DNA of 64,000 bases, taken from positions 752,471-816,470 of the forward strand of contig OX638379.1 of NCBI GenBank assembly GCA_951813605.1. Direction: 5' to 3'. The notes under the pieces were generated by a model. That model worked only from the letters and a program-made list of their open reading frames with translations. It did not search any database and was not told where the DNA came from. Positions 1-64,000 of this stretch are shown here, one piece after another. How positions within the stretch are numbered: the stretch's first letter is position 1; each line of letters begins with the position of its first letter. A program made the translations under genes and the position numbers. The stretch is from an uncultured Bryobacterales bacterium (lineage in GTDB: Bacteria; Acidobacteriota; Terriglobia; Bryobacterales; UBA6623).

Positions 1-41
1 CCATGCAAACAGCGAATGCAACCCGTCTGGCGGACTGCGAG

Positions 42-1556
42 TCACTGGGAATACGGTCCGCCACTCCTCGCGGGTCCGTCGGGGAACGGGTCCAAGCCTT
101 CTTGATACCTTGGATTCGCTCTCGGTATCACGGCCTGCGTGTCTAGCAAGAACTGGTCGATGAGCGAGTTCAATTCCGTCAACCTGTCCGGTTCCGCTTT
201 CGACAGGTCATTGCTCTCACCGATGTCTTCCCGCAGGTTATACAGCTCGAAGCGATCCGTCTGGCCGGGCCCGTCGCAATAGAAGCGAATGAGTTTCCAA
301 TCACCCTTGCGCACGGATGTGCTCGGGCGCTGCAAGGTTGCCGGACTGTAGCTCGGTATGTGCGTGAAGATTGCCTCTCGGATCAATCGCTCGCCTCGGA
401 GGGCGGGCACGAAGCTGACCCCATCGAATTCAGTGCCAGGATGTCGCGGCGTTCCTGTCAACTCCAAGAGAGTGGGGTAAAAGTCGATGCTCTGCACGAC
501 TTCATCGCTTGTCGATCCGGCCTCTACCTTGCCGGGCCAGACGAATACGAGAGGCTCGCGGACGCCACCCTCGTAGATCGACGACTTGCCGCTCCGCAAA
601 GGAGCGTTGCTGGTCACCGCGACGCCGCCGTCAAACCGATGGATTATGCCGCCGTTGTCGGAGAAAAAAATGATCACCGTGTCTTCGGCGATGCCCAGTT
701 CGTCGATCGTCCCGACTAGAGTGCCCACCGCGTCGTCGAGCGTCTCCACCATCGCGCCGTTGATGGGATTTCGTTGGGCGGAGTCCTGGTTCGCCCTCGC
801 GCGGTACTTTTCCACCAGTTCGGGCTTGCCTTCGATGGGCGCATGTACAGAAAAGCACCAGTAATTAAGGAAGAACGGCCTGTCCTTGTTCTGTCGCATG
901 AATCGCGACGCCTCCACTGCCATCCGGTCTTCGATGTGCTCGCCATCCTCTCCCTTGCCCTCCCAGAATCGCCAGGGAGCGAAGTAACCTCCCGCGGGGC
1001 CCGGTCCCGGCGTATGGGGCAGGTCGACATCAAACCCCTGTCCATGAGGGTCGTACGGCTCGCGCCCGAGATGCCACTTGCCGAAGTGCCCCGTGATGTA
1101 GCCTGCCGCTTTGAGGGCCTCCGCAAGCGTGAAGTACTCGAGCTTGAGGCGGCTGAGGCTTTGCGCCATTAGTGCGGGCTGATTCGCTCGTCCGCGAGGC
1201 CTGAGCGACTTTTCGAGGATCACTTGCTCGAGGTGGCCGCTGGGAATCGTCATGCCGATTCGTGCGGGGTGCAGTCCTGTGAGGATGCTTGCCCGAGTCG
1301 GTGAACAGATCGCCGCCGCAGCGTAGGCGTCGGTGAACATCATGCCGCGCTCCGCGAGCGCGTCGATATGAGGTGTCTCGTAGAATTCGCTGCCGTAAAG
1401 GCCCGTGTCACTCCAGCCGAGGTCATCGGCAAGGATAAAGACCACGTTAGGCGGCCGCCCCGCCTTTTCAACGGCACAACCATAAAGGTCGATCAGGAGG
1501 GCGGCGAGCAGCGCTCTAAGGATTTGCGTTCGGCGAATCGTCTTGCTATTGCTCAT
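42..1556 (-). CDS. Arylsulfatase (type I sulfatase, Cys-type formylglycine site), exported or lipoprotein
   Basis: 504-aa ORF starting at ATG 1556. N-terminal signal with a Cys (LLIDLYGC). Sulfatase N-terminal block NVVFILADDLGWSD and formylglycine motif CSPTRASILTG (C-x-P-x-R). Confidence 0.9.
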   Translation of the reverse strand: MSNSKTIRRTQILRALLAALLIDLYGCAVEKAGRPPNVVFILADDLGWSDTGLYGSEFYETPHIDALAERGMMFTDAYAAAAICSPTRASILTGLHPARIGMTIPSGHLEQVILEKSLRPRGRANQPALMAQSLSRLKLEYFTLAEALKAAGYITGHFGKWHLGREPYDPHGQGFDVDLPHTPGPGPAGGYFAPWRFWEGKGEDGEHIEDRMAVEASRFMRQNKDRPFFLNYWCFSVHAPIEGKPELVEKYRARANQDSAQRNPINGAMVETLDDAVGTLVGTIDELGIAEDTVIIFFSDNGGIIHRFDGGVAVTSNAPLRSGKSSIYEGGVREPLVFVWPGKVEAGSTSDEVVQSIDFYPTLLELTGTPRHPGTEFDGVSFVPALRGERLIREAIFTHIPSYSPATLQRPSTSVRKGDWKLIRFYCDGPGQTDRFELYNLREDIGESNDLSKAEPDRLTELNSLIDQFLLDTQAVIPRANPRYQEGLDPFPDGPARSGGPYSQ

Positions 1557-1893
1557 GATGCATCCCGGGTCACGGCTCGACGCTAGCCGATCGTTCTCCA
1601 GCTAGCGCTGCCAATTGTACTACCGGTACTAGTGACTGCTACCTGTACAGTCAGAATCCCCCGGGGCACACTGGAGCGGGCCACTCGTCGCTGCTATTCT
1701 TTGGCCGGATATCGTGGAGTCGGATGTGGCTCGCGCGGGGAGCGGCCTGGACGGTCGCCGACGGATTCGTCCCGCGGGGATGCCACTTCGGCCTCGACAT
1801 CTTGGATCGAGACTGTTGCATGGTCGCATGCTAGAGACTGGAATCGGACTGAAACGAATCGATGATCCTGTAGCGGCAGCGTTTTCCGAGCCC

Positions 1894-3315
1894 ATGCCTC
1901 GCATTGTCCTAGCCGTCGCCATTTCTGCGTTGCTTGTGGCTTGCCGCGGCGGCGTTGAAGAAGGGGACAGTCTCCCCTCGATACCCGCACCGAGACTTGA
2001 GGCGATGGCGCCTGAGGCGCGCGAGCTGATCGGCGAGGCAAGGGGTCGCGTGCTGGCGAAGCCAACCGATTCCGATTCCAACGGCCGGTTCGGCATGGCA
2101 TTGCACGCGTACGTACTGCTCCAGGAGTCCATTGCGTGCTACCAGCGCGCGGCGGCATTTGATTCACGCGACTGGCGGTGGCCGTATTACCTGGGAACGG
2201 TCCACGCCGAACTGGGTCGTCATAGCGAAGCCGCTTCGCAGTTCCAAGCGGCGTTGTCGCTCCGACCGGATTCCGTCGCTGCGAGGATACGCCTAGGGGA
2301 GTCATTGCTTGGCGACGGCCAATTCCAGCGGGCCAGGGAAGCGTTCAAGGAAGCGGTCGAATTGTCACCCAAGAGCGCCGTCGGCTACTTCGGACTGGGC
2401 AAGGCACTCGAATCCACCGACGACCACGACGAGGCTCTGCGCGCATACCTGCGCTCGATCGAATTGGAGCCGGCTGCCGGCTCCGTTCGATATGCAATCG
2501 CGCTGCTGTACCGGAACCTCGGGCGGGCAGGCGAAGCGGAGCGCCAGCTGGCGCATGTCGGAAACGGGAATCGAACGGAGCCACCCATCGAGGATCCGCT
2601 GATGGCGGCTGTCCGAAGCCTGCGAACGGACAAGCGGCGTTACCTGCAGGAGGGTCTTAGCTTGGAAGCCGAGGGGAAGGTTCGCGATGCAATTGTCCTT
2701 TACGAGAAGGCGGTAGGGATCGACGGGCGCTACCTTCAGGCCCGGATCAATCTCATCGCCGCTTACGGCAAGCTCGGTCGCTTTCCCGAAGCCGAGCGGC
2801 ACTATGAGGCGATCCAGGGGCTAGCCTCCGACTCGGAGGAATTGCATGTGAATTGGGGAGTGCTCCAGGCGGCTCAGAAGAACTTCAGCGATGCGGCTGC
2901 CAGCTACCGGAGGGCTCTCGAGATCAATCCTCACTCTGCTGACACGCATGGCGATTTGGGTGTCATCTTGGGCGAACTTGGCAACGCCGACGAGGCACGG
3001 AGTCACTTCCGCCGTGCCCTCCAAAACGAGCCCGACCATCGATTGGCCAACTTCCATTTGGCTCGGTACCTTATTGCCGAGAACCGAGTCTCTGAAGCGA
3101 TTGACCACCTTCTCAGGACCCGGGAGCCCGTGGACGACCGAACGCCCACCTACCTCTACGGACTTGCCGACGCGTATCTCCGCCTCGGCAATGTCGACCT
3201 ATCCTTGCGATACGCAAAGCAGTCCGGCGAACTCGCGAGCAAGCTGGGCCAAGTCGGCCTAGCGCGGGCGATCAACGAGGATGTCCGCAGGCTCGAAGCA
3301 GTTCACCGCCGTTGA
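1894..3315 (+). CDS. TPR-repeat lipoprotein
   Basis: The ORF is open from 1714. ATG 1894 gives MPRIVLAVAISALLVAC, a signal peptide with lipobox LVAC. The body consists of successive 34-aa TPR-like units. The start choice is inferred. Confidence 0.75.
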   Translation: MPRIVLAVAISALLVACRGGVEEGDSLPSIPAPRLEAMAPEARELIGEARGRVLAKPTDSDSNGRFGMALHAYVLLQESIACYQRAAAFDSRDWRWPYYLGTVHAELGRHSEAASQFQAALSLRPDSVAARIRLGESLLGDGQFQRAREAFKEAVELSPKSAVGYFGLGKALESTDDHDEALRAYLRSIELEPAAGSVRYAIALLYRNLGRAGEAERQLAHVGNGNRTEPPIEDPLMAAVRSLRTDKRRYLQEGLSLEAEGKVRDAIVLYEKAVGIDGRYLQARINLIAAYGKLGRFPEAERHYEAIQGLASDSEELHVNWGVLQAAQKNFSDAAASYRRALEINPHSADTHGDLGVILGELGNADEARSHFRRALQNEPDHRLANFHLARYLIAENRVSEAIDHLLRTREPVDDRTPTYLYGLADAYLRLGNVDLSLRYAKQSGELASKLGQVGLARAINEDVRRLEAVHRR

Positions 3316-3881
3316 CGGGATCCGAAGGGCGGACCGTGGGCTGATGCGCCCCGGATTCCCGACATGCACCACTGACGGGCCCGTGCACCTCCCGCACTAG
3401 GGGCATCGAGTCTTGGTCTCGTTACTGAAACAATTCCAAGCATAAATGTGACTAAGCGATAGTACTTGCGGCTTCCGATTCGAAGAGCCGGTCCTCTTGG
3501 CGGCGGTGGAGTTCAGCCCGGAGACAAAGAGTCTTGCGCACTTCGAGGTCAAACTAGCCCAGTGCAATTGCTCCCAGCACGCGCCGGATATCCATCCGTT
3601 CTGTGCTCGCCGGTGCAACGAGCGACTTTGTTCGGAGGGCGTCCATACTTCAAGCAGAGCGTGCCTCGCGCCGACTGGAGCATGGGACCCGCGAGGCGAA
3701 CCGGCTAGATGGACACCGCTTCAGAAAGTGGCTCCCGGCGTGGCCGCCCGCGGCCAATTGCCCGCGTTTGGACGTGGCTTGAAGCCCGCCCAGAGACGAG
3801 TGCGGCGGATGAAGCTTCTCCCCTCACCCACCGACCCGCCCCACGTCGAAGTTTGCTTTGATCCCTCTAGGCCATTCCTTG

Positions 3882-6800
3882 CTAGAAGATCAGTTTCATT
3901 CCGAACTGGACCTGTCGCGCCGGGCAGCATTCCATCGTCGACCCTATGCGCCCTCCCGCAGCCCGGTTGATCGTGCCATTCGGGAAGTTGAAATGCGCCT
4001 CGTTGAACAAGTTGAAGAATTCGGTGCGGAAGTCGAGCGAGAGGCGCTCGCTCAGGTCAAATGTCCGCGAGATCATCAGGTCTAGATTGACGAGTCCCGG
4101 CCCCTCGAGGATCCACGCCGCCGAATTGCCAAAGGTGAAACGGTCGGGAACCTCGAAGGCGTCGACATCGAACCAGCGCTGCGGCGTGCGCTGGCTGCGT
4201 GGCAAGTTTCCGTCTCGAACGCGGTTGGGGCGCTGCCCTCCTGTCGTATTGGCGGGATTGCCAGCGACCGAGGGGCTGAGCGGCAGTCCTTGCTGGGCTT
4301 CGAAGATCGGCGAGATCTGCCAGCCGCCGATGATCTGTGACAGCGCGCCCTGCGTGGCGTACTTGCGGTCTTTCCCGAACGGCAGGTCCCAGACGCTCGC
4401 GACGAAGAAGCGCTGTGGCAGGTGCTGCCGGGAAACGGTCTTTTCCGGGGCGAGGTGCCAGTAGCTCGTGCGTTGGCCGAGCTGCTTAACGAGCGTCTTG
4501 CTCCACGTGTAGCCGCTCAGGATGGAGAAGCCCTTGCTAAAACGGCGCTCGAACTTCGCCTCTAGTCCTTGGTAGTTCGCTCCACCGACCGCTGGGTTCG
4601 TCGTGATGTTCGCGAACTGAGGGAACCAGCGTCGAGGGTTGATCCCGCCTGGCCCCGGCTCGGGCTGGTTCAGGTTGGCACTGCTTTCCGTATGCACGGT
4701 GTTGGAACCCACGTACGCGACGGAGACTAGCGAGTTGCCCGGCAGGGACTGCTGGATGTTGATGTTCCATTGATTGGTCATGCCGTTCCGGAAGGAGAAC
4801 GGCCAGACGCCCACGAGCGAGCGGCCGGTGATCACATCTGGATTCAACGCGTCGGGCGGGATGCCGTCCTGGATGACGACTTGCGAGGTCGCGCTTGCAA
4901 CCTGGGTACCGATGTCGTTCTGGAGATAGAAGGGCGGATTCGCGGTCGGGTCGGCCAGCACAGGCAGCCTGAACGTCCCAACATAAAACACACCGTATCC
5001 GGCCCTGATGACCGTCTTCGGAGTCACTTGATAGGCCAGCCCAACCCTAGGCCCCCAATCGTTGAGGTCGCGCTTGCGGAACGAACGACCCTCAACGCCG
5101 CTTCCGGTCGGAATAAGCGTCCCGAACCGCGCGTCCTCGGGGTCGATGATGAAATTCTGGGCCCGATCGTTCTGCTCGACGTAAGGAGACTGGTACTCGT
5201 ACCTTAGTCCGAGATTCAAGCTCAGCTTCGGCGTGACTTTCCAGTTGTCCTGGATGTAGGTCTCGTACGCGTAGCCGTGGCGCCGGACGTTGAGCGGAGT
5301 GCTGAACCGAATCGAGCTGGTCATGCCAAGCAGGCTGTCGGCGAGGCCGTCTCCGCCGCCCCGCACTCCGGCAACCGCGCGTGTGAACTGGCCGTTGAAG
5401 AAGAACCGCCCCCTGGCGAAGTTCGTGATGCCCGACCACCGCACGAAATTACGAATGTTGACGCCCATCTTAAGGGAGTGATTGCCCTTGGTCATTGAAA
5501 AGCTCTCGACGACCTGCCGGACATCCTGTTTGCGCGGATCGGGCGCAAAGTTACGGTCGCCGACCGTCCGGTAGCCCGAAGGCCGGAAGTCCGGAAGACC
5601 GTTGATGTCCTCGCGGTCGAACAGCCCCTTGAACCCGAACTCCTTCCAAAGCTGCGACTGAGTTGGAGTGTCGATTCCGCCCTCCAAGCGGTTGTATGCG
5701 ACGCGAACTTCGTTGACCATGCCTCCTCCGATCACCGCGGTCCAGTTCAAGACGCCTGTCTTGGCCCTGGAGAAGCGGACGGCCGTGTTGCCACCGCTCG
5801 CAGGCAGGGGCAGGTTCCCGGGTTCCAGCCGGTCAAAGTTCAGATAGCTGAAGCGCGCGAAAATGGTGTGGTTCGTCGCAGCCCGCCAGTCGAAGCGGCC
5901 ATCCACCTTGTCGTCGTCCCGGTTGCGCGAAGGATTGAACAGGTAGTTCTGCCTGCCGCTTCGATTCGGCGCGGGATACAGCTCTACCATTTGCGAGGCA
6001 ACCGGGTCGAACCGGCTAACGGGAATCCTGTCGCCGGCGAACGGGGTTCGCGTTCCATCCTCGCCCTGGGTCAACGGGTCGTGGATTGAGGCGACGCCGG
6101 AGAAGTCGCCGCGCACTTGCTCAGGAGTCGGAATGATGCTCAGGCGCGTGAGTTTCTCGCGGATCCGGGTTCCTTCGTAGCTGCCGAAGTAAAACATGCG
6201 ATCCTTCACCACCGGCCCGCCGAATGTCGCTCCGTACTGGTTCTGCCGGAATGGCGGGTTCGGCCGCCCGCTGTTGAAGAAGTCATTGGCGTCGAGCTTG
6301 TCGTTGCGCAGGAACTCAAATGCCGTGCCGTGATAGTCGTTGGTACCGGACTTCGTGGTTACCTGTACGATCGCCCCGCCTCCGCGGCCGAATTCCGCAC
6401 CGTAGTTGTGGGTCTCCATCTTGAATTCCTGGATGGCGTCGATAGAGGGCTTGACGGCTTGATTCGACGCTACAACCACCCCGCTGAAGTAGTTGTTGTT
6501 GTCGGCTCCGTCGAGCGTGAAGACGTTCTGGTCGAAACCGGCGCCATTGACGCTGAAAGCGTCCTCCACAAAATTCTGGCGGCGGCTCGGCAGGACTCCG
6601 GCAGTAAGCACCGCCAGTTCCTGGTAGTTCCTGCCGTTCAGGGGCATTTGGGTGATGGTCGTGTTCTCTATCGCCTGCCCGAGGCTCGACGTTTCGGATT
6701 CCAGAAGGGGCACTTCCGCTGTCACCTCGACGGTCTCGGTCACGGACCCGACCTGGAGTTCGATGTCCACTCGGGCACGGGTCCCTGCGTTGAGTGCGAC

Positions 6801-7091
6801 GTTGGGGCGGAAGAGCGTCTGGAATCCATCGGTCGTCGCGGTGAGATCGTAGGTACCAATCGGCAGAGCGGTCAGCACGTAATTGCCGGCGTCGTTGCTC
6901 TGAGTGTCGTACTCCAAGCCGTTCACCTGGTTGATAGCCTGGATAGAGGCGCCCGGCACGGTTGCGCCGGAAGCGTCGGTAACGATGCCAGTTATGGTCG
7001 CCGTGTCCGTCTGGGCAAGTGCCGCCCAGGCTAGGACGACTAAGCCGACCGCGCAGCGGGCGGCTGTACGAAATCTTGAGTATTTCAACAC
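3882..7091 (-). CDS. TonB-dependent outer-membrane receptor with carboxypeptidase-regulatory-like N-terminal domain
   Basis: The ORF is open to 7394. GTG 7091 is in frame, sits 5 nt after AAGGAGG (7103-7097 on the minus strand) and yields a signal peptide ending LAWAALAQ. Followed by a CarboxypepD_reg-like segment (ITGIVTDASGATVPGASI...GTYDLTATTDGFQT), plug and barrel blocks. The C-terminus ...QFGMKLIF ends in Phe, as is typical of outer-membrane barrels. Confidence 0.85.
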   Translation of the reverse strand: MLKYSRFRTAARCAVGLVVLAWAALAQTDTATITGIVTDASGATVPGASIQAINQVNGLEYDTQSNDAGNYVLTALPIGTYDLTATTDGFQTLFRPNVALNAGTRARVDIELQVGSVTETVEVTAEVPLLESETSSLGQAIENTTITQMPLNGRNYQELAVLTAGVLPSRRQNFVEDAFSVNGAGFDQNVFTLDGADNNNYFSGVVVASNQAVKPSIDAIQEFKMETHNYGAEFGRGGGAIVQVTTKSGTNDYHGTAFEFLRNDKLDANDFFNSGRPNPPFRQNQYGATFGGPVVKDRMFYFGSYEGTRIREKLTRLSIIPTPEQVRGDFSGVASIHDPLTQGEDGTRTPFAGDRIPVSRFDPVASQMVELYPAPNRSGRQNYLFNPSRNRDDDKVDGRFDWRAATNHTIFARFSYLNFDRLEPGNLPLPASGGNTAVRFSRAKTGVLNWTAVIGGGMVNEVRVAYNRLEGGIDTPTQSQLWKEFGFKGLFDREDINGLPDFRPSGYRTVGDRNFAPDPRKQDVRQVVESFSMTKGNHSLKMGVNIRNFVRWSGITNFARGRFFFNGQFTRAVAGVRGGGDGLADSLLGMTSSIRFSTPLNVRRHGYAYETYIQDNWKVTPKLSLNLGLRYEYQSPYVEQNDRAQNFIIDPEDARFGTLIPTGSGVEGRSFRKRDLNDWGPRVGLAYQVTPKTVIRAGYGVFYVGTFRLPVLADPTANPPFYLQNDIGTQVASATSQVVIQDGIPPDALNPDVITGRSLVGVWPFSFRNGMTNQWNINIQQSLPGNSLVSVAYVGSNTVHTESSANLNQPEPGPGGINPRRWFPQFANITTNPAVGGANYQGLEAKFERRFSKGFSILSGYTWSKTLVKQLGQRTSYWHLAPEKTVSRQHLPQRFFVASVWDLPFGKDRKYATQGALSQIIGGWQISPIFEAQQGLPLSPSVAGNPANTTGGQRPNRVRDGNLPRSQRTPQRWFDVDAFEVPDRFTFGNSAAWILEGPGLVNLDLMISRTFDLSERLSLDFRTEFFNLFNEAHFNFPNGTINRAAGGRIGSTMECCPARQVQFGMKLIF

Positions 7092-8028
7092 CAGTTCCTC
7101 CTTTCCCGGCGGCTGGAAGGCCAACTCGGGATGTCTAGCAATCGTAAACGTACCAGAAAAATCCGTCCCGGTGCGCGCAGCCGAATTCGTCTGCTCGTAA
7201 TGGCAAGGCGAACAGAGAAGCCGAATGGTTTCTCGCAAAGACCTCGGGACGACGGAAGAATGCATGCATTGGCTCTCGCAAGGCTTCGATTCGAAGTGGA
7301 AGTGCTTTGGGTTCACGACGTGCCGAGAATCCATGGCGCGATAGCCTGTTACGACGGCGAGCGACTCATCCCAATGAGGTTCGTGGTGGTCCACGGGTAA
7401 CCGGGACCACCGCGAAAAACTCGGCCGCAGTTGAGTTCACCCCGTGTTCGATGACTCGAAGGGATGGCGAGATGGGCATAGACGGGTCAGATTCGTTGCG
7501 AGGTTGTCCTCAGGGCTCAGACGAGTTTGCACGGACGCATTCCCCGCGAGGTCTGGCCGCAGACTCACGGTAGAAGAAGGGATTGAATTGGACCTGCTGG
7601 GGTGTATCGAAGTTGCTTCCAAACGGCTTCGAGCAACAATTGGGCCCAGGCAAGAGCACCTCCGTCTGAAAGGTCAGCAAGCGTTCGTTGATGATGTCTC
7701 GCCAGCCGGCGAGATGTTGCGCGGTGACCCTATTTACCGGAAAGCTAGCTTGCCGGAGAGACCGTCTGGCAAGCCCAGTTTGCCGATGCCATCAGAGTCG
7801 CCACGCGTGTTTCCCATGCCGCGAAGCGGGACTTGTCAACTGAGCACTCAATCCCGTGCGGCAATGGTTCCGACACTTCAAGCGAGAATGCCGTTTGCTG
7901 CATCAACCCAACGAGCGCAAAAGCGGTGGCTCAAGCCGACTCCCAGTTTGGCCAGGCGCTAGGCGGCACTAGGCACTTAGCCGTTCGAAAAAAACATCGA
8001 CCTGCTCGACAGCCGCGATCTCATGAGC

Positions 8029-8997
8029 CTATGGCCCTCCGACGATCTCGCCGTGCGGCTTGCCTTCCGCGAGCTCCGCGTAACGAACTCGTACTTGTTC
8101 CGCGAAGCGGTCGCCGACCCAGTTGCTAACCTCGCTGGACAGTTCCACGGTTGTAGACACGCCTGCACCGTTCTCTACGGTGACTATTTCCTCGAGTGGA
8201 GTCTCTTCGGCGAAAGCCTTTTCGACGCCCGCATTCAGCTCCTCGAAGAACTGGCGCTGGCCGGCTGCGATTTCGGACCCGCCGGATGGGCCGTGGCCCG
8301 GAAGAATCGTCATCGGCATCAGCTCCTGTGCCTGGCTAACCACATTGGGCCAGTTGCCAGTGTTGGAATGGCCGGTGAAATTGTACGGTCCGTTGACGAT
8401 TGCGTCGCCGGTAGCCAGGATGCCCTCGTCCGGGAGGAATACCATTCCGTCCCCGCGCGTGTGCGCCCATCCAAAGTGATGGAATTCCACGCGTCGGCTC
8501 GCCCCCTCCAATACGAAGGGAACCTCCTCAAAGGTCTGTTGCGGGGGCTCCACCGTATCTGCGCCCACAGCGGCGACATCCGGGCGGGCCTTGGCAGCCG
8601 CCTGCCAACCAGCAGGCTCGTACCGCTTCATCTCCTCGGCGACGCCGACATAGGCGAGAGTTGTAGCGCCAGCTCGGGTCCAAACCGCGTTCGCGTAGGC
8701 ATGGTCCCCGTGATGATGGGTGTCAAACACATAGCCCACCGGCTTGTCCGTGACTTGCTCGATGTCCTTCATCAGGGCTTCCGCGCCACTGGGGAAGTTC
8801 GCGTCGACGACGAGCAGACCGTCGCCCACATCGACCACGATGTTGTTGCAGTGCCCTTGGTCCCGCTCGCCCAGGCGGAACCACACCCCATCGGTAACCA
8901 GCTTCAGTGTGTCGGTCTCCGTCATCGCGGGCTGGGTCGTGCAAGTCCAGGCCACGATCAGGCCGGCTGCAGCAAGGGCAACGAGAAAAATTCGCAT
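8029..8997 (-). CDS. MBL-fold metallo-hydrolase, secreted
   Basis: ATG 8997 is preceded by GGAGG and gives signal peptide MRIFLVALAAAGLIVAW. Contains the HxHxDH metal motif (THHHGDH). The ORF is open to 9069, but that extension lacks an RBS. Confidence 0.8.
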   Translation of the reverse strand: MRIFLVALAAAGLIVAWTCTTQPAMTETDTLKLVTDGVWFRLGERDQGHCNNIVVDVGDGLLVVDANFPSGAEALMKDIEQVTDKPVGYVFDTHHHGDHAYANAVWTRAGATTLAYVGVAEEMKRYEPAGWQAAAKARPDVAAVGADTVEPPQQTFEEVPFVLEGASRRVEFHHFGWAHTRGDGMVFLPDEGILATGDAIVNGPYNFTGHSNTGNWPNVVSQAQELMPMTILPGHGPSGGSEIAAGQRQFFEELNAGVEKAFAEETPLEEIVTVENGAGVSTTVELSSEVSNWVGDRFAEQVRVRYAELAEGKPHGEIVGGP

Positions 8998-9200
8998 GAT
9001 TGGAACCTCCGCCAGTAATCGCCGACTTACTGGTGTCTGGATTGTAGCGCCGGTCGGGCGGTATTTCAACTCAGGCCTGCGACACCCGAGCTGCCGAGCG
9101 CTGCATGCTTGACGTGTGGGATCTGTTATATTTTCATACGCCTGTCTACGAGACCTAGTCGAGTAGCTTTCAGTCTCTTAATGCTATCGGAGGTGACGAT

Positions 9201-12170
9201 ATGCAAGTTCGCTTGCTCCTAAGAACTTTCTTGGGTGTGTTTCTAGGGTGCATCGCAACTCTGGCGCAACTGGACACCGGCAGCGTTCTCGGGACCGTTT
9301 TCGACTCCAGCAGAGCCGTTGTAGCTTCGGCCCGAGTGGTCATCGAGAATCAAGGGACGGGGGTCGGGGTGGAGTCCATGACCGATGCACAAGGCAACTT
9401 CCTGGTTCCCGTGCTTCCGGTTGGAACCTACCGGATCACGGTGTCGTCCGAAGGGTTCAAGAGCCAACTGAAAGAGGACATCCGCCTGCGGGTCTCGGAC
9501 CGTGTCCGGCTGCTGTTCTCGCTCGAGCCGGGATCCGTCACGGAAACAGTGACGGTTAGCGGGCAGGCGCCGCTTGTGGAGACAGCGTCTTCGACCCTTG
9601 GTCTTGTGGTCGAGACGGAACAGATCAACGCGCTGCCTCTGAACGGGCGCAACATTAGCGACTTGCTGCACCTGGTGCCGGGAAACGTGCTGCGCACGCA
9701 GGGCACCAAGCAAGCGTTCAACGGCGTCAGTCTGTTTCGGCAGCAGGGTGGCTTGCGCTTCCTGCTGGATGGCGGGGACGCCAGCCGGATCGACTTTGAC
9801 ATTCTCGACAATACCTACGGATCGAGCAAGGGGCGGATCTCTCGCGCCAGCGCCGAGGCCATTCAGGAGTTTCGGGTGTACACCAACTCCTATTCCGCGG
9901 AGTTCGGTCAGACGCTGGGAGGCGTGGTCAACGTGATCACAAAATCAGGTTCCAATGAAATGCACGGCTCGCTGTTCGAGTACTTTCGGAACGAAAAGCT
10001 CGACTCACGGAACTATTTCAACCACGCGGGTGACAAGCCGCCGTTCCGGTTGAACCAGTTCGGCGCCTCCCTTGGCGGGCCGATCGTGCGGGAAAGAGTC
10101 TTTTTTTTCGCCAACTACGAAGGCATCCGACAGCGTCTTGGAAAAGTGCAGAACGCCTTGGTTCCAACAGCGGAATTCCGCAATACTGTGGATCCGGCTG
10201 TCAAGCCAGCAATAGACATGCTGCCCTTGCCGAACGGGGCGATTTCCGACGGCGAACCGCGGTTGGGGTGGTACAACCGCGGGGTCGCGGACAGGCTTGA
10301 AGAGAACACGATGGCCGTCAAGATCGACTTTCGGGTGTCGGACAAAGACACCGTGAACTTCCGCTACAACCTCAATCAGAACGAAACCGGGGACTTCTTC
10401 GGTGTGGCGCGCGGCCAAGAGAAAGTGGCTCCCGGCCGTTTGCAGCTGGCCAAACTTACCTACAATCGCGTGATTTCGCCGACCGTCTACAACGAGGCCG
10501 GTTTTGCCTTCAACCGCATGCGCATCGATCCACGCAGCGCTGAGACAGACGAGATCCTGAATTTCCCAATCGTGTCACTGGGCAGCGGATCAGCCGGGGT
10601 GGGGCCAAGCGGGTTCGGCCTGCTGGTTGCCAACAACTCCTATACGTGGCTGAATACACTGTCGTGGGTTCAAGGAAGGCACCAGCTGAAGGTCGGTGCG
10701 CAGATCATTCGCAACCAGGACAACAAGGCAGGCATCTTCCAAATGAATATCAGCTATCTTTCGCTGGAAGATTTTGCCCGCAATGCTGCCTGGGCGATCA
10801 GCACCTGGGGCCAGCCGCGGGCCGGGATGCGCAACACATACAACAATCTCTTCATCCAGGACGATTACCAGGTCAACCAGAAGGTGACGTTGAATCTGGG
10901 GCTGCGCTATCAGTACGACACGGCTCCAACCGAATCGCGCGGCCGGATGGCAAACTTCAATCCGGCTACGGGTGACCTGGACCCCGTGGGCACCAAGGTG
11001 TTGAATGCACCCGCGACCAACTTTGATCCTCGGATCGGTATCGCGATCTCGCCATTTGCGTCCAACAACACTGTGATCCGGATGGGTTACGGATTGTTCC
11101 ACGCGAGCTTGAACGCGGCAATGGCGCAAAACATCCCGAACAACATCTTCCAGCAGACCGCCTCCGTCAATGCCTTGGAAGTTGAGAACCTGAAGGGCTT
11201 TCCCCCGCCGACGAACTTTAACTTCTTGACCGGGGCGAACATCACCGCGCTTCCGAGAGACCTTAAGCAGGCATATACGCAGCACTGGAACCTCAACATC
11301 CAGCAGGGCCTCGGCCAGCATGCGATGCTCCAGGTCGCTTACCTCGGAAATCGCACCCTCCACCTGACCACCAACGAGAACCTGAACCGGGTCCGCGGCG
11401 GGGTGCGCCCATATCCCAAGTTCGCCAACATCAATTCCGTCCGGGACGATCTTACTTCGACGTACAACGCGATGCAGGTCAGTCTGCGAAAGCGCTTGAG
11501 CAAGGGCCTAAGGGCAAATGTCAACTACACCTGGTCGCATGCGCTGGACGACGGCGGAATTCCCTGGGGCAGCGGCACGCAGGACGACACCAACCCGCGC
11601 GAGGCGTACGCCGATGGCGACATGGACGTGCGGCACGCCCTGCAGTTTGACTACACATACGAGCTTGCCAGCGTGCCCAAGCTGCCGCATTGGATCGGCG
11701 GCGGCTGGCAGATCAACGGGATCACTGTGATGCGCTCCGGCCTGCCGGTGAGTCCGGGGTGCTGGTGCGACCCCTTGGGAATCGGCAATTTCAGCACGCG
11801 GCCGGACCTCGTGCCGGGAGAGCCGCTCTATCCCGCCAACCAGGATATCCCCGGGAATCAGTTCAATATCAACGCCTTTACCGCGCCCCAGCCAGGGACG
11901 CTCGGTAATGCGGGCCGGAACATCCTGAACGGTCCGGCGGCATTGAATTGGGACTTCTCTCTGTTCAAGAACTTCAATGTCGCGGAAGGCCACACCGTGC
12001 AATTCCGGTGGGAGATGTTCAACATATTCAACACGCCTCAGTTCAACAATCCGCATGCGATCATTGCTTTCGCCGGATCGTTCGGACAGAGCACCTCGAC
12101 CCACTCCGTGCCTTTCACCGGCTTCGGGTCGAATCGACAGATTCAGTTCGCTTTGCGCTACTCGTTCTGA
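9201..12170 (+). CDS. TonB-dependent outer-membrane receptor with carboxypeptidase-regulatory-like N-terminal domain
   Basis: 989-aa ORF with GGAGGTG upstream of ATG 9201 and a signal peptide ending ATLAQ. CarboxypepD_reg-like block (GTVFDSSRAVVASARVVIENQGTG...GTYRITVSSEGFKS). Barrel blocks are paralogous to the 3882-7091 receptor. C-terminus QFALRYSF. Confidence 0.9.
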   Translation: MQVRLLLRTFLGVFLGCIATLAQLDTGSVLGTVFDSSRAVVASARVVIENQGTGVGVESMTDAQGNFLVPVLPVGTYRITVSSEGFKSQLKEDIRLRVSDRVRLLFSLEPGSVTETVTVSGQAPLVETASSTLGLVVETEQINALPLNGRNISDLLHLVPGNVLRTQGTKQAFNGVSLFRQQGGLRFLLDGGDASRIDFDILDNTYGSSKGRISRASAEAIQEFRVYTNSYSAEFGQTLGGVVNVITKSGSNEMHGSLFEYFRNEKLDSRNYFNHAGDKPPFRLNQFGASLGGPIVRERVFFFANYEGIRQRLGKVQNALVPTAEFRNTVDPAVKPAIDMLPLPNGAISDGEPRLGWYNRGVADRLEENTMAVKIDFRVSDKDTVNFRYNLNQNETGDFFGVARGQEKVAPGRLQLAKLTYNRVISPTVYNEAGFAFNRMRIDPRSAETDEILNFPIVSLGSGSAGVGPSGFGLLVANNSYTWLNTLSWVQGRHQLKVGAQIIRNQDNKAGIFQMNISYLSLEDFARNAAWAISTWGQPRAGMRNTYNNLFIQDDYQVNQKVTLNLGLRYQYDTAPTESRGRMANFNPATGDLDPVGTKVLNAPATNFDPRIGIAISPFASNNTVIRMGYGLFHASLNAAMAQNIPNNIFQQTASVNALEVENLKGFPPPTNFNFLTGANITALPRDLKQAYTQHWNLNIQQGLGQHAMLQVAYLGNRTLHLTTNENLNRVRGGVRPYPKFANINSVRDDLTSTYNAMQVSLRKRLSKGLRANVNYTWSHALDDGGIPWGSGTQDDTNPREAYADGDMDVRHALQFDYTYELASVPKLPHWIGGGWQINGITVMRSGLPVSPGCWCDPLGIGNFSTRPDLVPGEPLYPANQDIPGNQFNINAFTAPQPGTLGNAGRNILNGPAALNWDFSLFKNFNVAEGHTVQFRWEMFNIFNTPQFNNPHAIIAFAGSFGQSTSTHSVPFTGFGSNRQIQFALRYSF

Positions 12171-12174
12171 TGCC

Positions 12175-14847
12175 GTGACCGTACCGAGCGACCGTGCCAG
12201 GCCCCAGGCGGAATCGATCCTCTCCTTGGTAGGATTCCGGCTCGCGCCGAGGGCTTGGCCCAACCGATCGAAACGGCTGGCGAGCGTCCTCGCCGCCGTT
12301 GTCTTCTCCGTGTTCCCGCACGCCGCCTCAGGGCAAGGAAAGGCGACCTACGAGCTGCCCCCCGAGCAGCGTACGGGCTCGATTCGCCAGATTTTTGTCG
12401 TATCCCACAGCCACCTCGACATCGGGTTCACCCGGCCGCCGGACGAGGTTCCCCGAGACTACAAGGACAGCATCGACACTGCGATCCGGCTTGCTCGCGA
12501 GCATCCTGATTTCCGCTGGACCATCGAATCCGCCTGGATGCTCCAGGAGTGGTTGCGGCGCACCGACGATGACGAACTGGTCGACGAGCTGAAAGGCCTG
12601 CTGCGGGAGGGACGGCTCGCTTTCGGTGTGGCATTCGGCAACATGCACAGCGGGCTGATGGGCGCCGAGGAATCCAACCGGTTGGTTTACCTGGGTCACA
12701 AGCTCAGGCGTCAGCTCGGGCTCGAGGGCTCGCTGGCTTTCCAAAACGACGTGCCAGGGTTCAGCTGGGCGTTTCCGCGCGTGCTGGCCGGAAGTGGAGT
12801 CAAGTACCTGGTCAACGGTCTTAACCTCTTCATCGGAGGTGGAAACAACCTCGGGGTCGCCAAGAATCCCTTCTATTGGGTTGGCCCGGACGGCAGCCGG
12901 GTTCTGACCTGGTTTGCCTACGACTCCTACATGGAGGGATATCGCTGGAATCTGGGAGCAGAGTTCCCGGCAGAGGATCTGGAGCGAAGCGTCCCGAGAC
13001 GCCTGGCCTGGCTGGAGCAAAACGGGTACCGATACGACACTTACATGCTGATGCGGGCCACAGGGGACAATTCCGGTCCTCTCGATGCCCTTGGCGTCTT
13101 GGAGCGGATTCGCGAATGGAATCGCAAGCATCCCGAACTCCCCATGAAGATGTCGACTGCGGACGAGTTCTTTCGCTACCTGACGGACAAGTACGAAGAT
13201 GACTTCCCGGCTGCCTCGGGGGATGCGACCGGCCACTGGGCAACGGTGAAACTGCGTGTGCCGGAAACTACCGGCAAGATGCGCCAGGCTTCGAGCGCTT
13301 TGCCGGCAGCTGAAACGGCCGCGACGATCGCCTCGATCGTTCACGGCTCAACATTCCCGCGTTTTGACTTTGAGGAAGCCTGGCAGACCATCCTCACGTT
13401 TCAGGAACACACCACCGGGAGCGGGCCGTGGCCTGACTACCATAGCCGCTGGGAGGCTGACTGGAACGAGGCGGCCCAGTACGCCTTCTCGCTGATCGGC
13501 TACTCCAATACCGAGCAGCAGTTCAGGAAGGCACTGGACCGCCTGGCTGCACCGGTGGAGCGCCGGAACGCCGAGAAGGCACTGATGGTCTACAACGGCC
13601 TTTCGTGGCGTCGAAGCGGCCTGGCGGTGGTCGAAGGCTTGCCAGCTGAGCTGCACGAGGGGCCGCTGGTCGCGGTTGATCTCGCCAGCGGAGAAGAGTT
13701 CCCTTGCGAGGACATTCCGGACACCCGGCGGCACGTCATGTTCTTCGCGCGCGACGTGCCGGCGGTCGGCTATCGGCTGTATTCGATCAAGCGGGCTGGC
13801 GGGTCGGGTTCGGCTCCGCGCGGGGCATTCCGGTTGCGGGGCACTTGGGATGATTCCGGTACGCTCACCTCGATTCTCGATTCGGAATCCGGCAGGGAAA
13901 TGCTCCGTGCCGAACCGCAGCGCGCGTTCGGTGGCTTGTACGTCGCTCTTGACCGCAGGCAACACGAGGAAGCGCGAATCGGCTCCGCGGAAGCCCGGAT
14001 AACTGAAGGGCCGCTTTCCCGCCGCGTGGAATTCGAGCGGGCCGGGTCGGCTCTTCCTCTCACAGTCCTGACCACCTACCGCGACGCGGACTACGCGGAC
14101 TTGGCGTTTGATGTGGACCTGAGAGTGCTGCGGGAGGAGACGGCACACCATCAGGCCTATGGGATATCGTTCCCGCTGGCCGACAGCCAGGAGTTGTTCG
14201 TCGATGGGGCGGGCTTCGTGGCACATGTACCGAAGGACCGGTTGCCCGGAAGCGATACCCCGCAGTACACGCCGCAGTTTTTCACCCATGTGCAGCGCGC
14301 TCCGGATTGGGGCGTGACCCTCGCGAACAAAGATGGCTTCTGCATTCGTCCGGACATGCTGTTCCTGGTGAGTTGGGAAGACATGCTCGTGCAGACTCGC
14401 GAGGAGGGGCTCCACAGAGTCTTCCGCGGCGAGCCGCAGAGTTCCCCCATCCAACGGTTTCGGTTCCGCATGGCGATCCAGCCCGGGAGTCCCGGGGAAT
14501 GGAAGCGCTTCGGTGCTGAGCTGAACCTGCCCTTGCGTGCCCGTTTCGTCCAGTCTGAAGGCATCCCGGCAACACGCGAGTTTTTCCACATAAGCCACCC
14601 AGGCGTGCGGCTGCTGGCGTTCAAGCCGGCGCAGTTTCACCCCGGCTGGTACATGCTCAGGCTGCAGGAAATCGCCGGAGCCGCTGCAGAGCGCGTTCAG
14701 CTAACGACTCCGCTTCCGATCTTCGACGCCAAGCTTGCCACCACAGTCGAGGAATTCACTGGTTCCACATTCGATCTCGCGAACTTTTCCCTGGAGCCCT
14801 GGCAGACACGAACAGTCTTGGTGAGGGTTCGCAATCAGGAGCTTTGA
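12175..14847 (+). CDS. Glycoside hydrolase family 38-like protein (alpha-mannosidase-like), secreted
   Basis: The long ORF overlaps the receptor's 3-prime end, so the real start must lie after 12170. In-frame candidates are GTG 12175 and TTG 12226. Signal-like segment LASVLAAVVFSVFPHAASG. GH38-N-like blocks VVSHSHLDIGFT and QNDVPGFSWAFPRVLAGSGVKYLV. The family call rests on motifs only. Confidence 0.55.
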   Translation: MTVPSDRARPQAESILSLVGFRLAPRAWPNRSKRLASVLAAVVFSVFPHAASGQGKATYELPPEQRTGSIRQIFVVSHSHLDIGFTRPPDEVPRDYKDSIDTAIRLAREHPDFRWTIESAWMLQEWLRRTDDDELVDELKGLLREGRLAFGVAFGNMHSGLMGAEESNRLVYLGHKLRRQLGLEGSLAFQNDVPGFSWAFPRVLAGSGVKYLVNGLNLFIGGGNNLGVAKNPFYWVGPDGSRVLTWFAYDSYMEGYRWNLGAEFPAEDLERSVPRRLAWLEQNGYRYDTYMLMRATGDNSGPLDALGVLERIREWNRKHPELPMKMSTADEFFRYLTDKYEDDFPAASGDATGHWATVKLRVPETTGKMRQASSALPAAETAATIASIVHGSTFPRFDFEEAWQTILTFQEHTTGSGPWPDYHSRWEADWNEAAQYAFSLIGYSNTEQQFRKALDRLAAPVERRNAEKALMVYNGLSWRRSGLAVVEGLPAELHEGPLVAVDLASGEEFPCEDIPDTRRHVMFFARDVPAVGYRLYSIKRAGGSGSAPRGAFRLRGTWDDSGTLTSILDSESGREMLRAEPQRAFGGLYVALDRRQHEEARIGSAEARITEGPLSRRVEFERAGSALPLTVLTTYRDADYADLAFDVDLRVLREETAHHQAYGISFPLADSQELFVDGAGFVAHVPKDRLPGSDTPQYTPQFFTHVQRAPDWGVTLANKDGFCIRPDMLFLVSWEDMLVQTREEGLHRVFRGEPQSSPIQRFRFRMAIQPGSPGEWKRFGAELNLPLRARFVQSEGIPATREFFHISHPGVRLLAFKPAQFHPGWYMLRLQEIAGAAAERVQLTTPLPIFDAKLATTVEEFTGSTFDLANFSLEPWQTRTVLVRVRNQEL

Positions 14848-15399
14848 GCTCCCTGGCCGGGACCAGCGATTGGCCTGATCGACGGGGCCTCGCGACCCAG
14901 CGCATTCGCTGTTTCTTGCCCGGCCTTCTAGAGCGGGCGAGCAGAGGCCCGTCCTGGAACGAGTCTTGGCCGTGTGCGGAATGGCTCGAGCCGTGCGAGC
15001 CTGCTCGGCTCAGGCCACCCGTCTCGAGCGAATCAGCGGCAACAGAGTGATCGAGACCCTTTCGCGAGAACAACTGATCGATTCCTTCACCAAAGGGCGT
15101 GGGAGAAGTCAGGCAAGCAGCAAGGAACGGTTGCGACCAGCGGCGACTTGAGGTGACGGGATCATCTACGGGATGGAGTTCAGTGTGCACTTTGGCATCG
15201 AGTCGGGAGGTTCTGTCGCCGGCGAAGTGCAAGAGCAAACGCCTGCCCGAGGCAATCACTCTTCGGCGGCCCATATCGCGCCGCTGTTCAACGGCTTGGA
15301 TGCAGCCGCCGTCCACGGGCTCAGCATTGGACACCAGCAAATAGTCATGAACACACTCTTGCCGTTGTCGCAAGAGCGTTGGCGCTCAACGGCCAAACA

Positions 15400-15486
15400 A
15401 AGAAGCCACGCATCGCGGTCGGTGGGATCTCTGGCGAATCCAACAGCTTCTCGGCGGACCCGACGGACTTGGATGACGTCGCCGGG
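15400..15486 (+). pseudogene. Short remnant resembling the N-terminus of an MlrC/M81-family (DUF1485) peptidase
   Basis: The translation KKPRIAVGGISGESNSFSADPTDLDDV resembles the conserved start of MlrC-like proteins (RIA-GGI-HE-N-FS). No full-length ORF follows. The frame runs into the 3-prime end of the opposite-strand TPR gene. Confidence 0.3.
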
Positions 15487-15689
15487 CGATCGATGCGGCG
15501 CGCGCACAAGATCCATGAGGAGACTTCAGCTCCCAGCGCGAAGTGGGCGGCTACATCGGAGGGGGCGTCGCTGCAGTCTATTCCTCGGCCCGCAAGCCAT
15601 GCGCCCCTCGACGACTCGTCCCTCCCGGCTGCAAATGGAACTGTGCACTCCTCGGACACTCTGGAGCACGCAATGCTTGGGGGCGCCGC

Positions 15690-17234
15690 CTACTCTGGCG
15701 GGGTGATTTCCAAGGAAGCTCCGGCTTCGGTTTGCTGTCGTTTACGGGCATCCAATGCCTGATATTGCGCAAGTGCCTCCCGGGCCTGCTCGCGCATTCC
15801 CAGGCGCTGGCACGCTTGGGCCAATTGGTAGTGGATGCTGCCGTCTGTATCAAGATCGAGAGAGGCCTGCAAATGCGGCAAGGCCTCGTCCGGCTGGTCT
15901 AGCGCCAGATAGGAGCGTCCCAGGTCCAGCCGGACCGTAGCTGGGGCGCCGGGCAGGGCAAGAGAGGATTGCAACATCGGAACCGCTTTCTCATACTCCT
16001 GCTCCTGTGCTAGCAAATTGCCTAGCATCGCTGCCCACCGGGGGTCTTCGGGATCCGACCTGTAGAACCGCTCCAGCAGTGGTCGTGCCTCCTCGATGCG
16101 CTTGGCGAGGTACAGCAGTTCTGCCAGCTGCCGCTCCAACTCCCCGGATCCCTGTCCGATCTCAAGCGCTCGACGGCAGGCATCAGCGGCGCTGGAGTAT
16201 TGCCCTTGGGAAGCGAAGATATCTGCCACCAGAGTGAGTTTCTCGATCGATTCCGGCAGGGAGGCCAGCTTCTCGAAGGATTGTTCGGCAAGACTGGCAT
16301 GTGACCGAGCCGCCCAGAACAGGTCCGACGAAGAGGAATCTGCTGCCATGGACGGGGCGAGATCGAACCGGCCCGCGGCGAAATTGCAATCAGCGGATTG
16401 TGCGGCAGCGCAGTCCAGCTCCGGCAAGGATGCGGCCTTCTGTCGCTCGATCCTCGCCCATTCGGGTTGACCCGCGCCCTCGTACACCGAGGCCACCGCT
16501 TCGTGCACGGCCCGGACGCCGGGCTGTCTCTCAAGCGCGCTTCGGAACAAGTACAGCGCGCTCGGATACTGACGGGCCGCCAGCTTTGTCTGGCCGAGAA
16601 ATCGCAGCATGTACGAAGACTCGGGGTCGCGTTGCCGCAGCTGATCGATCGCGTCCGCCGCCAGTTCCTCGTTGCAGCGGACCAAGCCGGCGTAGGCATA
16701 GGGACTTGTCGCGTCAAGGTCCCCAAGGTCCTGCCAGACCCCCGCCGCATGGGAGTGCTCCCCGACCGCCTCCAGCGCCTCTGCGAGCAACACGTGAGCG
16801 AACGGATGCTGCGGATTGATTTGCGTCGATTTTCGGAGTGGAGCAACTGCCTCTGCGTGTCGGCCGAGCCGGGACAGGCTGGCGCCCAGCGCGAAATGGG
16901 CCGGAAACGATGACGGCAGAGCCAGCGCTGCCTCTTGGAGAGGCTGGATCGCCTCCGTGTCTCGGGCGCTGAAATGCAGGGCCATGCCAAGATTGGCCAG
17001 CAGAGTAGGTTCATTCTGGAACTTGCTGGCCAACTCAGCGTAAATCTCGGCGGCTTCACCGAATCTCCGCTCCGCCATTGCCTGGCGAGCGGATTCTGCC
17101 AGAACATTTGGGTCGAACTGGGCCATGGCGCCGACCGCTTGCACGGTCAGAAGGACGGCACCAACAATCGCCTGTCGAACACTCTGAACGCTGAATCTGT
17201 CGTGTCCCAGCACCAACCGCCTGCCCAGCTTCAT
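15690..17234 (-). CDS. TPR-repeat protein, secreted
   Basis: The ORF is open to 17648. ATG 17234 gives MKLGRRLVLG...AIVGAVLLTVQAVGAMAQ (signal peptide) followed by many TPR units. Transcribed divergently from the CRTAC1-family gene. Confidence 0.75.
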   Translation of the reverse strand: MKLGRRLVLGHDRFSVQSVRQAIVGAVLLTVQAVGAMAQFDPNVLAESARQAMAERRFGEAAEIYAELASKFQNEPTLLANLGMALHFSARDTEAIQPLQEAALALPSSFPAHFALGASLSRLGRHAEAVAPLRKSTQINPQHPFAHVLLAEALEAVGEHSHAAGVWQDLGDLDATSPYAYAGLVRCNEELAADAIDQLRQRDPESSYMLRFLGQTKLAARQYPSALYLFRSALERQPGVRAVHEAVASVYEGAGQPEWARIERQKAASLPELDCAAAQSADCNFAAGRFDLAPSMAADSSSSDLFWAARSHASLAEQSFEKLASLPESIEKLTLVADIFASQGQYSSAADACRRALEIGQGSGELERQLAELLYLAKRIEEARPLLERFYRSDPEDPRWAAMLGNLLAQEQEYEKAVPMLQSSLALPGAPATVRLDLGRSYLALDQPDEALPHLQASLDLDTDGSIHYQLAQACQRLGMREQAREALAQYQALDARKRQQTEAGASLEITPPE

Positions 17235-17521
17235 GTTGGCATAGCCAAGGGCCCGGGCATTGGCACAGAAACGGAGTCGGCCCGTCGCGGCAGTTCCTGC
17301 GCCCTTGGAAAAAAGCGTGGGTGAAGACCCGATATCGCAATCGGGCTTTCCGCTGCCCAGCATTTGTCCAGACCGTAGATCAATCCTCGGTGACTCCCTC
17401 CGTTCCCTGGATGAAAGGATGGCTATCTCGCCGCTTGCCGCCAAGGACCCTTGATTGTCCTGGTTGCTTGCTCGATGCCCGGATCCGACTTCAGCTGCAT
17501 CTTTAGTTCGCCGAGGCGGGG

Positions 17522-17527
17522 TACAAT
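17522..17527 (+). promoter_or_regulatory. -10-like hexamer TACAAT, 7 nt upstream of the CRTAC1-family ATG (possible leaderless transcript)
   Basis: TACAAT at 17522-17527 and ATG at 17535. No SD in between and no convincing -35. Confidence 0.3.
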
Positions 17528-17534
17528 TTCGCGC

Positions 17535-19178
17535 ATGGTCCGACCGTCGGGGCACATTTTGGCGCGCTTGGCGACGATTCGGTTGCCGCTGTGTGTCCTG
17601 TTTCTCGGTCCATTTTGCCCGGCTGAGATTCGCCTCGAGCCCGTGCATGCCACAGGGATGCGCTTCACTCTGGAAAACGCACCCACGCCTTCAAAGCGAC
17701 CGATCGAGACCCTGGCCGGAGGACTGGCCGTATTCGACTACGACGCAGACGGCAGGCCCGATATCTTCTTCACCAACGGGGCTGCCCCTGATTCGATGCG
17801 CAAGAGTGCCCCGCGATATCGCAATCGCCTCTTTCGGAATATCGGGGGCCTGAGGTTCCTGGATGTCACGCTTAGGGCAGGAGTCGCGGGGGAAGGGTAC
17901 TCGATGGGTGCGGCGTCCGCTGACTACGACAACGACGGCGATGTCGACCTGTTCGTCGCGGGCGTGTTCCGAAGCTTCCTGTACCGCAATCGGGGCGACG
18001 GCACGTTCGAGGACGTAACCGCGCGATCGGAGATCGACGACTCCGAATGGGTCGTCGCCGCAGGCTGGTTTGACTACGACGGCGATGGGCTGCTGGATCT
18101 CATGGCCATCAAGTACGCAGACTGGTCATTGGACTTCGACCGGTATTGCGGCGAACGAGCTCGCGGCCTGCGTGTCTATTGCCATCCGAAGAACTTCACG
18201 CCGATTGCCAACCGTTTGTATCGCAACCTAGGGAACGGAGAATTCGAGGATGTGAGCGACCAGGTCCGCCTCTCTCCCTTCCGGGGCCGCGGCATGAGCG
18301 TAGCGTTCGCTGACTTCGATGACAACGGCTGGCAAGATGCGTTCGTCACCAACGACTACCTTCCTAATTTCCTGTTCCTGAATCAGGACGGGACCTTCTT
18401 CGTCGAAGACGCCCTGCTGGCCGGGGTGGCGCTGCTGGACCACGGGAGGCCGGTCGCATCCATGGGTGTCGACATCGGAGACTTCGACAACGACGGGAAC
18501 CCAGATCTGTCTGTGACGGCACTGAACAAGGAGACGTTTCCGCTCTTTCGCGACGAGGGCCATGGCTCGTTCCGTGACGCCACGGTACGGAGCGGCTTGG
18601 CGAAGGCGTCTCAAATCTACGCAGGATGGGGTAATGTGTTCGCCGACTTCGATAACGACGGCCAGGTGGATCTCTTCACCGCCAACTCGCACGTCAATCC
18701 CCTCATCGCGGAATTCGAGCCATTCTCCTACAAGCAGCCAAACACAGTGTTCCGCAATCTCGGAGGTGGGTTCGACGGCGCACAAGAGATCGGGGAGCCC
18801 GGTGCACACAGGGGGGCGGGGGTTGCCGACTTCGACGGCGATGGCCGCCTCGATGTGGTGGTTAGTGCGCTTGGGGAGCCGGCTACCCTCTTCCACAATG
18901 TGTCGGAACCGGCTGGAAACTGGATTGCCCTGGACCTTGTCGGCACTGTCTCAAACCGCCACGGGCTCGGAGCCCGGATAAGAGTCCGAAACCAAACCCG
19001 CTGGATGAAGAGCGCTGTAGGCTATGCCTCGTCCAGTCTGCGGCCGATACACTTCGGCATCGGGGAAAGCACAATGCCAGTGACTGTCGAAATTGACTGG
19101 CCAAGCGGGGGGAGTCAAACAGTCGAGTCGGTTCCGTTGAATCAACTCACCGTAGTTCACGAGCCGAGGTACCACTGA
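17535..19178 (+). CDS. CRTAC1-family protein (FG-GAP/VCBS repeats plus ASPIC/UnbV C-terminal domain), secreted
   Basis: ATG 17535 gives a signal peptide (RLATIRLPLCVLFLGPFCPA). Repeated D-x-D/N-x-D-G calcium-type motifs (DYDADGRPD, DYDNDGDVD, DYDGDGLLD, DFDNDGNPD, DFDNDGQVD, DFDGDGRLD). C-terminal UnbV/ASPIC-like block GLGARIRV...HFGIGE...VEIDWPSG. Confidence 0.85.
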   Translation: MVRPSGHILARLATIRLPLCVLFLGPFCPAEIRLEPVHATGMRFTLENAPTPSKRPIETLAGGLAVFDYDADGRPDIFFTNGAAPDSMRKSAPRYRNRLFRNIGGLRFLDVTLRAGVAGEGYSMGAASADYDNDGDVDLFVAGVFRSFLYRNRGDGTFEDVTARSEIDDSEWVVAAGWFDYDGDGLLDLMAIKYADWSLDFDRYCGERARGLRVYCHPKNFTPIANRLYRNLGNGEFEDVSDQVRLSPFRGRGMSVAFADFDDNGWQDAFVTNDYLPNFLFLNQDGTFFVEDALLAGVALLDHGRPVASMGVDIGDFDNDGNPDLSVTALNKETFPLFRDEGHGSFRDATVRSGLAKASQIYAGWGNVFADFDNDGQVDLFTANSHVNPLIAEFEPFSYKQPNTVFRNLGGGFDGAQEIGEPGAHRGAGVADFDGDGRLDVVVSALGEPATLFHNVSEPAGNWIALDLVGTVSNRHGLGARIRVRNQTRWMKSAVGYASSSLRPIHFGIGESTMPVTVEIDWPSGGSQTVESVPLNQLTVVHEPRYH

Positions 19179-19329
19179 CCAAGGGTTTTCTGATTCCCCA
19201 ATAAATGCGTCTCCTCTCCCAGACGTAGAACGGCCTTTCGGCGCTGCAGCTTGGGCACTAGCTTGGCGTGAACGACAAAACCGCCTGGCCGCCCGAGCAA
19301 GATCTCATGCAGGCCATCCTGGAGCGCGA

Positions 19330-19645
19330 CCGGGCCAATCGGCTCGATAACACGATCCGGCAGGGAGATGCTGCTGGCGGATCCGGACCGCCCATTCAGA
19401 GATCTCTTATATTGCAATGGAGCCGGCGGATTTCAGCCGCGGTTGGTAAATGACCCGGCTTCAAGAATCCGCCGGAGCCGCCTCTGAGGGTGTTCAGCTA
19501 GCGACTCCGCTTTCGATCTTTCACGCCAATCTCGCCAGCAAGGTCGAGGCGTTCGCAGGCTCGGCCACCGATCTTTCGACTTTCAGATGGATCCTTGGAA
19601 TACGCGGGCCGTCCTGGTGCGGATTGACCCCAGAAGCGTTAGGAT
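19330..19645 (+). pseudogene. Decayed 3-prime fragment of a paralogue of the GH38-like gene
   Basis: The translation IAMEPADFSRGW*MTRLQESAGAASEGVQLATPLSIFHANLASKVEAFAGSATDLSTF, continuing after a frameshift as MDPWNTRAVLVRI, aligns with the C-terminus of the 12175-14847 protein (LAFKPAQFHPGWYMLRLQEIAGAAAERVQLTTPLPIFDAKLATTVEEFTGSTFDLANFSLEPWQTRTVLVRV). The TAC codon at 14650 corresponds to TAA at 19447. The 5-prime boundary is approximate. Confidence 0.6.
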
Positions 19646-20031
19646 CTGCATCTGGCTGGAGGGGCCGCCGAAAGGCGCTGACGCGATTCGCCCTGGTGAC
19701 GGGCGGGTTCGTTTTGCATTCCGATGTGGCTCAGAGCCGACGATATTTCCGGCCCTGCTGCGAGCGTTTCCTAAGATGCCCCTGAAGCGCTTCATTTCCA
19801 AACGCTCGGCTTGCAGACGACGCCTCTTTCTCACTCGCCGAGGTACGCACGCGCCGCGATGCGTCAGTTGGCTTGAGTCATGCGAGACCTGTTTGCACGA
19901 AGGATCGACACCCCAGAAAACTGACTTCGCTTGGCCGGAGTGCCCGGACCGCCGGTCAATTCCTCGTTCACCTAAACTGTGTGTGCGCAGCCCTTAGGCG
20001 GCGTGAACCGTCAGAGAGGTTGGATCGTCAA

Positions 20032-21495
20032 ATGCAAAGCGGGGTGAATCGCTTGACGCGCCGAGAGTTGCTGGCGGGCGTTGCGGCGAGTGCGACCGCC
20101 CTGTCTGGTTGCCGTGCGGGTACGCTTCCCGGACCGCGAGTTGCCACTCGGCCGAACTTCCTCTTTCTTCTTTCAGACCAGCACCGTCCTGACTGGCTGG
20201 GCCGCAATCCCGAGATTCCTTTTCCCACGCCGAACATCGACCGCCTTGCCGAGCGCGGGGTCGACTTCACCCAAGCGATCGTCGCTTCGCCCGTCTGCGG
20301 GCCCTCTCGATCCTGCTTGGCATCCGGCATGGAGTACGAGAACTGCGGGGTCGAAGTCAACCGCGATCCTTACAATCCCCAGATCACCACGTACTACAAG
20401 CACCTGCGCGACAGCGGTTTCCACACCATGGCGGCGGGAAAGATCGACTTGCACAAGGGCTCGGCCGGGCGCACCCTCGACGGACGGCAGAACATGGCGG
20501 CTTGGGGATTCTCGGACATGCAGATCACGGCAGGGAAGGGCGGAGGGTACTTCGGAAATCCGCTCGGTCCGAAGGAACCGTACTACGACTATCTCGCCGA
20601 GCAAGACCCGCCGCTAGACCGGATCTGCGCCGAAGACATCGCTAGGCGCTCGGAGCCCCGCGAGATGAACTGGTGGGGCATGACCGAGCCCTGCCCGCTG
20701 GACGACGACCACTATCTCGACAACTTCACCGCACGCAGCGGCATACAGATGCTCGCACGAGCACCCGACGATTCCCCGTGGTTCCTCATTGTCAACTTCA
20801 ACGGCCCCCATCCGCCGATGGACATCACCGAGAGAATGGAACGCCAGTACCGCGGGCCGGACAGGGTGATCGACGATTTTCCACAGCCGCACGACTACTC
20901 GGGCCAATTCCCCGAAGGGCAGCACATACGCATTCGGCAGAACTATTCGGCCATGATCGAGAACATCGACCGCTGGCTCGGGATATTCCAGGACCGATTG
21001 CGAGATCGAGGGGAGCTCGACAACACGGTGGTAGTCTACTCGAGCGACCACGGCGAGATGCTAGGGGACCACAGTCGGTGGGGCAAGAGCGTTCCGTATC
21101 GGGCCTCGGCTGGCGTGCCGCTTGTCATGGCCGGACCCGGCATTGCGGAGGGTGTGCAGAGTAACGCGCTCGTCAGCTTGATGGACCTTGCCGCAACCTT
21201 TATCGACTACGCCGACATGCCGGTTCCCCACGAGATGGAGAGCATCTCCTTGCGGCCCTTGCTGGACCGTGGCGGCGGGCAGCACCGGGAATTCGCCCGG
21301 TCCGCGCTGAAGGTTTCCCGGGCTCATGCTGGCCGGTTTCGCATGGTGCAGGACCCTCGTTACAAACTCGTCGAAGGCTTCTTCGAGGCGGTAGCTCTCT
21401 ATGACCGCGAAAAGGATCCCAACGAATCCGAAAACATTGCCGAGAGCAAGCCTGCCGAGGTCGCTCGCCTCGCGAGGCTCTTTGTCGGCGCGTAG
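20032..21495 (+). CDS. Sulfatase, Tat-signal lipoprotein-like
   Basis: ATG 20032 gives MQSGVNRLTRRELLAGVAASATALSGC (twin-arginine motif plus Cys). Sulfatase blocks NFLFLLSDQHRPDWLG and formylglycine-type motif CGPSRSCLASG. Confidence 0.85.
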   Translation: MQSGVNRLTRRELLAGVAASATALSGCRAGTLPGPRVATRPNFLFLLSDQHRPDWLGRNPEIPFPTPNIDRLAERGVDFTQAIVASPVCGPSRSCLASGMEYENCGVEVNRDPYNPQITTYYKHLRDSGFHTMAAGKIDLHKGSAGRTLDGRQNMAAWGFSDMQITAGKGGGYFGNPLGPKEPYYDYLAEQDPPLDRICAEDIARRSEPREMNWWGMTEPCPLDDDHYLDNFTARSGIQMLARAPDDSPWFLIVNFNGPHPPMDITERMERQYRGPDRVIDDFPQPHDYSGQFPEGQHIRIRQNYSAMIENIDRWLGIFQDRLRDRGELDNTVVVYSSDHGEMLGDHSRWGKSVPYRASAGVPLVMAGPGIAEGVQSNALVSLMDLAATFIDYADMPVPHEMESISLRPLLDRGGGQHREFARSALKVSRAHAGRFRMVQDPRYKLVEGFFEAVALYDREKDPNESENIAESKPAEVARLARLFVGA

Positions 21496-21639
21496 CGCAG
21501 CGATTGCAACATTCGAGGTTGGCATGCGGCGCCGATTGAGCTGGAGAAAAATCCAACGTTAGCCAAAAGGGCCAAGAATCAAAACATATGAATGCCTACT
21601 TGTTGTGATTCGGCCTTTCCGGCAACCTGAACAGGCAGG

Positions 21640-22790
21640 CATGCACATCCGCATGCTCCTCCCTTTCGCCATCATCGCGTAGCGAGGCCTACCTTCCGTT
21701 GCAGTCGCGCCAGGCGCCGCGACCCCACCCGCGGCAGCGTTGGCGGCCGACATCCGCAATCGAACACCAACGTCGGGCCGTTCCTGAGGAACAACTACTG
21801 GGCCGATCCTTCGAACGAAACACCCCCGATGGATTGATTGCCCGCATTGACCGCAACTTTGGAAATCTGCAGAAAGTCACCTTCACTGTCAACGAGTCGG
21901 AAGGATTCCAGAACACGCCGGACATCTATCCGACGGCCGGCAACCCGGGTCGGCCGGACCGCTCGTTCAGCGACCGGAAAGTCGAATTGGCGGATACCGT
22001 CAACCTGACCCCGAATCTCGCCTACCATGCATCTTTCGAGGTGGATTCCAACATAATCGACACGATTTCTCTCCACGGCGACAGCGAACTTCCCGCCCAG
22101 CTAGGCTCGTGCGGGGTGGGCGGCGAATTCTTCCCCGCACTGCGCTTTCGCGGTTACGTGGGCCTCGGATCTTCGCGGCGGTCGTACCTGCGGAACGCCT
22201 TCAAAGCTTACGACTTCGACAACGAGCTGATTTTCCACAACGGCGGCCACACCTGGACCGTTGTCAGCTGCACCAAGGTTGTCAAATTCAGCACGCTAGA
22301 GCTCGACTCGCCATCCGGTAGCTTTTCGTTTAACGACCGGATCACGGGCTTGCCGGGAATCAACAACACTGGTGACGGATTCGCCACATTCCTGCTAGGC
22401 CAAGCGCGGCGGGCGGAGGCCACGGACCAGTTTCAGCCGGCCTGAACCCGGCGGCGGTCGTACCGGAACTCGATTCATGACCAGTGGCAGGTCAATCCTA
22501 ACCTCACGCTGACACTCTGGCTGAACACCAACGCCACGAGTCCGCGCACAGAGAAATACGGCCGTCAGTCGACGTTCGATCCGGATGTTCCAATCCTGCT
22601 TCCGCCTCTCCTGGGACATTGGTTTTCTCGCTCAGCCCGGATTGTGGGCGAAGCTCGAGGTGGACTGCTCGCGCTTGCGCCGGATAGGTGTCAGGGCCGG
22701 GACCTCTGCTCCGAAGGACAAGGAATCTGTCGGTTGCGCCCAAGCGGGTTCTTGATCTCGGTTGAGGCGGCGGCCCTTGCCCTCTGATCT
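21640..22790 (+). pseudogene. Truncated, multiply frameshifted TonB-dependent receptor remnant (barrel portion only)
   Basis: Similarity to the two intact receptors is spread over at least three frames. FNDRITGLPGINNTGDGFATFLLGQ matches FNGQFTRAVAGVRGGGDGLADSLLGM. YRNSIHDQWQVNPNLTLTLWLN matches YIQDNWKVTPKLSLNLGLRY and FIQDDYQVNQKVTLNLGLRY. RRIGVRAG...PKDKESVGCAQAG matches PRVGLAYQVTPKTVIRAGYG. The CarboxypepD_reg and plug regions and the C-terminal third are absent. Boundaries are approximate. Confidence 0.65.
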
Positions 22791-22832
22791 GCTTGCTTGC
22801 CGCTATTTGGCCTATAGTGATCTAGGATTCTC

Positions 22833-23759
22833 ATGCATCTGTTGATAAGACTCTTCGCCGTAGCTTTCACCTTGCTGACGGTGGAGGTCACAGCTTTCGC
22901 CCAAGCTCGAAACCCGCCCCGCGAACTGCCTCCAGGCGTTGAGAAGCACGCCGACGTCACCTACGCTTCGATAGGAGACCGGGACCTCCTCCTGGACGTG
23001 TACTTGCCGGCTTCACGGTCGGATCGTCCCATCCCCGCAATTGTCTGGGTTCACGGCGGGGGCTGGCGAGGTGGATCGAAAAACAACATCGGACGTTCCC
23101 AGCCGATATTGGAACGCGGCTACGGCTTGGTATCGGTCGGCTACAGGCTTAGCGGGGAGGCTATCTTCCCGGCAGCCATCGCCGACGTGAAGGCAGCAAT
23201 GCGGTGGGTCCGCGCCAACGCCTCTGGATTCGGTTTCGATCCGGACCGTCTCGGAGCATGGGGCTCGTCAGCGGGAGGGCATCTTGTCGCGCTGCTTGGC
23301 ACGGCCCACGATGTCGAGGAATGGGACAGCATTCACGAAGAGAATGCGGGCGTCTCGTCCCGGCCCGATGCTGTTTGCAACTGGTTCGGACCGACCGACT
23401 TCCTGCGGATGAACGACTTTGCGGGCAGGATCGACCATGACGCGGCGAATTCGCCCGAATCCAGGTTCATCGGCGGCCCGATCCAAGAGCATCCAGAGAA
23501 GGCCCAGCGCGCGAACCCGATTCGTTACGTCACCTCCGACGACCCTCCCATCCTTCACATGCACGGAGAAAAAGATCAGGCGGTGCCGTACAACCAGAGC
23601 GAACTTCTCCACGCCGCCCTTGAAAAGGCAGGTGTCAATACCACGCTGTACATGGTGAAAGGCGGGGACCATGGATTCCGAGGTATGGAGGTAGACACCC
23701 CGCAGTCTCTCAGCCAGCGCGTTGCAGATTTCTTTGCCCGCACTCTGGGCAGGCCTTGA
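22833..23759 (+). CDS. Alpha/beta-hydrolase (esterase/lipase-type), secreted
   Basis: Signal peptide MHLLIRLFAVAFTLLTVEVTAFAQA. Oxyanion motif VHGGGW, nucleophile elbow GSSAGG (G-x-S-x-G), and a late GGDHGF containing the His. Confidence 0.85.
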   Translation: MHLLIRLFAVAFTLLTVEVTAFAQARNPPRELPPGVEKHADVTYASIGDRDLLLDVYLPASRSDRPIPAIVWVHGGGWRGGSKNNIGRSQPILERGYGLVSVGYRLSGEAIFPAAIADVKAAMRWVRANASGFGFDPDRLGAWGSSAGGHLVALLGTAHDVEEWDSIHEENAGVSSRPDAVCNWFGPTDFLRMNDFAGRIDHDAANSPESRFIGGPIQEHPEKAQRANPIRYVTSDDPPILHMHGEKDQAVPYNQSELLHAALEKAGVNTTLYMVKGGDHGFRGMEVDTPQSLSQRVADFFARTLGRP

Positions 23760-23844
23760 CCTCGTCCTTACGACAGTTTGACCGGCCGAGCCAATGGCGG
23801 CTCTCCGTCAGCTCCGATTCGCTGCTGACAGATTGGAATGCGGC

Positions 23845-25491
23845 CTAGCGAGTCTCGATGAAAATTCCGGTGCGCCTTGCGTAGTCTTCCCACTGCGCGG
23901 CGAGCCGCCGCACGATTTCCGGGTTGCCCTTGGCTACATTCGTTGTCTCGCTACGGTCATTCTCGAGGTCGTAGAGTTCCCACTGGATCTCTTTCGGCAT
24001 CCGTTTGCCCCAAACGGCCTTCCAGTTGCCTTGGATGATCGCCCTGGCGGCTTGGTGCTCGAAATACAGCGTCCGGTCGGGCAGGTTGTCTCCGTTAAGG
24101 ACGGGGATCAGGTTCACGCCCTCTTCGCGCTGGACCGTACGGCCCTTGAAGTCGAGTGGGTAATCCGCTCCTGCCGCCGCGCGCAGCGTCGGCATCACGT
24201 CGATGATGTGCCCGCGCTCCCGCACCCATCTGCCGCCGTTCGGAATCCCGTCGGGCCAGTGCGCGATGAACGGCGTGGCTGCGCCACCCTCGTGCGTAAA
24301 GTGCTTGTACAGGCGGAACGGCGTGTTCCCGAGATTCGCCCAGCCGCTCCCGTAAGAATGGTACGTCCCTGGACCGCCCATCTTGCGAAGGTCTTCCCCA
24401 GTGTGCAGGATCGTGACGCCTTGGCGGCTACGTTGGTCGAAGCCGTACGGCCCCCACTCGTAGCAAGCGCCATTGTCGCTGAGCAACATGATCAGCGTCT
24501 TGTCGAACTCCCCGGTGTCCTTCAAGTGATCGACAATCTGTCCGACACCCCGGTCGACATGCTCCACCATGGCGGCGAAAAGCGCCATTCGGCGGGCCAG
24601 GTCGCGTTGTCGCGGCCCGTCGACGGAGTCCCATGCCGGGTTGGCCTGGCCGGGGAATCCGTTCGCGATGTCGTCCCTGTCTACGGGCACGAGCGAGCGC
24701 TTGGTGAGTGTCCACCGCTTCCCGTCAATCAGGCCGATTCTCCGCATCCGTGCGTAGCGCTCCTCGCGCAGGACGTCCCAGCCTCGCAGGTAGGTGTCGA
24801 AGTACTTGTCCGCGCTTTCTCTAGGGGCTTGGACGGGGAAGTGCGGCGATGAATGGCCGAGGAAAAGGAACCACGGCCGGTTCCGCTTCTGTCCTTGCTT
24901 GATGAATTGGAGGGCGTACTCGTTGAATACGTCGGTGGCGTAGAACTCGCCTTGGGGAGGATCGATTTCCTTCTTGCGCCCGGCCGGCATCCGTTGGTAG
25001 TACGCTGCGTCCCATTGGTCGTGGGAATGATCGAAAGCGTAGCCGTAGAATTCCTCGAATCCGCGGCGTGTTGGGCCCGTCTCGTTGTGCAGGTGCCACT
25101 TCCCGACGTAGTAGCAGCTGTAGCCCGCGTTGCCCAGGACTTCCCCTAGCGTTACGCAGCGGTCGTTCAAGCGGCCAAGGTATGCCGGTCCGCGCGTCGC
25201 GTGCGGCTCGCGCGTGGTGAAGCTAGCGACACCCGTCTGTGGCGGGTACAGCCCCGTCATGAGCGAGGCGCGGCTCGGGCAGCAGCGAGAGGAGTTATAG
25301 AACGATTCGAATCGGACGCCTTCTTCGGCGAGTGCATCGATGTTGGGCGTGTCGATCTCACCTCCGTAGCAACCTAGATCTGAGTAACCGAGATCGTCCA
25401 AGAGGATGACGATGATGTTGGGGCGATCCGTCGCGACTGCGAATGGCAAGAAGCCGAAAAAGACTAAGAGTGCTGGAAGGTGGCGGAGCAT
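23845..25491 (-). CDS. Arylsulfatase (Cys-type)
   Basis: ATG 25491 gives MLRHLPALLVFFGFLPFAVA. Blocks PNIIVILLDDLGYSD and CCPSRASLMTG. The ORF is open to 25623 but that stretch has no signal-like sequence. Confidence 0.9.
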   Translation of the reverse strand: MLRHLPALLVFFGFLPFAVATDRPNIIVILLDDLGYSDLGCYGGEIDTPNIDALAEEGVRFESFYNSSRCCPSRASLMTGLYPPQTGVASFTTREPHATRGPAYLGRLNDRCVTLGEVLGNAGYSCYYVGKWHLHNETGPTRRGFEEFYGYAFDHSHDQWDAAYYQRMPAGRKKEIDPPQGEFYATDVFNEYALQFIKQGQKRNRPWFLFLGHSSPHFPVQAPRESADKYFDTYLRGWDVLREERYARMRRIGLIDGKRWTLTKRSLVPVDRDDIANGFPGQANPAWDSVDGPRQRDLARRMALFAAMVEHVDRGVGQIVDHLKDTGEFDKTLIMLLSDNGACYEWGPYGFDQRSRQGVTILHTGEDLRKMGGPGTYHSYGSGWANLGNTPFRLYKHFTHEGGAATPFIAHWPDGIPNGGRWVRERGHIIDVMPTLRAAAGADYPLDFKGRTVQREEGVNLIPVLNGDNLPDRTLYFEHQAARAIIQGNWKAVWGKRMPKEIQWELYDLENDRSETTNVAKGNPEIVRRLAAQWEDYARRTGIFIETR

Positions 25492-26051
25492 GGTGGCGGG
25501 GATATGGATTTCGTAAGGCGAAGAGCGTACCTGGCGGACGCCCCGTGATACGGTGCATCGTACCCCACATGAACCGGACGTGACCGTACCGAAACGATGA
25601 AGCCGCGTGGTTGACGCAGGCATGTCCTTTGACTTGTTGGAGAATCACTTCTGGACGGTGCGTCATCGCTGAGGGCCTCAGTCAATGTCGTCCCTGGCCG
25701 CGATGACAAAGAGATCGGAAGGCGGATCGTGCGGTACGTCCCCGCGCTGGATTCCCCGATTGCAATCACATTGCGGATTGGATTTCCGTTCGTCTCACCG
25801 GAGACGAACGGAAGATTCAGGGCCCTCGCCGACGAGGGCGCCCGGGTCAGGGAGTTCGTAGGTAACAACGGCACTGCGTGAGCGGAGTTCGCACTTCCAT
25901 TGGCAGGCCACAGACGCCACTCCCACCGTCGATGTGCCAAGCCCGTTCGGAATTCAATGTCCGGAGGGCCTGCGTCTCCGCCGCCGACTGGTGCGAAGCC
26001 GGCATCTAACCGACGGGACAGCCTGAAATCGGTAGTTCGACTCGTGTCGAG

Positions 26052-27098
26052 CTATATCCCCATCCCGCACGCCTGCAACAAAGCGCGCTGCACTGCGAGG
26101 TCGTGATTCGGCGTGAAGTGTTCCACCCACCGCTTCTCTCGAATTGCTTGCGCCAAATCGTCCAGGTCTGGCAAGTAGCGCTTCGACGGTCCTACCGGGA
26201 CGCTGCGAGTCCCGGAGGGGAATTCGGCATTCGCCTCTGCTAGCGAAAGGCGCACCCTGGGCCTGTCCGGATTGTCGATCTGGATCGAACCGCGCTCTCC
26301 AAAGACGTAAAAATAGCGTTCCCCGTCTCGAGTGTGGCTCTTGACTGCCGCCACCGCCGGGTCGAATTCGAACGTCGCTACGACGTCATCCTCCATCTGG
26401 TCCTGATGGGGCTTGGAACGTCGCAACACCGAACTCACCCTCGTCGGCTCGCCCATGAGCCAGATCAGCGCGTCGATCATGTGGCAGCAAATCTCGTACA
26501 TCTGCCCGCCCGGATAGCGGTCCAAGCGCTTGCGGCTCTCGGGAGTTTGCATGTCGTTCATTTGGCAAAGAACCGAGCGGACCGGCCCCAGCCACCCTTC
26601 CTGAATTGCTCGGTGTGCCAGACGGAAGGCGGGATTGTAGCGGTAGACATAGCCGATCTGGACAACGAGGCCGCGGTCTTGAGCCTCTCGATAGATGCGT
26701 CGCATCAAGTCGAGGTTCACGCCTGGCGGCTTGTCGATCTTCGTGTGCTTGCCTGCGCGGACGGAGGCCAGAGAATAGGCCAAGGCGTCCAGCGGGTCGG
26801 TCTCTATGCAAACAAGTTGAATCTCTTCGTCGGCAAGAATCCCCTCGACGGAGGTCCATCGAACGCCTTGCCAGCGAGGATTCTCGCGAGCCTTGTCGCG
26901 AAGTTGCGGGTCGGGCTCGGCAACGGCCACGAAGCGGTAGTTCTGCGATTCGCGGATCGCTTCCAAGTGGCCCAGCGCGTGGGAGTGCGCAGTGCCGATG
27001 ATCGCTGCTCCAAGGGGTGCCTCCGATCGAGCGGCGGCCGTGGCTGCTATGCCGGTGAGGGCGGCGCTCATGGCACGCCTGCGCGTCATTCGTGTCAT
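26052..27098 (-). CDS. Gfo/Idh/MocA-family NAD(P)-dependent oxidoreductase with Tat signal
   Basis: ATG 27098 follows AGGAGG. N-terminus MTRMTRRRAMSAALTGIAATAAARS carries a twin-arginine motif. It is followed by the Rossmann-like start GAAIIGTAHSH and the Gfo/Idh/MocA C-terminal domain pattern. Confidence 0.85.
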   Translation of the reverse strand: MTRMTRRRAMSAALTGIAATAAARSEAPLGAAIIGTAHSHALGHLEAIRESQNYRFVAVAEPDPQLRDKARENPRWQGVRWTSVEGILADEEIQLVCIETDPLDALAYSLASVRAGKHTKIDKPPGVNLDLMRRIYREAQDRGLVVQIGYVYRYNPAFRLAHRAIQEGWLGPVRSVLCQMNDMQTPESRKRLDRYPGGQMYEICCHMIDALIWLMGEPTRVSSVLRRSKPHQDQMEDDVVATFEFDPAVAAVKSHTRDGERYFYVFGERGSIQIDNPDRPRVRLSLAEANAEFPSGTRSVPVGPSKRYLPDLDDLAQAIREKRWVEHFTPNHDLAVQRALLQACGMGI

Positions 27099-27349
27099 TG
27101 ATCCTCCTGTGTCATCGGGCGGTTCCAATGAGTTTTCTGCATTCCGCAAGGCTTCGATCCTCCACGTGAATCCCAAGCAAAGGAGTCGAGGACGTTCTGC
27201 TCCAACTCCGGCTGCTGCCTTCCAGTCCGCGTAGCCTTCGCGATGTTGCGACCTGGCTACTCCGCTCCCGACCCAACTGCACTATACGCGATTCGCTCGG
27301 CACATTGTGTGCCGCATCCGCTGAAGGGGCGGGCTCCCGTTCCAAGGCA

Positions 27350-27377
27350 GCCTGCAAGGCGTTCGAACCTTGCAGGC
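27350..27377. repeat. Perfect 10-bp inverted repeat (hairpin) with 8-nt loop
   Basis: GCCTGCAAGG (27350-27359) pairs fully with CCTTGCAGGC (27368-27377). The loop CGTTCGAA contains TTCGAA. No U/T tract on either strand. Confidence 0.6.
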
Positions 27378-27479
27378 ACCGGGGCTACAATCGCCAAGCC
27401 GGAATCCGAGTTGTCGAGTGGACGAGTTGACAGTGTGTCGTCGGAAACCAGGCATGGATGCCCCGTGGTCATTTAACCT

Positions 27480-27625
27480 CCTGGCCTCTAGAGCTAAAAA
27501 GGAGCTGACTTATGCAGTTTTCGAACTGTTGTTAGATATGAACCTAAACACGATGAATGACAAGTTTCTTATCTAATTCAATATTTGTTTAAATGAGCTT
27601 GTCGGCGCTAATTGATGGACTAAGG
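27480..27625. other. AT-rich island in an otherwise GC-rich intergenic region
   Basis: Runs such as ctaaaaaggag, gttagatatgaacctaaacacgatgaatgacaagtttcttatctaattcaatatttgtttaaatgag stand out visibly from flanking composition. The island lies downstream of the DUF1501 gene and upstream of the Gfo/Idh/MocA gene, both on the minus strand. Confidence 0.6.
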
Positions 27626-27746
27626 CAAGGTTGGCAAGCAGCGAGGCAATCTTGGCTTGCCCATGCACGCGGCGCGAAGGGCGGCCTGCCATGAGGATGT
27701 CTGACGGGGCGCGGATGGACTGCCCTACGCGAAACGCGGGGATGGA

Positions 27747-29192
27747 TTACGCTAGCAATTCCCTAACGATCCGGCCCTCGTCGGTCGGGCCGATAAGGCG
27801 TTGATTGAGCCCTTGGTGCGAGAAGTGCAGCTGGTACGGGTCTAGGCCCAGCAAATGAAGCAAGGTGGCTTGAAGATCCCTTGGAGTCACCGGATCGGAG
27901 TCGACATGGTAGCCGATGTCGTCGGTTGAACCGTAGCTTACGCCGCCCTTGATCCCACCGCCCGCCAGCCACATCGTGAAGGCGTCCGGGTGATGGTCCC
28001 GCCCGTAGTACTCCGTCTTGTCTCCCTGCCGATTCTCGCGCATGGGAGTCCGACCAAATTCGCCGCCCCAGACGATCAAGGTCTGGTCGAGCAGCCCCCT
28101 CTGCTTGAGATCCTTGATCAGCGCGGCTGTCGGACGGTCTATGTCGCGAGCCCGATCCGGTAGGTCGTAGCGAATGTCGGTGCGACGGGCGTTCCCGTGG
28201 TGGTCCCAGCCCCAATCGTAAAGCTGCACGAAGCGCACGCCGTTCTCGACCAGCCGCCGGGCGAGTAGGCAGTTGTTCGCGAACGAAAGCTTGCCCGGCT
28301 GCGTCCCGTAGAGCGAATGGATGGAATCGGGCTCGCGCGAGATGTCCATCACCTCCGGCACGGACACCTGCATCCGGTACGCGAGCTCGTACTGTTCGAT
28401 GCGGGCGAGCGTGTCGGGGTCGCGGGACTGCTCCTGGCGCAGCCGGTTGAGGTCACCGAGAGCGTCGAGCGTCTTTCGCCGCAACGAACGGCTCATTCCT
28501 TCGGGGTTGCCTAGGAACAGTACAGGCTCGCCTTGAGTGCGGCATTGAACCCCTTGGTACACCGACGGCAGGAAACCGCTGCCCCAAAGGCTCTTGCCGG
28601 CGCTGGGGGTCTTGTTCCCGCTCACCAGTACCACGAAGCCGGGCAGGTCCCGGTTCTCCGATCCAAGCCCGTACGTCGCCCAAGCGCCCATCGAAGCGGA
28701 ACCTAGCCGCGCGTTGCCTGTGTGCAGCAACAGTTGCGCCGGCGCATGGTTGAACTGCTCTGTTGTCATCGATCGGACGATGGCTGCTTCGTCAGCCACG
28801 CCGGCGAATCGGGGCAGCAGTTCGCTAATCCACGTGCCGGACTGGCCTGCTTGCTGGAAGCGATACGGCGTTCCGAGCAGCTGCGGGACGCCCTTGATAA
28901 AGGCGAATCGCTTGCCTTCCAGTAGGTGCTGCGGGCAGTCGGTCCCGCTGTGCTTTTGGAGCTCGGGCTTGGGATCGAACAGTTCCAGTTGCGACGGGCC
29001 ACCGGCCATGTGCAGGTAAATGACCGACTTCGCTTTGGGCTCGTAGTGCGGTGCTTTCGGAGCCAGTGTGTGCTCTTGCGCGGCTGTGGCAGGACGCACT
29101 GAACCGAGGAACATTGACGCCAGCCCGATCTGGCAGGCATCGAGAAAGTGCCTTCGTGTTACGTGCTGTGCAAATTCGAATCCGGGTGACAT
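27747..29192 (-). CDS. DUF1501 domain protein (sulfatase-fold, Tat signal)
   Basis: N-terminal VTRRHFLDACQIGLASMFLG (twin-arginine motif). Characteristic C-terminal block DHHPDAFTMWLAGGGIKGGVSYGSTDD. ATG 29192 lies 4 nt after the stop of the upstream DUF1553 gene. Confidence 0.9.
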   Translation of the reverse strand: MSPGFEFAQHVTRRHFLDACQIGLASMFLGSVRPATAAQEHTLAPKAPHYEPKAKSVIYLHMAGGPSQLELFDPKPELQKHSGTDCPQHLLEGKRFAFIKGVPQLLGTPYRFQQAGQSGTWISELLPRFAGVADEAAIVRSMTTEQFNHAPAQLLLHTGNARLGSASMGAWATYGLGSENRDLPGFVVLVSGNKTPSAGKSLWGSGFLPSVYQGVQCRTQGEPVLFLGNPEGMSRSLRRKTLDALGDLNRLRQEQSRDPDTLARIEQYELAYRMQVSVPEVMDISREPDSIHSLYGTQPGKLSFANNCLLARRLVENGVRFVQLYDWGWDHHGNARRTDIRYDLPDRARDIDRPTAALIKDLKQRGLLDQTLIVWGGEFGRTPMRENRQGDKTEYYGRDHHPDAFTMWLAGGGIKGGVSYGSTDDIGYHVDSDPVTPRDLQATLLHLLGLDPYQLHFSHQGLNQRLIGPTDEGRIVRELLA

Positions 29193-29196
29193 GGCA

Positions 29197-31899
29197 TTAC
29201 CGTTTTGTGAGCGCTTCGTCGAGGTTCAGTACGACATTGGCGACAACCACCCAGGCAGCGCTCTCGGGTGTTTGGTCTCGGCCGTCCGGGAATTCCGGTG
29301 GCTGCAAGGCCGTGAGACCGAAGTCGATATTTCTTCCTCCGTCTGTCAGGCCGGTATGGACGACGTGGACCGCCAGCACGTTGCCGTTTGGACGCAACGC
29401 TGCGCGCGCCGACGGGCTGACCGGGTAGGGCACGTGCGTTCCGGCGCCATCGAGGTCCGTCGCTGCCGGAATCCCGTTGATGAAAGCCCTAAAGCTGCCA
29501 GAGTGGCGGACTTCGAAACGAAAGTCGTCCAGACCGCGGGCTGGTACGTCGAATTCCAACCGCATCCAGAGGTCAGGTGTGTTCCAAACTGTCCGCTGGC
29601 TCGCACTGTATGGATCGTCGTTGCCGTCGTTGTCGGCGGCCTTCGAATTGCCGAACGATCCCCGACCTGTCTTCCATCGCGAGTCGTCGAAGTGCGAGCT
29701 TGTCCAGTCCTCGCCCGGGTCCACCGTCGCATAACGCCAAACAGGGGCGTTCCCTCTGGAGTCGTCTACAAGGGTGGCTTCCCGGTTTTCCGTATAGAGC
29801 ACGCGATCATAGTTCGAAAGCTTGCGTGTGCCGGACGGATCCTCGGCGAGGTCGCTAGCGGCTTCGTCGTGCAGCGCGAGAAGCCGACGGGACTCTTCCG
29901 CCGAGGGCGGACGCATCAGCAACAGCCGGAACATCTGCTCGAGTACCGACTCGCTGCTCGAATGGGCTTCGCGCTTCGCGCGCTTCGCCAAGAACTGCGC
30001 CGCCTCCATCAGAGGCGGATCATTCAGGGTCACGAGAGCTTGCAGCGGCGTATTTGTCCTGATCCGGCGGATGGTGCAGGTCTCGCCTGAGGGCGCGTCG
30101 AATGTTGTCATGGACGGGTACGGCGAGGTGCGCCGCCACAGTGTGTACAGTGCTCTGCGATGACGGTCCTCGCCGGGGCTTGTTTCCCAGAGACGACTGC
30201 TGTACACCACCTGCCAGATCCCGTCCGGTTGCCAGGGCATGACTGGCGGGCCCCCGACTTTGCGACTCAGCAGGCCGCTAGCCGCCAGGGCTTGGTCGCG
30301 GACCATTTCGGCCGGTAGCCGGAAACGGGGCCCTCTCGCCAGCAGATCGTTATTCGGATCCCCTTCTAGGAGTTCCTGCGAGGCGTCCGACGTTTGGCGG
30401 TAGGTAGCTGACATCACGATCGTCTTGATGATCGCCTTCATGTCCCAGCCGCCGCGCATGAATTCCAACGCAAGCCAGTCGAGCAGATCGGGATGCGTTG
30501 GCGGCGTCCCTTGCGTGCCGAAATCCTCTTCCGTCTTGACGATTCCCGCTCCGAAAAGGCGTGCCCAAATTCGGTTCACGGCGACGCGCGCAGTCAGCGG
30601 GTTCTCTTCTGACATGAGCCATTGGGCGAGTCCGAGCCGGTTCTTGGCGGATGCCGGTGAGAACCCGTGAAACGCAGCCGGCACATTCGGCTCGACACGT
30701 TCGCCGAGGCTCATGAAATTGCCTCTCTTGTGAACGAACGTCTCCCGGCGTTCCTCGTCGGATACCCTTCTGAAGATCGGTGTGGAGACGCCTTCGGCGA
30801 CCTCCAGCGTGGGACTGTCGTCATTTCGGTCCGCGTCGGCGGTTTGATTGAAAAAGGCGTAAAGCGAGTAGTACTCCTTCTGCGAGATCGGGTCGTACTT
30901 GTGCGAATGGCACTGCGCGCATCCCCAAGTCAATCCCATCCACGTCTGCCCGGTCGTCGCCACACGATCCTTAACCGCCTCGTCGCGGAACTCTTCGTCG
31001 TCCGTGCCGCCCTCCGTGTTTGTCATGGTGTTGCGATGGAATCCGGTGGCCACCAGATCGTCTTGGGTCGGTTCTGAGAGGAGATCACCCGCTAGCTGAA
31101 GGACCGTGAAACGGTCAAACGGAAGGTTGTCGTTCAGGGCTTTCACCACCCAATCGCGATAGGGCCAGATGGTCCGCAGGCTGTCCTTCTCGTAGCCCAT
31201 CGAATCGGCGTAACGCGCCAGGTCCAGCCAGACCCTCGCCCACCGCTCGCCGTAGGCCGCAGCACTCAGCAACCGATCAACCAAGGCCTCGTAGGCACCA
31301 GTCGAGTCATCAGAAACAAAGGCTTCCGCCTCGTCAGGTGTCGGCGGCAACCCGGTCAGGTCAAGAGAAACGCGGCGGACCAGCGTGTAACGATCAGCTT
31401 CCAATGACGGACGGAGCCCGTTCTCGTCCAGCGTGGCAAGAACCAGTGCGTCTACCGGATTGCGCACCCACCTTGGATCTGACACGTCCGGCTGGGCTGG
31501 TCGGACCGGGCGCTCAAATGCCCAATGGCGTTCGTAGTGCGCCCCCGCGTCGATCCAATGCCTGAGCGTGTCGACTTCTTCCGAAGAAAGGCGTTCCCCG
31601 GTTGGCGGCATCGGGTTCGTGTCCGCTTCGACCCGAGCGATTAACCGGCTTTCCGAACTCTCTCCGGGAACCAGGCCTGCGTATCCGCCGGTCTCACCGG
31701 TGGCGGACTCACGCGAATCCAGCCTAAGGTTTGCCATCCTGCTGTTATCGTCAGGGCCGTGGCAGGGCAGGCACTTTTGGAGGATCGGCCGGACTTCGAC
31801 AGCGAAGTTGGGAGCCGCAAGCCCACTCGACACCACCGCCAGGGCTAGGACCGCCGATAGAACGAGACGAATGGTGCATTGGGAAACACTTGCGATCAT
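29197..31899 (-). CDS. Cytochrome-c-domain + DUF1549 + DUF1553 protein (PSCyt/PSD1 type) with extra C-terminal jelly-roll-like domain
   Basis: ATG 31899 gives signal peptide [29 protein letters not shown]. Heme-binding motif CLPCH. DUF1549 block [19 protein letters not shown]...[25 protein letters not shown]1553 block [24 protein letters not shown]. The last ~220 aa (W-x-Y...[15 protein letters not shown]...) look like a galactose-binding-type beta-sandwich; this domain call is an inference. Confidence 0.9.
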
Positions 31900-32719
31900 T
31901 GGAGTCTTCGTGGTCTGCGAGCGGGATGCCCGATTGCCGTGCGGCCATAAGACGCCACACAACGGTCGCGCATGCTCGCACCGGATTTGCTTACCCACCG
32001 TAGCAACGAAAGCGTACTGCAACAACCGGGCAGCACTAGCTTGCTTCAAAGGCAATGTACGTCTAGAGGGTCGGACGGGTCAAGCCCGATTGCCCTGCAA
32101 TATGTCTCACATCAAAGACCTGGGGCTCACGCGCTCGAAGAACTCGGCGCTGCCGCACTGGCTGCCGCGTAATCGCTCGAATGAAATACGGAACGAGAGA
32201 GCCAGCTTATGGCCTGAGAAAACCCAGAGAAGCCGACCGAGCCGAGGTGGGACGGGCAATTGCCCGAGAGTCCGGCTTCAGTTCCGGCACGGAAAGGCGG
32301 CGTGTGACTGGAGTGGATCCTGTGCCTGAAGCCTTGGAACCGGGCCTGGCCGCGCAGCTCGATTATCAATTGCTCGATGACGTGGAATTCCGCTCGGATC
32401 ATGAACAGACTGTTCGCCCGGCAGCCGGGCGGGACGGTCCTTACCGGGAGGGGCTGCGAAGCGCCGGGCCAAACCCGCAGATCGCAGCTCTTGCCGCTTG
32501 GCAGGATGTCGCAGCGGGTTTCCAAGCAGGTGCCAGACAGCTACCAGCGATGTCCCCCGGCTTCCTGTCCCCTCTGGATGTTACGTAGATCAGCGGGCAA
32601 GCCGGCGGGCGGCCGACCGAGCGGTGCCCGCGGGCGGTAGCCATGGCACGGTGTATTCTGAAGCCATCCCCGTTCATGATTACCCCAGCGATCGGGCCTA
32701 AGTTGAAACGTGTAGCAGT

Positions 32720-33847
32720 ATGAATGCGCTTCGGTACACACGGGAGCTGGTTCAGTTCCCTACAGTTAGCAACGTCTCTAACGCAGCCATCAGCGAATAC
32801 CTTGATGGTGTCCTCAACAAGATGGGCTTTGCCACAGAGCGCGTTGAGTATGCGGACCCGGCAGGCGTTCCTAAGGTCAATGTCGTTGGCAAGAAGGGGC
32901 CGGGGATCGGCGGAATGGCCTATTTCGCCCACACCGACGTGGTCCCGGCTGACGCTTGGTTCACAACCGAACACGGCCCGTTCGAGCCCACCGTCCGAGG
33001 TCGCAAACTCTACGGTCGCGGCAGTTGTGACATGAAAGGATCGATCGGTTCGATGCTGGCCGCAATCGAGCGAATTGACCTTGCCAAGTTGAGTAAGCCG
33101 CTCTACGTTACCCTCACCGCGGACGAGGAGACCGGCTATCTAGGAGCACAACAGGTCGCTCGGCGATCCGAGTTGTTCCGCGAGATGGTCCGAGGGGAGT
33201 CGAATGGAATCGTCGGCGAGCCGACCGAGCTGAACGTCGTACACGCGCATAAGGGGACCTACGGGTTCAGGGCAACGTCTTACGGCAGGGCCGCCCATTC
33301 CAGCACCAACGAGGGGCTCAATGCCAACCTCGCCATGATTCCCTTTCTCAGCGAAATGAAGCGAATCCACGACGAGGCCAACGCTGATCCCGCGTGGCAG
33401 GACGCCGCCTTTGACCCTCCAGGGATCAGCTGGAACATCGGAATCAACGATCACAACACCGCAGTGAATGTAACGTCTGCGAAGAGCGTCTGCACCGTGT
33501 ATTTCCGTCCGGCCCCCGGCCAGGATGCGAATGCTCTCATCGAGCGGTCCAGAAAGATTGCCGAGCGGTGCGGCCTCCAATTTGACCTGCTCGGGGCAGG
33601 GCAACCCTTGTATGTGGACCCCGAGTCGGAATTCGTGCGCGAGGTGTCGGGATTGACCGGCAACTCCAAGCCTCAGACTGTTTGCTACGGAACCGACGGG
33701 GCGGTCCTGACAGACTTGGACAATCTCCTGGTGTTGGGCCCAGGCAGCATTGACCAAGCGCACACGCACGACGAATGGATTCTCCTGGATCAGCTCGAAC
33801 AGGGGTCGCGACTTTACGCCAAGCTAATTCGACATTGGTGCTGTTGA
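32720..33847 (+). CDS. M20-family metallopeptidase/deacylase (ArgE/DapE-like)
   Basis: 375 aa. Motifs AHTDVVPA and GRGSCDMKGS are typical of acetylornithine deacetylase / succinyl-diaminopimelate desuccinylase-type M20 enzymes. Confidence 0.85.
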   Translation: MNALRYTRELVQFPTVSNVSNAAISEYLDGVLNKMGFATERVEYADPAGVPKVNVVGKKGPGIGGMAYFAHTDVVPADAWFTTEHGPFEPTVRGRKLYGRGSCDMKGSIGSMLAAIERIDLAKLSKPLYVTLTADEETGYLGAQQVARRSELFREMVRGESNGIVGEPTELNVVHAHKGTYGFRATSYGRAAHSSTNEGLNANLAMIPFLSEMKRIHDEANADPAWQDAAFDPPGISWNIGINDHNTAVNVTSAKSVCTVYFRPAPGQDANALIERSRKIAERCGLQFDLLGAGQPLYVDPESEFVREVSGLTGNSKPQTVCYGTDGAVLTDLDNLLVLGPGSIDQAHTHDEWILLDQLEQGSRLYAKLIRHWCC

Positions 33848-33975
33848 AGGATCCTTGGTATGCGTATTCCGTCGAACCCGAAGCGGAATCTTGAGGATCT
33901 GGTGGTCGCTGGACCGCTGCGGAATTCATTCGAAGGACGGCTCAACAGCCGCAACTTCGTGCGACGATACTGCTG

Positions 33976-35316
33976 ATGCACGGAGTGAAGCCCGCGCTCA
34001 TCGAGCGTGACCTGGAGCACCTGATCCACCCATTGCATAGCCCGGACTCCCATAAGCGGGGCCACGTCTGGGTCAGCGGCGAGGGATCAGTCCTCGTCGA
34101 TGCGGACGGTCGCAAGTACCTGGACGGTCTTTCCGGGTTGTGGAACGTGGTCCTGGGTCATGGCCGCGAAGAACTTGCCCGGGCCGCGCGGAATCAGATG
34201 GCGGAACTCGCGTACTGCTCGGGATACGCAGGAAGCTCGAATCCCCGAGCCATCGAATTGGCCGAGAAGCTTGCCTCGCTGGCGTACCCATCGATTAACC
34301 GCTTTTTCTTCACTTGCGGGGGCGGGGAAGCAAGCGAGACCAGCTTCAAGCTGGCACGGTCCTATTGGAAGATCAGAGGGTTTCCCGAGAAAACAAAGGT
34401 CATTTCCCGGCAGTGGGGCTATCACGGCGTCACGTTAGCGGCCATGAGTGCCACCGGAATATCAGGCTACTGGCCGCTGTTCGAGCCTCGGGTGCCTGGA
34501 TTCCTCCAGATTCCCTCTCCCTACCCGTACCGCTACGAATGCCCCCCCGGCGCAAGCCCTGGTGTCGCCGCGGCCGATGAATTGGAACGGGCGATTCTGC
34601 GTGAAGGCCCGGAAACGATCGCGATGTTTCTCGCGGAGCCGGTCCAAGGAGCGGGCGGTGTCATCGTTCCTCAGGAGGACTATTTCCGCCGAATCAGAGC
34701 GATCTGCGACCAGTACGATGTCTTGTTTGTAGCTGACGAGGTGATTACCGGATTCGGCCGCACCGGGAAGTGGTTCGCGCTCGACCATTGGGGCGTCGAA
34801 CCTGACCTCGTACAGTTCGCCAAGGCGATCACCTCCGGCTATTTCCCGTTAGGCGGGGTCGGCGTGACCGAGCGGATTGCCCAGGCGCTCGAGCAACACC
34901 CGTCGCCTTGGATGCATGCCTACACCTACAGCGCCCATCCTGTCGGCTGCGCCGTGGCGTTGAGGAATCTGGACATTCTGGAACGAGAGGGCTTGCCTGC
35001 CCAGGCGGGCGAGAAGGGCGACTACCTTCTTGCCGGACTTAGAGCGTCACTTGCCGATCACCCCCATGTCGGGGAGGTGCGGGGCAAGGGCCTTATGTGT
35101 GCGGTCGAATATGTCAAAGACAGAGTTACCAAGCAGGAGTTCGCGCCTGCGGAGCGGGTCGGAGAGAAGCTCAACGCCGAGGCCCAGCGGCGAGGCCTGT
35201 TCAGTCGCTTGCGAGGAGACGTCTTCTGCCTAGCCCCTCCGTTCGTCACCACCCGGGAACAACTTGACCGAATTATCCAAATACTGTCGGAGGCGACAGA
35301 AGCGGTATTGGGCTAG
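33976..35316 (+). CDS. Class-III (omega) aminotransferase, PLP-dependent
   Basis: 446 aa. Blocks LDGLSGLWNVVLGHG, LFVADEVITGFGRTGKWFA and FAKAITSGYFPLGG (PLP lysine) are typical of omega-amino acid:pyruvate / putrescine-type transaminases. Confidence 0.9.
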   Translation: MHGVKPALIERDLEHLIHPLHSPDSHKRGHVWVSGEGSVLVDADGRKYLDGLSGLWNVVLGHGREELARAARNQMAELAYCSGYAGSSNPRAIELAEKLASLAYPSINRFFFTCGGGEASETSFKLARSYWKIRGFPEKTKVISRQWGYHGVTLAAMSATGISGYWPLFEPRVPGFLQIPSPYPYRYECPPGASPGVAAADELERAILREGPETIAMFLAEPVQGAGGVIVPQEDYFRRIRAICDQYDVLFVADEVITGFGRTGKWFALDHWGVEPDLVQFAKAITSGYFPLGGVGVTERIAQALEQHPSPWMHAYTYSAHPVGCAVALRNLDILEREGLPAQAGEKGDYLLAGLRASLADHPHVGEVRGKGLMCAVEYVKDRVTKQEFAPAERVGEKLNAEAQRRGLFSRLRGDVFCLAPPFVTTREQLDRIIQILSEATEAVLG

Positions 35317-35356
35317 TTAGCACCCAGAAGGAACCGCTAGTCTCGCTGGCTCGAGT

Positions 35357-36769
35357 TCAACGACCTCGCCCGGCAACCCATGCGTCGATCTCGGCCTGGC
35401 TTGCCCCGAGCCCCACAACGGTATTTCGGTGCACTTGTCGGCCCCTGCTCGTGCCCGGCCAAGCCGGCGGAGCATGCATGGCGGTCCAAGCATCGATCGC
35501 TCGCGCCAGCTCGGCCGCCTGGTCCTCGTTGTCGGCTCGGACGTCCGCGCTCTCTGAGATATCGTCGCTGATCGCATACAGTTCTGGCTTGCGGTTGAAT
35601 ACGCGAACCAGCTTCCGATCTGCGGTCCGGGTGGCGTACTGCTCCGCCGCGTTCGCGTACCAGAAGAGCTGGCTGTGGGGCGCCCCATCTTGGTCTCCAG
35701 TCAGATACGCCATCAGATCGACGCCATCAACATTGGAAGGAGGCTCGAGACCGGCGGCCGCAACGGCTGTTGGAAAGATGTCGAGCGCGCTGACGGGCGG
35801 ATCGTAGCGCACCCCGGCTGGCAGGTGCCCCGTCCATTTCACGACGAATGGCACACGCACACCACCTTCGTAGACCGTCCCTTTAGTGCCCCGCAACGGG
35901 GCGTTGTCCGATGCATTTGCCGGTGTCGGGCCGCCGTTGTCGCTCAGAAAGATCACTAAGCTGTGCTCTGTCAAGCCAAGTTCCTCGAGCAGTGATAGGA
36001 CCTGGCCGACACCGTCGTCGAGAGCGGTGACCATTGCTCCATAGGTCCGGCGCCGAGGGTCTTCGATCGAGCCGACGCGCTCGAGCATCTCCGGTGGTGC
36101 CTGCAAGGGCCCGTGGGGGGCGTTGTAGGCGAGATATAGGAAAAACGGATTCTCCGAGTGACGCCGTATGAAGTCGAGAGCCGCTTCCGAGAGCTGCTCG
36201 GTCAAGTAGCCGTCGACGGGAATCTTCTCGCCGTGCGCCTCTAACGGGATCAAGTACTCCCTCGCGTCTACGCCGGCGGACTTGAAATAGTCGTGACCGC
36301 CGCCGAGAAGGCCGAAAAACTCGTCGAACCCGCGCTCGAGCGGATGGAACTCTGGAGCGTCTCCCAAGTGCCACTTGCCCACGATCCCGCTGACGTAACC
36401 TGCTTTCGCGAGGATTTCAGGCAATAGTGTTTCGCTCAACGGCAAGCCCTCCCCGGCCCGAAACTTCGGATTGAAGATATGGCCGAAGCGATGCTGGTAG
36501 CGACCGGTGAGTAACCCTGCGCGGGAAGGGCTGCAATACGGGTGGCTGACGTAGCCATTCGTAAATCGGACTCCGCCTGCTGCCAGGAGGTCGATGTTAG
36601 GTGTCGTAAAGTCTTTCAGGCCTTGGAATCCAACGTCGGCGTAGCCCAAGTCATCCGCTAGGATCACGATCAAGTTTGGCGGACGGCTAGGCTGCTCGGC
36701 GAACTCGGTTGCAAGGGGCGAGCAAGAACAGGTGCAACATAGTAAGAGCAGTAGCAACAAGCGACGCAC
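35357..36769 (-). CDS. Arylsulfatase (Cys-type)
   Basis: Blocks PNLIVILADDLGYAD and CSPSRAGLLTG. The ORF is open to 37063. In-frame GTG 36769 would give VRRLLLLLLLCCTCSCSP as the signal peptide. The start is uncertain and no clear SD was seen. Confidence 0.8.
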   Translation of the reverse strand: MRRLLLLLLLCCTCSCSPLATEFAEQPSRPPNLIVILADDLGYADVGFQGLKDFTTPNIDLLAAGGVRFTNGYVSHPYCSPSRAGLLTGRYQHRFGHIFNPKFRAGEGLPLSETLLPEILAKAGYVSGIVGKWHLGDAPEFHPLERGFDEFFGLLGGGHDYFKSAGVDAREYLIPLEAHGEKIPVDGYLTEQLSEAALDFIRRHSENPFFLYLAYNAPHGPLQAPPEMLERVGSIEDPRRRTYGAMVTALDDGVGQVLSLLEELGLTEHSLVIFLSDNGGPTPANASDNAPLRGTKGTVYEGGVRVPFVVKWTGHLPAGVRYDPPVSALDIFPTAVAAAGLEPPSNVDGVDLMAYLTGDQDGAPHSQLFWYANAAEQYATRTADRKLVRVFNRKPELYAISDDISESADVRADNEDQAAELARAIDAWTAMHAPPAWPGTSRGRQVHRNTVVGLGASQAEIDAWVAGRGR

Positions 36770-37712
36770 GACAAATAGCGTGGCGCAGCGGGCTGCGGGA
36801 TGTAAAGTGCAGCGGATTTGTATTCGTACCTTCTTTCGTTCTTTCCCGTCTACCTGATGACGGACGACCTTCCGGAGATCTCGACCGGAGAGGATTCGGG
36901 CCTCGTCATCGGCAAGCTTGACAATGCCACGGTCGCGACCCTCTGCAAACAACCCCACTAACAAGCCGATTCTCATCGTCGACGGACAGCGCCTCCTAGG
37001 AGGCAAGCAGAATCGGACGATTAACGCGACGTAGTTGGTTCCGGCTCGGACCAAGCCGCGCACACCTGTGTCCTGCCTCGAGCAGGGTCGCTGCGGGGCG
37101 ACCAGGGTGCCCTATGGACCGAAGTCTACAGTAGTACCGCGCGACGCGGTCGCGGATCTAGCCCGCCTAGGTCGCCTGCCGCGCCAAAGCGGAATCGCCG
37201 TGGCTCACGGGCCCGCTGTTCGGCGCGGCCAAATTGCTCGCGGCCCCCTGGAGCGCCCTGATCCGGTCCCACACGATCGAGCGCGAAGGTCGCGGGACGC
37301 CACTCGCCCGCGAGTGCGCTCTAGGTTATCAAGCGATTCGGTGCGCTGGAATCGCGGAACGCACAGGGAGTCGGACTGGGAACGGAGAGGCGCGTGCAAG
37401 ATCGGAGAATCGTCGGGCACCTGCTGACGCTCAATGGGTCGATCGTGCATGCCAGCGCCTTTGCTCGCTCCGCCCGAAGCCAAGGCGATCGAAAAAGCCG
37501 CTGACAGCCTTGGACGCCAGTCGCTCCGCTTCCGAACCCCACGGAACACGCTCGCGATCGGAAGCATAGATTCCCCGGAGCCGATTACTCGAACGGCCGT
37601 TCAACGCCCATCGCATTGCAGCGTGGATGGCGCTGGTGCCTGCTCGATGCTTAGGGCAGCCATGCAAGCCACCCGTGACGTCGTTCGCAAGGACGGGCAC
37701 ATTGGTTAGGCA

Positions 37713-39401
37713 TCAGCCAAGTTCGCCGCGCTTCGCAGCGTCAATCAGATGCTCGGAAGCCCGCACTGCGAGGGCCATCATTGTGAGCGTCGGGTTAACG
37801 CAGCCGATCGTGACAAAGGCGGCGCCGTCAGTGACAAACAGGTTCTTCAGGTCATGGGCTTGGTTCCACGTGTTGAGAACGAACTTGCGCGGATCGTTTC
37901 CCATGCGCGCCGTGCCGACTTCGTGCGTGGCGCCGCCGGGCCAGCGCGGGGTCGTGATCTTGCGGACGTCTTCGGCCCCGGCGGCTAGCAGCATCTCCTC
38001 CCCGGCATCAGCCGAGTGATCGAACAGGCGCATCTCGTTGTCGCTCCAAGTGACGTTCATGTGCAGCGCGGGAATGCCCCAAGCATCCTTCACTTCTGGG
38101 TCGAGTTCGACGTAGTTCTCGTAACGCGCCAAGCATTCGCTCGACGTCCCGAGACTGAAGCGCCAGTAGTTCTCGGACTCTCGCACGGCCCGCTTGAAAT
38201 CGGCGCCAAAGCCCGGTATGCGGTAGATCGACGCGGCCGAGCCGTAGCTGGAGCCGTTGCGCATCTGCGCCCCGAAGCCCCGAATCATGCCGTCGGTATG
38301 CGGGCGATCGACATTCAGGTAGCGTGGCAAGTAGAGCCCGTTGGGTCGCCGCGGAGCGCCCGCCCATCTCTTGTCTTCCTTCACCGGCAGGACACCGGAG
38401 ACGCCTCCGTACATGTGGTCCATTACGTAGTGGCCCGGCACGCCCGACGAATTGCAGAAGTCCTTGCCCGAGTTCAGCAGGATGCGGGTCGACTCCAGGG
38501 TCGAAGCCGACAGTACGACCACCTTGGCCCGGACTTCCCGCGGCGTGCGGGTGAGTCTGTCAAAGTAGGCGACACCGTTGGAGAGACCCGTGCTGCTGTC
38601 GATCGTGACATGCGAGACGACAGCGTCGGTCAGAACGTCGCAGTTGCCAGACCGCTCGGCGTCCGCAACCGTAGTCCATACGCTCGAAAAGTAAGAGTGC
38701 GTGACGCATCCGTGCTCGCACGGTCCGCAGTAATGGCAAGGCTGCCGACCGTTGAGCGGCTTGGTGAGGACGGCGGCTCGGCCGATGGTGACGTTGCGGC
38801 CGAACCGCTCATTGACTTTGTCCTGGAAGTACTTCTCGCCGCAGGTCATTCCCATAGGCGGCTGCATGATGCTGTCTGGAAACTGCATCAGACCGAGCGG
38901 CTCCCCGCTGATGCCTACATACCGCTCGACCTTCTCGTAGTAAGGAACCATTTCCTCGTAGGTCATTGGCCAGTCGTCTCCGTACCCGTCATGGCTGGCG
39001 GCGGAGAAGTCGAGCTTCGAGAGACGGTAGCTCTGGCGCGCCCATGTAAGCGAACGTCCGCCAAGCTGGCGGCCCCGAGTCCACTGGAAGGGCTTGTCGA
39101 TGGGATACGTGTACGGATTGCGGACATCGTTGACAAACCATTCGAAATTAGACTCCCGACAGGCGTATTTCATGCTCTGGATCGGGCGGTTGCGGGCGAT
39201 TTCCGGCGATTGGCCCCGGTACTTGAGATCGTAAGGAAGCAAATGCTCGGTAAACTCGGCCTCGGTGGTGCGGTGGCCGGCTTCGAGCAGGGCGACTTGC
39301 ATCCCAGCTTCGGCAAGCGTCTTGGCGACCCATCCTCCGGTCGCGCCAGAGCCGACAATGACGGCGTCGTAGGTATCGTTGTTCCTGGCGATGATCTGCA
39401 T
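37713..39401 (-). CDS. GMC-family FAD-dependent oxidoreductase
   Basis: N-terminal Rossmann motif YDAVIVGSGATGGWVAKTLAEAGMQVALLEAG. Length (562 aa) and C-terminal blocks (HEVGTARMG) are typical of GMC oxidoreductases. No signal peptide. Confidence 0.9.
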   Translation of the reverse strand: MQIIARNNDTYDAVIVGSGATGGWVAKTLAEAGMQVALLEAGHRTTEAEFTEHLLPYDLKYRGQSPEIARNRPIQSMKYACRESNFEWFVNDVRNPYTYPIDKPFQWTRGRQLGGRSLTWARQSYRLSKLDFSAASHDGYGDDWPMTYEEMVPYYEKVERYVGISGEPLGLMQFPDSIMQPPMGMTCGEKYFQDKVNERFGRNVTIGRAAVLTKPLNGRQPCHYCGPCEHGCVTHSYFSSVWTTVADAERSGNCDVLTDAVVSHVTIDSSTGLSNGVAYFDRLTRTPREVRAKVVVLSASTLESTRILLNSGKDFCNSSGVPGHYVMDHMYGGVSGVLPVKEDKRWAGAPRRPNGLYLPRYLNVDRPHTDGMIRGFGAQMRNGSSYGSAASIYRIPGFGADFKRAVRESENYWRFSLGTSSECLARYENYVELDPEVKDAWGIPALHMNVTWSDNEMRLFDHSADAGEEMLLAAGAEDVRKITTPRWPGGATHEVGTARMGNDPRKFVLNTWNQAHDLKNLFVTDGAAFVTIGCVNPTLTMMALAVRASEHLIDAAKRGELG

Positions 39402-39558
39402 GAGGGTTAGCCAAGTCTGTCTTGGCCAGTCTATAACGCCAGTTGCCGAAGGGCCGCTATAACCGCTCGGCCGGGCAAGCCGGCAAGCTGGACCAGACCG
39501 ATCGTGGCGCTGACCGACAAGAATTCAGTCGGTCCCTATTGCGCGTCCAGGCCCTTCA

Positions 39559-39582
39559 GTCGCCCCAGTCCAGTGGGGCGAC
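39559..39582. repeat. Perfect 9-bp inverted repeat (hairpin) with 6-nt loop, in the divergent GMC/ThDP intergenic region
   Basis: GTCGCCCCA (39559-39567) pairs fully with TGGGGCGAC (39574-39582). A second, imperfect hairpin (GGCCTCGCTCGT...ACGAGCAGGCC) lies at 39851-39881, about 75 nt upstream of ATG 39956. Confidence 0.55.
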
Positions 39583-39955
39583 ATGACCATAGCGGATGGG
39601 AGTGCAAATATGGGGTCACTACTCGCGCTCGCTCAAGCGACCACTTAGGCATGTCGCTTGCGTCGTCTTCAGCAGTGCCCCACTGACCGCAAGCGTAGTG
39701 GAACACGGGGATTACGCAAGCACTCCCGCTTGCGGCAACCAGCCGTGCCCACGGACGTCCGCTGCTCGCGCCGCGCCTCTTACGAGGCGCTCGCAATGTG
39801 GCGAACCGAATTGTCCCTAATCGATAGCTCCAGCGTCGAAATCGCCCGGAGGCCTCGCTCGTCTTCACGAACGAGCAGGCCAGAACAAATCAGTCTCTTG
39901 ATCGGTCCCCAGAATCGTCTACGATTAACGTGGCTTTCCGCCTTGGAGTGAAATC

Positions 39956-41851
39956 ATGCGTCACCTGATCGCCAGCTACTTGAACAACGACCTCTCCCGC
40001 CGTGGACTCTTCGAAGCCCTAGCCGGGCTCGGCTTCACAGCCGCCGCCGCGCAGTCTCTCGTCGCGCCGCTTGAGGCGTCGGAAAGCGGCCATGGGGCAA
40101 CCAAGATGACTGGCACTGGAGGCGAACTCGTCGTTGCCCAGATGAAGGCTGCCGGCGTCGAGTATCTGTTCACAAACCCTGGATCCTTCGAAGTGGGATT
40201 CTTCGACGCCTTCTTGGGTCAAGACCACACGCAGCTGATTATGGGATTGCACGAAGGCATCGTGATTTCCTTAGCCGACGGCTACTACCGAGCATCCGGC
40301 AAGCCGGGCTTCGTAAACATCCACGTCATCGCCGGCACGGCCCAGGCCGCCGGGCAGATGTACAACGCGGCAAAAGACGGCTCCGCGCTCGTTGTAACCG
40401 CCGGGCTCAACGATAACGAGCTCTGGAGCGACGACGCCGGCCTGGCGCCCCGCCCTGGGTACGACCAGAAAGAAGTCAACCGTCAGTTCACGAAAATCTC
40501 GTGGGAGTCTCGCGACGCCCGCAGCTTGGCGCTCATGCTGCGTCGAGCGTTCAAGGTGGCTACGGCCCCGGCGGGCGGTCCAACCTATCTCGCCATGGCC
40601 CACCATGCGCTGGAATCGAAGAATGTGGAGGCGCTCATCCTGCCGGGCGACCGTTTCATGCCGCGGGCCAAGATGCGGCCCTCCAAAGATGCCGTTGAAC
40701 GCGCCGCCAAAGCGCTGATCGAGGCGAACCGCCCAGTCTTGGTCGCCGGCGACGAAGTCTGGAAGACGCACGGCTGCGACGAATTGCTGGTGCTCGCCGA
40801 GAAGCTCGGCGCGCCCGTTACCAACTACGGCCAGGGCTACGACAACTTCCCAGCCCACCATCCGCAGAACCTAGGGCGGTTCAACCAAAAGCACGAGATG
40901 GTCGCGGGTGCGGACGTCGTCTTCAGTATCGGCGCGCCCGACTTTGGAGGGAGGGTCGTGCCGACCGGACCCGAAGCGCCGCTCGAAGCAAAGTTCATCC
41001 GGCTCACCGCGAACAGCGATGTCATTAGCCGCAACTACCCGACGGACCTGCTGCTTGCGGGAACGTCGAGGGAAGGACTCCGTGACCTCAACGACGCGAT
41101 CGATTCGCTGACCACTGCCGCTCGTCGCAAGAAGACCGCCAAGCCGAGAGCGGAAGCCCTCGCTGCGTTCACGAAGAATGCTCGCGCAAGGGCAGAGGAG
41201 GCAGCTCGCAAGAACTTCGGCAAGGGCCCGGTGCATCCTGACGAGCTCGGCGCGACGATCGCCAAAGTCGCCGATGCCAATGCCATCATCGTGCCCGAGA
41301 ATCTCACGGCGAAATTCGGCGCGTTCAACTTCGGCCATCGCGATGGTGAAATGATGCGTGTTGCCAATACGGGCAACGGCCTCGGCTGGGGCATCGGCGC
41401 TGCAGCGGGCGCAAAGCTAGCCGTGCCTGATCGGCAGGTCATTTGCTCGATCGGGGACGGCTCTGTGATGTACAGCGCGGCGGGCTTTTGGACGCAGGCA
41501 AGGTACGAGATTCCGGTACTGACCGTGGTTTCGAACAACCGCAACTACCAGACTGTCCGCGGTGCCTATTACCGTTACGGCGGGAAGATGGCACAGCAGA
41601 ATGAGTACACCGGCATGTACCTAGGCGATCCGGACATAAGCTTTGCAGAGCTTGCCAAGAGCCAAGGAGTAGCGGGCGAAAAGGTCAACGAGTCGTCTGA
41701 GCTTGAGGCTGCACTAACGCGCGGAGTTGAGGCAACCCGCGAAGGACGTCCTTACGTCGTGGATGTCGAGACCGCCCGGTACGGCGGCGGAGCCGACTCA
41801 GACTGGCACCAGAAGTTCAGCTTGGCGGACAAGCGGACGAAGAACGTTTAG
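39956..41851 (+). CDS. Thiamine-diphosphate-dependent enzyme (acetolactate synthase / benzoylformate decarboxylase superfamily) with N-terminal Tat-type signal
   Basis: GGAG lies 6 nt upstream of the ATG. The N-terminal ~50 aa contain SRRGLFEALAGLGFTAAAAQSLVAPLEA before the usual ThDP-enzyme start (GGELVVAQMKAAGVEYLFTNPGS). ThDP-binding motif GDGSVMYSAAGFWTQARYEIPVLTVVSNNRNY (GDG...NN). Confidence 0.85.
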   Translation: MRHLIASYLNNDLSRRGLFEALAGLGFTAAAAQSLVAPLEASESGHGATKMTGTGGELVVAQMKAAGVEYLFTNPGSFEVGFFDAFLGQDHTQLIMGLHEGIVISLADGYYRASGKPGFVNIHVIAGTAQAAGQMYNAAKDGSALVVTAGLNDNELWSDDAGLAPRPGYDQKEVNRQFTKISWESRDARSLALMLRRAFKVATAPAGGPTYLAMAHHALESKNVEALILPGDRFMPRAKMRPSKDAVERAAKALIEANRPVLVAGDEVWKTHGCDELLVLAEKLGAPVTNYGQGYDNFPAHHPQNLGRFNQKHEMVAGADVVFSIGAPDFGGRVVPTGPEAPLEAKFIRLTANSDVISRNYPTDLLLAGTSREGLRDLNDAIDSLTTAARRKKTAKPRAEALAAFTKNARARAEEAARKNFGKGPVHPDELGATIAKVADANAIIVPENLTAKFGAFNFGHRDGEMMRVANTGNGLGWGIGAAAGAKLAVPDRQVICSIGDGSVMYSAAGFWTQARYEIPVLTVVSNNRNYQTVRGAYYRYGGKMAQQNEYTGMYLGDPDISFAELAKSQGVAGEKVNESSELEAALTRGVEATREGRPYVVDVETARYGGGADSDWHQKFSLADKRTKNV

Positions 41852-42157
41852 ATTTCGACGGCAAGTCGGCGATCCATGTTCGTTGACGGGTCTGCAGGGA
41901 TTCGGACGCCTGCCAGAACACTTGAGTGAACCGGCGAGAGACAGCCGGACATATCGTTTGAACCGCCGCCTTGGAACGATCGAGCGATACGTGAATCTTC
42001 CGCCAAAGAACGAGGCAGAAGGGCCAGGCTAAATGCCCGCGTCCGGGATTGAACTACCGCTTGTATCGGATCCCGACAATGCCAGTGCGGTAAGGGACGC
42101 AGAGACACCCCTCTCCATCAAAGACTGACTGTGTCGGATTCGCGGGCTCGAAGAGAC

Positions 42158-42179
42158 TATCGGACCAAGTATCGGACCA
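42158..42179 (+). promoter_or_regulatory. Tandem direct repeat TATCGGACCA-AG-TATCGGACCA (12-bp period), candidate activator/operator site
   Basis: Exact 10-bp copies at 42158-42167 and 42170-42179. Related TATCGGA at 42064-42070 and TGTCGGA at 42132-42138. The repeats end 21 nt upstream of a TATAAT hexamer. Confidence 0.4.
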
Positions 42180-42200
42180 GAACTCAACGTTCGCGCCTTA

Positions 42201-42206
42201 TATAAT
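42201..42206 (+). promoter_or_regulatory. Consensus -10-like hexamer TATAAT, 12 nt upstream of the PQQ dehydrogenase ATG
   Basis: TATAAT at 42201-42206 and ATG at 42219. There is no Shine-Dalgarno sequence in the 12 intervening nt and no good -35 hexamer. Confidence 0.35.
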
Positions 42207-42218
42207 CCCTTCGACGCT

Positions 42219-44117
42219 ATGCATTATCGCCCTACCCGCCGCGCCTTCATGAAGAGCGCTGCCCTCTCCGCTGCAGCGCTGCATGCCCCATCCGCACGTG
42301 CCGCCTACGGTGCCTCGAGCGACTGGCGCCACTACGGCGGCTCGCTCGGCGCGACCCGGTACTCGGAGCTGGATCAGATCAACCGTTCCAGCGTTTTCGA
42401 GCTTGAGGTGGCGTGGGTGCACGCCACCGGCGATAGCCGAGCGCGGCCCGCTACCAAGATCGAATGCACGCCGATTGTCGTGGACGGTCGGATGTACGTC
42501 ACGACGGCCCAGGTTCAAGTGCGCGCCCTCAACGCGGAGACGGGCGAGATGTTGTGGAATTTCGATCCCTTTGAAGGAATTCAGATGCGACGATCCAAAG
42601 GCGTCAACCGCGGCGTTGCCTATTGGGCCGACGGCAGCGATCGCCGGATCTTCATGTCGGGGTCCGCGCAGGACTACCTCTACTGCCTCAACGCGGACAC
42701 TGGCAAGCTCGTGTCGGAGTTCGCCGATGACGGCATCCTCGACATGAAGAAGGGCTTGGACCGGGAACTTGCCGATTCCGTCCGCTCGTACTACGCCTCT
42801 CCGCCGGTAATCTTCGAGGACATGCTGTTCCTCGGCGGTGGCTCTGGCAGTGAGGGGCCGGCGCCGGCCGCCCCGGGACACATTCGTGCATTTGACGTCC
42901 GCACGGGCAAGCGGCTATGGATTTTTCACACCATCCCGCACCCGGGCGAGTTCGGCTACGAAACGTGGGGCAAGGACAGCTGGAAGACCGCAGGCGGCGC
43001 AAACAACTGGGGCGGTTTGAGCTTGGATCCCGAACGCGGGCTGCTTCTTGTCTCGACCGGGTCGCCGACTTACGATTTCTACGGTGCGGACCGGCCGGGC
43101 AAGAATCTCTTCGGAAACTCAGTCATCGCCCTCGACATTCGAACAGGCGAACGCAAATGGCATTATCAAACGATCCACCACGATCTTTGGGACTACGATC
43201 TGCCCGCGCAGCCCGTGCTTGCTCGGCGCAAGAACAATGGAGAGTGGCAGGACATCGTCGTTCAGATTTCCAAGCAGGCATTCTGGTACATCTTCGATCG
43301 CGAAACGGGCGAGCCTGTGTGGGAAATCGAGGAATTGCCCGTGCCCGGTTCCGATATGGAGGGCGAGCACGTGTATCCGACACAGCCGTTCCCGACCAAG
43401 CCGGCACCCTTCGCGCGCCAGGGATTCGAAAGCGACGAATACATCACAGACATTACGGAGGAGTCGCGAGAGTACATCAAGAGGCGCCTTAAGGACTTGC
43501 GACGGGGGATGCTCTACACGCCGCCTAGCAGAGGCGGAACGGTGTATAACCCCGGCACAGTGGGAGGAACCATCTGGGGCGGAACCAGCCACGACCCAGA
43601 GGCCGGACTGATGTTCATCAACACCAACAACTGGCCGAAGTTCTTCACCTTGATCGACGCGCCCGAAGGGGCCGGCTTCCCCCTTATGCACACCGGCTAT
43701 CCATTCTTCGTTGACCAAGACAAGTACTCTGCGGCGAAACCGCCTTGGGGTGAACTGCTTTGCTTGGACCTGGCAACGGGCGACTACCGTTGGCGGCGCC
43801 CCATTGGCGAATACGCCGAACTCACGGCGAAGGGCATCGAGGGGACGGGCACGTTTAACGTCGGCGGATCGATCGTAACCAAGGGCGGTCTGCTTTTCCT
43901 CGGGGCCACGCAGGACGAGAAGTTCCGTGCGTTCGACACTAGTTCAGGCGAGATCCTTTTCGAGCATCAACTCTCGGCCGGCGGGTACGCGACTCCATGC
44001 ACGTATGCGGTCGCCGGCAAGCAGTATGTGGTCATCGCCGCCGGAGGCGGCGGGCGCGACATCGGCTCAGGAGGCAGGAAGTCCGGTGACGAGTTCGTAG
44101 CCTTCAGCCTGGGCTAG
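42219..44117 (+). CDS. Soluble PQQ-dependent dehydrogenase (quinoprotein, 8-bladed propeller type) with Tat signal
   Basis: N-terminus MHYRPTRRAFMKSAALSAAALHAPSARA. The quinoprotein start block DWRHYGGSLGATRYSELDQINRSSVFELEVAW. W-rich propeller repeats throughout. No heme CxxCH motif. Confidence 0.9.
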   Translation: MHYRPTRRAFMKSAALSAAALHAPSARAAYGASSDWRHYGGSLGATRYSELDQINRSSVFELEVAWVHATGDSRARPATKIECTPIVVDGRMYVTTAQVQVRALNAETGEMLWNFDPFEGIQMRRSKGVNRGVAYWADGSDRRIFMSGSAQDYLYCLNADTGKLVSEFADDGILDMKKGLDRELADSVRSYYASPPVIFEDMLFLGGGSGSEGPAPAAPGHIRAFDVRTGKRLWIFHTIPHPGEFGYETWGKDSWKTAGGANNWGGLSLDPERGLLLVSTGSPTYDFYGADRPGKNLFGNSVIALDIRTGERKWHYQTIHHDLWDYDLPAQPVLARRKNNGEWQDIVVQISKQAFWYIFDRETGEPVWEIEELPVPGSDMEGEHVYPTQPFPTKPAPFARQGFESDEYITDITEESREYIKRRLKDLRRGMLYTPPSRGGTVYNPGTVGGTIWGGTSHDPEAGLMFINTNNWPKFFTLIDAPEGAGFPLMHTGYPFFVDQDKYSAAKPPWGELLCLDLATGDYRWRRPIGEYAELTAKGIEGTGTFNVGGSIVTKGGLLFLGATQDEKFRAFDTSSGEILFEHQLSAGGYATPCTYAVAGKQYVVIAAGGGGRDIGSGGRKSGDEFVAFSLG

Positions 44118-44296
44118 CCCGGTGTGTCCGCTTCTGGGCGGCGAGAGGACGCCATTTGGTTGCAGCGTAAGCGCGCCCTGCACCCCTTGACCTGCTCCCC
44201 ATGCCGACTCCATCCTGCTGGCATGCGGACGCCGCCGGCAACGCATCGACAATCCCGCGCAACGATGAACGGGTGTGACACCAAAGACTAGTCAGG

Positions 44297-45778
44297 TTGG
44301 GAAGGATGTTAGAGACTCGGGAAATTACAAAGCATTTTGGCGGGACCAGAGCTTTGGACCGGGTCAGCTTCGCCGTTCGTCCCGGAGAGGTGCATGCGCT
44401 GATCGGTGAGAACGGGGCAGGCAAATCGACACTGATGAAGATTGTTTCGGGAGCCCTCAGGCCGGACTCCGGCACAATCCACATCGAAGGTTCCGCTATC
44501 CGAATTGAGAATCCCCACCACGCGTTGCAACTGGGTATCTCGATCGTCCATCAGCAGTCGAGTCTGGTCCCCGACCTGACTGTGGCGGAGAACATCTTCC
44601 TGGGACGAATGCCCAAGACCAAGCTAGGTTTGGTCGATTGGAAGACCCTCTACTGTGACGCGGCTGCGCTGCTGAGACGCCTCGAATTCAGTTTGGATGT
44701 CCACCGGCCAGCCGGGGATTTGGACGCGGCCAGCCAGCAAGTCACCGAGATCGCACGCGCTTTATCGGTCTCAGCGCAGGTTCTCATCATGGACGAGCCC
44801 TCCGCCGTCTTGGGATCGAGCGAATTGGACCGATTGTTCAAGATTATTCGCAAGCTGAGAGCCGACGGGAAGGCGATCATTCTTGTCTCGCATCGCTTGC
44901 AAGAGATCTTCCGAATCTCGGATCGGGTGACAGTGCTAAAGGATGGTCGGATTGTCGGAACGTACGCCCTAGACGGCCAGCTGGACCCCACATTTCTCAT
45001 CCGCAAAATGGTGGGCAAGGGATGGGTCGAAAGATCTCTGGGCATACCGGAAGCGACGGGTGGCGAACTGTTGCGCATCGAGGGATTGACTAGAAAAGGT
45101 GCCTTCGAGAACGTAAGCTTCAGACTCAACGCTGGTGAGATTCTTGGTCTGGCCGGACTGGTAGGGGCAGGTCGAACGGACCTTTGCAAGGCTATCTTTG
45201 GTGCCAAGTCACATGACGGCGGCCGGATCTATGTTGAAGGCAGACGCGCCCATATCCGCTCGCCCAGTAATGCCCTAGCGCATGGTGTTGCGTACCTATC
45301 CAAGGATCGCCACAACGAGGGCTTGATCCTGTGCCTGCCGATCGGCACGAACATCACACTGCCAATCCTTCGCCGATTCACTTCCCGGGGTTTTCTCAGA
45401 CTGGGGCACGAGAACCGATTCGTCGACGCAATGATGGACAGGATGAACATACGTTCTACGGGACGCAGGCAGTTGACCGCTGCACTCAGCGGGGGCAACC
45501 AGCAGAAGGCTGCGCTGACAAAGTGGCTCAGCACCCAGGCAAGGATCTTCCTTCTAGACGAGCCGACGGTCGGCATTGATGTCGGGGCCAAGAGCCAGAT
45601 CCACCGCCTTGTCGCCGAACTAGCGAACAACGGAGCAGCGATTCTGCTGGTTTCTTCGGAGATTCCAGAGATACTTTCGCTTTGCAACCGCATCGTCGTG
45701 ATGAGCAAGGGGCGCGTGATGGGGCACCTCCGATCCGAGAAATCCAACGAGGAAGAGATACTGCAACTCGCAACGTAG
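44297..45778 (+). CDS. Sugar-type ABC transporter ATP-binding protein (duplicated ATPase, RbsA/MglA-like)
   Basis: First domain Walker A GENGAGKST. Second domain GLVGAGRTD with signature LSGGNQQK. The 493-aa two-domain architecture is typical of CUT2 sugar importers. The start is TTG 44297 or ATG 44306. Confidence 0.9.
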   Translation: MGRMLETREITKHFGGTRALDRVSFAVRPGEVHALIGENGAGKSTLMKIVSGALRPDSGTIHIEGSAIRIENPHHALQLGISIVHQQSSLVPDLTVAENIFLGRMPKTKLGLVDWKTLYCDAAALLRRLEFSLDVHRPAGDLDAASQQVTEIARALSVSAQVLIMDEPSAVLGSSELDRLFKIIRKLRADGKAIILVSHRLQEIFRISDRVTVLKDGRIVGTYALDGQLDPTFLIRKMVGKGWVERSLGIPEATGGELLRIEGLTRKGAFENVSFRLNAGEILGLAGLVGAGRTDLCKAIFGAKSHDGGRIYVEGRRAHIRSPSNALAHGVAYLSKDRHNEGLILCLPIGTNITLPILRRFTSRGFLRLGHENRFVDAMMDRMNIRSTGRRQLTAALSGGNQQKAALTKWLSTQARIFLLDEPTVGIDVGAKSQIHRLVAELANNGAAILLVSSEIPEILSLCNRIVVMSKGRVMGHLRSEKSNEEEILQLAT

Positions 45779-46060
45779 GAGGACTCCATCCGATGTCAGG
45801 CGAAGCAACCCTTCTCAGCCTTGGCAACGACTCTGGGTCTCCGGACGGATTAGCGTGCGGGTGGCGACTGGCTCCTGGCATATTATTGAAGCCCGCGGTT
45901 GGGGCAGCAAATCACCATTTCGTTTTTTCAGGCTGGGACGCTAGACTTCGCGGCTGCCGGGCAGCACCGCCGCTTTCCTGCAGTGCATGCAGCAAGCCGT
46001 CCTCGAGCATCCGCAAGTCCGGGTAAAGCGCTTGTGACTCTGGCATATCGCCGACCGACG

Positions 46061-48169
46061 ATGTCGGGTTATGATGATTCGCCAAAGATGAATGCAGATA
46101 CGAGCGTTCGGTGCGGGATCGATACAGGCGGAACCTTCACCGATTTCGTGGGCGTGGACGAAGCCTCCGGCGAATTGGTCGCTTGCAAGTGGCCTTCCTC
46201 GCACAGCGACCCGGTAGAAGCGATCGTTGGCGTGGTCAAGGATTCGGGCTTGCCCCCGGAGAGTATCTACTTCTTGATCTTGGGGACTACGGTAGCCACG
46301 AATGCGCTCATTCAGCGCAAGGGAGCGCACGTCATCTACATCACCACGGAGGGCTTTGAGGATGTCCTTTATATCCAGCGCATGAATCGCCGCTACCACT
46401 ACTCCTACGAGTGGACCAAGCCGCTTCCCTTCGTGGAGATGCGTGATTCGCTAGGCGTCAGGGAGCGGATCAACGCCAAGGGCGAGGTCGTGATTCCGTT
46501 GGAGCCGGAAGAGATGGAGCGATTGGCGCAAGAGGTCGAGGCGCGCCTGGAGGGGCACAGCGTCGAAGATTCGTCGCTCGCCGTTTCCTTGCTATTTTCC
46601 TACCTCAATCCTGATCACGAGCTGCGACTGAAAGGATTTCTGCAGTCCCGATTTCCGGGAGTCGCCGTATCAATTTCGCACGAGGTCGCACCGATCTGGC
46701 GGGAGTACGAACGCGGCAGCACCGTCGTAGCCGACGCCTTCGTCAAGCCCCTCCTCCAGCGCTATGTGACCTCGGTTCGTAAGAGCCTGGACAGCCTAGG
46801 ATTGCGTTGTCCGTGGGCAATCATGAAGTCCAATGGCGGCCACGCTACCGCGAAGGTTGCCGAGGGCCAGCCTGTGAACCTTCTTCTGTCCGGCCAGAGC
46901 GGAGGCATCATCGGCGGCAAGTACTTCGGGGAACTCGCCCGGGAAAAGAACTTGATCACTTTGGATATGGGGGGGACGAGTTGTGACGTCGGAGTGGTGC
47001 AGGGAGGCAAACTCTCTTACATCACCAACTACGAAGTGGAATGGGGACTTCCCGTCAGCGCTCCGTTCGTTGACCTTACCGCTATTGGTGCGGGCGGCGG
47101 AAGCATCGCCTGGATCGACAAAGGAGGCTTTCTTCGGGTTGGTCCGCAAAGCGCAGGGGCTACGCCGGGGCCGCTTTGCTACGGTCGCGCCGGAACGCAA
47201 GTGACGGTGACCGATGCCAATCTGGCGCTAGGACGGTTAAACCCGGAGTACTTCCTTGGAGGCAAGATGAAACTGCATCCGAGCGAGGCCCTAGAAGGGT
47301 TGGCCGAACTGGGGCGGCGATTGGATTTGAGTGCGGTAGAGGTGGCTCAAGCTGTGATTGATATGGCCAATGAGAACATGGCTAACGCCATCCGGCTTGT
47401 TTCCATCGAGCGCGGCTTGGATCCGAGGGACTTCAGCGTGGTCGCGTTTGGTGGGGCCGGGCCGCTGCATGCCGGAGGCATCATCGAAAAAATGGGAATG
47501 ACCCGCATCGTGATCCCCCTGTACCCCGGACTCTGTTCTGCCTTTGGCGCGGCGATCGCTGATTTTCAGGTGGACAAGGTGTGGAGCACGCACTATCGCT
47601 CCGACAGCATGCAAGCGGATGTAATTATCGACCAGTTCCGAAAGTTGGAGACGACAGCGCGTGAGGAGTTGCGTGAAGAAGGGTTTAAGGCAGCCCCGGA
47701 GGTGCATCGCTCCATCAGCATGCGTTACGCGGGGCAGAACTATGAGCACGACGTCAGACTGCAGGAGGGCAGTGTGAATTCAGAGAGCCTCGGGCAAGCG
47801 TTCGATGAGTTCCATCGTCTTCACGAGAAACTCTACGGTTATTCGATCAGCGGCGAAGTGATCGAGCTGATCCGCGTCAATGTCACCGCCATAGGACGCA
47901 CCAGGAAGCCTCGGCTCAAAACACCCCCGAGCGACAATGACCCGCAGCCGCGCCAAACTCGGCCCGTGTATTTCGACAAGCATGGATTTGTCCCGTGCCC
48001 CGTGTATTACCGAGATGACTTACCCGGCCGGTATTCGTTCACGGGACCGGCGGTTATCGAGGAGGTCGATTCCACGATCTTGCTTCACCCGGGACATACC
48101 CTGCGTGTGAACCGGCACGGCGTGATCGGCATTGGCATCCGAGGCAAAGGCAATCATGGAGAAGATTGA
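46061..48169 (+). CDS. Hydantoinase A / oxoprolinase / acetone-carboxylase-beta family protein (HyuA-like, ATP-dependent)
   Basis: N-terminal block GIDTGGTFTDFVGVD and a second ATPase block LDMGGTSCDVG. The ORF is open from 45899. ATG 46061 or ATG 46088 is the likely start. Confidence 0.9.
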   Translation: MSGYDDSPKMNADTSVRCGIDTGGTFTDFVGVDEASGELVACKWPSSHSDPVEAIVGVVKDSGLPPESIYFLILGTTVATNALIQRKGAHVIYITTEGFEDVLYIQRMNRRYHYSYEWTKPLPFVEMRDSLGVRERINAKGEVVIPLEPEEMERLAQEVEARLEGHSVEDSSLAVSLLFSYLNPDHELRLKGFLQSRFPGVAVSISHEVAPIWREYERGSTVVADAFVKPLLQRYVTSVRKSLDSLGLRCPWAIMKSNGGHATAKVAEGQPVNLLLSGQSGGIIGGKYFGELAREKNLITLDMGGTSCDVGVVQGGKLSYITNYEVEWGLPVSAPFVDLTAIGAGGGSIAWIDKGGFLRVGPQSAGATPGPLCYGRAGTQVTVTDANLALGRLNPEYFLGGKMKLHPSEALEGLAELGRRLDLSAVEVAQAVIDMANENMANAIRLVSIERGLDPRDFSVVAFGGAGPLHAGGIIEKMGMTRIVIPLYPGLCSAFGAAIADFQVDKVWSTHYRSDSMQADVIIDQFRKLETTAREELREEGFKAAPEVHRSISMRYAGQNYEHDVRLQEGSVNSESLGQAFDEFHRLHEKLYGYSISGEVIELIRVNVTAIGRTRKPRLKTPPSDNDPQPRQTRPVYFDKHGFVPCPVYYRDDLPGRYSFTGPAVIEEVDSTILLHPGHTLRVNRHGVIGIGIRGKGNHGED

Positions 48170-49856
48170 CACCGTCACTTTGAGCGTGATCAACAACGCT
48201 CTGATTAACATCTGCCGGGAAATGGGAACCGCCATGATGCGGACAAGCTATTCACCTATCTTCAACGAAGGGCTGGACTTTTCGTGCGTGATCTTCAACC
48301 GGCGGGGCGACATGATTGGCCAGGCAGAGTTTTGCCCGACGATGTTGGGCTCGGCCCAGTACGCCGTCAATTGGACCATCGAGGAACTTGGCTTGGAGTC
48401 GTTTGAGCCGGGTGATGTCGTCGTGCACAACGATCCCTATCGCGGGCAATGCCACATGCCCGAGCACATGGTCCTCAAGCCCGTCTTTTTTGAGGGTCAG
48501 CTATGGGGCTTCGTAGCCAACATCGCTCACATCGGGGAAATCGGCGGTATGGCTCCTGGTTCCTTCGCAGCCGACGCGACGGAAGTTTATCAAGAAGGGC
48601 TGCGGCTACCTCCGGTCAAGGTCATCAGCCGTGGCGAGTATGTCAAGGACATCTGGAAGATCATCCTCAGCAATCACCGCACTCCCAAGACGAGCTGGGG
48701 AGATCTCCATGCCATGATCGGCTCCCTAGGTATCGCGGAAACACGGCTGCTGGGAATGCTCGAGCGATACGGAGCGCCGTTTCTGACTGCCGCAGCCGAC
48801 CAGCTCTTGGACTACTCGGAGCGCTGGATGCGGGAGGAGATCCGAGATATTCCCAATGGCGAGTACCACGCGAGCGATTGCATGGAGGACGACGGCGTCA
48901 CCGACCAGCCGGTATGGATAAGGCTCAAGCTCGTTGTCAAAGACGATGAGGTGATTGCTGACTGGACCCAATCCGATCCGCAGGCCAAGGGTCCAGTGAA
49001 CGCCACCTTCGTAGTGACCGCAGCCGCCTCCTACAGCGGCCTATTGCACCTTACAAGCAACGATATTCCCCGCAATTCAGGCTGCTACCGACCGATTCGA
49101 GTCGTGACCAAGCCCGGCTCGGTCGTCAATGTGCGCCATCCGGGCCCTTCGGTGGGAGGCAATACGGAGACCCATCCTCACATCCAGAACGTCGTGGTGG
49201 CCGCCCTAAGCCAGGCGATTCCAGAGCGGGCGGCAGCTGCGGAAGGAGCCAGCGGCTGCAATTTCCTGTTCGCCGGCGTCCACCCCGACACCGGTGAGTA
49301 TTACACCAACTACCACATCGACGGAAGCGGCTGGGGCGCCACCGCCTTCCACGATGGAAACTCTGTCATGTGCCCCGAGAACGGGAACTGCCGCAATACC
49401 CCGGTGGAAGTTTTGGAAAGCAAGTTTCCCTGGATGACTCTGGAATACCGGCTCCGCCCCGACTCCGGCGGGGCCGGCAAGTACCGCGGAGGTCTCGGCA
49501 GTTCGCGCATCTTGCGGGTACTGGCACCGGAGATTACCGTGAGCGCGCTGATGGACCGCACCAAGACCAACGCTTGGGGCTTGTTCGGGGGAGGGCAGGG
49601 CGCCCGAGGCGGAATTTTTGTCAAGAAGAAGGGAGACACGCGGTTCCGGACGTTCTCTAAGGCCTTCGGCACAATTTCGGATTCCAAGTTCACGCGGGTT
49701 GTCTTGAAGGAGGGCGACGAGGTGATGATACAGTCGCCCGGTGGCGGAGGCTACGGCTCCCCGTCCGACCGCTTGAGTGACGACGTCGAGCAAGACGTCC
49801 GGCAGGGGTGGGTGTCCGCCGAGGTCGCGCATCACGCGTACGGCTACGAGCCCTAG
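48156..49856 (+). CDS. Hydantoinase B / oxoprolinase family protein (HyuB-like)
   Basis: ATG 48156 overlaps the HyuA-like stop by 14 nt. N-terminal block DTVTLSVINNALINICREMGTAMMRTSYSPIFNEGLDFSCVIF is typical of the Hydantoinase_B family. Confidence 0.9.
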   Translation: MEKIDTVTLSVINNALINICREMGTAMMRTSYSPIFNEGLDFSCVIFNRRGDMIGQAEFCPTMLGSAQYAVNWTIEELGLESFEPGDVVVHNDPYRGQCHMPEHMVLKPVFFEGQLWGFVANIAHIGEIGGMAPGSFAADATEVYQEGLRLPPVKVISRGEYVKDIWKIILSNHRTPKTSWGDLHAMIGSLGIAETRLLGMLERYGAPFLTAAADQLLDYSERWMREEIRDIPNGEYHASDCMEDDGVTDQPVWIRLKLVVKDDEVIADWTQSDPQAKGPVNATFVVTAAASYSGLLHLTSNDIPRNSGCYRPIRVVTKPGSVVNVRHPGPSVGGNTETHPHIQNVVVAALSQAIPERAAAAEGASGCNFLFAGVHPDTGEYYTNYHIDGSGWGATAFHDGNSVMCPENGNCRNTPVEVLESKFPWMTLEYRLRPDSGGAGKYRGGLGSSRILRVLAPEITVSALMDRTKTNAWGLFGGGQGARGGIFVKKKGDTRFRTFSKAFGTISDSKFTRVVLKEGDEVMIQSPGGGGYGSPSDRLSDDVEQDVRQGWVSAEVAHHAYGYEP

Positions 49857-49950
49857 CAAGCCGATAGGATTCTCTGGAGCATTCTGATCGCCAAGCGGCT
49901 TGCATCTTGGATGAGAATGCTGCCTGCTATTGTCCTAGGCAGCAGAACGA

Positions 49951-50142
49951 ATGGGTCACTGGGAAGAGAACACCGCCAAGTGGTACGAGCAGACGATGGT
50001 GTACTGCAACGTTTGCGGGAGGATCATTCCGAAAAAGTTTTGGATCGTGGAGCAGGGCACTCAAAAGCTCGTCTTCTGCAACCCGGATTGCGAGCAGCTG
50101 CATCGCGATTATTGGCTGCCCGCGCAGAACCAGAATGCATGA
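49951..50142 (+). CDS. 63-aa Cys4 metal-binding protein with TRASH-type spacing (C-x2-C-x20-C-x3-C)
   Basis: MGHWEENTAKWYEQTMVYCNVCGRIIPKKFWIVEQGTQKLVFCNPDCEQLHRDYWLPAQNQNA has Cys at positions 19, 22, 43 and 47. By my hand count 49 of 63 codons end in G/C, matching neighbouring genes. Starts 95 nt downstream of hyuB on the same strand. No obvious SD. Confidence 0.6.
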   Translation: MGHWEENTAKWYEQTMVYCNVCGRIIPKKFWIVEQGTQKLVFCNPDCEQLHRDYWLPAQNQNA

Positions 50143-50226
50143 GGCCTCTTAGGCGATGGAAGTCATCGTAGCTCTCATCGCGCGATCAGAGGCAAGAGCC
50201 CCCCTTATCCAAGCTGGAAGGGCTAC

Positions 50227-51255
50227 CTACATCGTCCAGTAGTCGTCAGGCTTATCCATCGCGACAAATTGATCTACGTTCTCTTGGGTGATCTCGTCCA
50301 AGGCGATAGGCTGCTGCTTGGGGACTGTTTCGCCCTTGAAGATCTTTATCATTGAATCCACACTTAGAGAGCCATGCAGGCGCGGCGGATGGAGAATCGT
50401 GTACTTTCCCAAGCCGGCCTTGATCAACTTCAGGCCGCCGTTGTACCCATCCAGCCAAGTGAGGCAAGGTTGATTGGCCTTAAGCATGTCATCCGAAATT
50501 CCGGCTGCTCGTAGCGCCTGGATGCCTCCCACCGCCATTTCCCCGCTGTCAAAGTGAATGCCGTCGAGGTCCGGATGGGCTGTGATGATGTTCTCCATGA
50601 CCCGCTGGCCGCTGGCCCGGGACCAATCACCCGCCTGTCGCACGGCGTCGATGTTCGGATGCTTCGCAAGAACGTCGTCATACCCCGCGTTCCTCTCCAC
50701 CGCCGGGCCGGCTCCCGGGAGTCCCTCCAAGATGGCTATCTTGCGTTCGGGTCCAATCAACTCGATGAGTTTGCTCAGACCCTTCACGGCCCCGTACATG
50801 TGATCTGTCGAAACAAAGGTCTCGTACTTTTCGCTCGAGACCTTGCGGTCGACGATGACCACCGGAATTCCTTCCCTTTCGCATTCGTCCAGGATAGGGT
50901 TTGCCACGTACAGATTCGCCGCCCCGATGATGAGCCCGTCCACCCCCTTGGTCAGCAGGTCCTCTAGGTCTGCGACCTGCTTGGCCGGCGAATCGTTGGC
51001 GTCGGTGACGAGAAGGTCGATATTGTCGTGCTTGTCGACTTCCTCCTCGATGGCTTCCCGCAGAGCGGTGCGCCAGGTGTTGGTCTCCGATGCGTTGCTA
51101 AAACCGATTGTCCACCTTCGGTCCTCGAATTCCGCCTTTTCGCGACTCTCGGTGGGATCGGCCTCCGGCGAACAAGCTCCGAAGGTCATGGCAATGCCGG
51201 CCCCCGCCGCGCGTTCGACGAATTGTCGTCGACTGACTTCCTTGCTTGCTTTCAC
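50227..51255 (-). CDS. Sugar-type ABC transporter substrate-binding protein (PBP type I, RbsB-like), Tat-signal lipoprotein-like
   Basis: GTG 51255 is preceded by GGAGGAG. N-terminus VKASKEVSRRQFVERAAGAGIAMTFGAC (twin-arginine motif plus Cys). The body has the periplasmic sugar-binding fold pattern (WTIGFSNASETNTW...VDGLIIGA...). Confidence 0.85.
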   Translation of the reverse strand: MKASKEVSRRQFVERAAGAGIAMTFGACSPEADPTESREKAEFEDRRWTIGFSNASETNTWRTALREAIEEEVDKHDNIDLLVTDANDSPAKQVADLEDLLTKGVDGLIIGAANLYVANPILDECEREGIPVVIVDRKVSSEKYETFVSTDHMYGAVKGLSKLIELIGPERKIAILEGLPGAGPAVERNAGYDDVLAKHPNIDAVRQAGDWSRASGQRVMENIITAHPDLDGIHFDSGEMAVGGIQALRAAGISDDMLKANQPCLTWLDGYNGGLKLIKAGLGKYTILHPPRLHGSLSVDSMIKIFKGETVPKQQPIALDEITQENVDQFVAMDKPDDYWTM

Positions 51256-51368
51256 AATGGCTCCTCCTCTGATTCCGGAATCAGCCGGGCTGTCGATGGT
51301 AGTCTTCCGTTTCTCCGTGACGCCTATCTAGGTGCGCGGCCGCTGTCACAAAACCATCTTCAGGCAGC

Positions 51369-52388
51369 CTACGCTGCACGCTTCTTGTAGAGAGCGACCG
51401 CGACTAGGATGATAAAACCCTTGGCGATCCCCTGCGTGTAGGGCGACACGTTCAGCAGGTTCAGCAGATTGTTGATCATGGAGATGATCAGCGCACCGAG
51501 CAAGGTGCCCCACAGAGAGCCGACACCCCCGAATAGGCTGGTCCCGCCCAGAACTACCGAAGCGATGGCGTCTAACTCCAGGCCCCGTCCGGCCCACGGA
51601 TCACCCACTGTCACACGGGCGCTGAATATGATGCCGCCAAGCGCAGCCGACACGTTACTGACCATGTAGGTCACGAGCTTTACCCGGTTCACTGGGATGC
51701 CGGAAAGCCGTGCTGCTTCCTCGTTTCCGCCCACGGCGTAAACTTGGCGCCCGTACGGGGTGTAGCGCAGCACTATGCCTCCGAGGAAAAAGGCTGCAAG
51801 CATGATGATCACGGGCACGGGCATGGGCCCGATCGAACCGGCTCCCAGCCATGCATAGGCTCCCTGGATTCCCCCGATCGGCTTTCCGCCGGAGACTGTG
51901 AGGGCTGCCCCGCTGGCGATGGCCATCATCGCCAAGGTAACGATGAACGGAGCCACGCCTCGCCAGATGATGATCCCCGCGTTGAATGCGCCGATGGCGG
52001 CGCCCAACGCCAGTGTTACCAGGATGACGAGCGGCAAGGGATAGCCTGCACCGCCCGCGAAGAGCATGGCGCCGACGACACTGTAGAGGCTGAGGGTCAT
52101 GCCCACGGAAAGGTCGATGCCGGCGGTCAGAATGACGAAGGTCATGCCCACAGTTACGACCCCGAGCATGGAAGTCTGACGCAGAATGTTGAGGACATTC
52201 CGCTCGGACATGAAATTCGGCGACAGCACGACCCCGATCGCGATGATGAGTATGAATCCGATGATGACTCCGGCACTCGGCCCCAGTCTGTCCAAGGTCG
52301 GATCCAAGTATTTGGTTTTGATCCTCGACGGGGACGGCATCCCGTGTGGCGCAGGCTGGCCGACGCCGTTTCCGCTGTCTTCCGTCAT
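51369..52388 (-). CDS. Sugar-type ABC transporter permease (RbsC/AraH-like)
   Basis: Multiple hydrophobic spans and a conserved C-terminal region (GGTSLFGGVGSLWGTLLGALII). ATG 52388 is chosen; the ORF is open to 52508. There is no ATPase gene adjacent on this strand. Confidence 0.85.
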   Translation of the reverse strand: MTEDSGNGVGQPAPHGMPSPSRIKTKYLDPTLDRLGPSAGVIIGFILIIAIGVVLSPNFMSERNVLNILRQTSMLGVVTVGMTFVILTAGIDLSVGMTLSLYSVVGAMLFAGGAGYPLPLVILVTLALGAAIGAFNAGIIIWRGVAPFIVTLAMMAIASGAALTVSGGKPIGGIQGAYAWLGAGSIGPMPVPVIIMLAAFFLGGIVLRYTPYGRQVYAVGGNEEAARLSGIPVNRVKLVTYMVSNVSAALGGIIFSARVTVGDPWAGRGLELDAIASVVLGGTSLFGGVGSLWGTLLGALIISMINNLLNLLNVSPYTQGIAKGFIILVAVALYKKRAA

Positions 52389-52941
52389 CGACCCGGTCAG
52401 TCCCTCTCGGCCATACTTCCCATCGATGCCAGAATCACGTTTCTCCAAAACAAGATCACTCGCTAGAGCATTCTGGCTGGCGGCTTTCCGAACCGTTCCG
52501 GCGCGCAACGGAAACCGGGTTCGGCACCAGAGTCCGTAGCGGGATTTCTCTCCCCGAACGCGGTTTATCGATTCTTCTCGACTGGGGCGGACTATGCATG
52601 CAGGTCAATCGCATCCCTGAATCGGCCGGCCCCCTGGTTCTCCGACGTCAATCAATCCCCAGAGAATCGACAACAACCCTCTTTCCGAAGGCCGTGTCTT
52701 GACAGGCCGCCAGAATTGATCCTTCAGATGTTCAGGGGCAGTGATTGTCCGTAGGCATGGTAGCTCATGGGGACCCCTCCAGAGATTCCGTGTGCTTCCG
52801 CCTAAGGACTAGGTCACGATCACCTTGCGATTAACCTAGACGCGCTGACAATGGCATTGGACGCGTGGGCGGCCACTGGGATCGCAGTGCTAGCTTCCGC
52901 GCCCTGCCTGAGGCTTAGGGAGCAGGCATGATCAACCTTGG

Positions 52942-54681
52942 CTACTTGCTACGGTCAGGCTGTGTTCCAGCGATCTTGCCATCGCGCTCGGCAAGGATCT
53001 TTCTTATTGCATTGGTCGTTTCCGTCGGTCGCACGACGGCTTGGAGGCGCTTGGGGTCGCCTTCGGCACGTTGCCGTTCCACCGCTTCCTTGAATCGTTC
53101 CTGATGATCGGCGAGGTCGAGCGGCGTCTCGCCCTGTTCGTTTTTCCAATCGATCGGAGCGCCCTTCGAATAGAGGTATTCGATGATGTGCGGCGATTGG
53201 CCTGCGGCTGCAATGTGCACGATGGTCTGGCCCTGCCGGGGCAACGTAATCGCCTCGACTGGGTCAGCGATTTTATCGTCCGGGTTATAACGGGCCGATA
53301 CATCGGCCCCCCGCTCGACCAACTCCTTGACCACCGCCAGGTCACCCGCGACTACGGCCACCGACAGCGGAGTGTGACCGTCTTTCCTCAGCAGATTCGG
53401 GTCGGCTCCCCAATCTGTCAGCATCTTGATCAACGCCACGCTGCCGGAGTTTGCAGCGATATGGAGGGCCGACGAGCCCGGGGGCGCTGGATTGATTCTC
53501 ACATCGCCCACGGGTCCGGGAGTCGGAAACACGGTCTGACGGTTTGGATCCGCTCCGCCTTCCAGAAGGCGCCTGACGACTGCGAGCGCTTCGTCCTCGC
53601 TGAACGGCGAGGCCTTGCTTCCCGAATGGTTGAGCGACAGCAGCGCCGGGGCTCGACGATATGCGCCCGAGCCCCCCTTGTCATCGCTTCGAATTGCCCA
53701 AACGACCGCAAGGGCGGCCCCGTGCAACGGTGTGTATCCGGCGGCGTCGGCTGTTGTCACCGACGCGCCGCGGTCGAGCAGAAACCGGGCTGTTTCCAGA
53801 TCCGGCCCGAACACCTGCGAGCTGCCCGAGGAAGCCGGAGCCCCTTGGCCGGGTACGAACTCACCTGCTAGCGGCACCCACTTGTACAGCGAGGCCAGCA
53901 ACGGAGTCGTGCCGTTGGCCGTCGTTTCGTTCACGTCGAGTCCTAATTCGGTCAGCATTCGGACTGACTCAGGATCCCGCCTCTGGACTGCGAAGAAGAG
54001 GGCATTCTGGCCGCCCTGCTTGCTGACGTAGGCTCCATCGTTATTCCAAGGGATACCGGTCTTGCCGAGCGTGAACGTCGTTGGGATGTAAATCGTGTAT
54101 TTCACGTCCCAGGTTTTCGTCGTCGCTCGAACAGCCGCTCCGCGTTCAACCAAGAGCCGCACCGCGGCCGGGTTTCCGGCTGCCCACATCATTGCGGTCT
54201 GACCGAACTTCTTTTCTCGAGCGTTCACGCCCGCGCCGCGATCAAGCAGCAACTTCACCACGTCCAATTGGCCCATGCGCACCGCAGTCATCAGGGGCGT
54301 TTCCCCGCTCTCTCTCGGAACGTTAGGGTCGGCGCCGTTCTCGAGCAGGAGACGCGCGATCCCTTGCGCCCCGTTCTCGATCGCCAGTGACAGAGGACCA
54401 ATGCCATACGCATTGGCCAGGTCGGGGTCGGCCCCAGCTCTCAGCAACAGGCCTGCGACATCCGCATTGTTGCGAACCGCCGCCCAGGCGAGCGCTGTCG
54501 AGCCGTCTGGCCCCCGTGCGTTCACATCCGCCCCGCGGCTTAGCAGCGCAGCCACGGACGCCCGGTTGTCGCTGCGAGCGGCCTCGATAATCGCTCCGCC
54601 GGGGCTCGTGGCCACGAGGCTACTGCTGAGAGCAAGGACCGCGATAGCAGTGAGTTTGGGCGCGCCCCATCTCCGGTTCAC
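52942..54681 (-). CDS. Secreted ankyrin-repeat protein (~580 aa)
   Basis: GTG 54681 lies 4 nt after the stop of the DUF1552 gene and 9 nt after GGAGG. Signal-like KLTAIAVLALSSSLVATSPGGA. Many ANK units, e.g. DGSTALAWAAVRNNADVAGLLLRAGADPD, SGETPLMTAVRMGQLDVVKLLLDRGAGVN and DGHTPLSVAVVAGDLAVVKELVERGADVS. Confidence 0.85.
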   Translation of the reverse strand: MNRRWGAPKLTAIAVLALSSSLVATSPGGAIIEAARSDNRASVAALLSRGADVNARGPDGSTALAWAAVRNNADVAGLLLRAGADPDLANAYGIGPLSLAIENGAQGIARLLLENGADPNVPRESGETPLMTAVRMGQLDVVKLLLDRGAGVNAREKKFGQTAMMWAAGNPAAVRLLVERGAAVRATTKTWDVKYTIYIPTTFTLGKTGIPWNNDGAYVSKQGGQNALFFAVQRRDPESVRMLTELGLDVNETTANGTTPLLASLYKWVPLAGEFVPGQGAPASSGSSQVFGPDLETARFLLDRGASVTTADAAGYTPLHGAALAVVWAIRSDDKGGSGAYRRAPALLSLNHSGSKASPFSEDEALAVVRRLLEGGADPNRQTVFPTPGPVGDVRINPAPPGSSALHIAANSGSVALIKMLTDWGADPNLLRKDGHTPLSVAVVAGDLAVVKELVERGADVSARYNPDDKIADPVEAITLPRQGQTIVHIAAAGQSPHIIEYLYSKGAPIDWKNEQGETPLDLADHQERFKEAVERQRAEGDPKRLQAVVRPTETTNAIRKILAERDGKIAGTQPDRSK

Positions 54682-54685
54682 CGAG

Positions 54686-55984
54686 CTAGACCTCCAATCG
54701 GTTGAGCTTGCCTGTGCTGTCACCGAGCTTCTCGGTGGGCACGCCGACCTTGTCAAGCATCGTGAGGTAGAGGTTGGTCAACGGGGTCGTGTCGCCGGGA
54801 TAGGCAATGTAGCGTCCTCCAGCCACGCGCCCGGCCGCGCCACCCGCCAGGAGTATCGGCAGGTCCCTCTGGCTATGGCTCGTTGGCACGCTGAGGTTGC
54901 TGCCATACATGATCAGTGAATGATCGAGCAGCGTCGAGCCTCCCTCCTTGATCGCGTCGAGCTTGTCCAGGAAGTAAGCGAACAGCTCGGCCTGGTTCAC
55001 ATTAATCTTGGCCAGGGCGTCGAGTTTGGGCTTCTCGAAATTGTGGTGGGATATCTCGTGATGCCCCATCGAAATGTCCAGATGCGGGAAGCTCATCGAA
55101 GTGGCCTCACGGCCGTAGAGGAACGTCCAGACACGAGTCAGGTCCGCCTGCAAGGCCAGCGTCTGCAAATCGAACATGAGCCTGACTCGATCCGGCCAAG
55201 CGTCCGGAATGCCCGGAGGCCGCTCCGTCTCGGGTAGATCCGCGGGCGGCTTCTTCATGGCGACGTCGATCCGGCGCTCGACATCGCGAATTGAATCGAT
55301 GTATTCGTCCAGCTTTTGACGATCATCGTTGCCGAGCTCCGCCTTCAATTCCGAGATCCGCCCGGCGACGCCATCGAGCGAGCTCCTGTCGGCGGCGTCG
55401 CGTGCCTTGGCTGCGACGGGGTCGATGCGGCCGCCCTCGCCGAACAGCCGCTCGAAGACCATGCGGGGATTCTTTTCGAACGGCAAGGGATTCGTGGCGC
55501 TCTTGAAGACAGGTCCGGGGAGATTCCCAGTGTCCTCCGTCGCGAGCTCGAGCGATGCGAACTGGGTTTCACTCCCCAGCGTTCGAGCGGCCACTTGGTC
55601 GACGGAGATCCCTACGTGAACCTTGCCCTTGGTCGGCTCGCAACCGGTCATGAACGACGCCATCGCACGGTCGTGGAAGCCTGGCTTCGAGCGGTCGGGG
55701 TCGGAGGACAGCCCGGTTAGGACGAGAAACTTGTCCCGATGGGCGGCTAGCGGTGCCAACGCCTCGCTGAATTGATAGTCTGCGCCTTCCCCAGCCGGGC
55801 GCCAGCGGTCTTGATCGACGCCCAGAGGAAAGTAAATGAAGCCGAGGCGACGCACCGGCGCGGCCGCGGTGACACTATCGGCCGTCAGCGCCGGAACCAT
55901 GGCGTCCAGCAGTGGCAGCCCCAGCGCCATTCCGGCTCCGCGAAGAAAAGTGCGGCGCGGAAGGTGTTTCTTCGTAACGAACAT
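54686..55984 (-). CDS. DUF1552 (HXXSHH) domain protein with Tat signal
   Basis: ATG 55984 lies 2 nt after the upstream stop and follows GAGGAG. N-terminus MFVTKKHLPRRTFLRGAGMALGLPLLDAMVPA. Contains HEISHH, matching the H-x-x-S-H-H family motif. Confidence 0.9.
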   Translation of the reverse strand: MFVTKKHLPRRTFLRGAGMALGLPLLDAMVPALTADSVTAAAPVRRLGFIYFPLGVDQDRWRPAGEGADYQFSEALAPLAAHRDKFLVLTGLSSDPDRSKPGFHDRAMASFMTGCEPTKGKVHVGISVDQVAARTLGSETQFASLELATEDTGNLPGPVFKSATNPLPFEKNPRMVFERLFGEGGRIDPVAAKARDAADRSSLDGVAGRISELKAELGNDDRQKLDEYIDSIRDVERRIDVAMKKPPADLPETERPPGIPDAWPDRVRLMFDLQTLALQADLTRVWTFLYGREATSMSFPHLDISMGHHEISHHNFEKPKLDALAKINVNQAELFAYFLDKLDAIKEGGSTLLDHSLIMYGSNLSVPTSHSQRDLPILLAGGAAGRVAGGRYIAYPGDTTPLTNLYLTMLDKVGVPTEKLGDSTGKLNRLEV

Positions 55985-55986
55985 CG

Positions 55987-58368
55987 TTAGCTCCTCGAAC
56001 TCCCTCGTGTCTGTCGCAATCGGAACGGCGGGCTCTTCACCACGCCCAGCACCAAGTCGGCAAACCGATAGCCATTGCCTTCGGTGTCTCGCAGAACCTG
56101 CCGAACGGCGGGCAGGTCTCTGGGATCCAGTTCCCGCCCGAGTGCGTAGGTCAGCAAGCGCTCCACCGCGGAGCGCGCGAACCGGTCCGGACGGCTCAAC
56201 AGGAGATTCCTTAGCCCCTCCGGCCCGGAAAACGTCTCGCCGGAAGGCAGCGATCCCGACGGATCGATTGCCTCTCCCTCGTCTTCGGTCCGCCATCGAC
56301 CGATTACATCGAAATTCTCCAGCGCGAACCCCAGTGGATCGATGCGGGCGTGGCAGGAAGCGCAGCCGGGATCGGCCCTGTGCCGCTCCACCTGTTCCCT
56401 CGTCGTGAGCTTGCGACCGTCCGCTGGGCTCTCGTCGAGTGCAGGCACGTCGGCAGGCGGGGGAGGGGGCGGGGAATTCAGCAGATTATCGAGGATCCAC
56501 TTGCCTCTCAGCACTGGCGACGTCCTGGCCGCGTGGGATGTCAGCATCAGGAATCCGCCCTGCCCGAGCAGTCCGCCCCGCTGGGGGTTGCCGGCCAGTG
56601 ACACGCGCCGGAATCCCGGGCCCACTACGCCTTCAATCCCGTAATTCCGCGCCAGTCGCTCGTTCAAATAGGTGTAGTCCGCGCCGAGCAGGTCCAATAC
56701 GCTGCGGTTTTCGCGGATCACGCTGCGTATGAAGAATTGGGATTCCTTCCGAAACGCGGTCATGAGCGATGAATCGAATTCGGGATAGGCTTTCGGGTCC
56801 GGTCGAGACCGACCCAGCCCTCGCAATCCGAGCCACTGCGCTGCAAAGTTGTCCGCCAAGGTTGTCGCGCGTGGATTCTGGAGCATTCGTCGCAGTTGGC
56901 GCTCCAAGGCCGCCGGATCCCTCAATCTTCCGCTACTGGCGATGTCGAGCAACTCGTCATCCGGGATGCTGCTCCACAGGAAAAACGAAAGCCGAGAGGC
57001 CAACTCGAAGTCGGAGACCGGGAGCGGCTTGCCCGGGGCGCTCTCGACGGGATCGAACTCGAGACGGAACAGAAAATCCGGCGCTAGCAAGATCTCTCGC
57101 AATGCGGCTGCGATCGAGGCCTCGAATCCCTGCGCTTTGCGAGCTGCCTCGTAGGTTGCTAGCAGCGGACGCAGGTCCTCGTCTGAGACGTCCCGCCGAA
57201 AGGCCCGTCGCGCCAGCGTGGCAAGAATTCTGGATGCGCACTGGGACTCGTCTGCGGGACCCTTGGGCCGGCAAATGAGAATCCGCCTGCGGCTGGGGGT
57301 TTTACTGACTCCCGTCACGTTGTAGGGGCCAATGATCTCGATTCTGCCCAGAATGGGAGGCCCGGGCAGCCCCTCCATGGCGGCGTGGCCGGCGTTCATG
57401 CCTTCGATCTCGAAGAGCTTCACGCGCTGACCGTCCACGCGAAAATCGATTGTGCGCCGGATCGCCGTACCGAGGAGGTCGAGGGGTCCGCCCAAGGCTT
57501 TCCCACCGGGCCCGCCTACATCCAAAACCGGACCTTCTCGGGCTGCGAACTCGTCGGGAAACGTTACCACGATCTCATGCGGGCCGGCCGTCAGCCGAGT
57601 CCTGGTGCGGAAGAACCGGACTCCTTCCGTCGGCGTCAAGCTCTGCCTCTCGAGAAACGCCCGCAAGTCGTATTCGCCGTCGTAGGGGAAGTGGTGGTTG
57701 ATTCGTGTGCCGCCGCGTGTGCCGAATGGCATGCCTTCTCCCTGCCACGTAGCCTGCGGACCCTTGGCCGGGAAGATTTCAGTGACCGGCGAGGGATCGC
57801 TCACTCCCAGGGCGAGTTGACTAATCCTCCGAGCCAGCTTCAAGTACCGCTCGAGCAACAGGGGAGACATCGAGAGTGCGTCTCCGATATTGTCGAAGCC
57901 CGCAGCTTGACCGTCCGGCGGCAGCTGAGCCGCCAGAGGCAAGTTGATGGCAAGCAGATCGCGTATGGCGTTGCTGTACTCCATGCGATTCAAGCGGCGG
58001 ATAACCTCGCGACCCGCATAGGGCTTTAGTGTCGCTGCGGCATCGAGGTCGGCGATCAGTGCCGCCGAAAAAGACCGCAATTCGGCTTCAGCCGGACGCG
58101 GAGCCCCGGCCGGCGGCATCTCGCCGTCAGCGAGCTTCCGGGCGACTTTCTCCCAAATGTGCGGATGAGCGGAAGGATTGTCCGTGGGAATTTCTTCCAG
58201 CGCCAGGCCTCCCGACCGGATGCTGCTGCTATGACACCCCAGGCAGTTCTGATTGAGAAATGCTTCCCGCTCTGCTGACAGAGCGTAATTCTGTGCCTGC
58301 AACTGCGGGGACAAGCCCAGTAGCAATGCGGCGATGAAGCTGCAAGACGTGCCGCCCCAAGTCGCCAT
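55987..58368 (-). CDS. Cytochrome-c-domain protein of the DUF1587/DUF1592/DUF1595/DUF1588/DUF1585 family (PSCyt3/PSD type)
   Basis: ATG 58368 gives a signal peptide ending PQLQAQ. Heme motif CLGCH. Family blocks RRLNRMEYSNAIRDLLAINLP, LASRLSFFLWSSIPDDELLDIA, FAAQWLGLRGL, TSPVLRGKWILDNLL and CASCHARIDPLGFALENFD. Confidence 0.9.
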   Translation of the reverse strand: MATWGGTSCSFIAALLLGLSPQLQAQNYALSAEREAFLNQNCLGCHSSSIRSGGLALEEIPTDNPSAHPHIWEKVARKLADGEMPPAGAPRPAEAELRSFSAALIADLDAAATLKPYAGREVIRRLNRMEYSNAIRDLLAINLPLAAQLPPDGQAAGFDNIGDALSMSPLLLERYLKLARRISQLALGVSDPSPVTEIFPAKGPQATWQGEGMPFGTRGGTRINHHFPYDGEYDLRAFLERQSLTPTEGVRFFRTRTRLTAGPHEIVVTFPDEFAAREGPVLDVGGPGGKALGGPLDLLGTAIRRTIDFRVDGQRVKLFEIEGMNAGHAAMEGLPGPPILGRIEIIGPYNVTGVSKTPSRRRILICRPKGPADESQCASRILATLARRAFRRDVSDEDLRPLLATYEAARKAQGFEASIAAALREILLAPDFLFRLEFDPVESAPGKPLPVSDFELASRLSFFLWSSIPDDELLDIASSGRLRDPAALERQLRRMLQNPRATTLADNFAAQWLGLRGLGRSRPDPKAYPEFDSSLMTAFRKESQFFIRSVIRENRSVLDLLGADYTYLNERLARNYGIEGVVGPGFRRVSLAGNPQRGGLLGQGGFLMLTSHAARTSPVLRGKWILDNLLNSPPPPPPADVPALDESPADGRKLTTREQVERHRADPGCASCHARIDPLGFALENFDVIGRWRTEDEGEAIDPSGSLPSGETFSGPEGLRNLLLSRPDRFARSAVERLLTYALGRELDPRDLPAVRQVLRDTEGNGYRFADLVLGVVKSPPFRLRQTRGSSRS

Positions 58369-58959
58369 GTTCAAAGTGGGCCGCCGATTTCGCCTGCGAA
58401 AGATCCTCGGCTCGTTGCAGTCTCCAGCCGCCACGGTGATGGGCATTTCCACTCATATCGTACAAGGGGAACGAGACCAAATTGTGCGGTCGATCGAGGA
58501 ATTCAGACAACATTGCGCCTGACGGTTTGAAGTTGGGGGATATCGCTTGCTTGTGTGTATCGGGGTGTCGGGGCGCGGAGGGATCACGGGCGGGTCGCAA
58601 TAGCTTGATAAACCGCCGCGGGCTTGGCAATCATTGCGGCTGTAGGAAAGGTCGCTTCATCGTCCGTGAATTCAGCATCGGGATGGGTCCGGATGCCTGA
58701 AATGCGGGCCAGGAGCATCTTGACTCGCTTGGCGAGCGCAATCAACAAGATCAGCTCTCGACGTTATTTTGGGCCTTGCGTGATTGTGTCCCTATGAATC
58801 CCGCTATTCGCATCAGTACGAAGCAGCCTTCGAAACAAGGTTGTATCTCACTGCAGTCGACGAATTTGAACAGGGGGTGTTGCGGGCAGGACAGGAAACG
58901 ACCGTTATGTTGCTCAAAGGGCGTTCGAGGACGCAGGCTTTGTCGGAGTTCCGCTGGAT

Positions 58960-59215
58960 GACCACGACCGCCGCAACAGCGCTCCTTGCGGTCGGGAAGA
59001 GGCCGCGCCTTCGACACCAGCTCGGGCGAGGTCCTCTGGTAGCAGTGGCTCTCGGCGCGTGGCAACGCGCCCGTCAAGACGCACTTGGTCTTGGACGAGA
59101 AAGCACTCGGGACCGCCGCGACCTCCCAATCGCCTGCGGTTCGGGCTGCAGGCGTCAAGTGCCTAGGCAAAGGCGTGCCGATCGGGGAAGGGGACAGCCT
59201 GGTTGACGTTTGGAG
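58960..59215 (+). pseudogene. Decayed C-terminal fragment of a PQQ-dependent dehydrogenase paralogue
   Basis: The translation ...GRGRAFDTSSGEVLW*QWLSARGNAPVKTHLVLDEK...[13 protein letters not shown] aligns with the C-terminus of the 42219-44117 protein (KFRAFDTSSGEILFEHQLSAGGYATPCTYAVAGKQ...SGDEFVAFSLG). There is an in-frame TAG at 59040-59042 and an apparent frameshift near 59000. No upstream propeller sequence is present. Confidence 0.5.
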
Positions 59216-59216
59216 G

Positions 59217-59702
59217 CTAGTCGCGCCTTGGCCAGTCTCCAGCCATCCGCCTCAGCATGACTAGCTGGCCGAGATGATACGAGTTGTGATCCGCCACAAG
59301 CAGAGCCTCGCGAAGAATCGTCTGTCCTTGACCGTGCGGGATAGAGGCGAACAAGTCCACTCCCGGATCCAATACCAACTGTTTCATTTCTTCGAGGTCG
59401 GATTGAAATTGGGCAATGCTGCTACTCCAAGCACCATCACCGGGTGGCGCTTCCTCGGGCGGCCAGTAGCCGGAAGGGAATTCCGGCGAGACGTGATCCG
59501 GATCCCGACTGAACTCGAGAATATCCCGCTGGCAGATACGCAGGTGCTCGAGCAGCTGCCAAGCCGAGTGAGGGCATCCGGCCGGCTTAGCGCCTCGGAG
59601 CTTGGGTGGCCACCCGGATAGGACGGTGCTGGAATTCACGTGCGCGTCTTCCCAATCCAGCAGGCGGACTATGTGTTCGCGCAAACCCTGTTGATCTTGC
59701 AT
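59217..59702 (-). CDS. DinB-family (DinB_2) metal-dependent four-helix-bundle protein
   Basis: 161 aa. C-terminal [14 protein letters not shown] and the earlier His-containing helices fit the DinB superfamily. Confidence 0.75.
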
Positions 59703-59983
59703 TGGTTTCTGTCGTCGTCGAAATCCATTCGACCCTGATAGGTTAGCGGCGAACGAGCTCGTGCTGAAAGTGATCGGATCGCGGCACCCTCTCCCGAAAC
59801 GACGGAGCCGAAGTCATTTCGAGGTGGGTGCACCATAGGCTATGCCTTGTGCCGGGCCGATTGCAAGCATGGTGTTGACTCGAAATCTCCAAGATGCAGG
59901 GCTCGCGGTGCCTCAGCCAAGCGCAGGATCCTGCGTTTAGGCGGACTCGGCGTGATCCGAGATCGACCAACGCATGCCTGGCA

Positions 59984-61108
59984 TCATGGTTCTACTGTGA
60001 TGCCGAAGCTCGCCGGCATCGGAACAGCTAGCTCGGACCCATCCCCGCGACCGATCAAGGTGAGAGTTCCGCTCGAAAGCTTTGCCTCCGCGACGCCGCG
60101 ATACTGGCTGGGAATCGCAGTCAAGAACCCTACGTACGACCTAGTCTTGCTTTCCGACGCATCGAGGAAATCCAGCAGCGGCCGACCAAAGATCTCGCCC
60201 TTGCGAACCAGCGTGGAAAACGGTTGGTGCAGTCCGGTCGTGCCGAACTCGAGCCCTCTCGCAAGAGGCTTGCCGAACTCGACTCGGCGCCAGATGTTAA
60301 GCCACGGATACTCGGCTGTCAGCCATACGTAGCCGATCAGCAGACCCATCCCGGGGTTTGCGGCCGTGACCCACCCAATCTCGTCCTCGATCACGTAAGA
60401 GACGACATTCGGATCGTGGTCGTCGGAGAGCAACCGAAGATCAACCGGCTCCCCGTCCTTGAGCGCGGTCGGCCATAACACCGACGGAACCTCCGGATTC
60501 GGCATCTCGCCGCCCTGCATAAATCCCTTCGCGGCGTTCGAGTCCACGACCACGGTTTTGTCGAGGAAGGGTGGACCTAGAGTCGGATGCTGCACCATGT
60601 TGTAGACTCGCCCCAGCTTGTTGCGATTCGTGACGGTCTCGACGACGTGGAACCATGGGGCGTCCGAGGCTAGCTTCAGGTGGCGCTCGACTCTCAGGCC
60701 GGCCATGGGCAAATCGGCAAACATCCGCACGCTGGTCGGCTGCTGATCGAGGATCTCCCAGCTCACCTTCGTTGCTTCGCCGTGGCTCGGCATGCCGTTG
60801 GCCGATTCGGCGTCCGATGGCAGCCCCCAGCGATCCAAACAAAGGAAGTGACTCATTGACCGAGGCTCGTCTGTGGGTCCGTGATTAGCCCAGCGCAGCG
60901 GATTCAATCCGTGGCCGACGAGATGAAAGTCGACGATCGAGCCGCCCAGGATGTCAACCACGAGGCGCGCGCGGCGACCCTCCAATCCAACGGAGCGTCG
61001 GCCGTCTACCACGTCTTCTGCGAGAAGTGGGCATAGAATTGCGATGGATAGCACGACAAGGTTGGACAAGCTGCGCATGACTCGCAAGCTTAACGCAAGC
61101 AGATTCAT
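59984..61108 (-). CDS. Secreted hypothetical protein, possibly aldose-1-epimerase/mutarotase-like fold
   Basis: The signal peptide and coding-like composition make the ORF credible. GGSIVDFHL...HGEATKVSWEI...RVERHLKL...VETVTNRN is reminiscent of mutarotase-like/DUF4432 proteins. The functional call is weak. Confidence 0.45.
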   Translation of the reverse strand: MNLLALSLRVMRSLSNLVVLSIAILCPLLAEDVVDGRRSVGLEGRRARLVVDILGGSIVDFHLVGHGLNPLRWANHGPTDEPRSMSHFLCLDRWGLPSDAESANGMPSHGEATKVSWEILDQQPTSVRMFADLPMAGLRVERHLKLASDAPWFHVVETVTNRNKLGRVYNMVQHPTLGPPFLDKTVVVDSNAAKGFMQGGEMPNPEVPSVLWPTALKDGEPVDLRLLSDDHDPNVVSYVIEDEIGWVTAANPGMGLLIGYVWLTAEYPWLNIWRRVEFGKPLARGLEFGTTGLHQPFSTLVRKGEIFGRPLLDFLDASESKTRSYVGFLTAIPSQYRGVAEAKLSSGTLTLIGRGDGSELAVPMPASFGITVEP

Positions 61109-61373
61109 GATTGACGATTTCGTCCGGCGCTCTGTTCTCCAGCCGTATGCGACATCTCGCTTCTGGCGAACTAGCTCGTCGCCCCCGAGGTGCCGACGCA
61201 GGCAATCAATTCATCTCGCTGGCAACAGGCTGTCAGACCGCAAAGTTTGCGACGGAAACCGCCTCCAAGCTTGTATTCGAACGCATGCTCCGTCTATACG
61301 GCTCTCGAGACACCCGCGCCAACACCGTCGCTTGTAGCTCCCAATGTACGGGCGGTTGCGGAGTGGACGGAAC

Positions 61374-62651
61374 TTAAGCCAGTATCTCGGCGACAGGTCG
61401 CCCTTGGTCGGTAATTGGCACGGGTCGATTGTTCGAATAAAGATTCTTCGCGAAGTCGATGCCCAACGTGGCAAAAATAGTCGCAAAGTAGTCGGGTACA
61501 AGTGTCCGCCTGTCCACAATCGCCTTGCCGATCTCGTCCGTCCTGCCAACCGCGACGCCTCCGCGCACGGCTCCTCCGGCAAACAACGTGCTGAACGCGT
61601 CCGCCTGATGACCTCGCCCTCCGTAGGCGTCGAATTCTGGTGGCCGACCGAACTCCGTCGAGACGACAACCAACGTCCGGTCGAAGAGTCGATGCCGTTC
61701 GAGGTCGTCCAGCAAGGAAGACAGGGCCCTGTCCAGGTCTTGAATCAGCAGGTGCTGCTTCAGAATGCCGTCCTGATGCACATCCCACCCCGTGCCGTTC
61801 AGGAAATTCAAATTGAACGACACCTCAATGAAGCGCACGCCGGCCTGAACCAGTCGCCTCGCGAGTAGACAGCGCTGTCCAAAATCGCTTCCGTACGAAT
61901 CGCGCACCGCCGACGGCTCCTGATCAAGGCGAAACACATCCATGAAGCGCTGACCCGCCATGCGGAATCCTTGTTCGCTGACCTCTGCCTTGGCTCGGAC
62001 GATGGTGTCGTCGTCGTTGCGCTCCAAGTAGTCCGCGCGCAGCCGACCGAGCAGGACTTGCCGCCGCTTCTGCCGGTCGCTGTCGACATCGGGGGCCGGA
62101 TTCAATCCCGTTGGCCCCGTTTCGATCTGGGTCAAGTAGACGTAGCCGCTTCCAGCGCCCAAGAACCCGGGATCACGCATGATGTTGGGGTAGCCCATCA
62201 CCACGTATGGCGGCACGTCGTCGGATTTCGCGCCCAGCTCATGCGAAACGAGCGAGCCCACAGACGGATAGATAATTGTCCCGCTGGGTTTGCGGCCCGT
62301 GTGCATGAGGTTCGAAGCCGCGCCGTGCTGGCTGTTCAGATCGTGGCTTACCGTGCGTAGCAGTGCGCAACGATCCATGCGATCGGCCACTCGCGGGAGA
62401 TGCTCGCATAACCGGATGTCCAGCGCGGCAGTCGGAATGGAATCGTAATAGGACCCTGGCGTGTCTTTCCCGTCCCCGCGACGCTTGGGGTCGAATGTAT
62501 CGATGTGACCGGCACCGCCTCCAAGCCAAATATGAATGCAGGCATCAGCCTTGCCGTTCGGCGTAGGCTCCGCGCGCGACACGGTGCCCAGCGAACCGGC
62601 GGCACCTGCCAAGGCACCTTGCAGGACGTCCCTTCGAGTCGGCTGCATCAT
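61374..62651 (-). CDS. DUF1501 domain protein (Tat signal)
   Basis: AGGAG lies 7 nt upstream of ATG 62651. N-terminus MMQPTRRDVLQGALAGAAGSLGTVSRA. Paralogous to the 27747-29192 protein. Starts 12 nt after the stop of the upstream DUF1553 gene. Confidence 0.9.
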   Translation of the reverse strand: MMQPTRRDVLQGALAGAAGSLGTVSRAEPTPNGKADACIHIWLGGGAGHIDTFDPKRRGDGKDTPGSYYDSIPTAALDIRLCEHLPRVADRMDRCALLRTVSHDLNSQHGAASNLMHTGRKPSGTIIYPSVGSLVSHELGAKSDDVPPYVVMGYPNIMRDPGFLGAGSGYVYLTQIETGPTGLNPAPDVDSDRQKRRQVLLGRLRADYLERNDDDTIVRAKAEVSEQGFRMAGQRFMDVFRLDQEPSAVRDSYGSDFGQRCLLARRLVQAGVRFIEVSFNLNFLNGTGWDVHQDGILKQHLLIQDLDRALSSLLDDLERHRLFDRTLVVVSTEFGRPPEFDAYGGRGHQADAFSTLFAGGAVRGGVAVGRTDEIGKAIVDRRTLVPDYFATIFATLGIDFAKNLYSNNRPVPITDQGRPVAEILA

Positions 62652-62663
62652 ACGTTGCTCCTG

Positions 62664-64000
62664 TTACGGGATGATCGAGAATTCCGGTGAATTGACGACG
62701 GCCCAGACCATGTCCTCAAAACGCTCCCGGAAGTCGGCGGTTAACCTCTCGGTCGGGGGGTCTCCCATCCGGACCCGTCGTTCTTCTTCCATCCGGATAA
62801 GAGTGCTCTCCGGGTCAAAGTGGTTAGCCCAGGAGACCCTCCGATCCGTCTTGTCGCGCGTATCGGCGCGGTCGTCCTCACTGTTGCGGTTGACGATCCG
62901 GTCCGGGAAGCTAGGGCCTAAATGGTCCAGCATCATTTGCCGCTCGGAAGGCATCGCACGGCGCGTGAGCGCCCGCTGAAACACGATGTCGACCATGTCA
63001 TCCAAGGGACGGTCCTCCAGCGCGAGACGTGTGAAGAAGCTGTCGTCGGAGAGTCGCGTGATGCGGACTCCAGTAGAGCCGTTCGCCAGAGCCAGCGTCT
63101 GCATTGGGGACGGATCGTCGTCGCGGGCGGAGAGCGGACTCTGGCGGGACTGGCGCCAGCCGTATGCCGACAGCAAGTCGACGACGGCTTGCGCCCTGGG
63201 GAGGGCCAAGCTGGGTCGGTCCCGCTCGTTCGACAGCGCCGTCATCTCCCATGCGCGCCGAGGAGAACCCATGTTCAGGAACTGCCGCAAAGCACGGTCA
63301 CCGAGCGGATTCAGGTTAAGTTCTTCCGAGTCCAGTCCTTTACCCGCCACGGCATGCAGCGAGTCCACCAACTGCTCGGCCGACATGGACCGGCGCAGTG
63401 GCCCCGCAAACAATTTGGCACGATCTCCGGGATTCGAATGATCGCTCGGCACTGGCCTGCGCTGGTACGTGTGCGAGCGAAGAATCAGAGCGCTCAGATG
63501 TTTCAAGTCGTAGCCGCTCGTAACGAACTCGCGTGCCAGGTAGGCGAGCAGGTCAGGATTCGCGACGCTGGCTCCCGCCCAATCGTCCACGGGCTCGACG
63601 ATCCCGCGTCCTAGCAAGCGCTGCCAGACGCGGTTCGCGACGACTTCGGCGAAGCGTTCGTTGGCCGGACTCACCACAAGCGACGCCAGCAGGTAACGGG
63701 AGTCGACAGTGGTATTCCGCGGCGGCGGAGCCACAGCCATGCCCACGGCGGTCCCCTCGAATGGCCAGTGCGGGTCGATCGACTCGCCCGGCTTGAGTGT
63801 GACCTTTACGGAGGGCTGGCGCCCCCCTTCGCGGACTGGCACGGTGCTCGACTCGGGCAGGGCGATCGCATCGCCCTCGAGCATGGCCGCGATGCCAAAC
63901 AGGTCCTTCTGCAGGAACGGATGGAAAGGGGCGTCGTGGCAGCGCGCGCAGGAAAGCTTGCTCGCCAGAAACGCCTGGGCCAGAATGTCCGCTTTCGCCG
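62664..64000 (-). CDS. DUF1553 (PSD1) domain protein, partial; the 5-prime end lies beyond the window
   Basis: The reading frame stays open upstream of the tracked Met at 63884. Nucleotides 63885-63998 translate to AKADILAQAFLASKLSCARCHDAPFHPFLQKDLFGIAA, which contains the DUF1553 C-x-x-C-H-D block, so the gene continues past 64000. Confidence 0.9.
   Translation of the reverse strand, partial: AKADILAQAFLASKLSCARCHDAPFHPFLQKDLFGIAAMLEGDAIALPESSTVPVREGGRQPSVKVTLKPGESIDPHWPFEGTAVGMAVAPPPRNTTVDSRYLLASLVVSPANERFAEVVANRVWQRLLGRGIVEPVDDWAGASVANPDLLAYLAREFVTSGYDLKHLSALILRSHTYQRRPVPSDHSNPGDRAKLFAGPLRRSMSAEQLVDSLHAVAGKGLDSEELNLNPLGDRALRQFLNMGSPRRAWEMTALSNERDRPSLALPRAQAVVDLLSAYGWRQSRQSPLSARDDDPSPMQTLALANGSTGVRITRLSDDSFFTRLALEDRPLDDMVDIVFQRALTRRAMPSERQMMLDHLGPSFPDRIVNRNSEDDRADTRDKTDRRVSWANHFDPESTLIRMEEERRVRMGDPPTERLTADFRERFEDMVWAVVNSPEFSIIP

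Follow-up and report, generated by a model that had tools for sequence, protein, structure and literature searches.

A 63-residue Cys4 protein encoded beside hyuB: a proposed zinc-finger accessory subunit in one clade of HyuA/HyuB enzymes

Introduction

Enzymes assembled from HyuA-like and HyuB-like subunits raise the question of how many components they comprise. Caprolactamase CapAB is active as an alpha-beta two-subunit enzyme (PMC8453981), and the hydantoinase ("Hyd") branch has been described as being without orthologues of gamma, the small zinc subunit of the acetone and acetophenone carboxylases (PMC5214803). We analyzed a 64,000-nucleotide stretch (hereafter the window) of an uncultured Bryobacterales bacterium (assembly GCA_951813605.1, contig OX638379.1, positions 752,471 to 816,470 of the forward strand), in which a hyuA-hyuB pair is followed by an open reading frame for a protein of 63 residues with four cysteines. 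What is such a small protein doing beside a HyuB gene? A reading of the DNA made from its letters alone (the sequence-only reading) had called it a TRASH-pattern protein and a possible minimal gamma-like subunit, which would make the locus a three-component enzyme. We examined its coding status, its family, its predicted fold and its linkage to hyuB, and we compared it with the gamma subunit directly.

The HyuA/HyuB pair

The two large genes of the locus are:

45899 to 48169, + strand: hyuA, HyuA-like ATP-binding subunit (Pfam Hydant_A_N, Hydantoinase_A and Hydant_A_C, above cut-offs)
48132 to 49856, + strand: hyuB, HyuB-like metal-site subunit (Pfam Hydantoinase_B, 593 bits, above cut-off)

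The true start of hyuA is probably ATG 46061 and not the listed TTG 45899, since the HMM match begins at 46100; ATG 48156 is the probable start of hyuB. As in CapAB, HyuAB and OplAB, the pair has the full HyuA and HyuB domain sets and the HyuB metal-ligand pattern: across 10 HyuBs, residues D49, H108 and H133 are invariant and E111 is nearly so. Judged by its spacing, the arrangement D49...H108-x2-E111...H133 would correspond to the metal site of CapB, D...H-x2-D-x21-H (PMC8453981). Unlike CapAB, however, the pair falls far below the caprolactamase equivalog cut-offs (NCBIfam NF050156/NF050157, alpha/beta), with 515 bits for hyuA and 336 bits for hyuB against a cut-off of 1000. It also differs from the two-subunit systems CapAB, HyuAB and OplAB in that its HyuB belongs to a clade carrying an extra mini-gene.

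The mini-gene and its family

The mini-gene and its putative ribosome-binding site are:

49937 to 49942, + strand: Shine-Dalgarno-like AGGCAG, 8 nt 5' of the mini-gene ATG
49951 to 50142, + strand: hyuB-adjacent mini-gene for a 63-aa Cys4 TRASH/L24e-like zinc-finger protein, the proposed HyuB-bound accessory subunit

Translation gives MGHWEENTAKWYEQTMVYCNVCGRIIPKKFWIVEQGTQKLVFCNPDCEQLHRDYWLPAQNQNA, 63 residues followed by a stop codon. The cysteines lie at positions 19, 22, 43 and 47, confirming the previously reported spacing C-x2-C-x20-C-x3-C, and the ORF coordinates bear out the position given for the gene, 95 nt after hyuB on the same strand (the hyuB ORF ends at 49856, with the mini-gene ATG 94-95 nt downstream). 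The general pattern C-x2-C-x19-22-C-x3-C occurs once in the 98,062 residues of the six-frame ORFs of the window, and that single match is the mini-ORF. Its GC content by codon position is 0.51/0.35/0.78, compared with 0.60/0.46/0.75 in hyuB, so that the third-position composition is gene-like, as had been claimed.

To judge a gene this short we relied on its relatives. A search of 5.8 billion proteins returned seven homologue clusters with 68-89% identity to the mini-protein, each exactly 63 residues long, and pairwise dN/dS values among Bryobacterales/Terriglobia relatives, for pairs with unsaturated dS, are 0.08-0.21. The uniform length of these clusters and the low dN/dS indicate that the mini-ORF is more than a chance ORF and that, as a real gene, it is subject to purifying selection. 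A Shine-Dalgarno-like motif occupies the same alignment position in relatives, as AGGGAG (L011, L036, L001; L numbers denote loci) or AAGGAG (L008), and it is kept 8-9 nt 5' of the ATG although the hyuB-mini spacer varies widely: it is 94 nt long in the window and 13 nt in L001, and in L007 the two genes overlap by 4 nt. The spacer itself (49857-49950) can form two hairpins, of which the second has an 8-9 bp stem that ends in the Shine-Dalgarno-like site. With z = -0.18 the folding energy of the spacer is unremarkable, and relatives lack the spacer or have it replaced; a role as regulatory RNA was therefore dropped. A promoter/terminator scan of 44000-50400 gave nothing above shuffled expectation.

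A family profile searched against 1.84 billion cluster representatives found 172 at E<=1e-3, 48 of them at E<=1e-10, and nearly all of the 172 are 60-90 residues long. The consensus of a 98-member alignment reads G-x-W-x6-W-x-E-x5-C-x-L-C-G-x2-I-P-x-R-x-W in its N-terminal part and F-C-x-P-x-C-E-x-L-Y-x2-Y-W-L-P-R-x-G in its C-terminal part; C19 and G23 are invariant, and W4, C22, W31 and C43 are nearly so. In the source databases, these proteins are named "hypothetical protein" or, wrongly, "ribosomal protein L24E". The mini-protein passed no Pfam or NCBIfam model at cut-off, and when the sequences of all PDB chains were searched with the family profile, the matches were at chance level only (S26e and desulforedoxin, E 0.55-0.68). 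By these profile comparisons, the family is distinct and unnamed.

Predicted fold

The TRASH label had been attached to the mini-protein for its cysteine pattern, and it survives in part. Against curated cut-offs the window protein stays below threshold throughout, scoring 13.9 bits for Arc_trans_TRASH (cut-off 27), 14.0 for zf-FCS (22.4) and 14.0 for DUF7576 (27). Many relatives show weak matches to models of the TRASH clan, DUF7576 in 54 of the 98 members and TRASH_HVO_1752_C in 40, with further weak matches to zf-FCS, L24e and Arc_trans_TRASH; the best E-values, 3e-5, belong to members other than the window's. One fragment in which the domain is fused, P0048, reaches 28.0 bits for TRASH_HVO_1752_C, above the cut-off of 27. 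Thus, the profile check left the window protein unassigned while linking its family weakly to the clan.

Structure prediction appears to point the same way as the motif. AlphaFold2, given the family alignment, returned a confident model (pLDDT 86.4) in which residues 3-6, 29-35 and 38-42 form strands and residues 45-61 a helix. A Foldseek comparison with the PDB ranks L24e from archaea and eukaryotes and the TRASH domain of ZMYM5 highest (9qf4_BV, 6skf_BY, 2das); the best E-value, 0.18, is non-significant, as can be expected of such a small domain. Taking motif and predicted fold together, the TRASH label appears reasonable. The mini-protein resembles the treble clefs of the TRASH, zf-FCS and L24e families in cysteine motif and spacing, in the weak HMM matches of many family members and probably in predicted fold; in contrast to them, it has its own N-terminal G-x-W-x6-W and a C-terminal helix with Y-W-L-P-R-Y-G. 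Its dedicated HyuB context also sets it apart from TRASH families, and our searches of the searchable literature found no description of such a context for any of them.

Linkage to hyuB

If the mini-protein is a component of the enzyme, its gene should follow hyuB and not the local neighborhood. In all 11 family members that we looked up, with identities to the mini-protein falling from 89% to 26%, the gene lies directly after hyuB, and in many of them the mini-gene start and hyuB stop codons overlap. The flanks of these 11 loci differ: a sugar-type ABC transporter in Bryobacterales, and elsewhere Mo-hydroxylases, amidases, MR_MLE racemases, a dehydratase or a cupin.

We then ran the test in reverse, fetching 80 loci through HyuB alignment alone (the best 80 of at least 600 matches) and searching each locus for HyuA, HyuB and the mini-protein with HMMs. 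In a neighbor-joining tree of 91 HyuB sequences, computed without support values, the mini-associated HyuBs all fall in one clade. Among these best 80 loci, the mini-gene is present in 34 of 42 assessable loci inside the clade and in none of 36 outside it:

In the clade, mini-gene present: 34 loci (30 downstream of hyuB, 4 upstream of a fused hyuA-hyuB ORF)
In the clade, divergent small Cys4 ORF after hyuB: 3 loci (L052 Mesorhizobium comanense, L053, L078 Shinella sp.)
In the clade, mini-gene absent: 5 loci (L028, L033, L054, L058, L060)
In the clade, ended by a contig or locus edge and left out of the 42: 2 loci
Outside the clade, HyuB 35-42% identical to the window's: 36 loci, mini-gene in none

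Members of the clade come from Acidobacteriota, Chloroflexota/Thermomicrobiales, Actinomycetota, Poribacteria, Thermodesulfobacteriota and Alphaproteobacteria. In three loci (L026, L050, L067) hyuA is not adjacent, and the mini-gene still follows hyuB. The co-occurrence of mini-ORFs with hyuB homologues, which the sequence-only reading had listed among its checks, is thus borne out for this clade, and so is the linkage part of its three-component proposal, through adjacency, stop/start overlap, natural fusions (below) and clade-wide co-occurrence. On genomic grounds, this tight and hyuB-specific linkage is the pattern expected of a third component.

Several loci depart from the usual arrangement. 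In several loci, mostly actinobacterial, hyuA and hyuB are fused into one ORF (L039, L041, L045, L059, L028, L033, L044, L055, L098), and in the first four of these the mini-gene lies directly upstream of the fusion instead of downstream. In L016 (801-4205), a class-III aminotransferase domain is fused to the N-terminus of HyuA in a protein of 1134 residues, followed by hyuB and a mini-gene with overlapping stop and start. In the cultured strains Mesorhizobium comanense, Shinella sp. SUS2 and Shinella oryzae, hyuB is directly followed by another kind of small Cys4 ORF, with the sequence MKFSLNGLYIESYTKCANCGVLIYE...IYCSEECVDWK.... These divergent Cys4 ORFs lie at:

L052: about 5750-5890
L078: about 5750-5890
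L053: 5689-5898
L103: 8720-8911

The Shinella and Mesorhizobium ORFs match the family HMM weakly (E 0.014-0.07) and were not recruited by a second-generation HMM; by sequence, they are possible divergent relatives of the mini-family. In the Shinella oryzae plasmid record, the Cys4 stretch carries no feature, in a PLSDB gene table that is itself incomplete (2 features for the entire 1.9-Mb record).

HyuB fusions and variation of the putative zinc site

The link to HyuB is covalent in some lineages. L030, L034 and L042 each encode HyuB, a linker of 46-54 residues and the mini domain as a single ORF (in L030, a protein of 673 residues with Hydantoinase_B at residues 3-534), and the HyuB-mini fusion recurs in at least 8 metagenomic protein fragments. 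In P0078, the mini domain is fused at the N-terminus of HyuB.

The putative metal site is more variable than the linkage. The fourth ligand is His in L035, L038, L039, L041, L044 and L098 and Val in L040 and L046-L048, and only one motif cysteine is left in two loci, L023 and L024, which retain the protein, its Trp residues and its position after hyuB. These two Cys-poor mini-genes, from Chloroflexota/Thermomicrobiales (FCATSG...IFATPQDLELY), lie at:

L023: 1967-2080
L024: 5716-5913

The hyuB genes upstream of them are 69-71% identical to that of the window. Because the site varies or disappears in lineages that still keep the protein and its position, the comparison favors a zinc that is structural, in a protein-binding module, over one with a catalytic or transfer role.

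A proposed accessory subunit of HyuB

How can these observations be brought together? The explanation that we favor, with moderate confidence and on evidence that is genomic or predicted throughout, is that the mini-protein is an accessory subunit bound to HyuB and carrying a structural zinc finger. It would adopt a treble-clef (TRASH/L24e-like) zinc-finger fold with a helix at the C-terminus, and the four cysteines would hold a structural zinc. The protein would bind the HyuB of the neighboring HyuA/HyuB ATP-dependent hydrolase stoichiometrically, through a contact surface that may comprise W4, W31 and the aromatic C-terminal Y-W-L-P. Its role would be structural, stabilizing HyuB or the HyuA-HyuB assembly, as proposed for gamma in the acetone and acetophenone carboxylases. 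The branch of HyuB enzymes with the mini-gene would then probably have an unrecognized third subunit, as judged from gene linkage. Several points weigh against this explanation or fail to single it out. CapAB-type relatives work with two subunits (PMC8453981), showing that a third is not generally needed; the five in-clade loci listed above lack the mini-gene; the Foldseek matches of the small model are non-significant; and a chaperone or regulator dedicated to HyuB would account for adjacency and fusion as well.

Metal sensing and trafficking were the first roles proposed for TRASH domains, and the same could be imagined for the mini-protein: as a metallochaperone or metal sensor, its four cysteines would bind metal transiently for the Asp/His site of HyuB or report metal availability. 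The conserved metal site of HyuB would provide a recipient, 10 of the 98 members have weak matches to ATPase-cat_bd (the metal-binding domain of cation ATPases), and a dedicated linkage to HyuB suits a chaperone as well as a subunit. We nevertheless consider this explanation unlikely. The lineages with a Cys-to-Val replacement or without a site (L040, L046-L048, L023/L024) keep the protein beside hyuB, the Trp residues are conserved equally to or better than the fourth ligand, and permanent fusion to HyuB through a linker of about 46-54 residues would be unusual, though possible, for a transfer chaperone. We assign a similarly low probability to a broader version, in which a metal- or redox-responsive switch or metallochaperone gates or loads the HyuB metal, and the clade is a regulated three-component ATP-dependent ring-opening enzyme whose small subunit would have arisen independently of gamma.

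Comparison with the carboxylase gamma subunit

Is the mini-protein instead a true homologue of gamma (PF08882), so extremely reduced that only the C-terminal zinc knuckle and helix are left? This was the substance of the 'minimal gamma-like' proposal, and the background given in its favor is correct. The acx genes are ordered beta (HyuA-like), alpha (HyuB-like), gamma, and on plasmid pCMU01 the annotated acxC adjoins a hydantoinase B-family gene, so that the mini-gene and acxC share their position after a HyuB-like gene. Gamma does bind zinc through cysteines: in Acx, where it is described as Yippee-like (PMC5543143), and likewise in Apc (PMC5214803), it carries a Cys4 zinc regarded as non-catalytic and binds mostly the HyuB-like subunit, the ligands being Cys74/76/124/127 in Acx (PMC5543143) and Cys22/25/75/78 in Apc (PMC5214803). 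Its C-terminal helix touches other subunits (PMC5543143), which would suit a remnant made of knuckle and helix. The mini-protein is thus like gamma (AcxC; the Apc small subunit) in being a small Cys4 protein encoded directly after a HyuB-like gene.

The likeness does not extend to the sequence. The profile PF08882 (Acetone_carb_G) has no match to the mini-protein at E<=1, while the genuine AcxC of pCMU01, our positive control, scores 189.5 bits; in the scan of the 98 members, PF08882 is not among the 25 most-matched families listed, of 67, although matches in other members could lie outside these 25. The mini-protein has 63 residues, compared with 168 in Acx gamma (PDB 5M45/5SVB chain C) and 129 in Apc gamma (5L9W chain C). 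Its C-x2-C-x20-C-x3-C contrasts with the C-x-C...x47...C-x2-C of Acx gamma, and the ligand geometry of Apc gamma differs as well: in gamma the two ligand pairs stand about 47-50 residues apart, in the mini-protein 20. The predicted fold appears to be an L24e/TRASH treble clef, in contrast to gamma with its reported Yippee-like fold, and the gamma structures 5m45_C, 5svb_C and 5l9w_C are all outside the top 50 Foldseek matches of the model.

A suggestive hint of homology came from hhalign. Aligning the mini-family with AcxC pairs residues 8-54 with AcxC 113-157, covering W-x7-C-x2-CG and F-x-PD-x3-Y, with a score of 23.1 and a pairwise P-value of 0.0025 but a probability of only 8.7-11.8%. When AcxC columns were shuffled with the YCPECG knuckle kept in place, the scores averaged 22.9, and the observed value was attained in 56 of 150 shuffles. 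Since knuckle-preserving shuffles reproduce the score, the similarity is that of a generic zinc knuckle alone, and remote AcxC homology was rejected after this control. We regard a reduced gamma as quite unlikely: on the evidence of profiles and alignments, the mini-protein is analogous, not detectably homologous, to gamma, and the 'minimal gamma-like' label is not supported. By analogy, the mini-protein may plausibly still work like gamma; such a role would have been reached independently, because no homology to gamma is demonstrable.

A nucleic-acid-binding zinc finger that regulates the hyu operon, as a transcription factor or an RNA binder, seems very unlikely. It would agree with the best structural matches, which are to the RNA-binding ribosomal protein L24e, with the occurrence of TRASH domains in archaeal transcription regulators (compare the weak Pfam Arc_trans_TRASH matches) and with the basic C-terminal tails of some members, such as P0008. 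However, the mini-protein of the window is acidic to neutral, there is no helix-turn-helix or other DNA-binding module, and translational coupling to hyuB and covalent fusion to an enzyme subunit in several lineages would be out of place in a regulator. Finally, a chance ORF or mis-called gene without a product, which the uninformative database names and the weak AGGCAG of the window might suggest, is refuted, as far as sequence analysis reaches, by the dN/dS values, by the conservation of length and motifs across phyla down to about 26% identity and by the in-frame HyuB fusions.

Our literature searches found no described small zinc partner of hydantoinases. What we propose as new is a three-component architecture in this enzyme family, achieved with a different small zinc protein. 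The "Hyd" branch has been described as having no counterpart of the small zinc subunit found in the carboxylases (PMC5214803), and yet a large HyuB clade consistently carries what appears to be a zinc-finger partner of its own, with a different type of fold. If the mini-protein binds HyuB, heterologous expression of these enzymes as lactam or hydantoin biocatalysts may give poor results, or none, without an overlooked gene of 60-80 codons, annotation pipelines would gain a marker that defines a HyuB subfamily, and a smaller, independent analogue would become available for studying the role of gamma in the carboxylases. As such an analogue, the mini-family offers natural Cys-less variants and natural fusions.

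Genomic context

The trio is embedded in a transporter cassette:

44297 to 45778, + strand: ABC transporter ATPase with two ABC domains, first gene of the cassette (Pfam ABC_tran, 172.6 bits, two stretches)
50227 to 51255, - strand: periplasmic solute-binding protein, convergent with the mini-gene (Pfam Peripla_BP_4, 159.9 bits)
51369 to 52508, - strand: ABC transporter permease (Pfam BPD_transp_2, 124.8 bits)

As listed, the permease ORF probably extends too far in the 5' direction, the relatives having 308-343 residues. A sugar-type (CUT2-like) ABC transporter is thus split around hyuA-hyuB-mini, its ATPase gene lying upstream on the + strand and its binding-protein and permease genes on the - strand in convergent orientation. 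An ABC ATPase gene also precedes hyuA in L001, L007 and L011, and the solute-binding protein gene has the same position in L001, L007, L008 and L011; the split cassette as a whole is kept in these four loci, whose outer flanks differ. Its arrangement hints that the transporter may take up the substrate of the enzyme.

Other neighbors offer further leads. In other phyla, the trio recurrently adjoins xanthine-dehydrogenase-type Mo-hydroxylases, amidases, SnoaL-like proteins and MR_MLE racemases (L012, L107/L108, L014, L018, L105), a gene content that may reflect catabolism of N-heterocycles or lactams. In the close relative L007, creatininase-family and PIG-L deacetylase-family genes (935-2561) precede the cassette. 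The N-methylhydantoinase of creatinine catabolism is a HyuAB enzyme, and the creatininase neighbor is therefore a possible substrate lead.

Elsewhere in the window, the stretch just upstream of the ABC ATPase encodes a PQQ-dependent alcohol/glucose dehydrogenase (42219-44117, + strand; 611 bits) whose N-terminus weakly resembles a Tat signal. On the - strand, an ORF of 374 residues at 59984-61108 has no Pfam match at E<=1e-5, and 52942-58452 encodes an ankyrin-repeat protein of 604 residues, a DUF1552 (HXXSHH) protein and a DUF1592/1588/1587/1585/1595 (PSD/PSCyt) protein. The latter two ORFs overlap by about 300 nt as listed, and one of their starts is probably mis-set. These DUF1552 and PSD/PSCyt families, which are of Planctomycetes type, fit the Bryobacterales assignment of the closest relatives.
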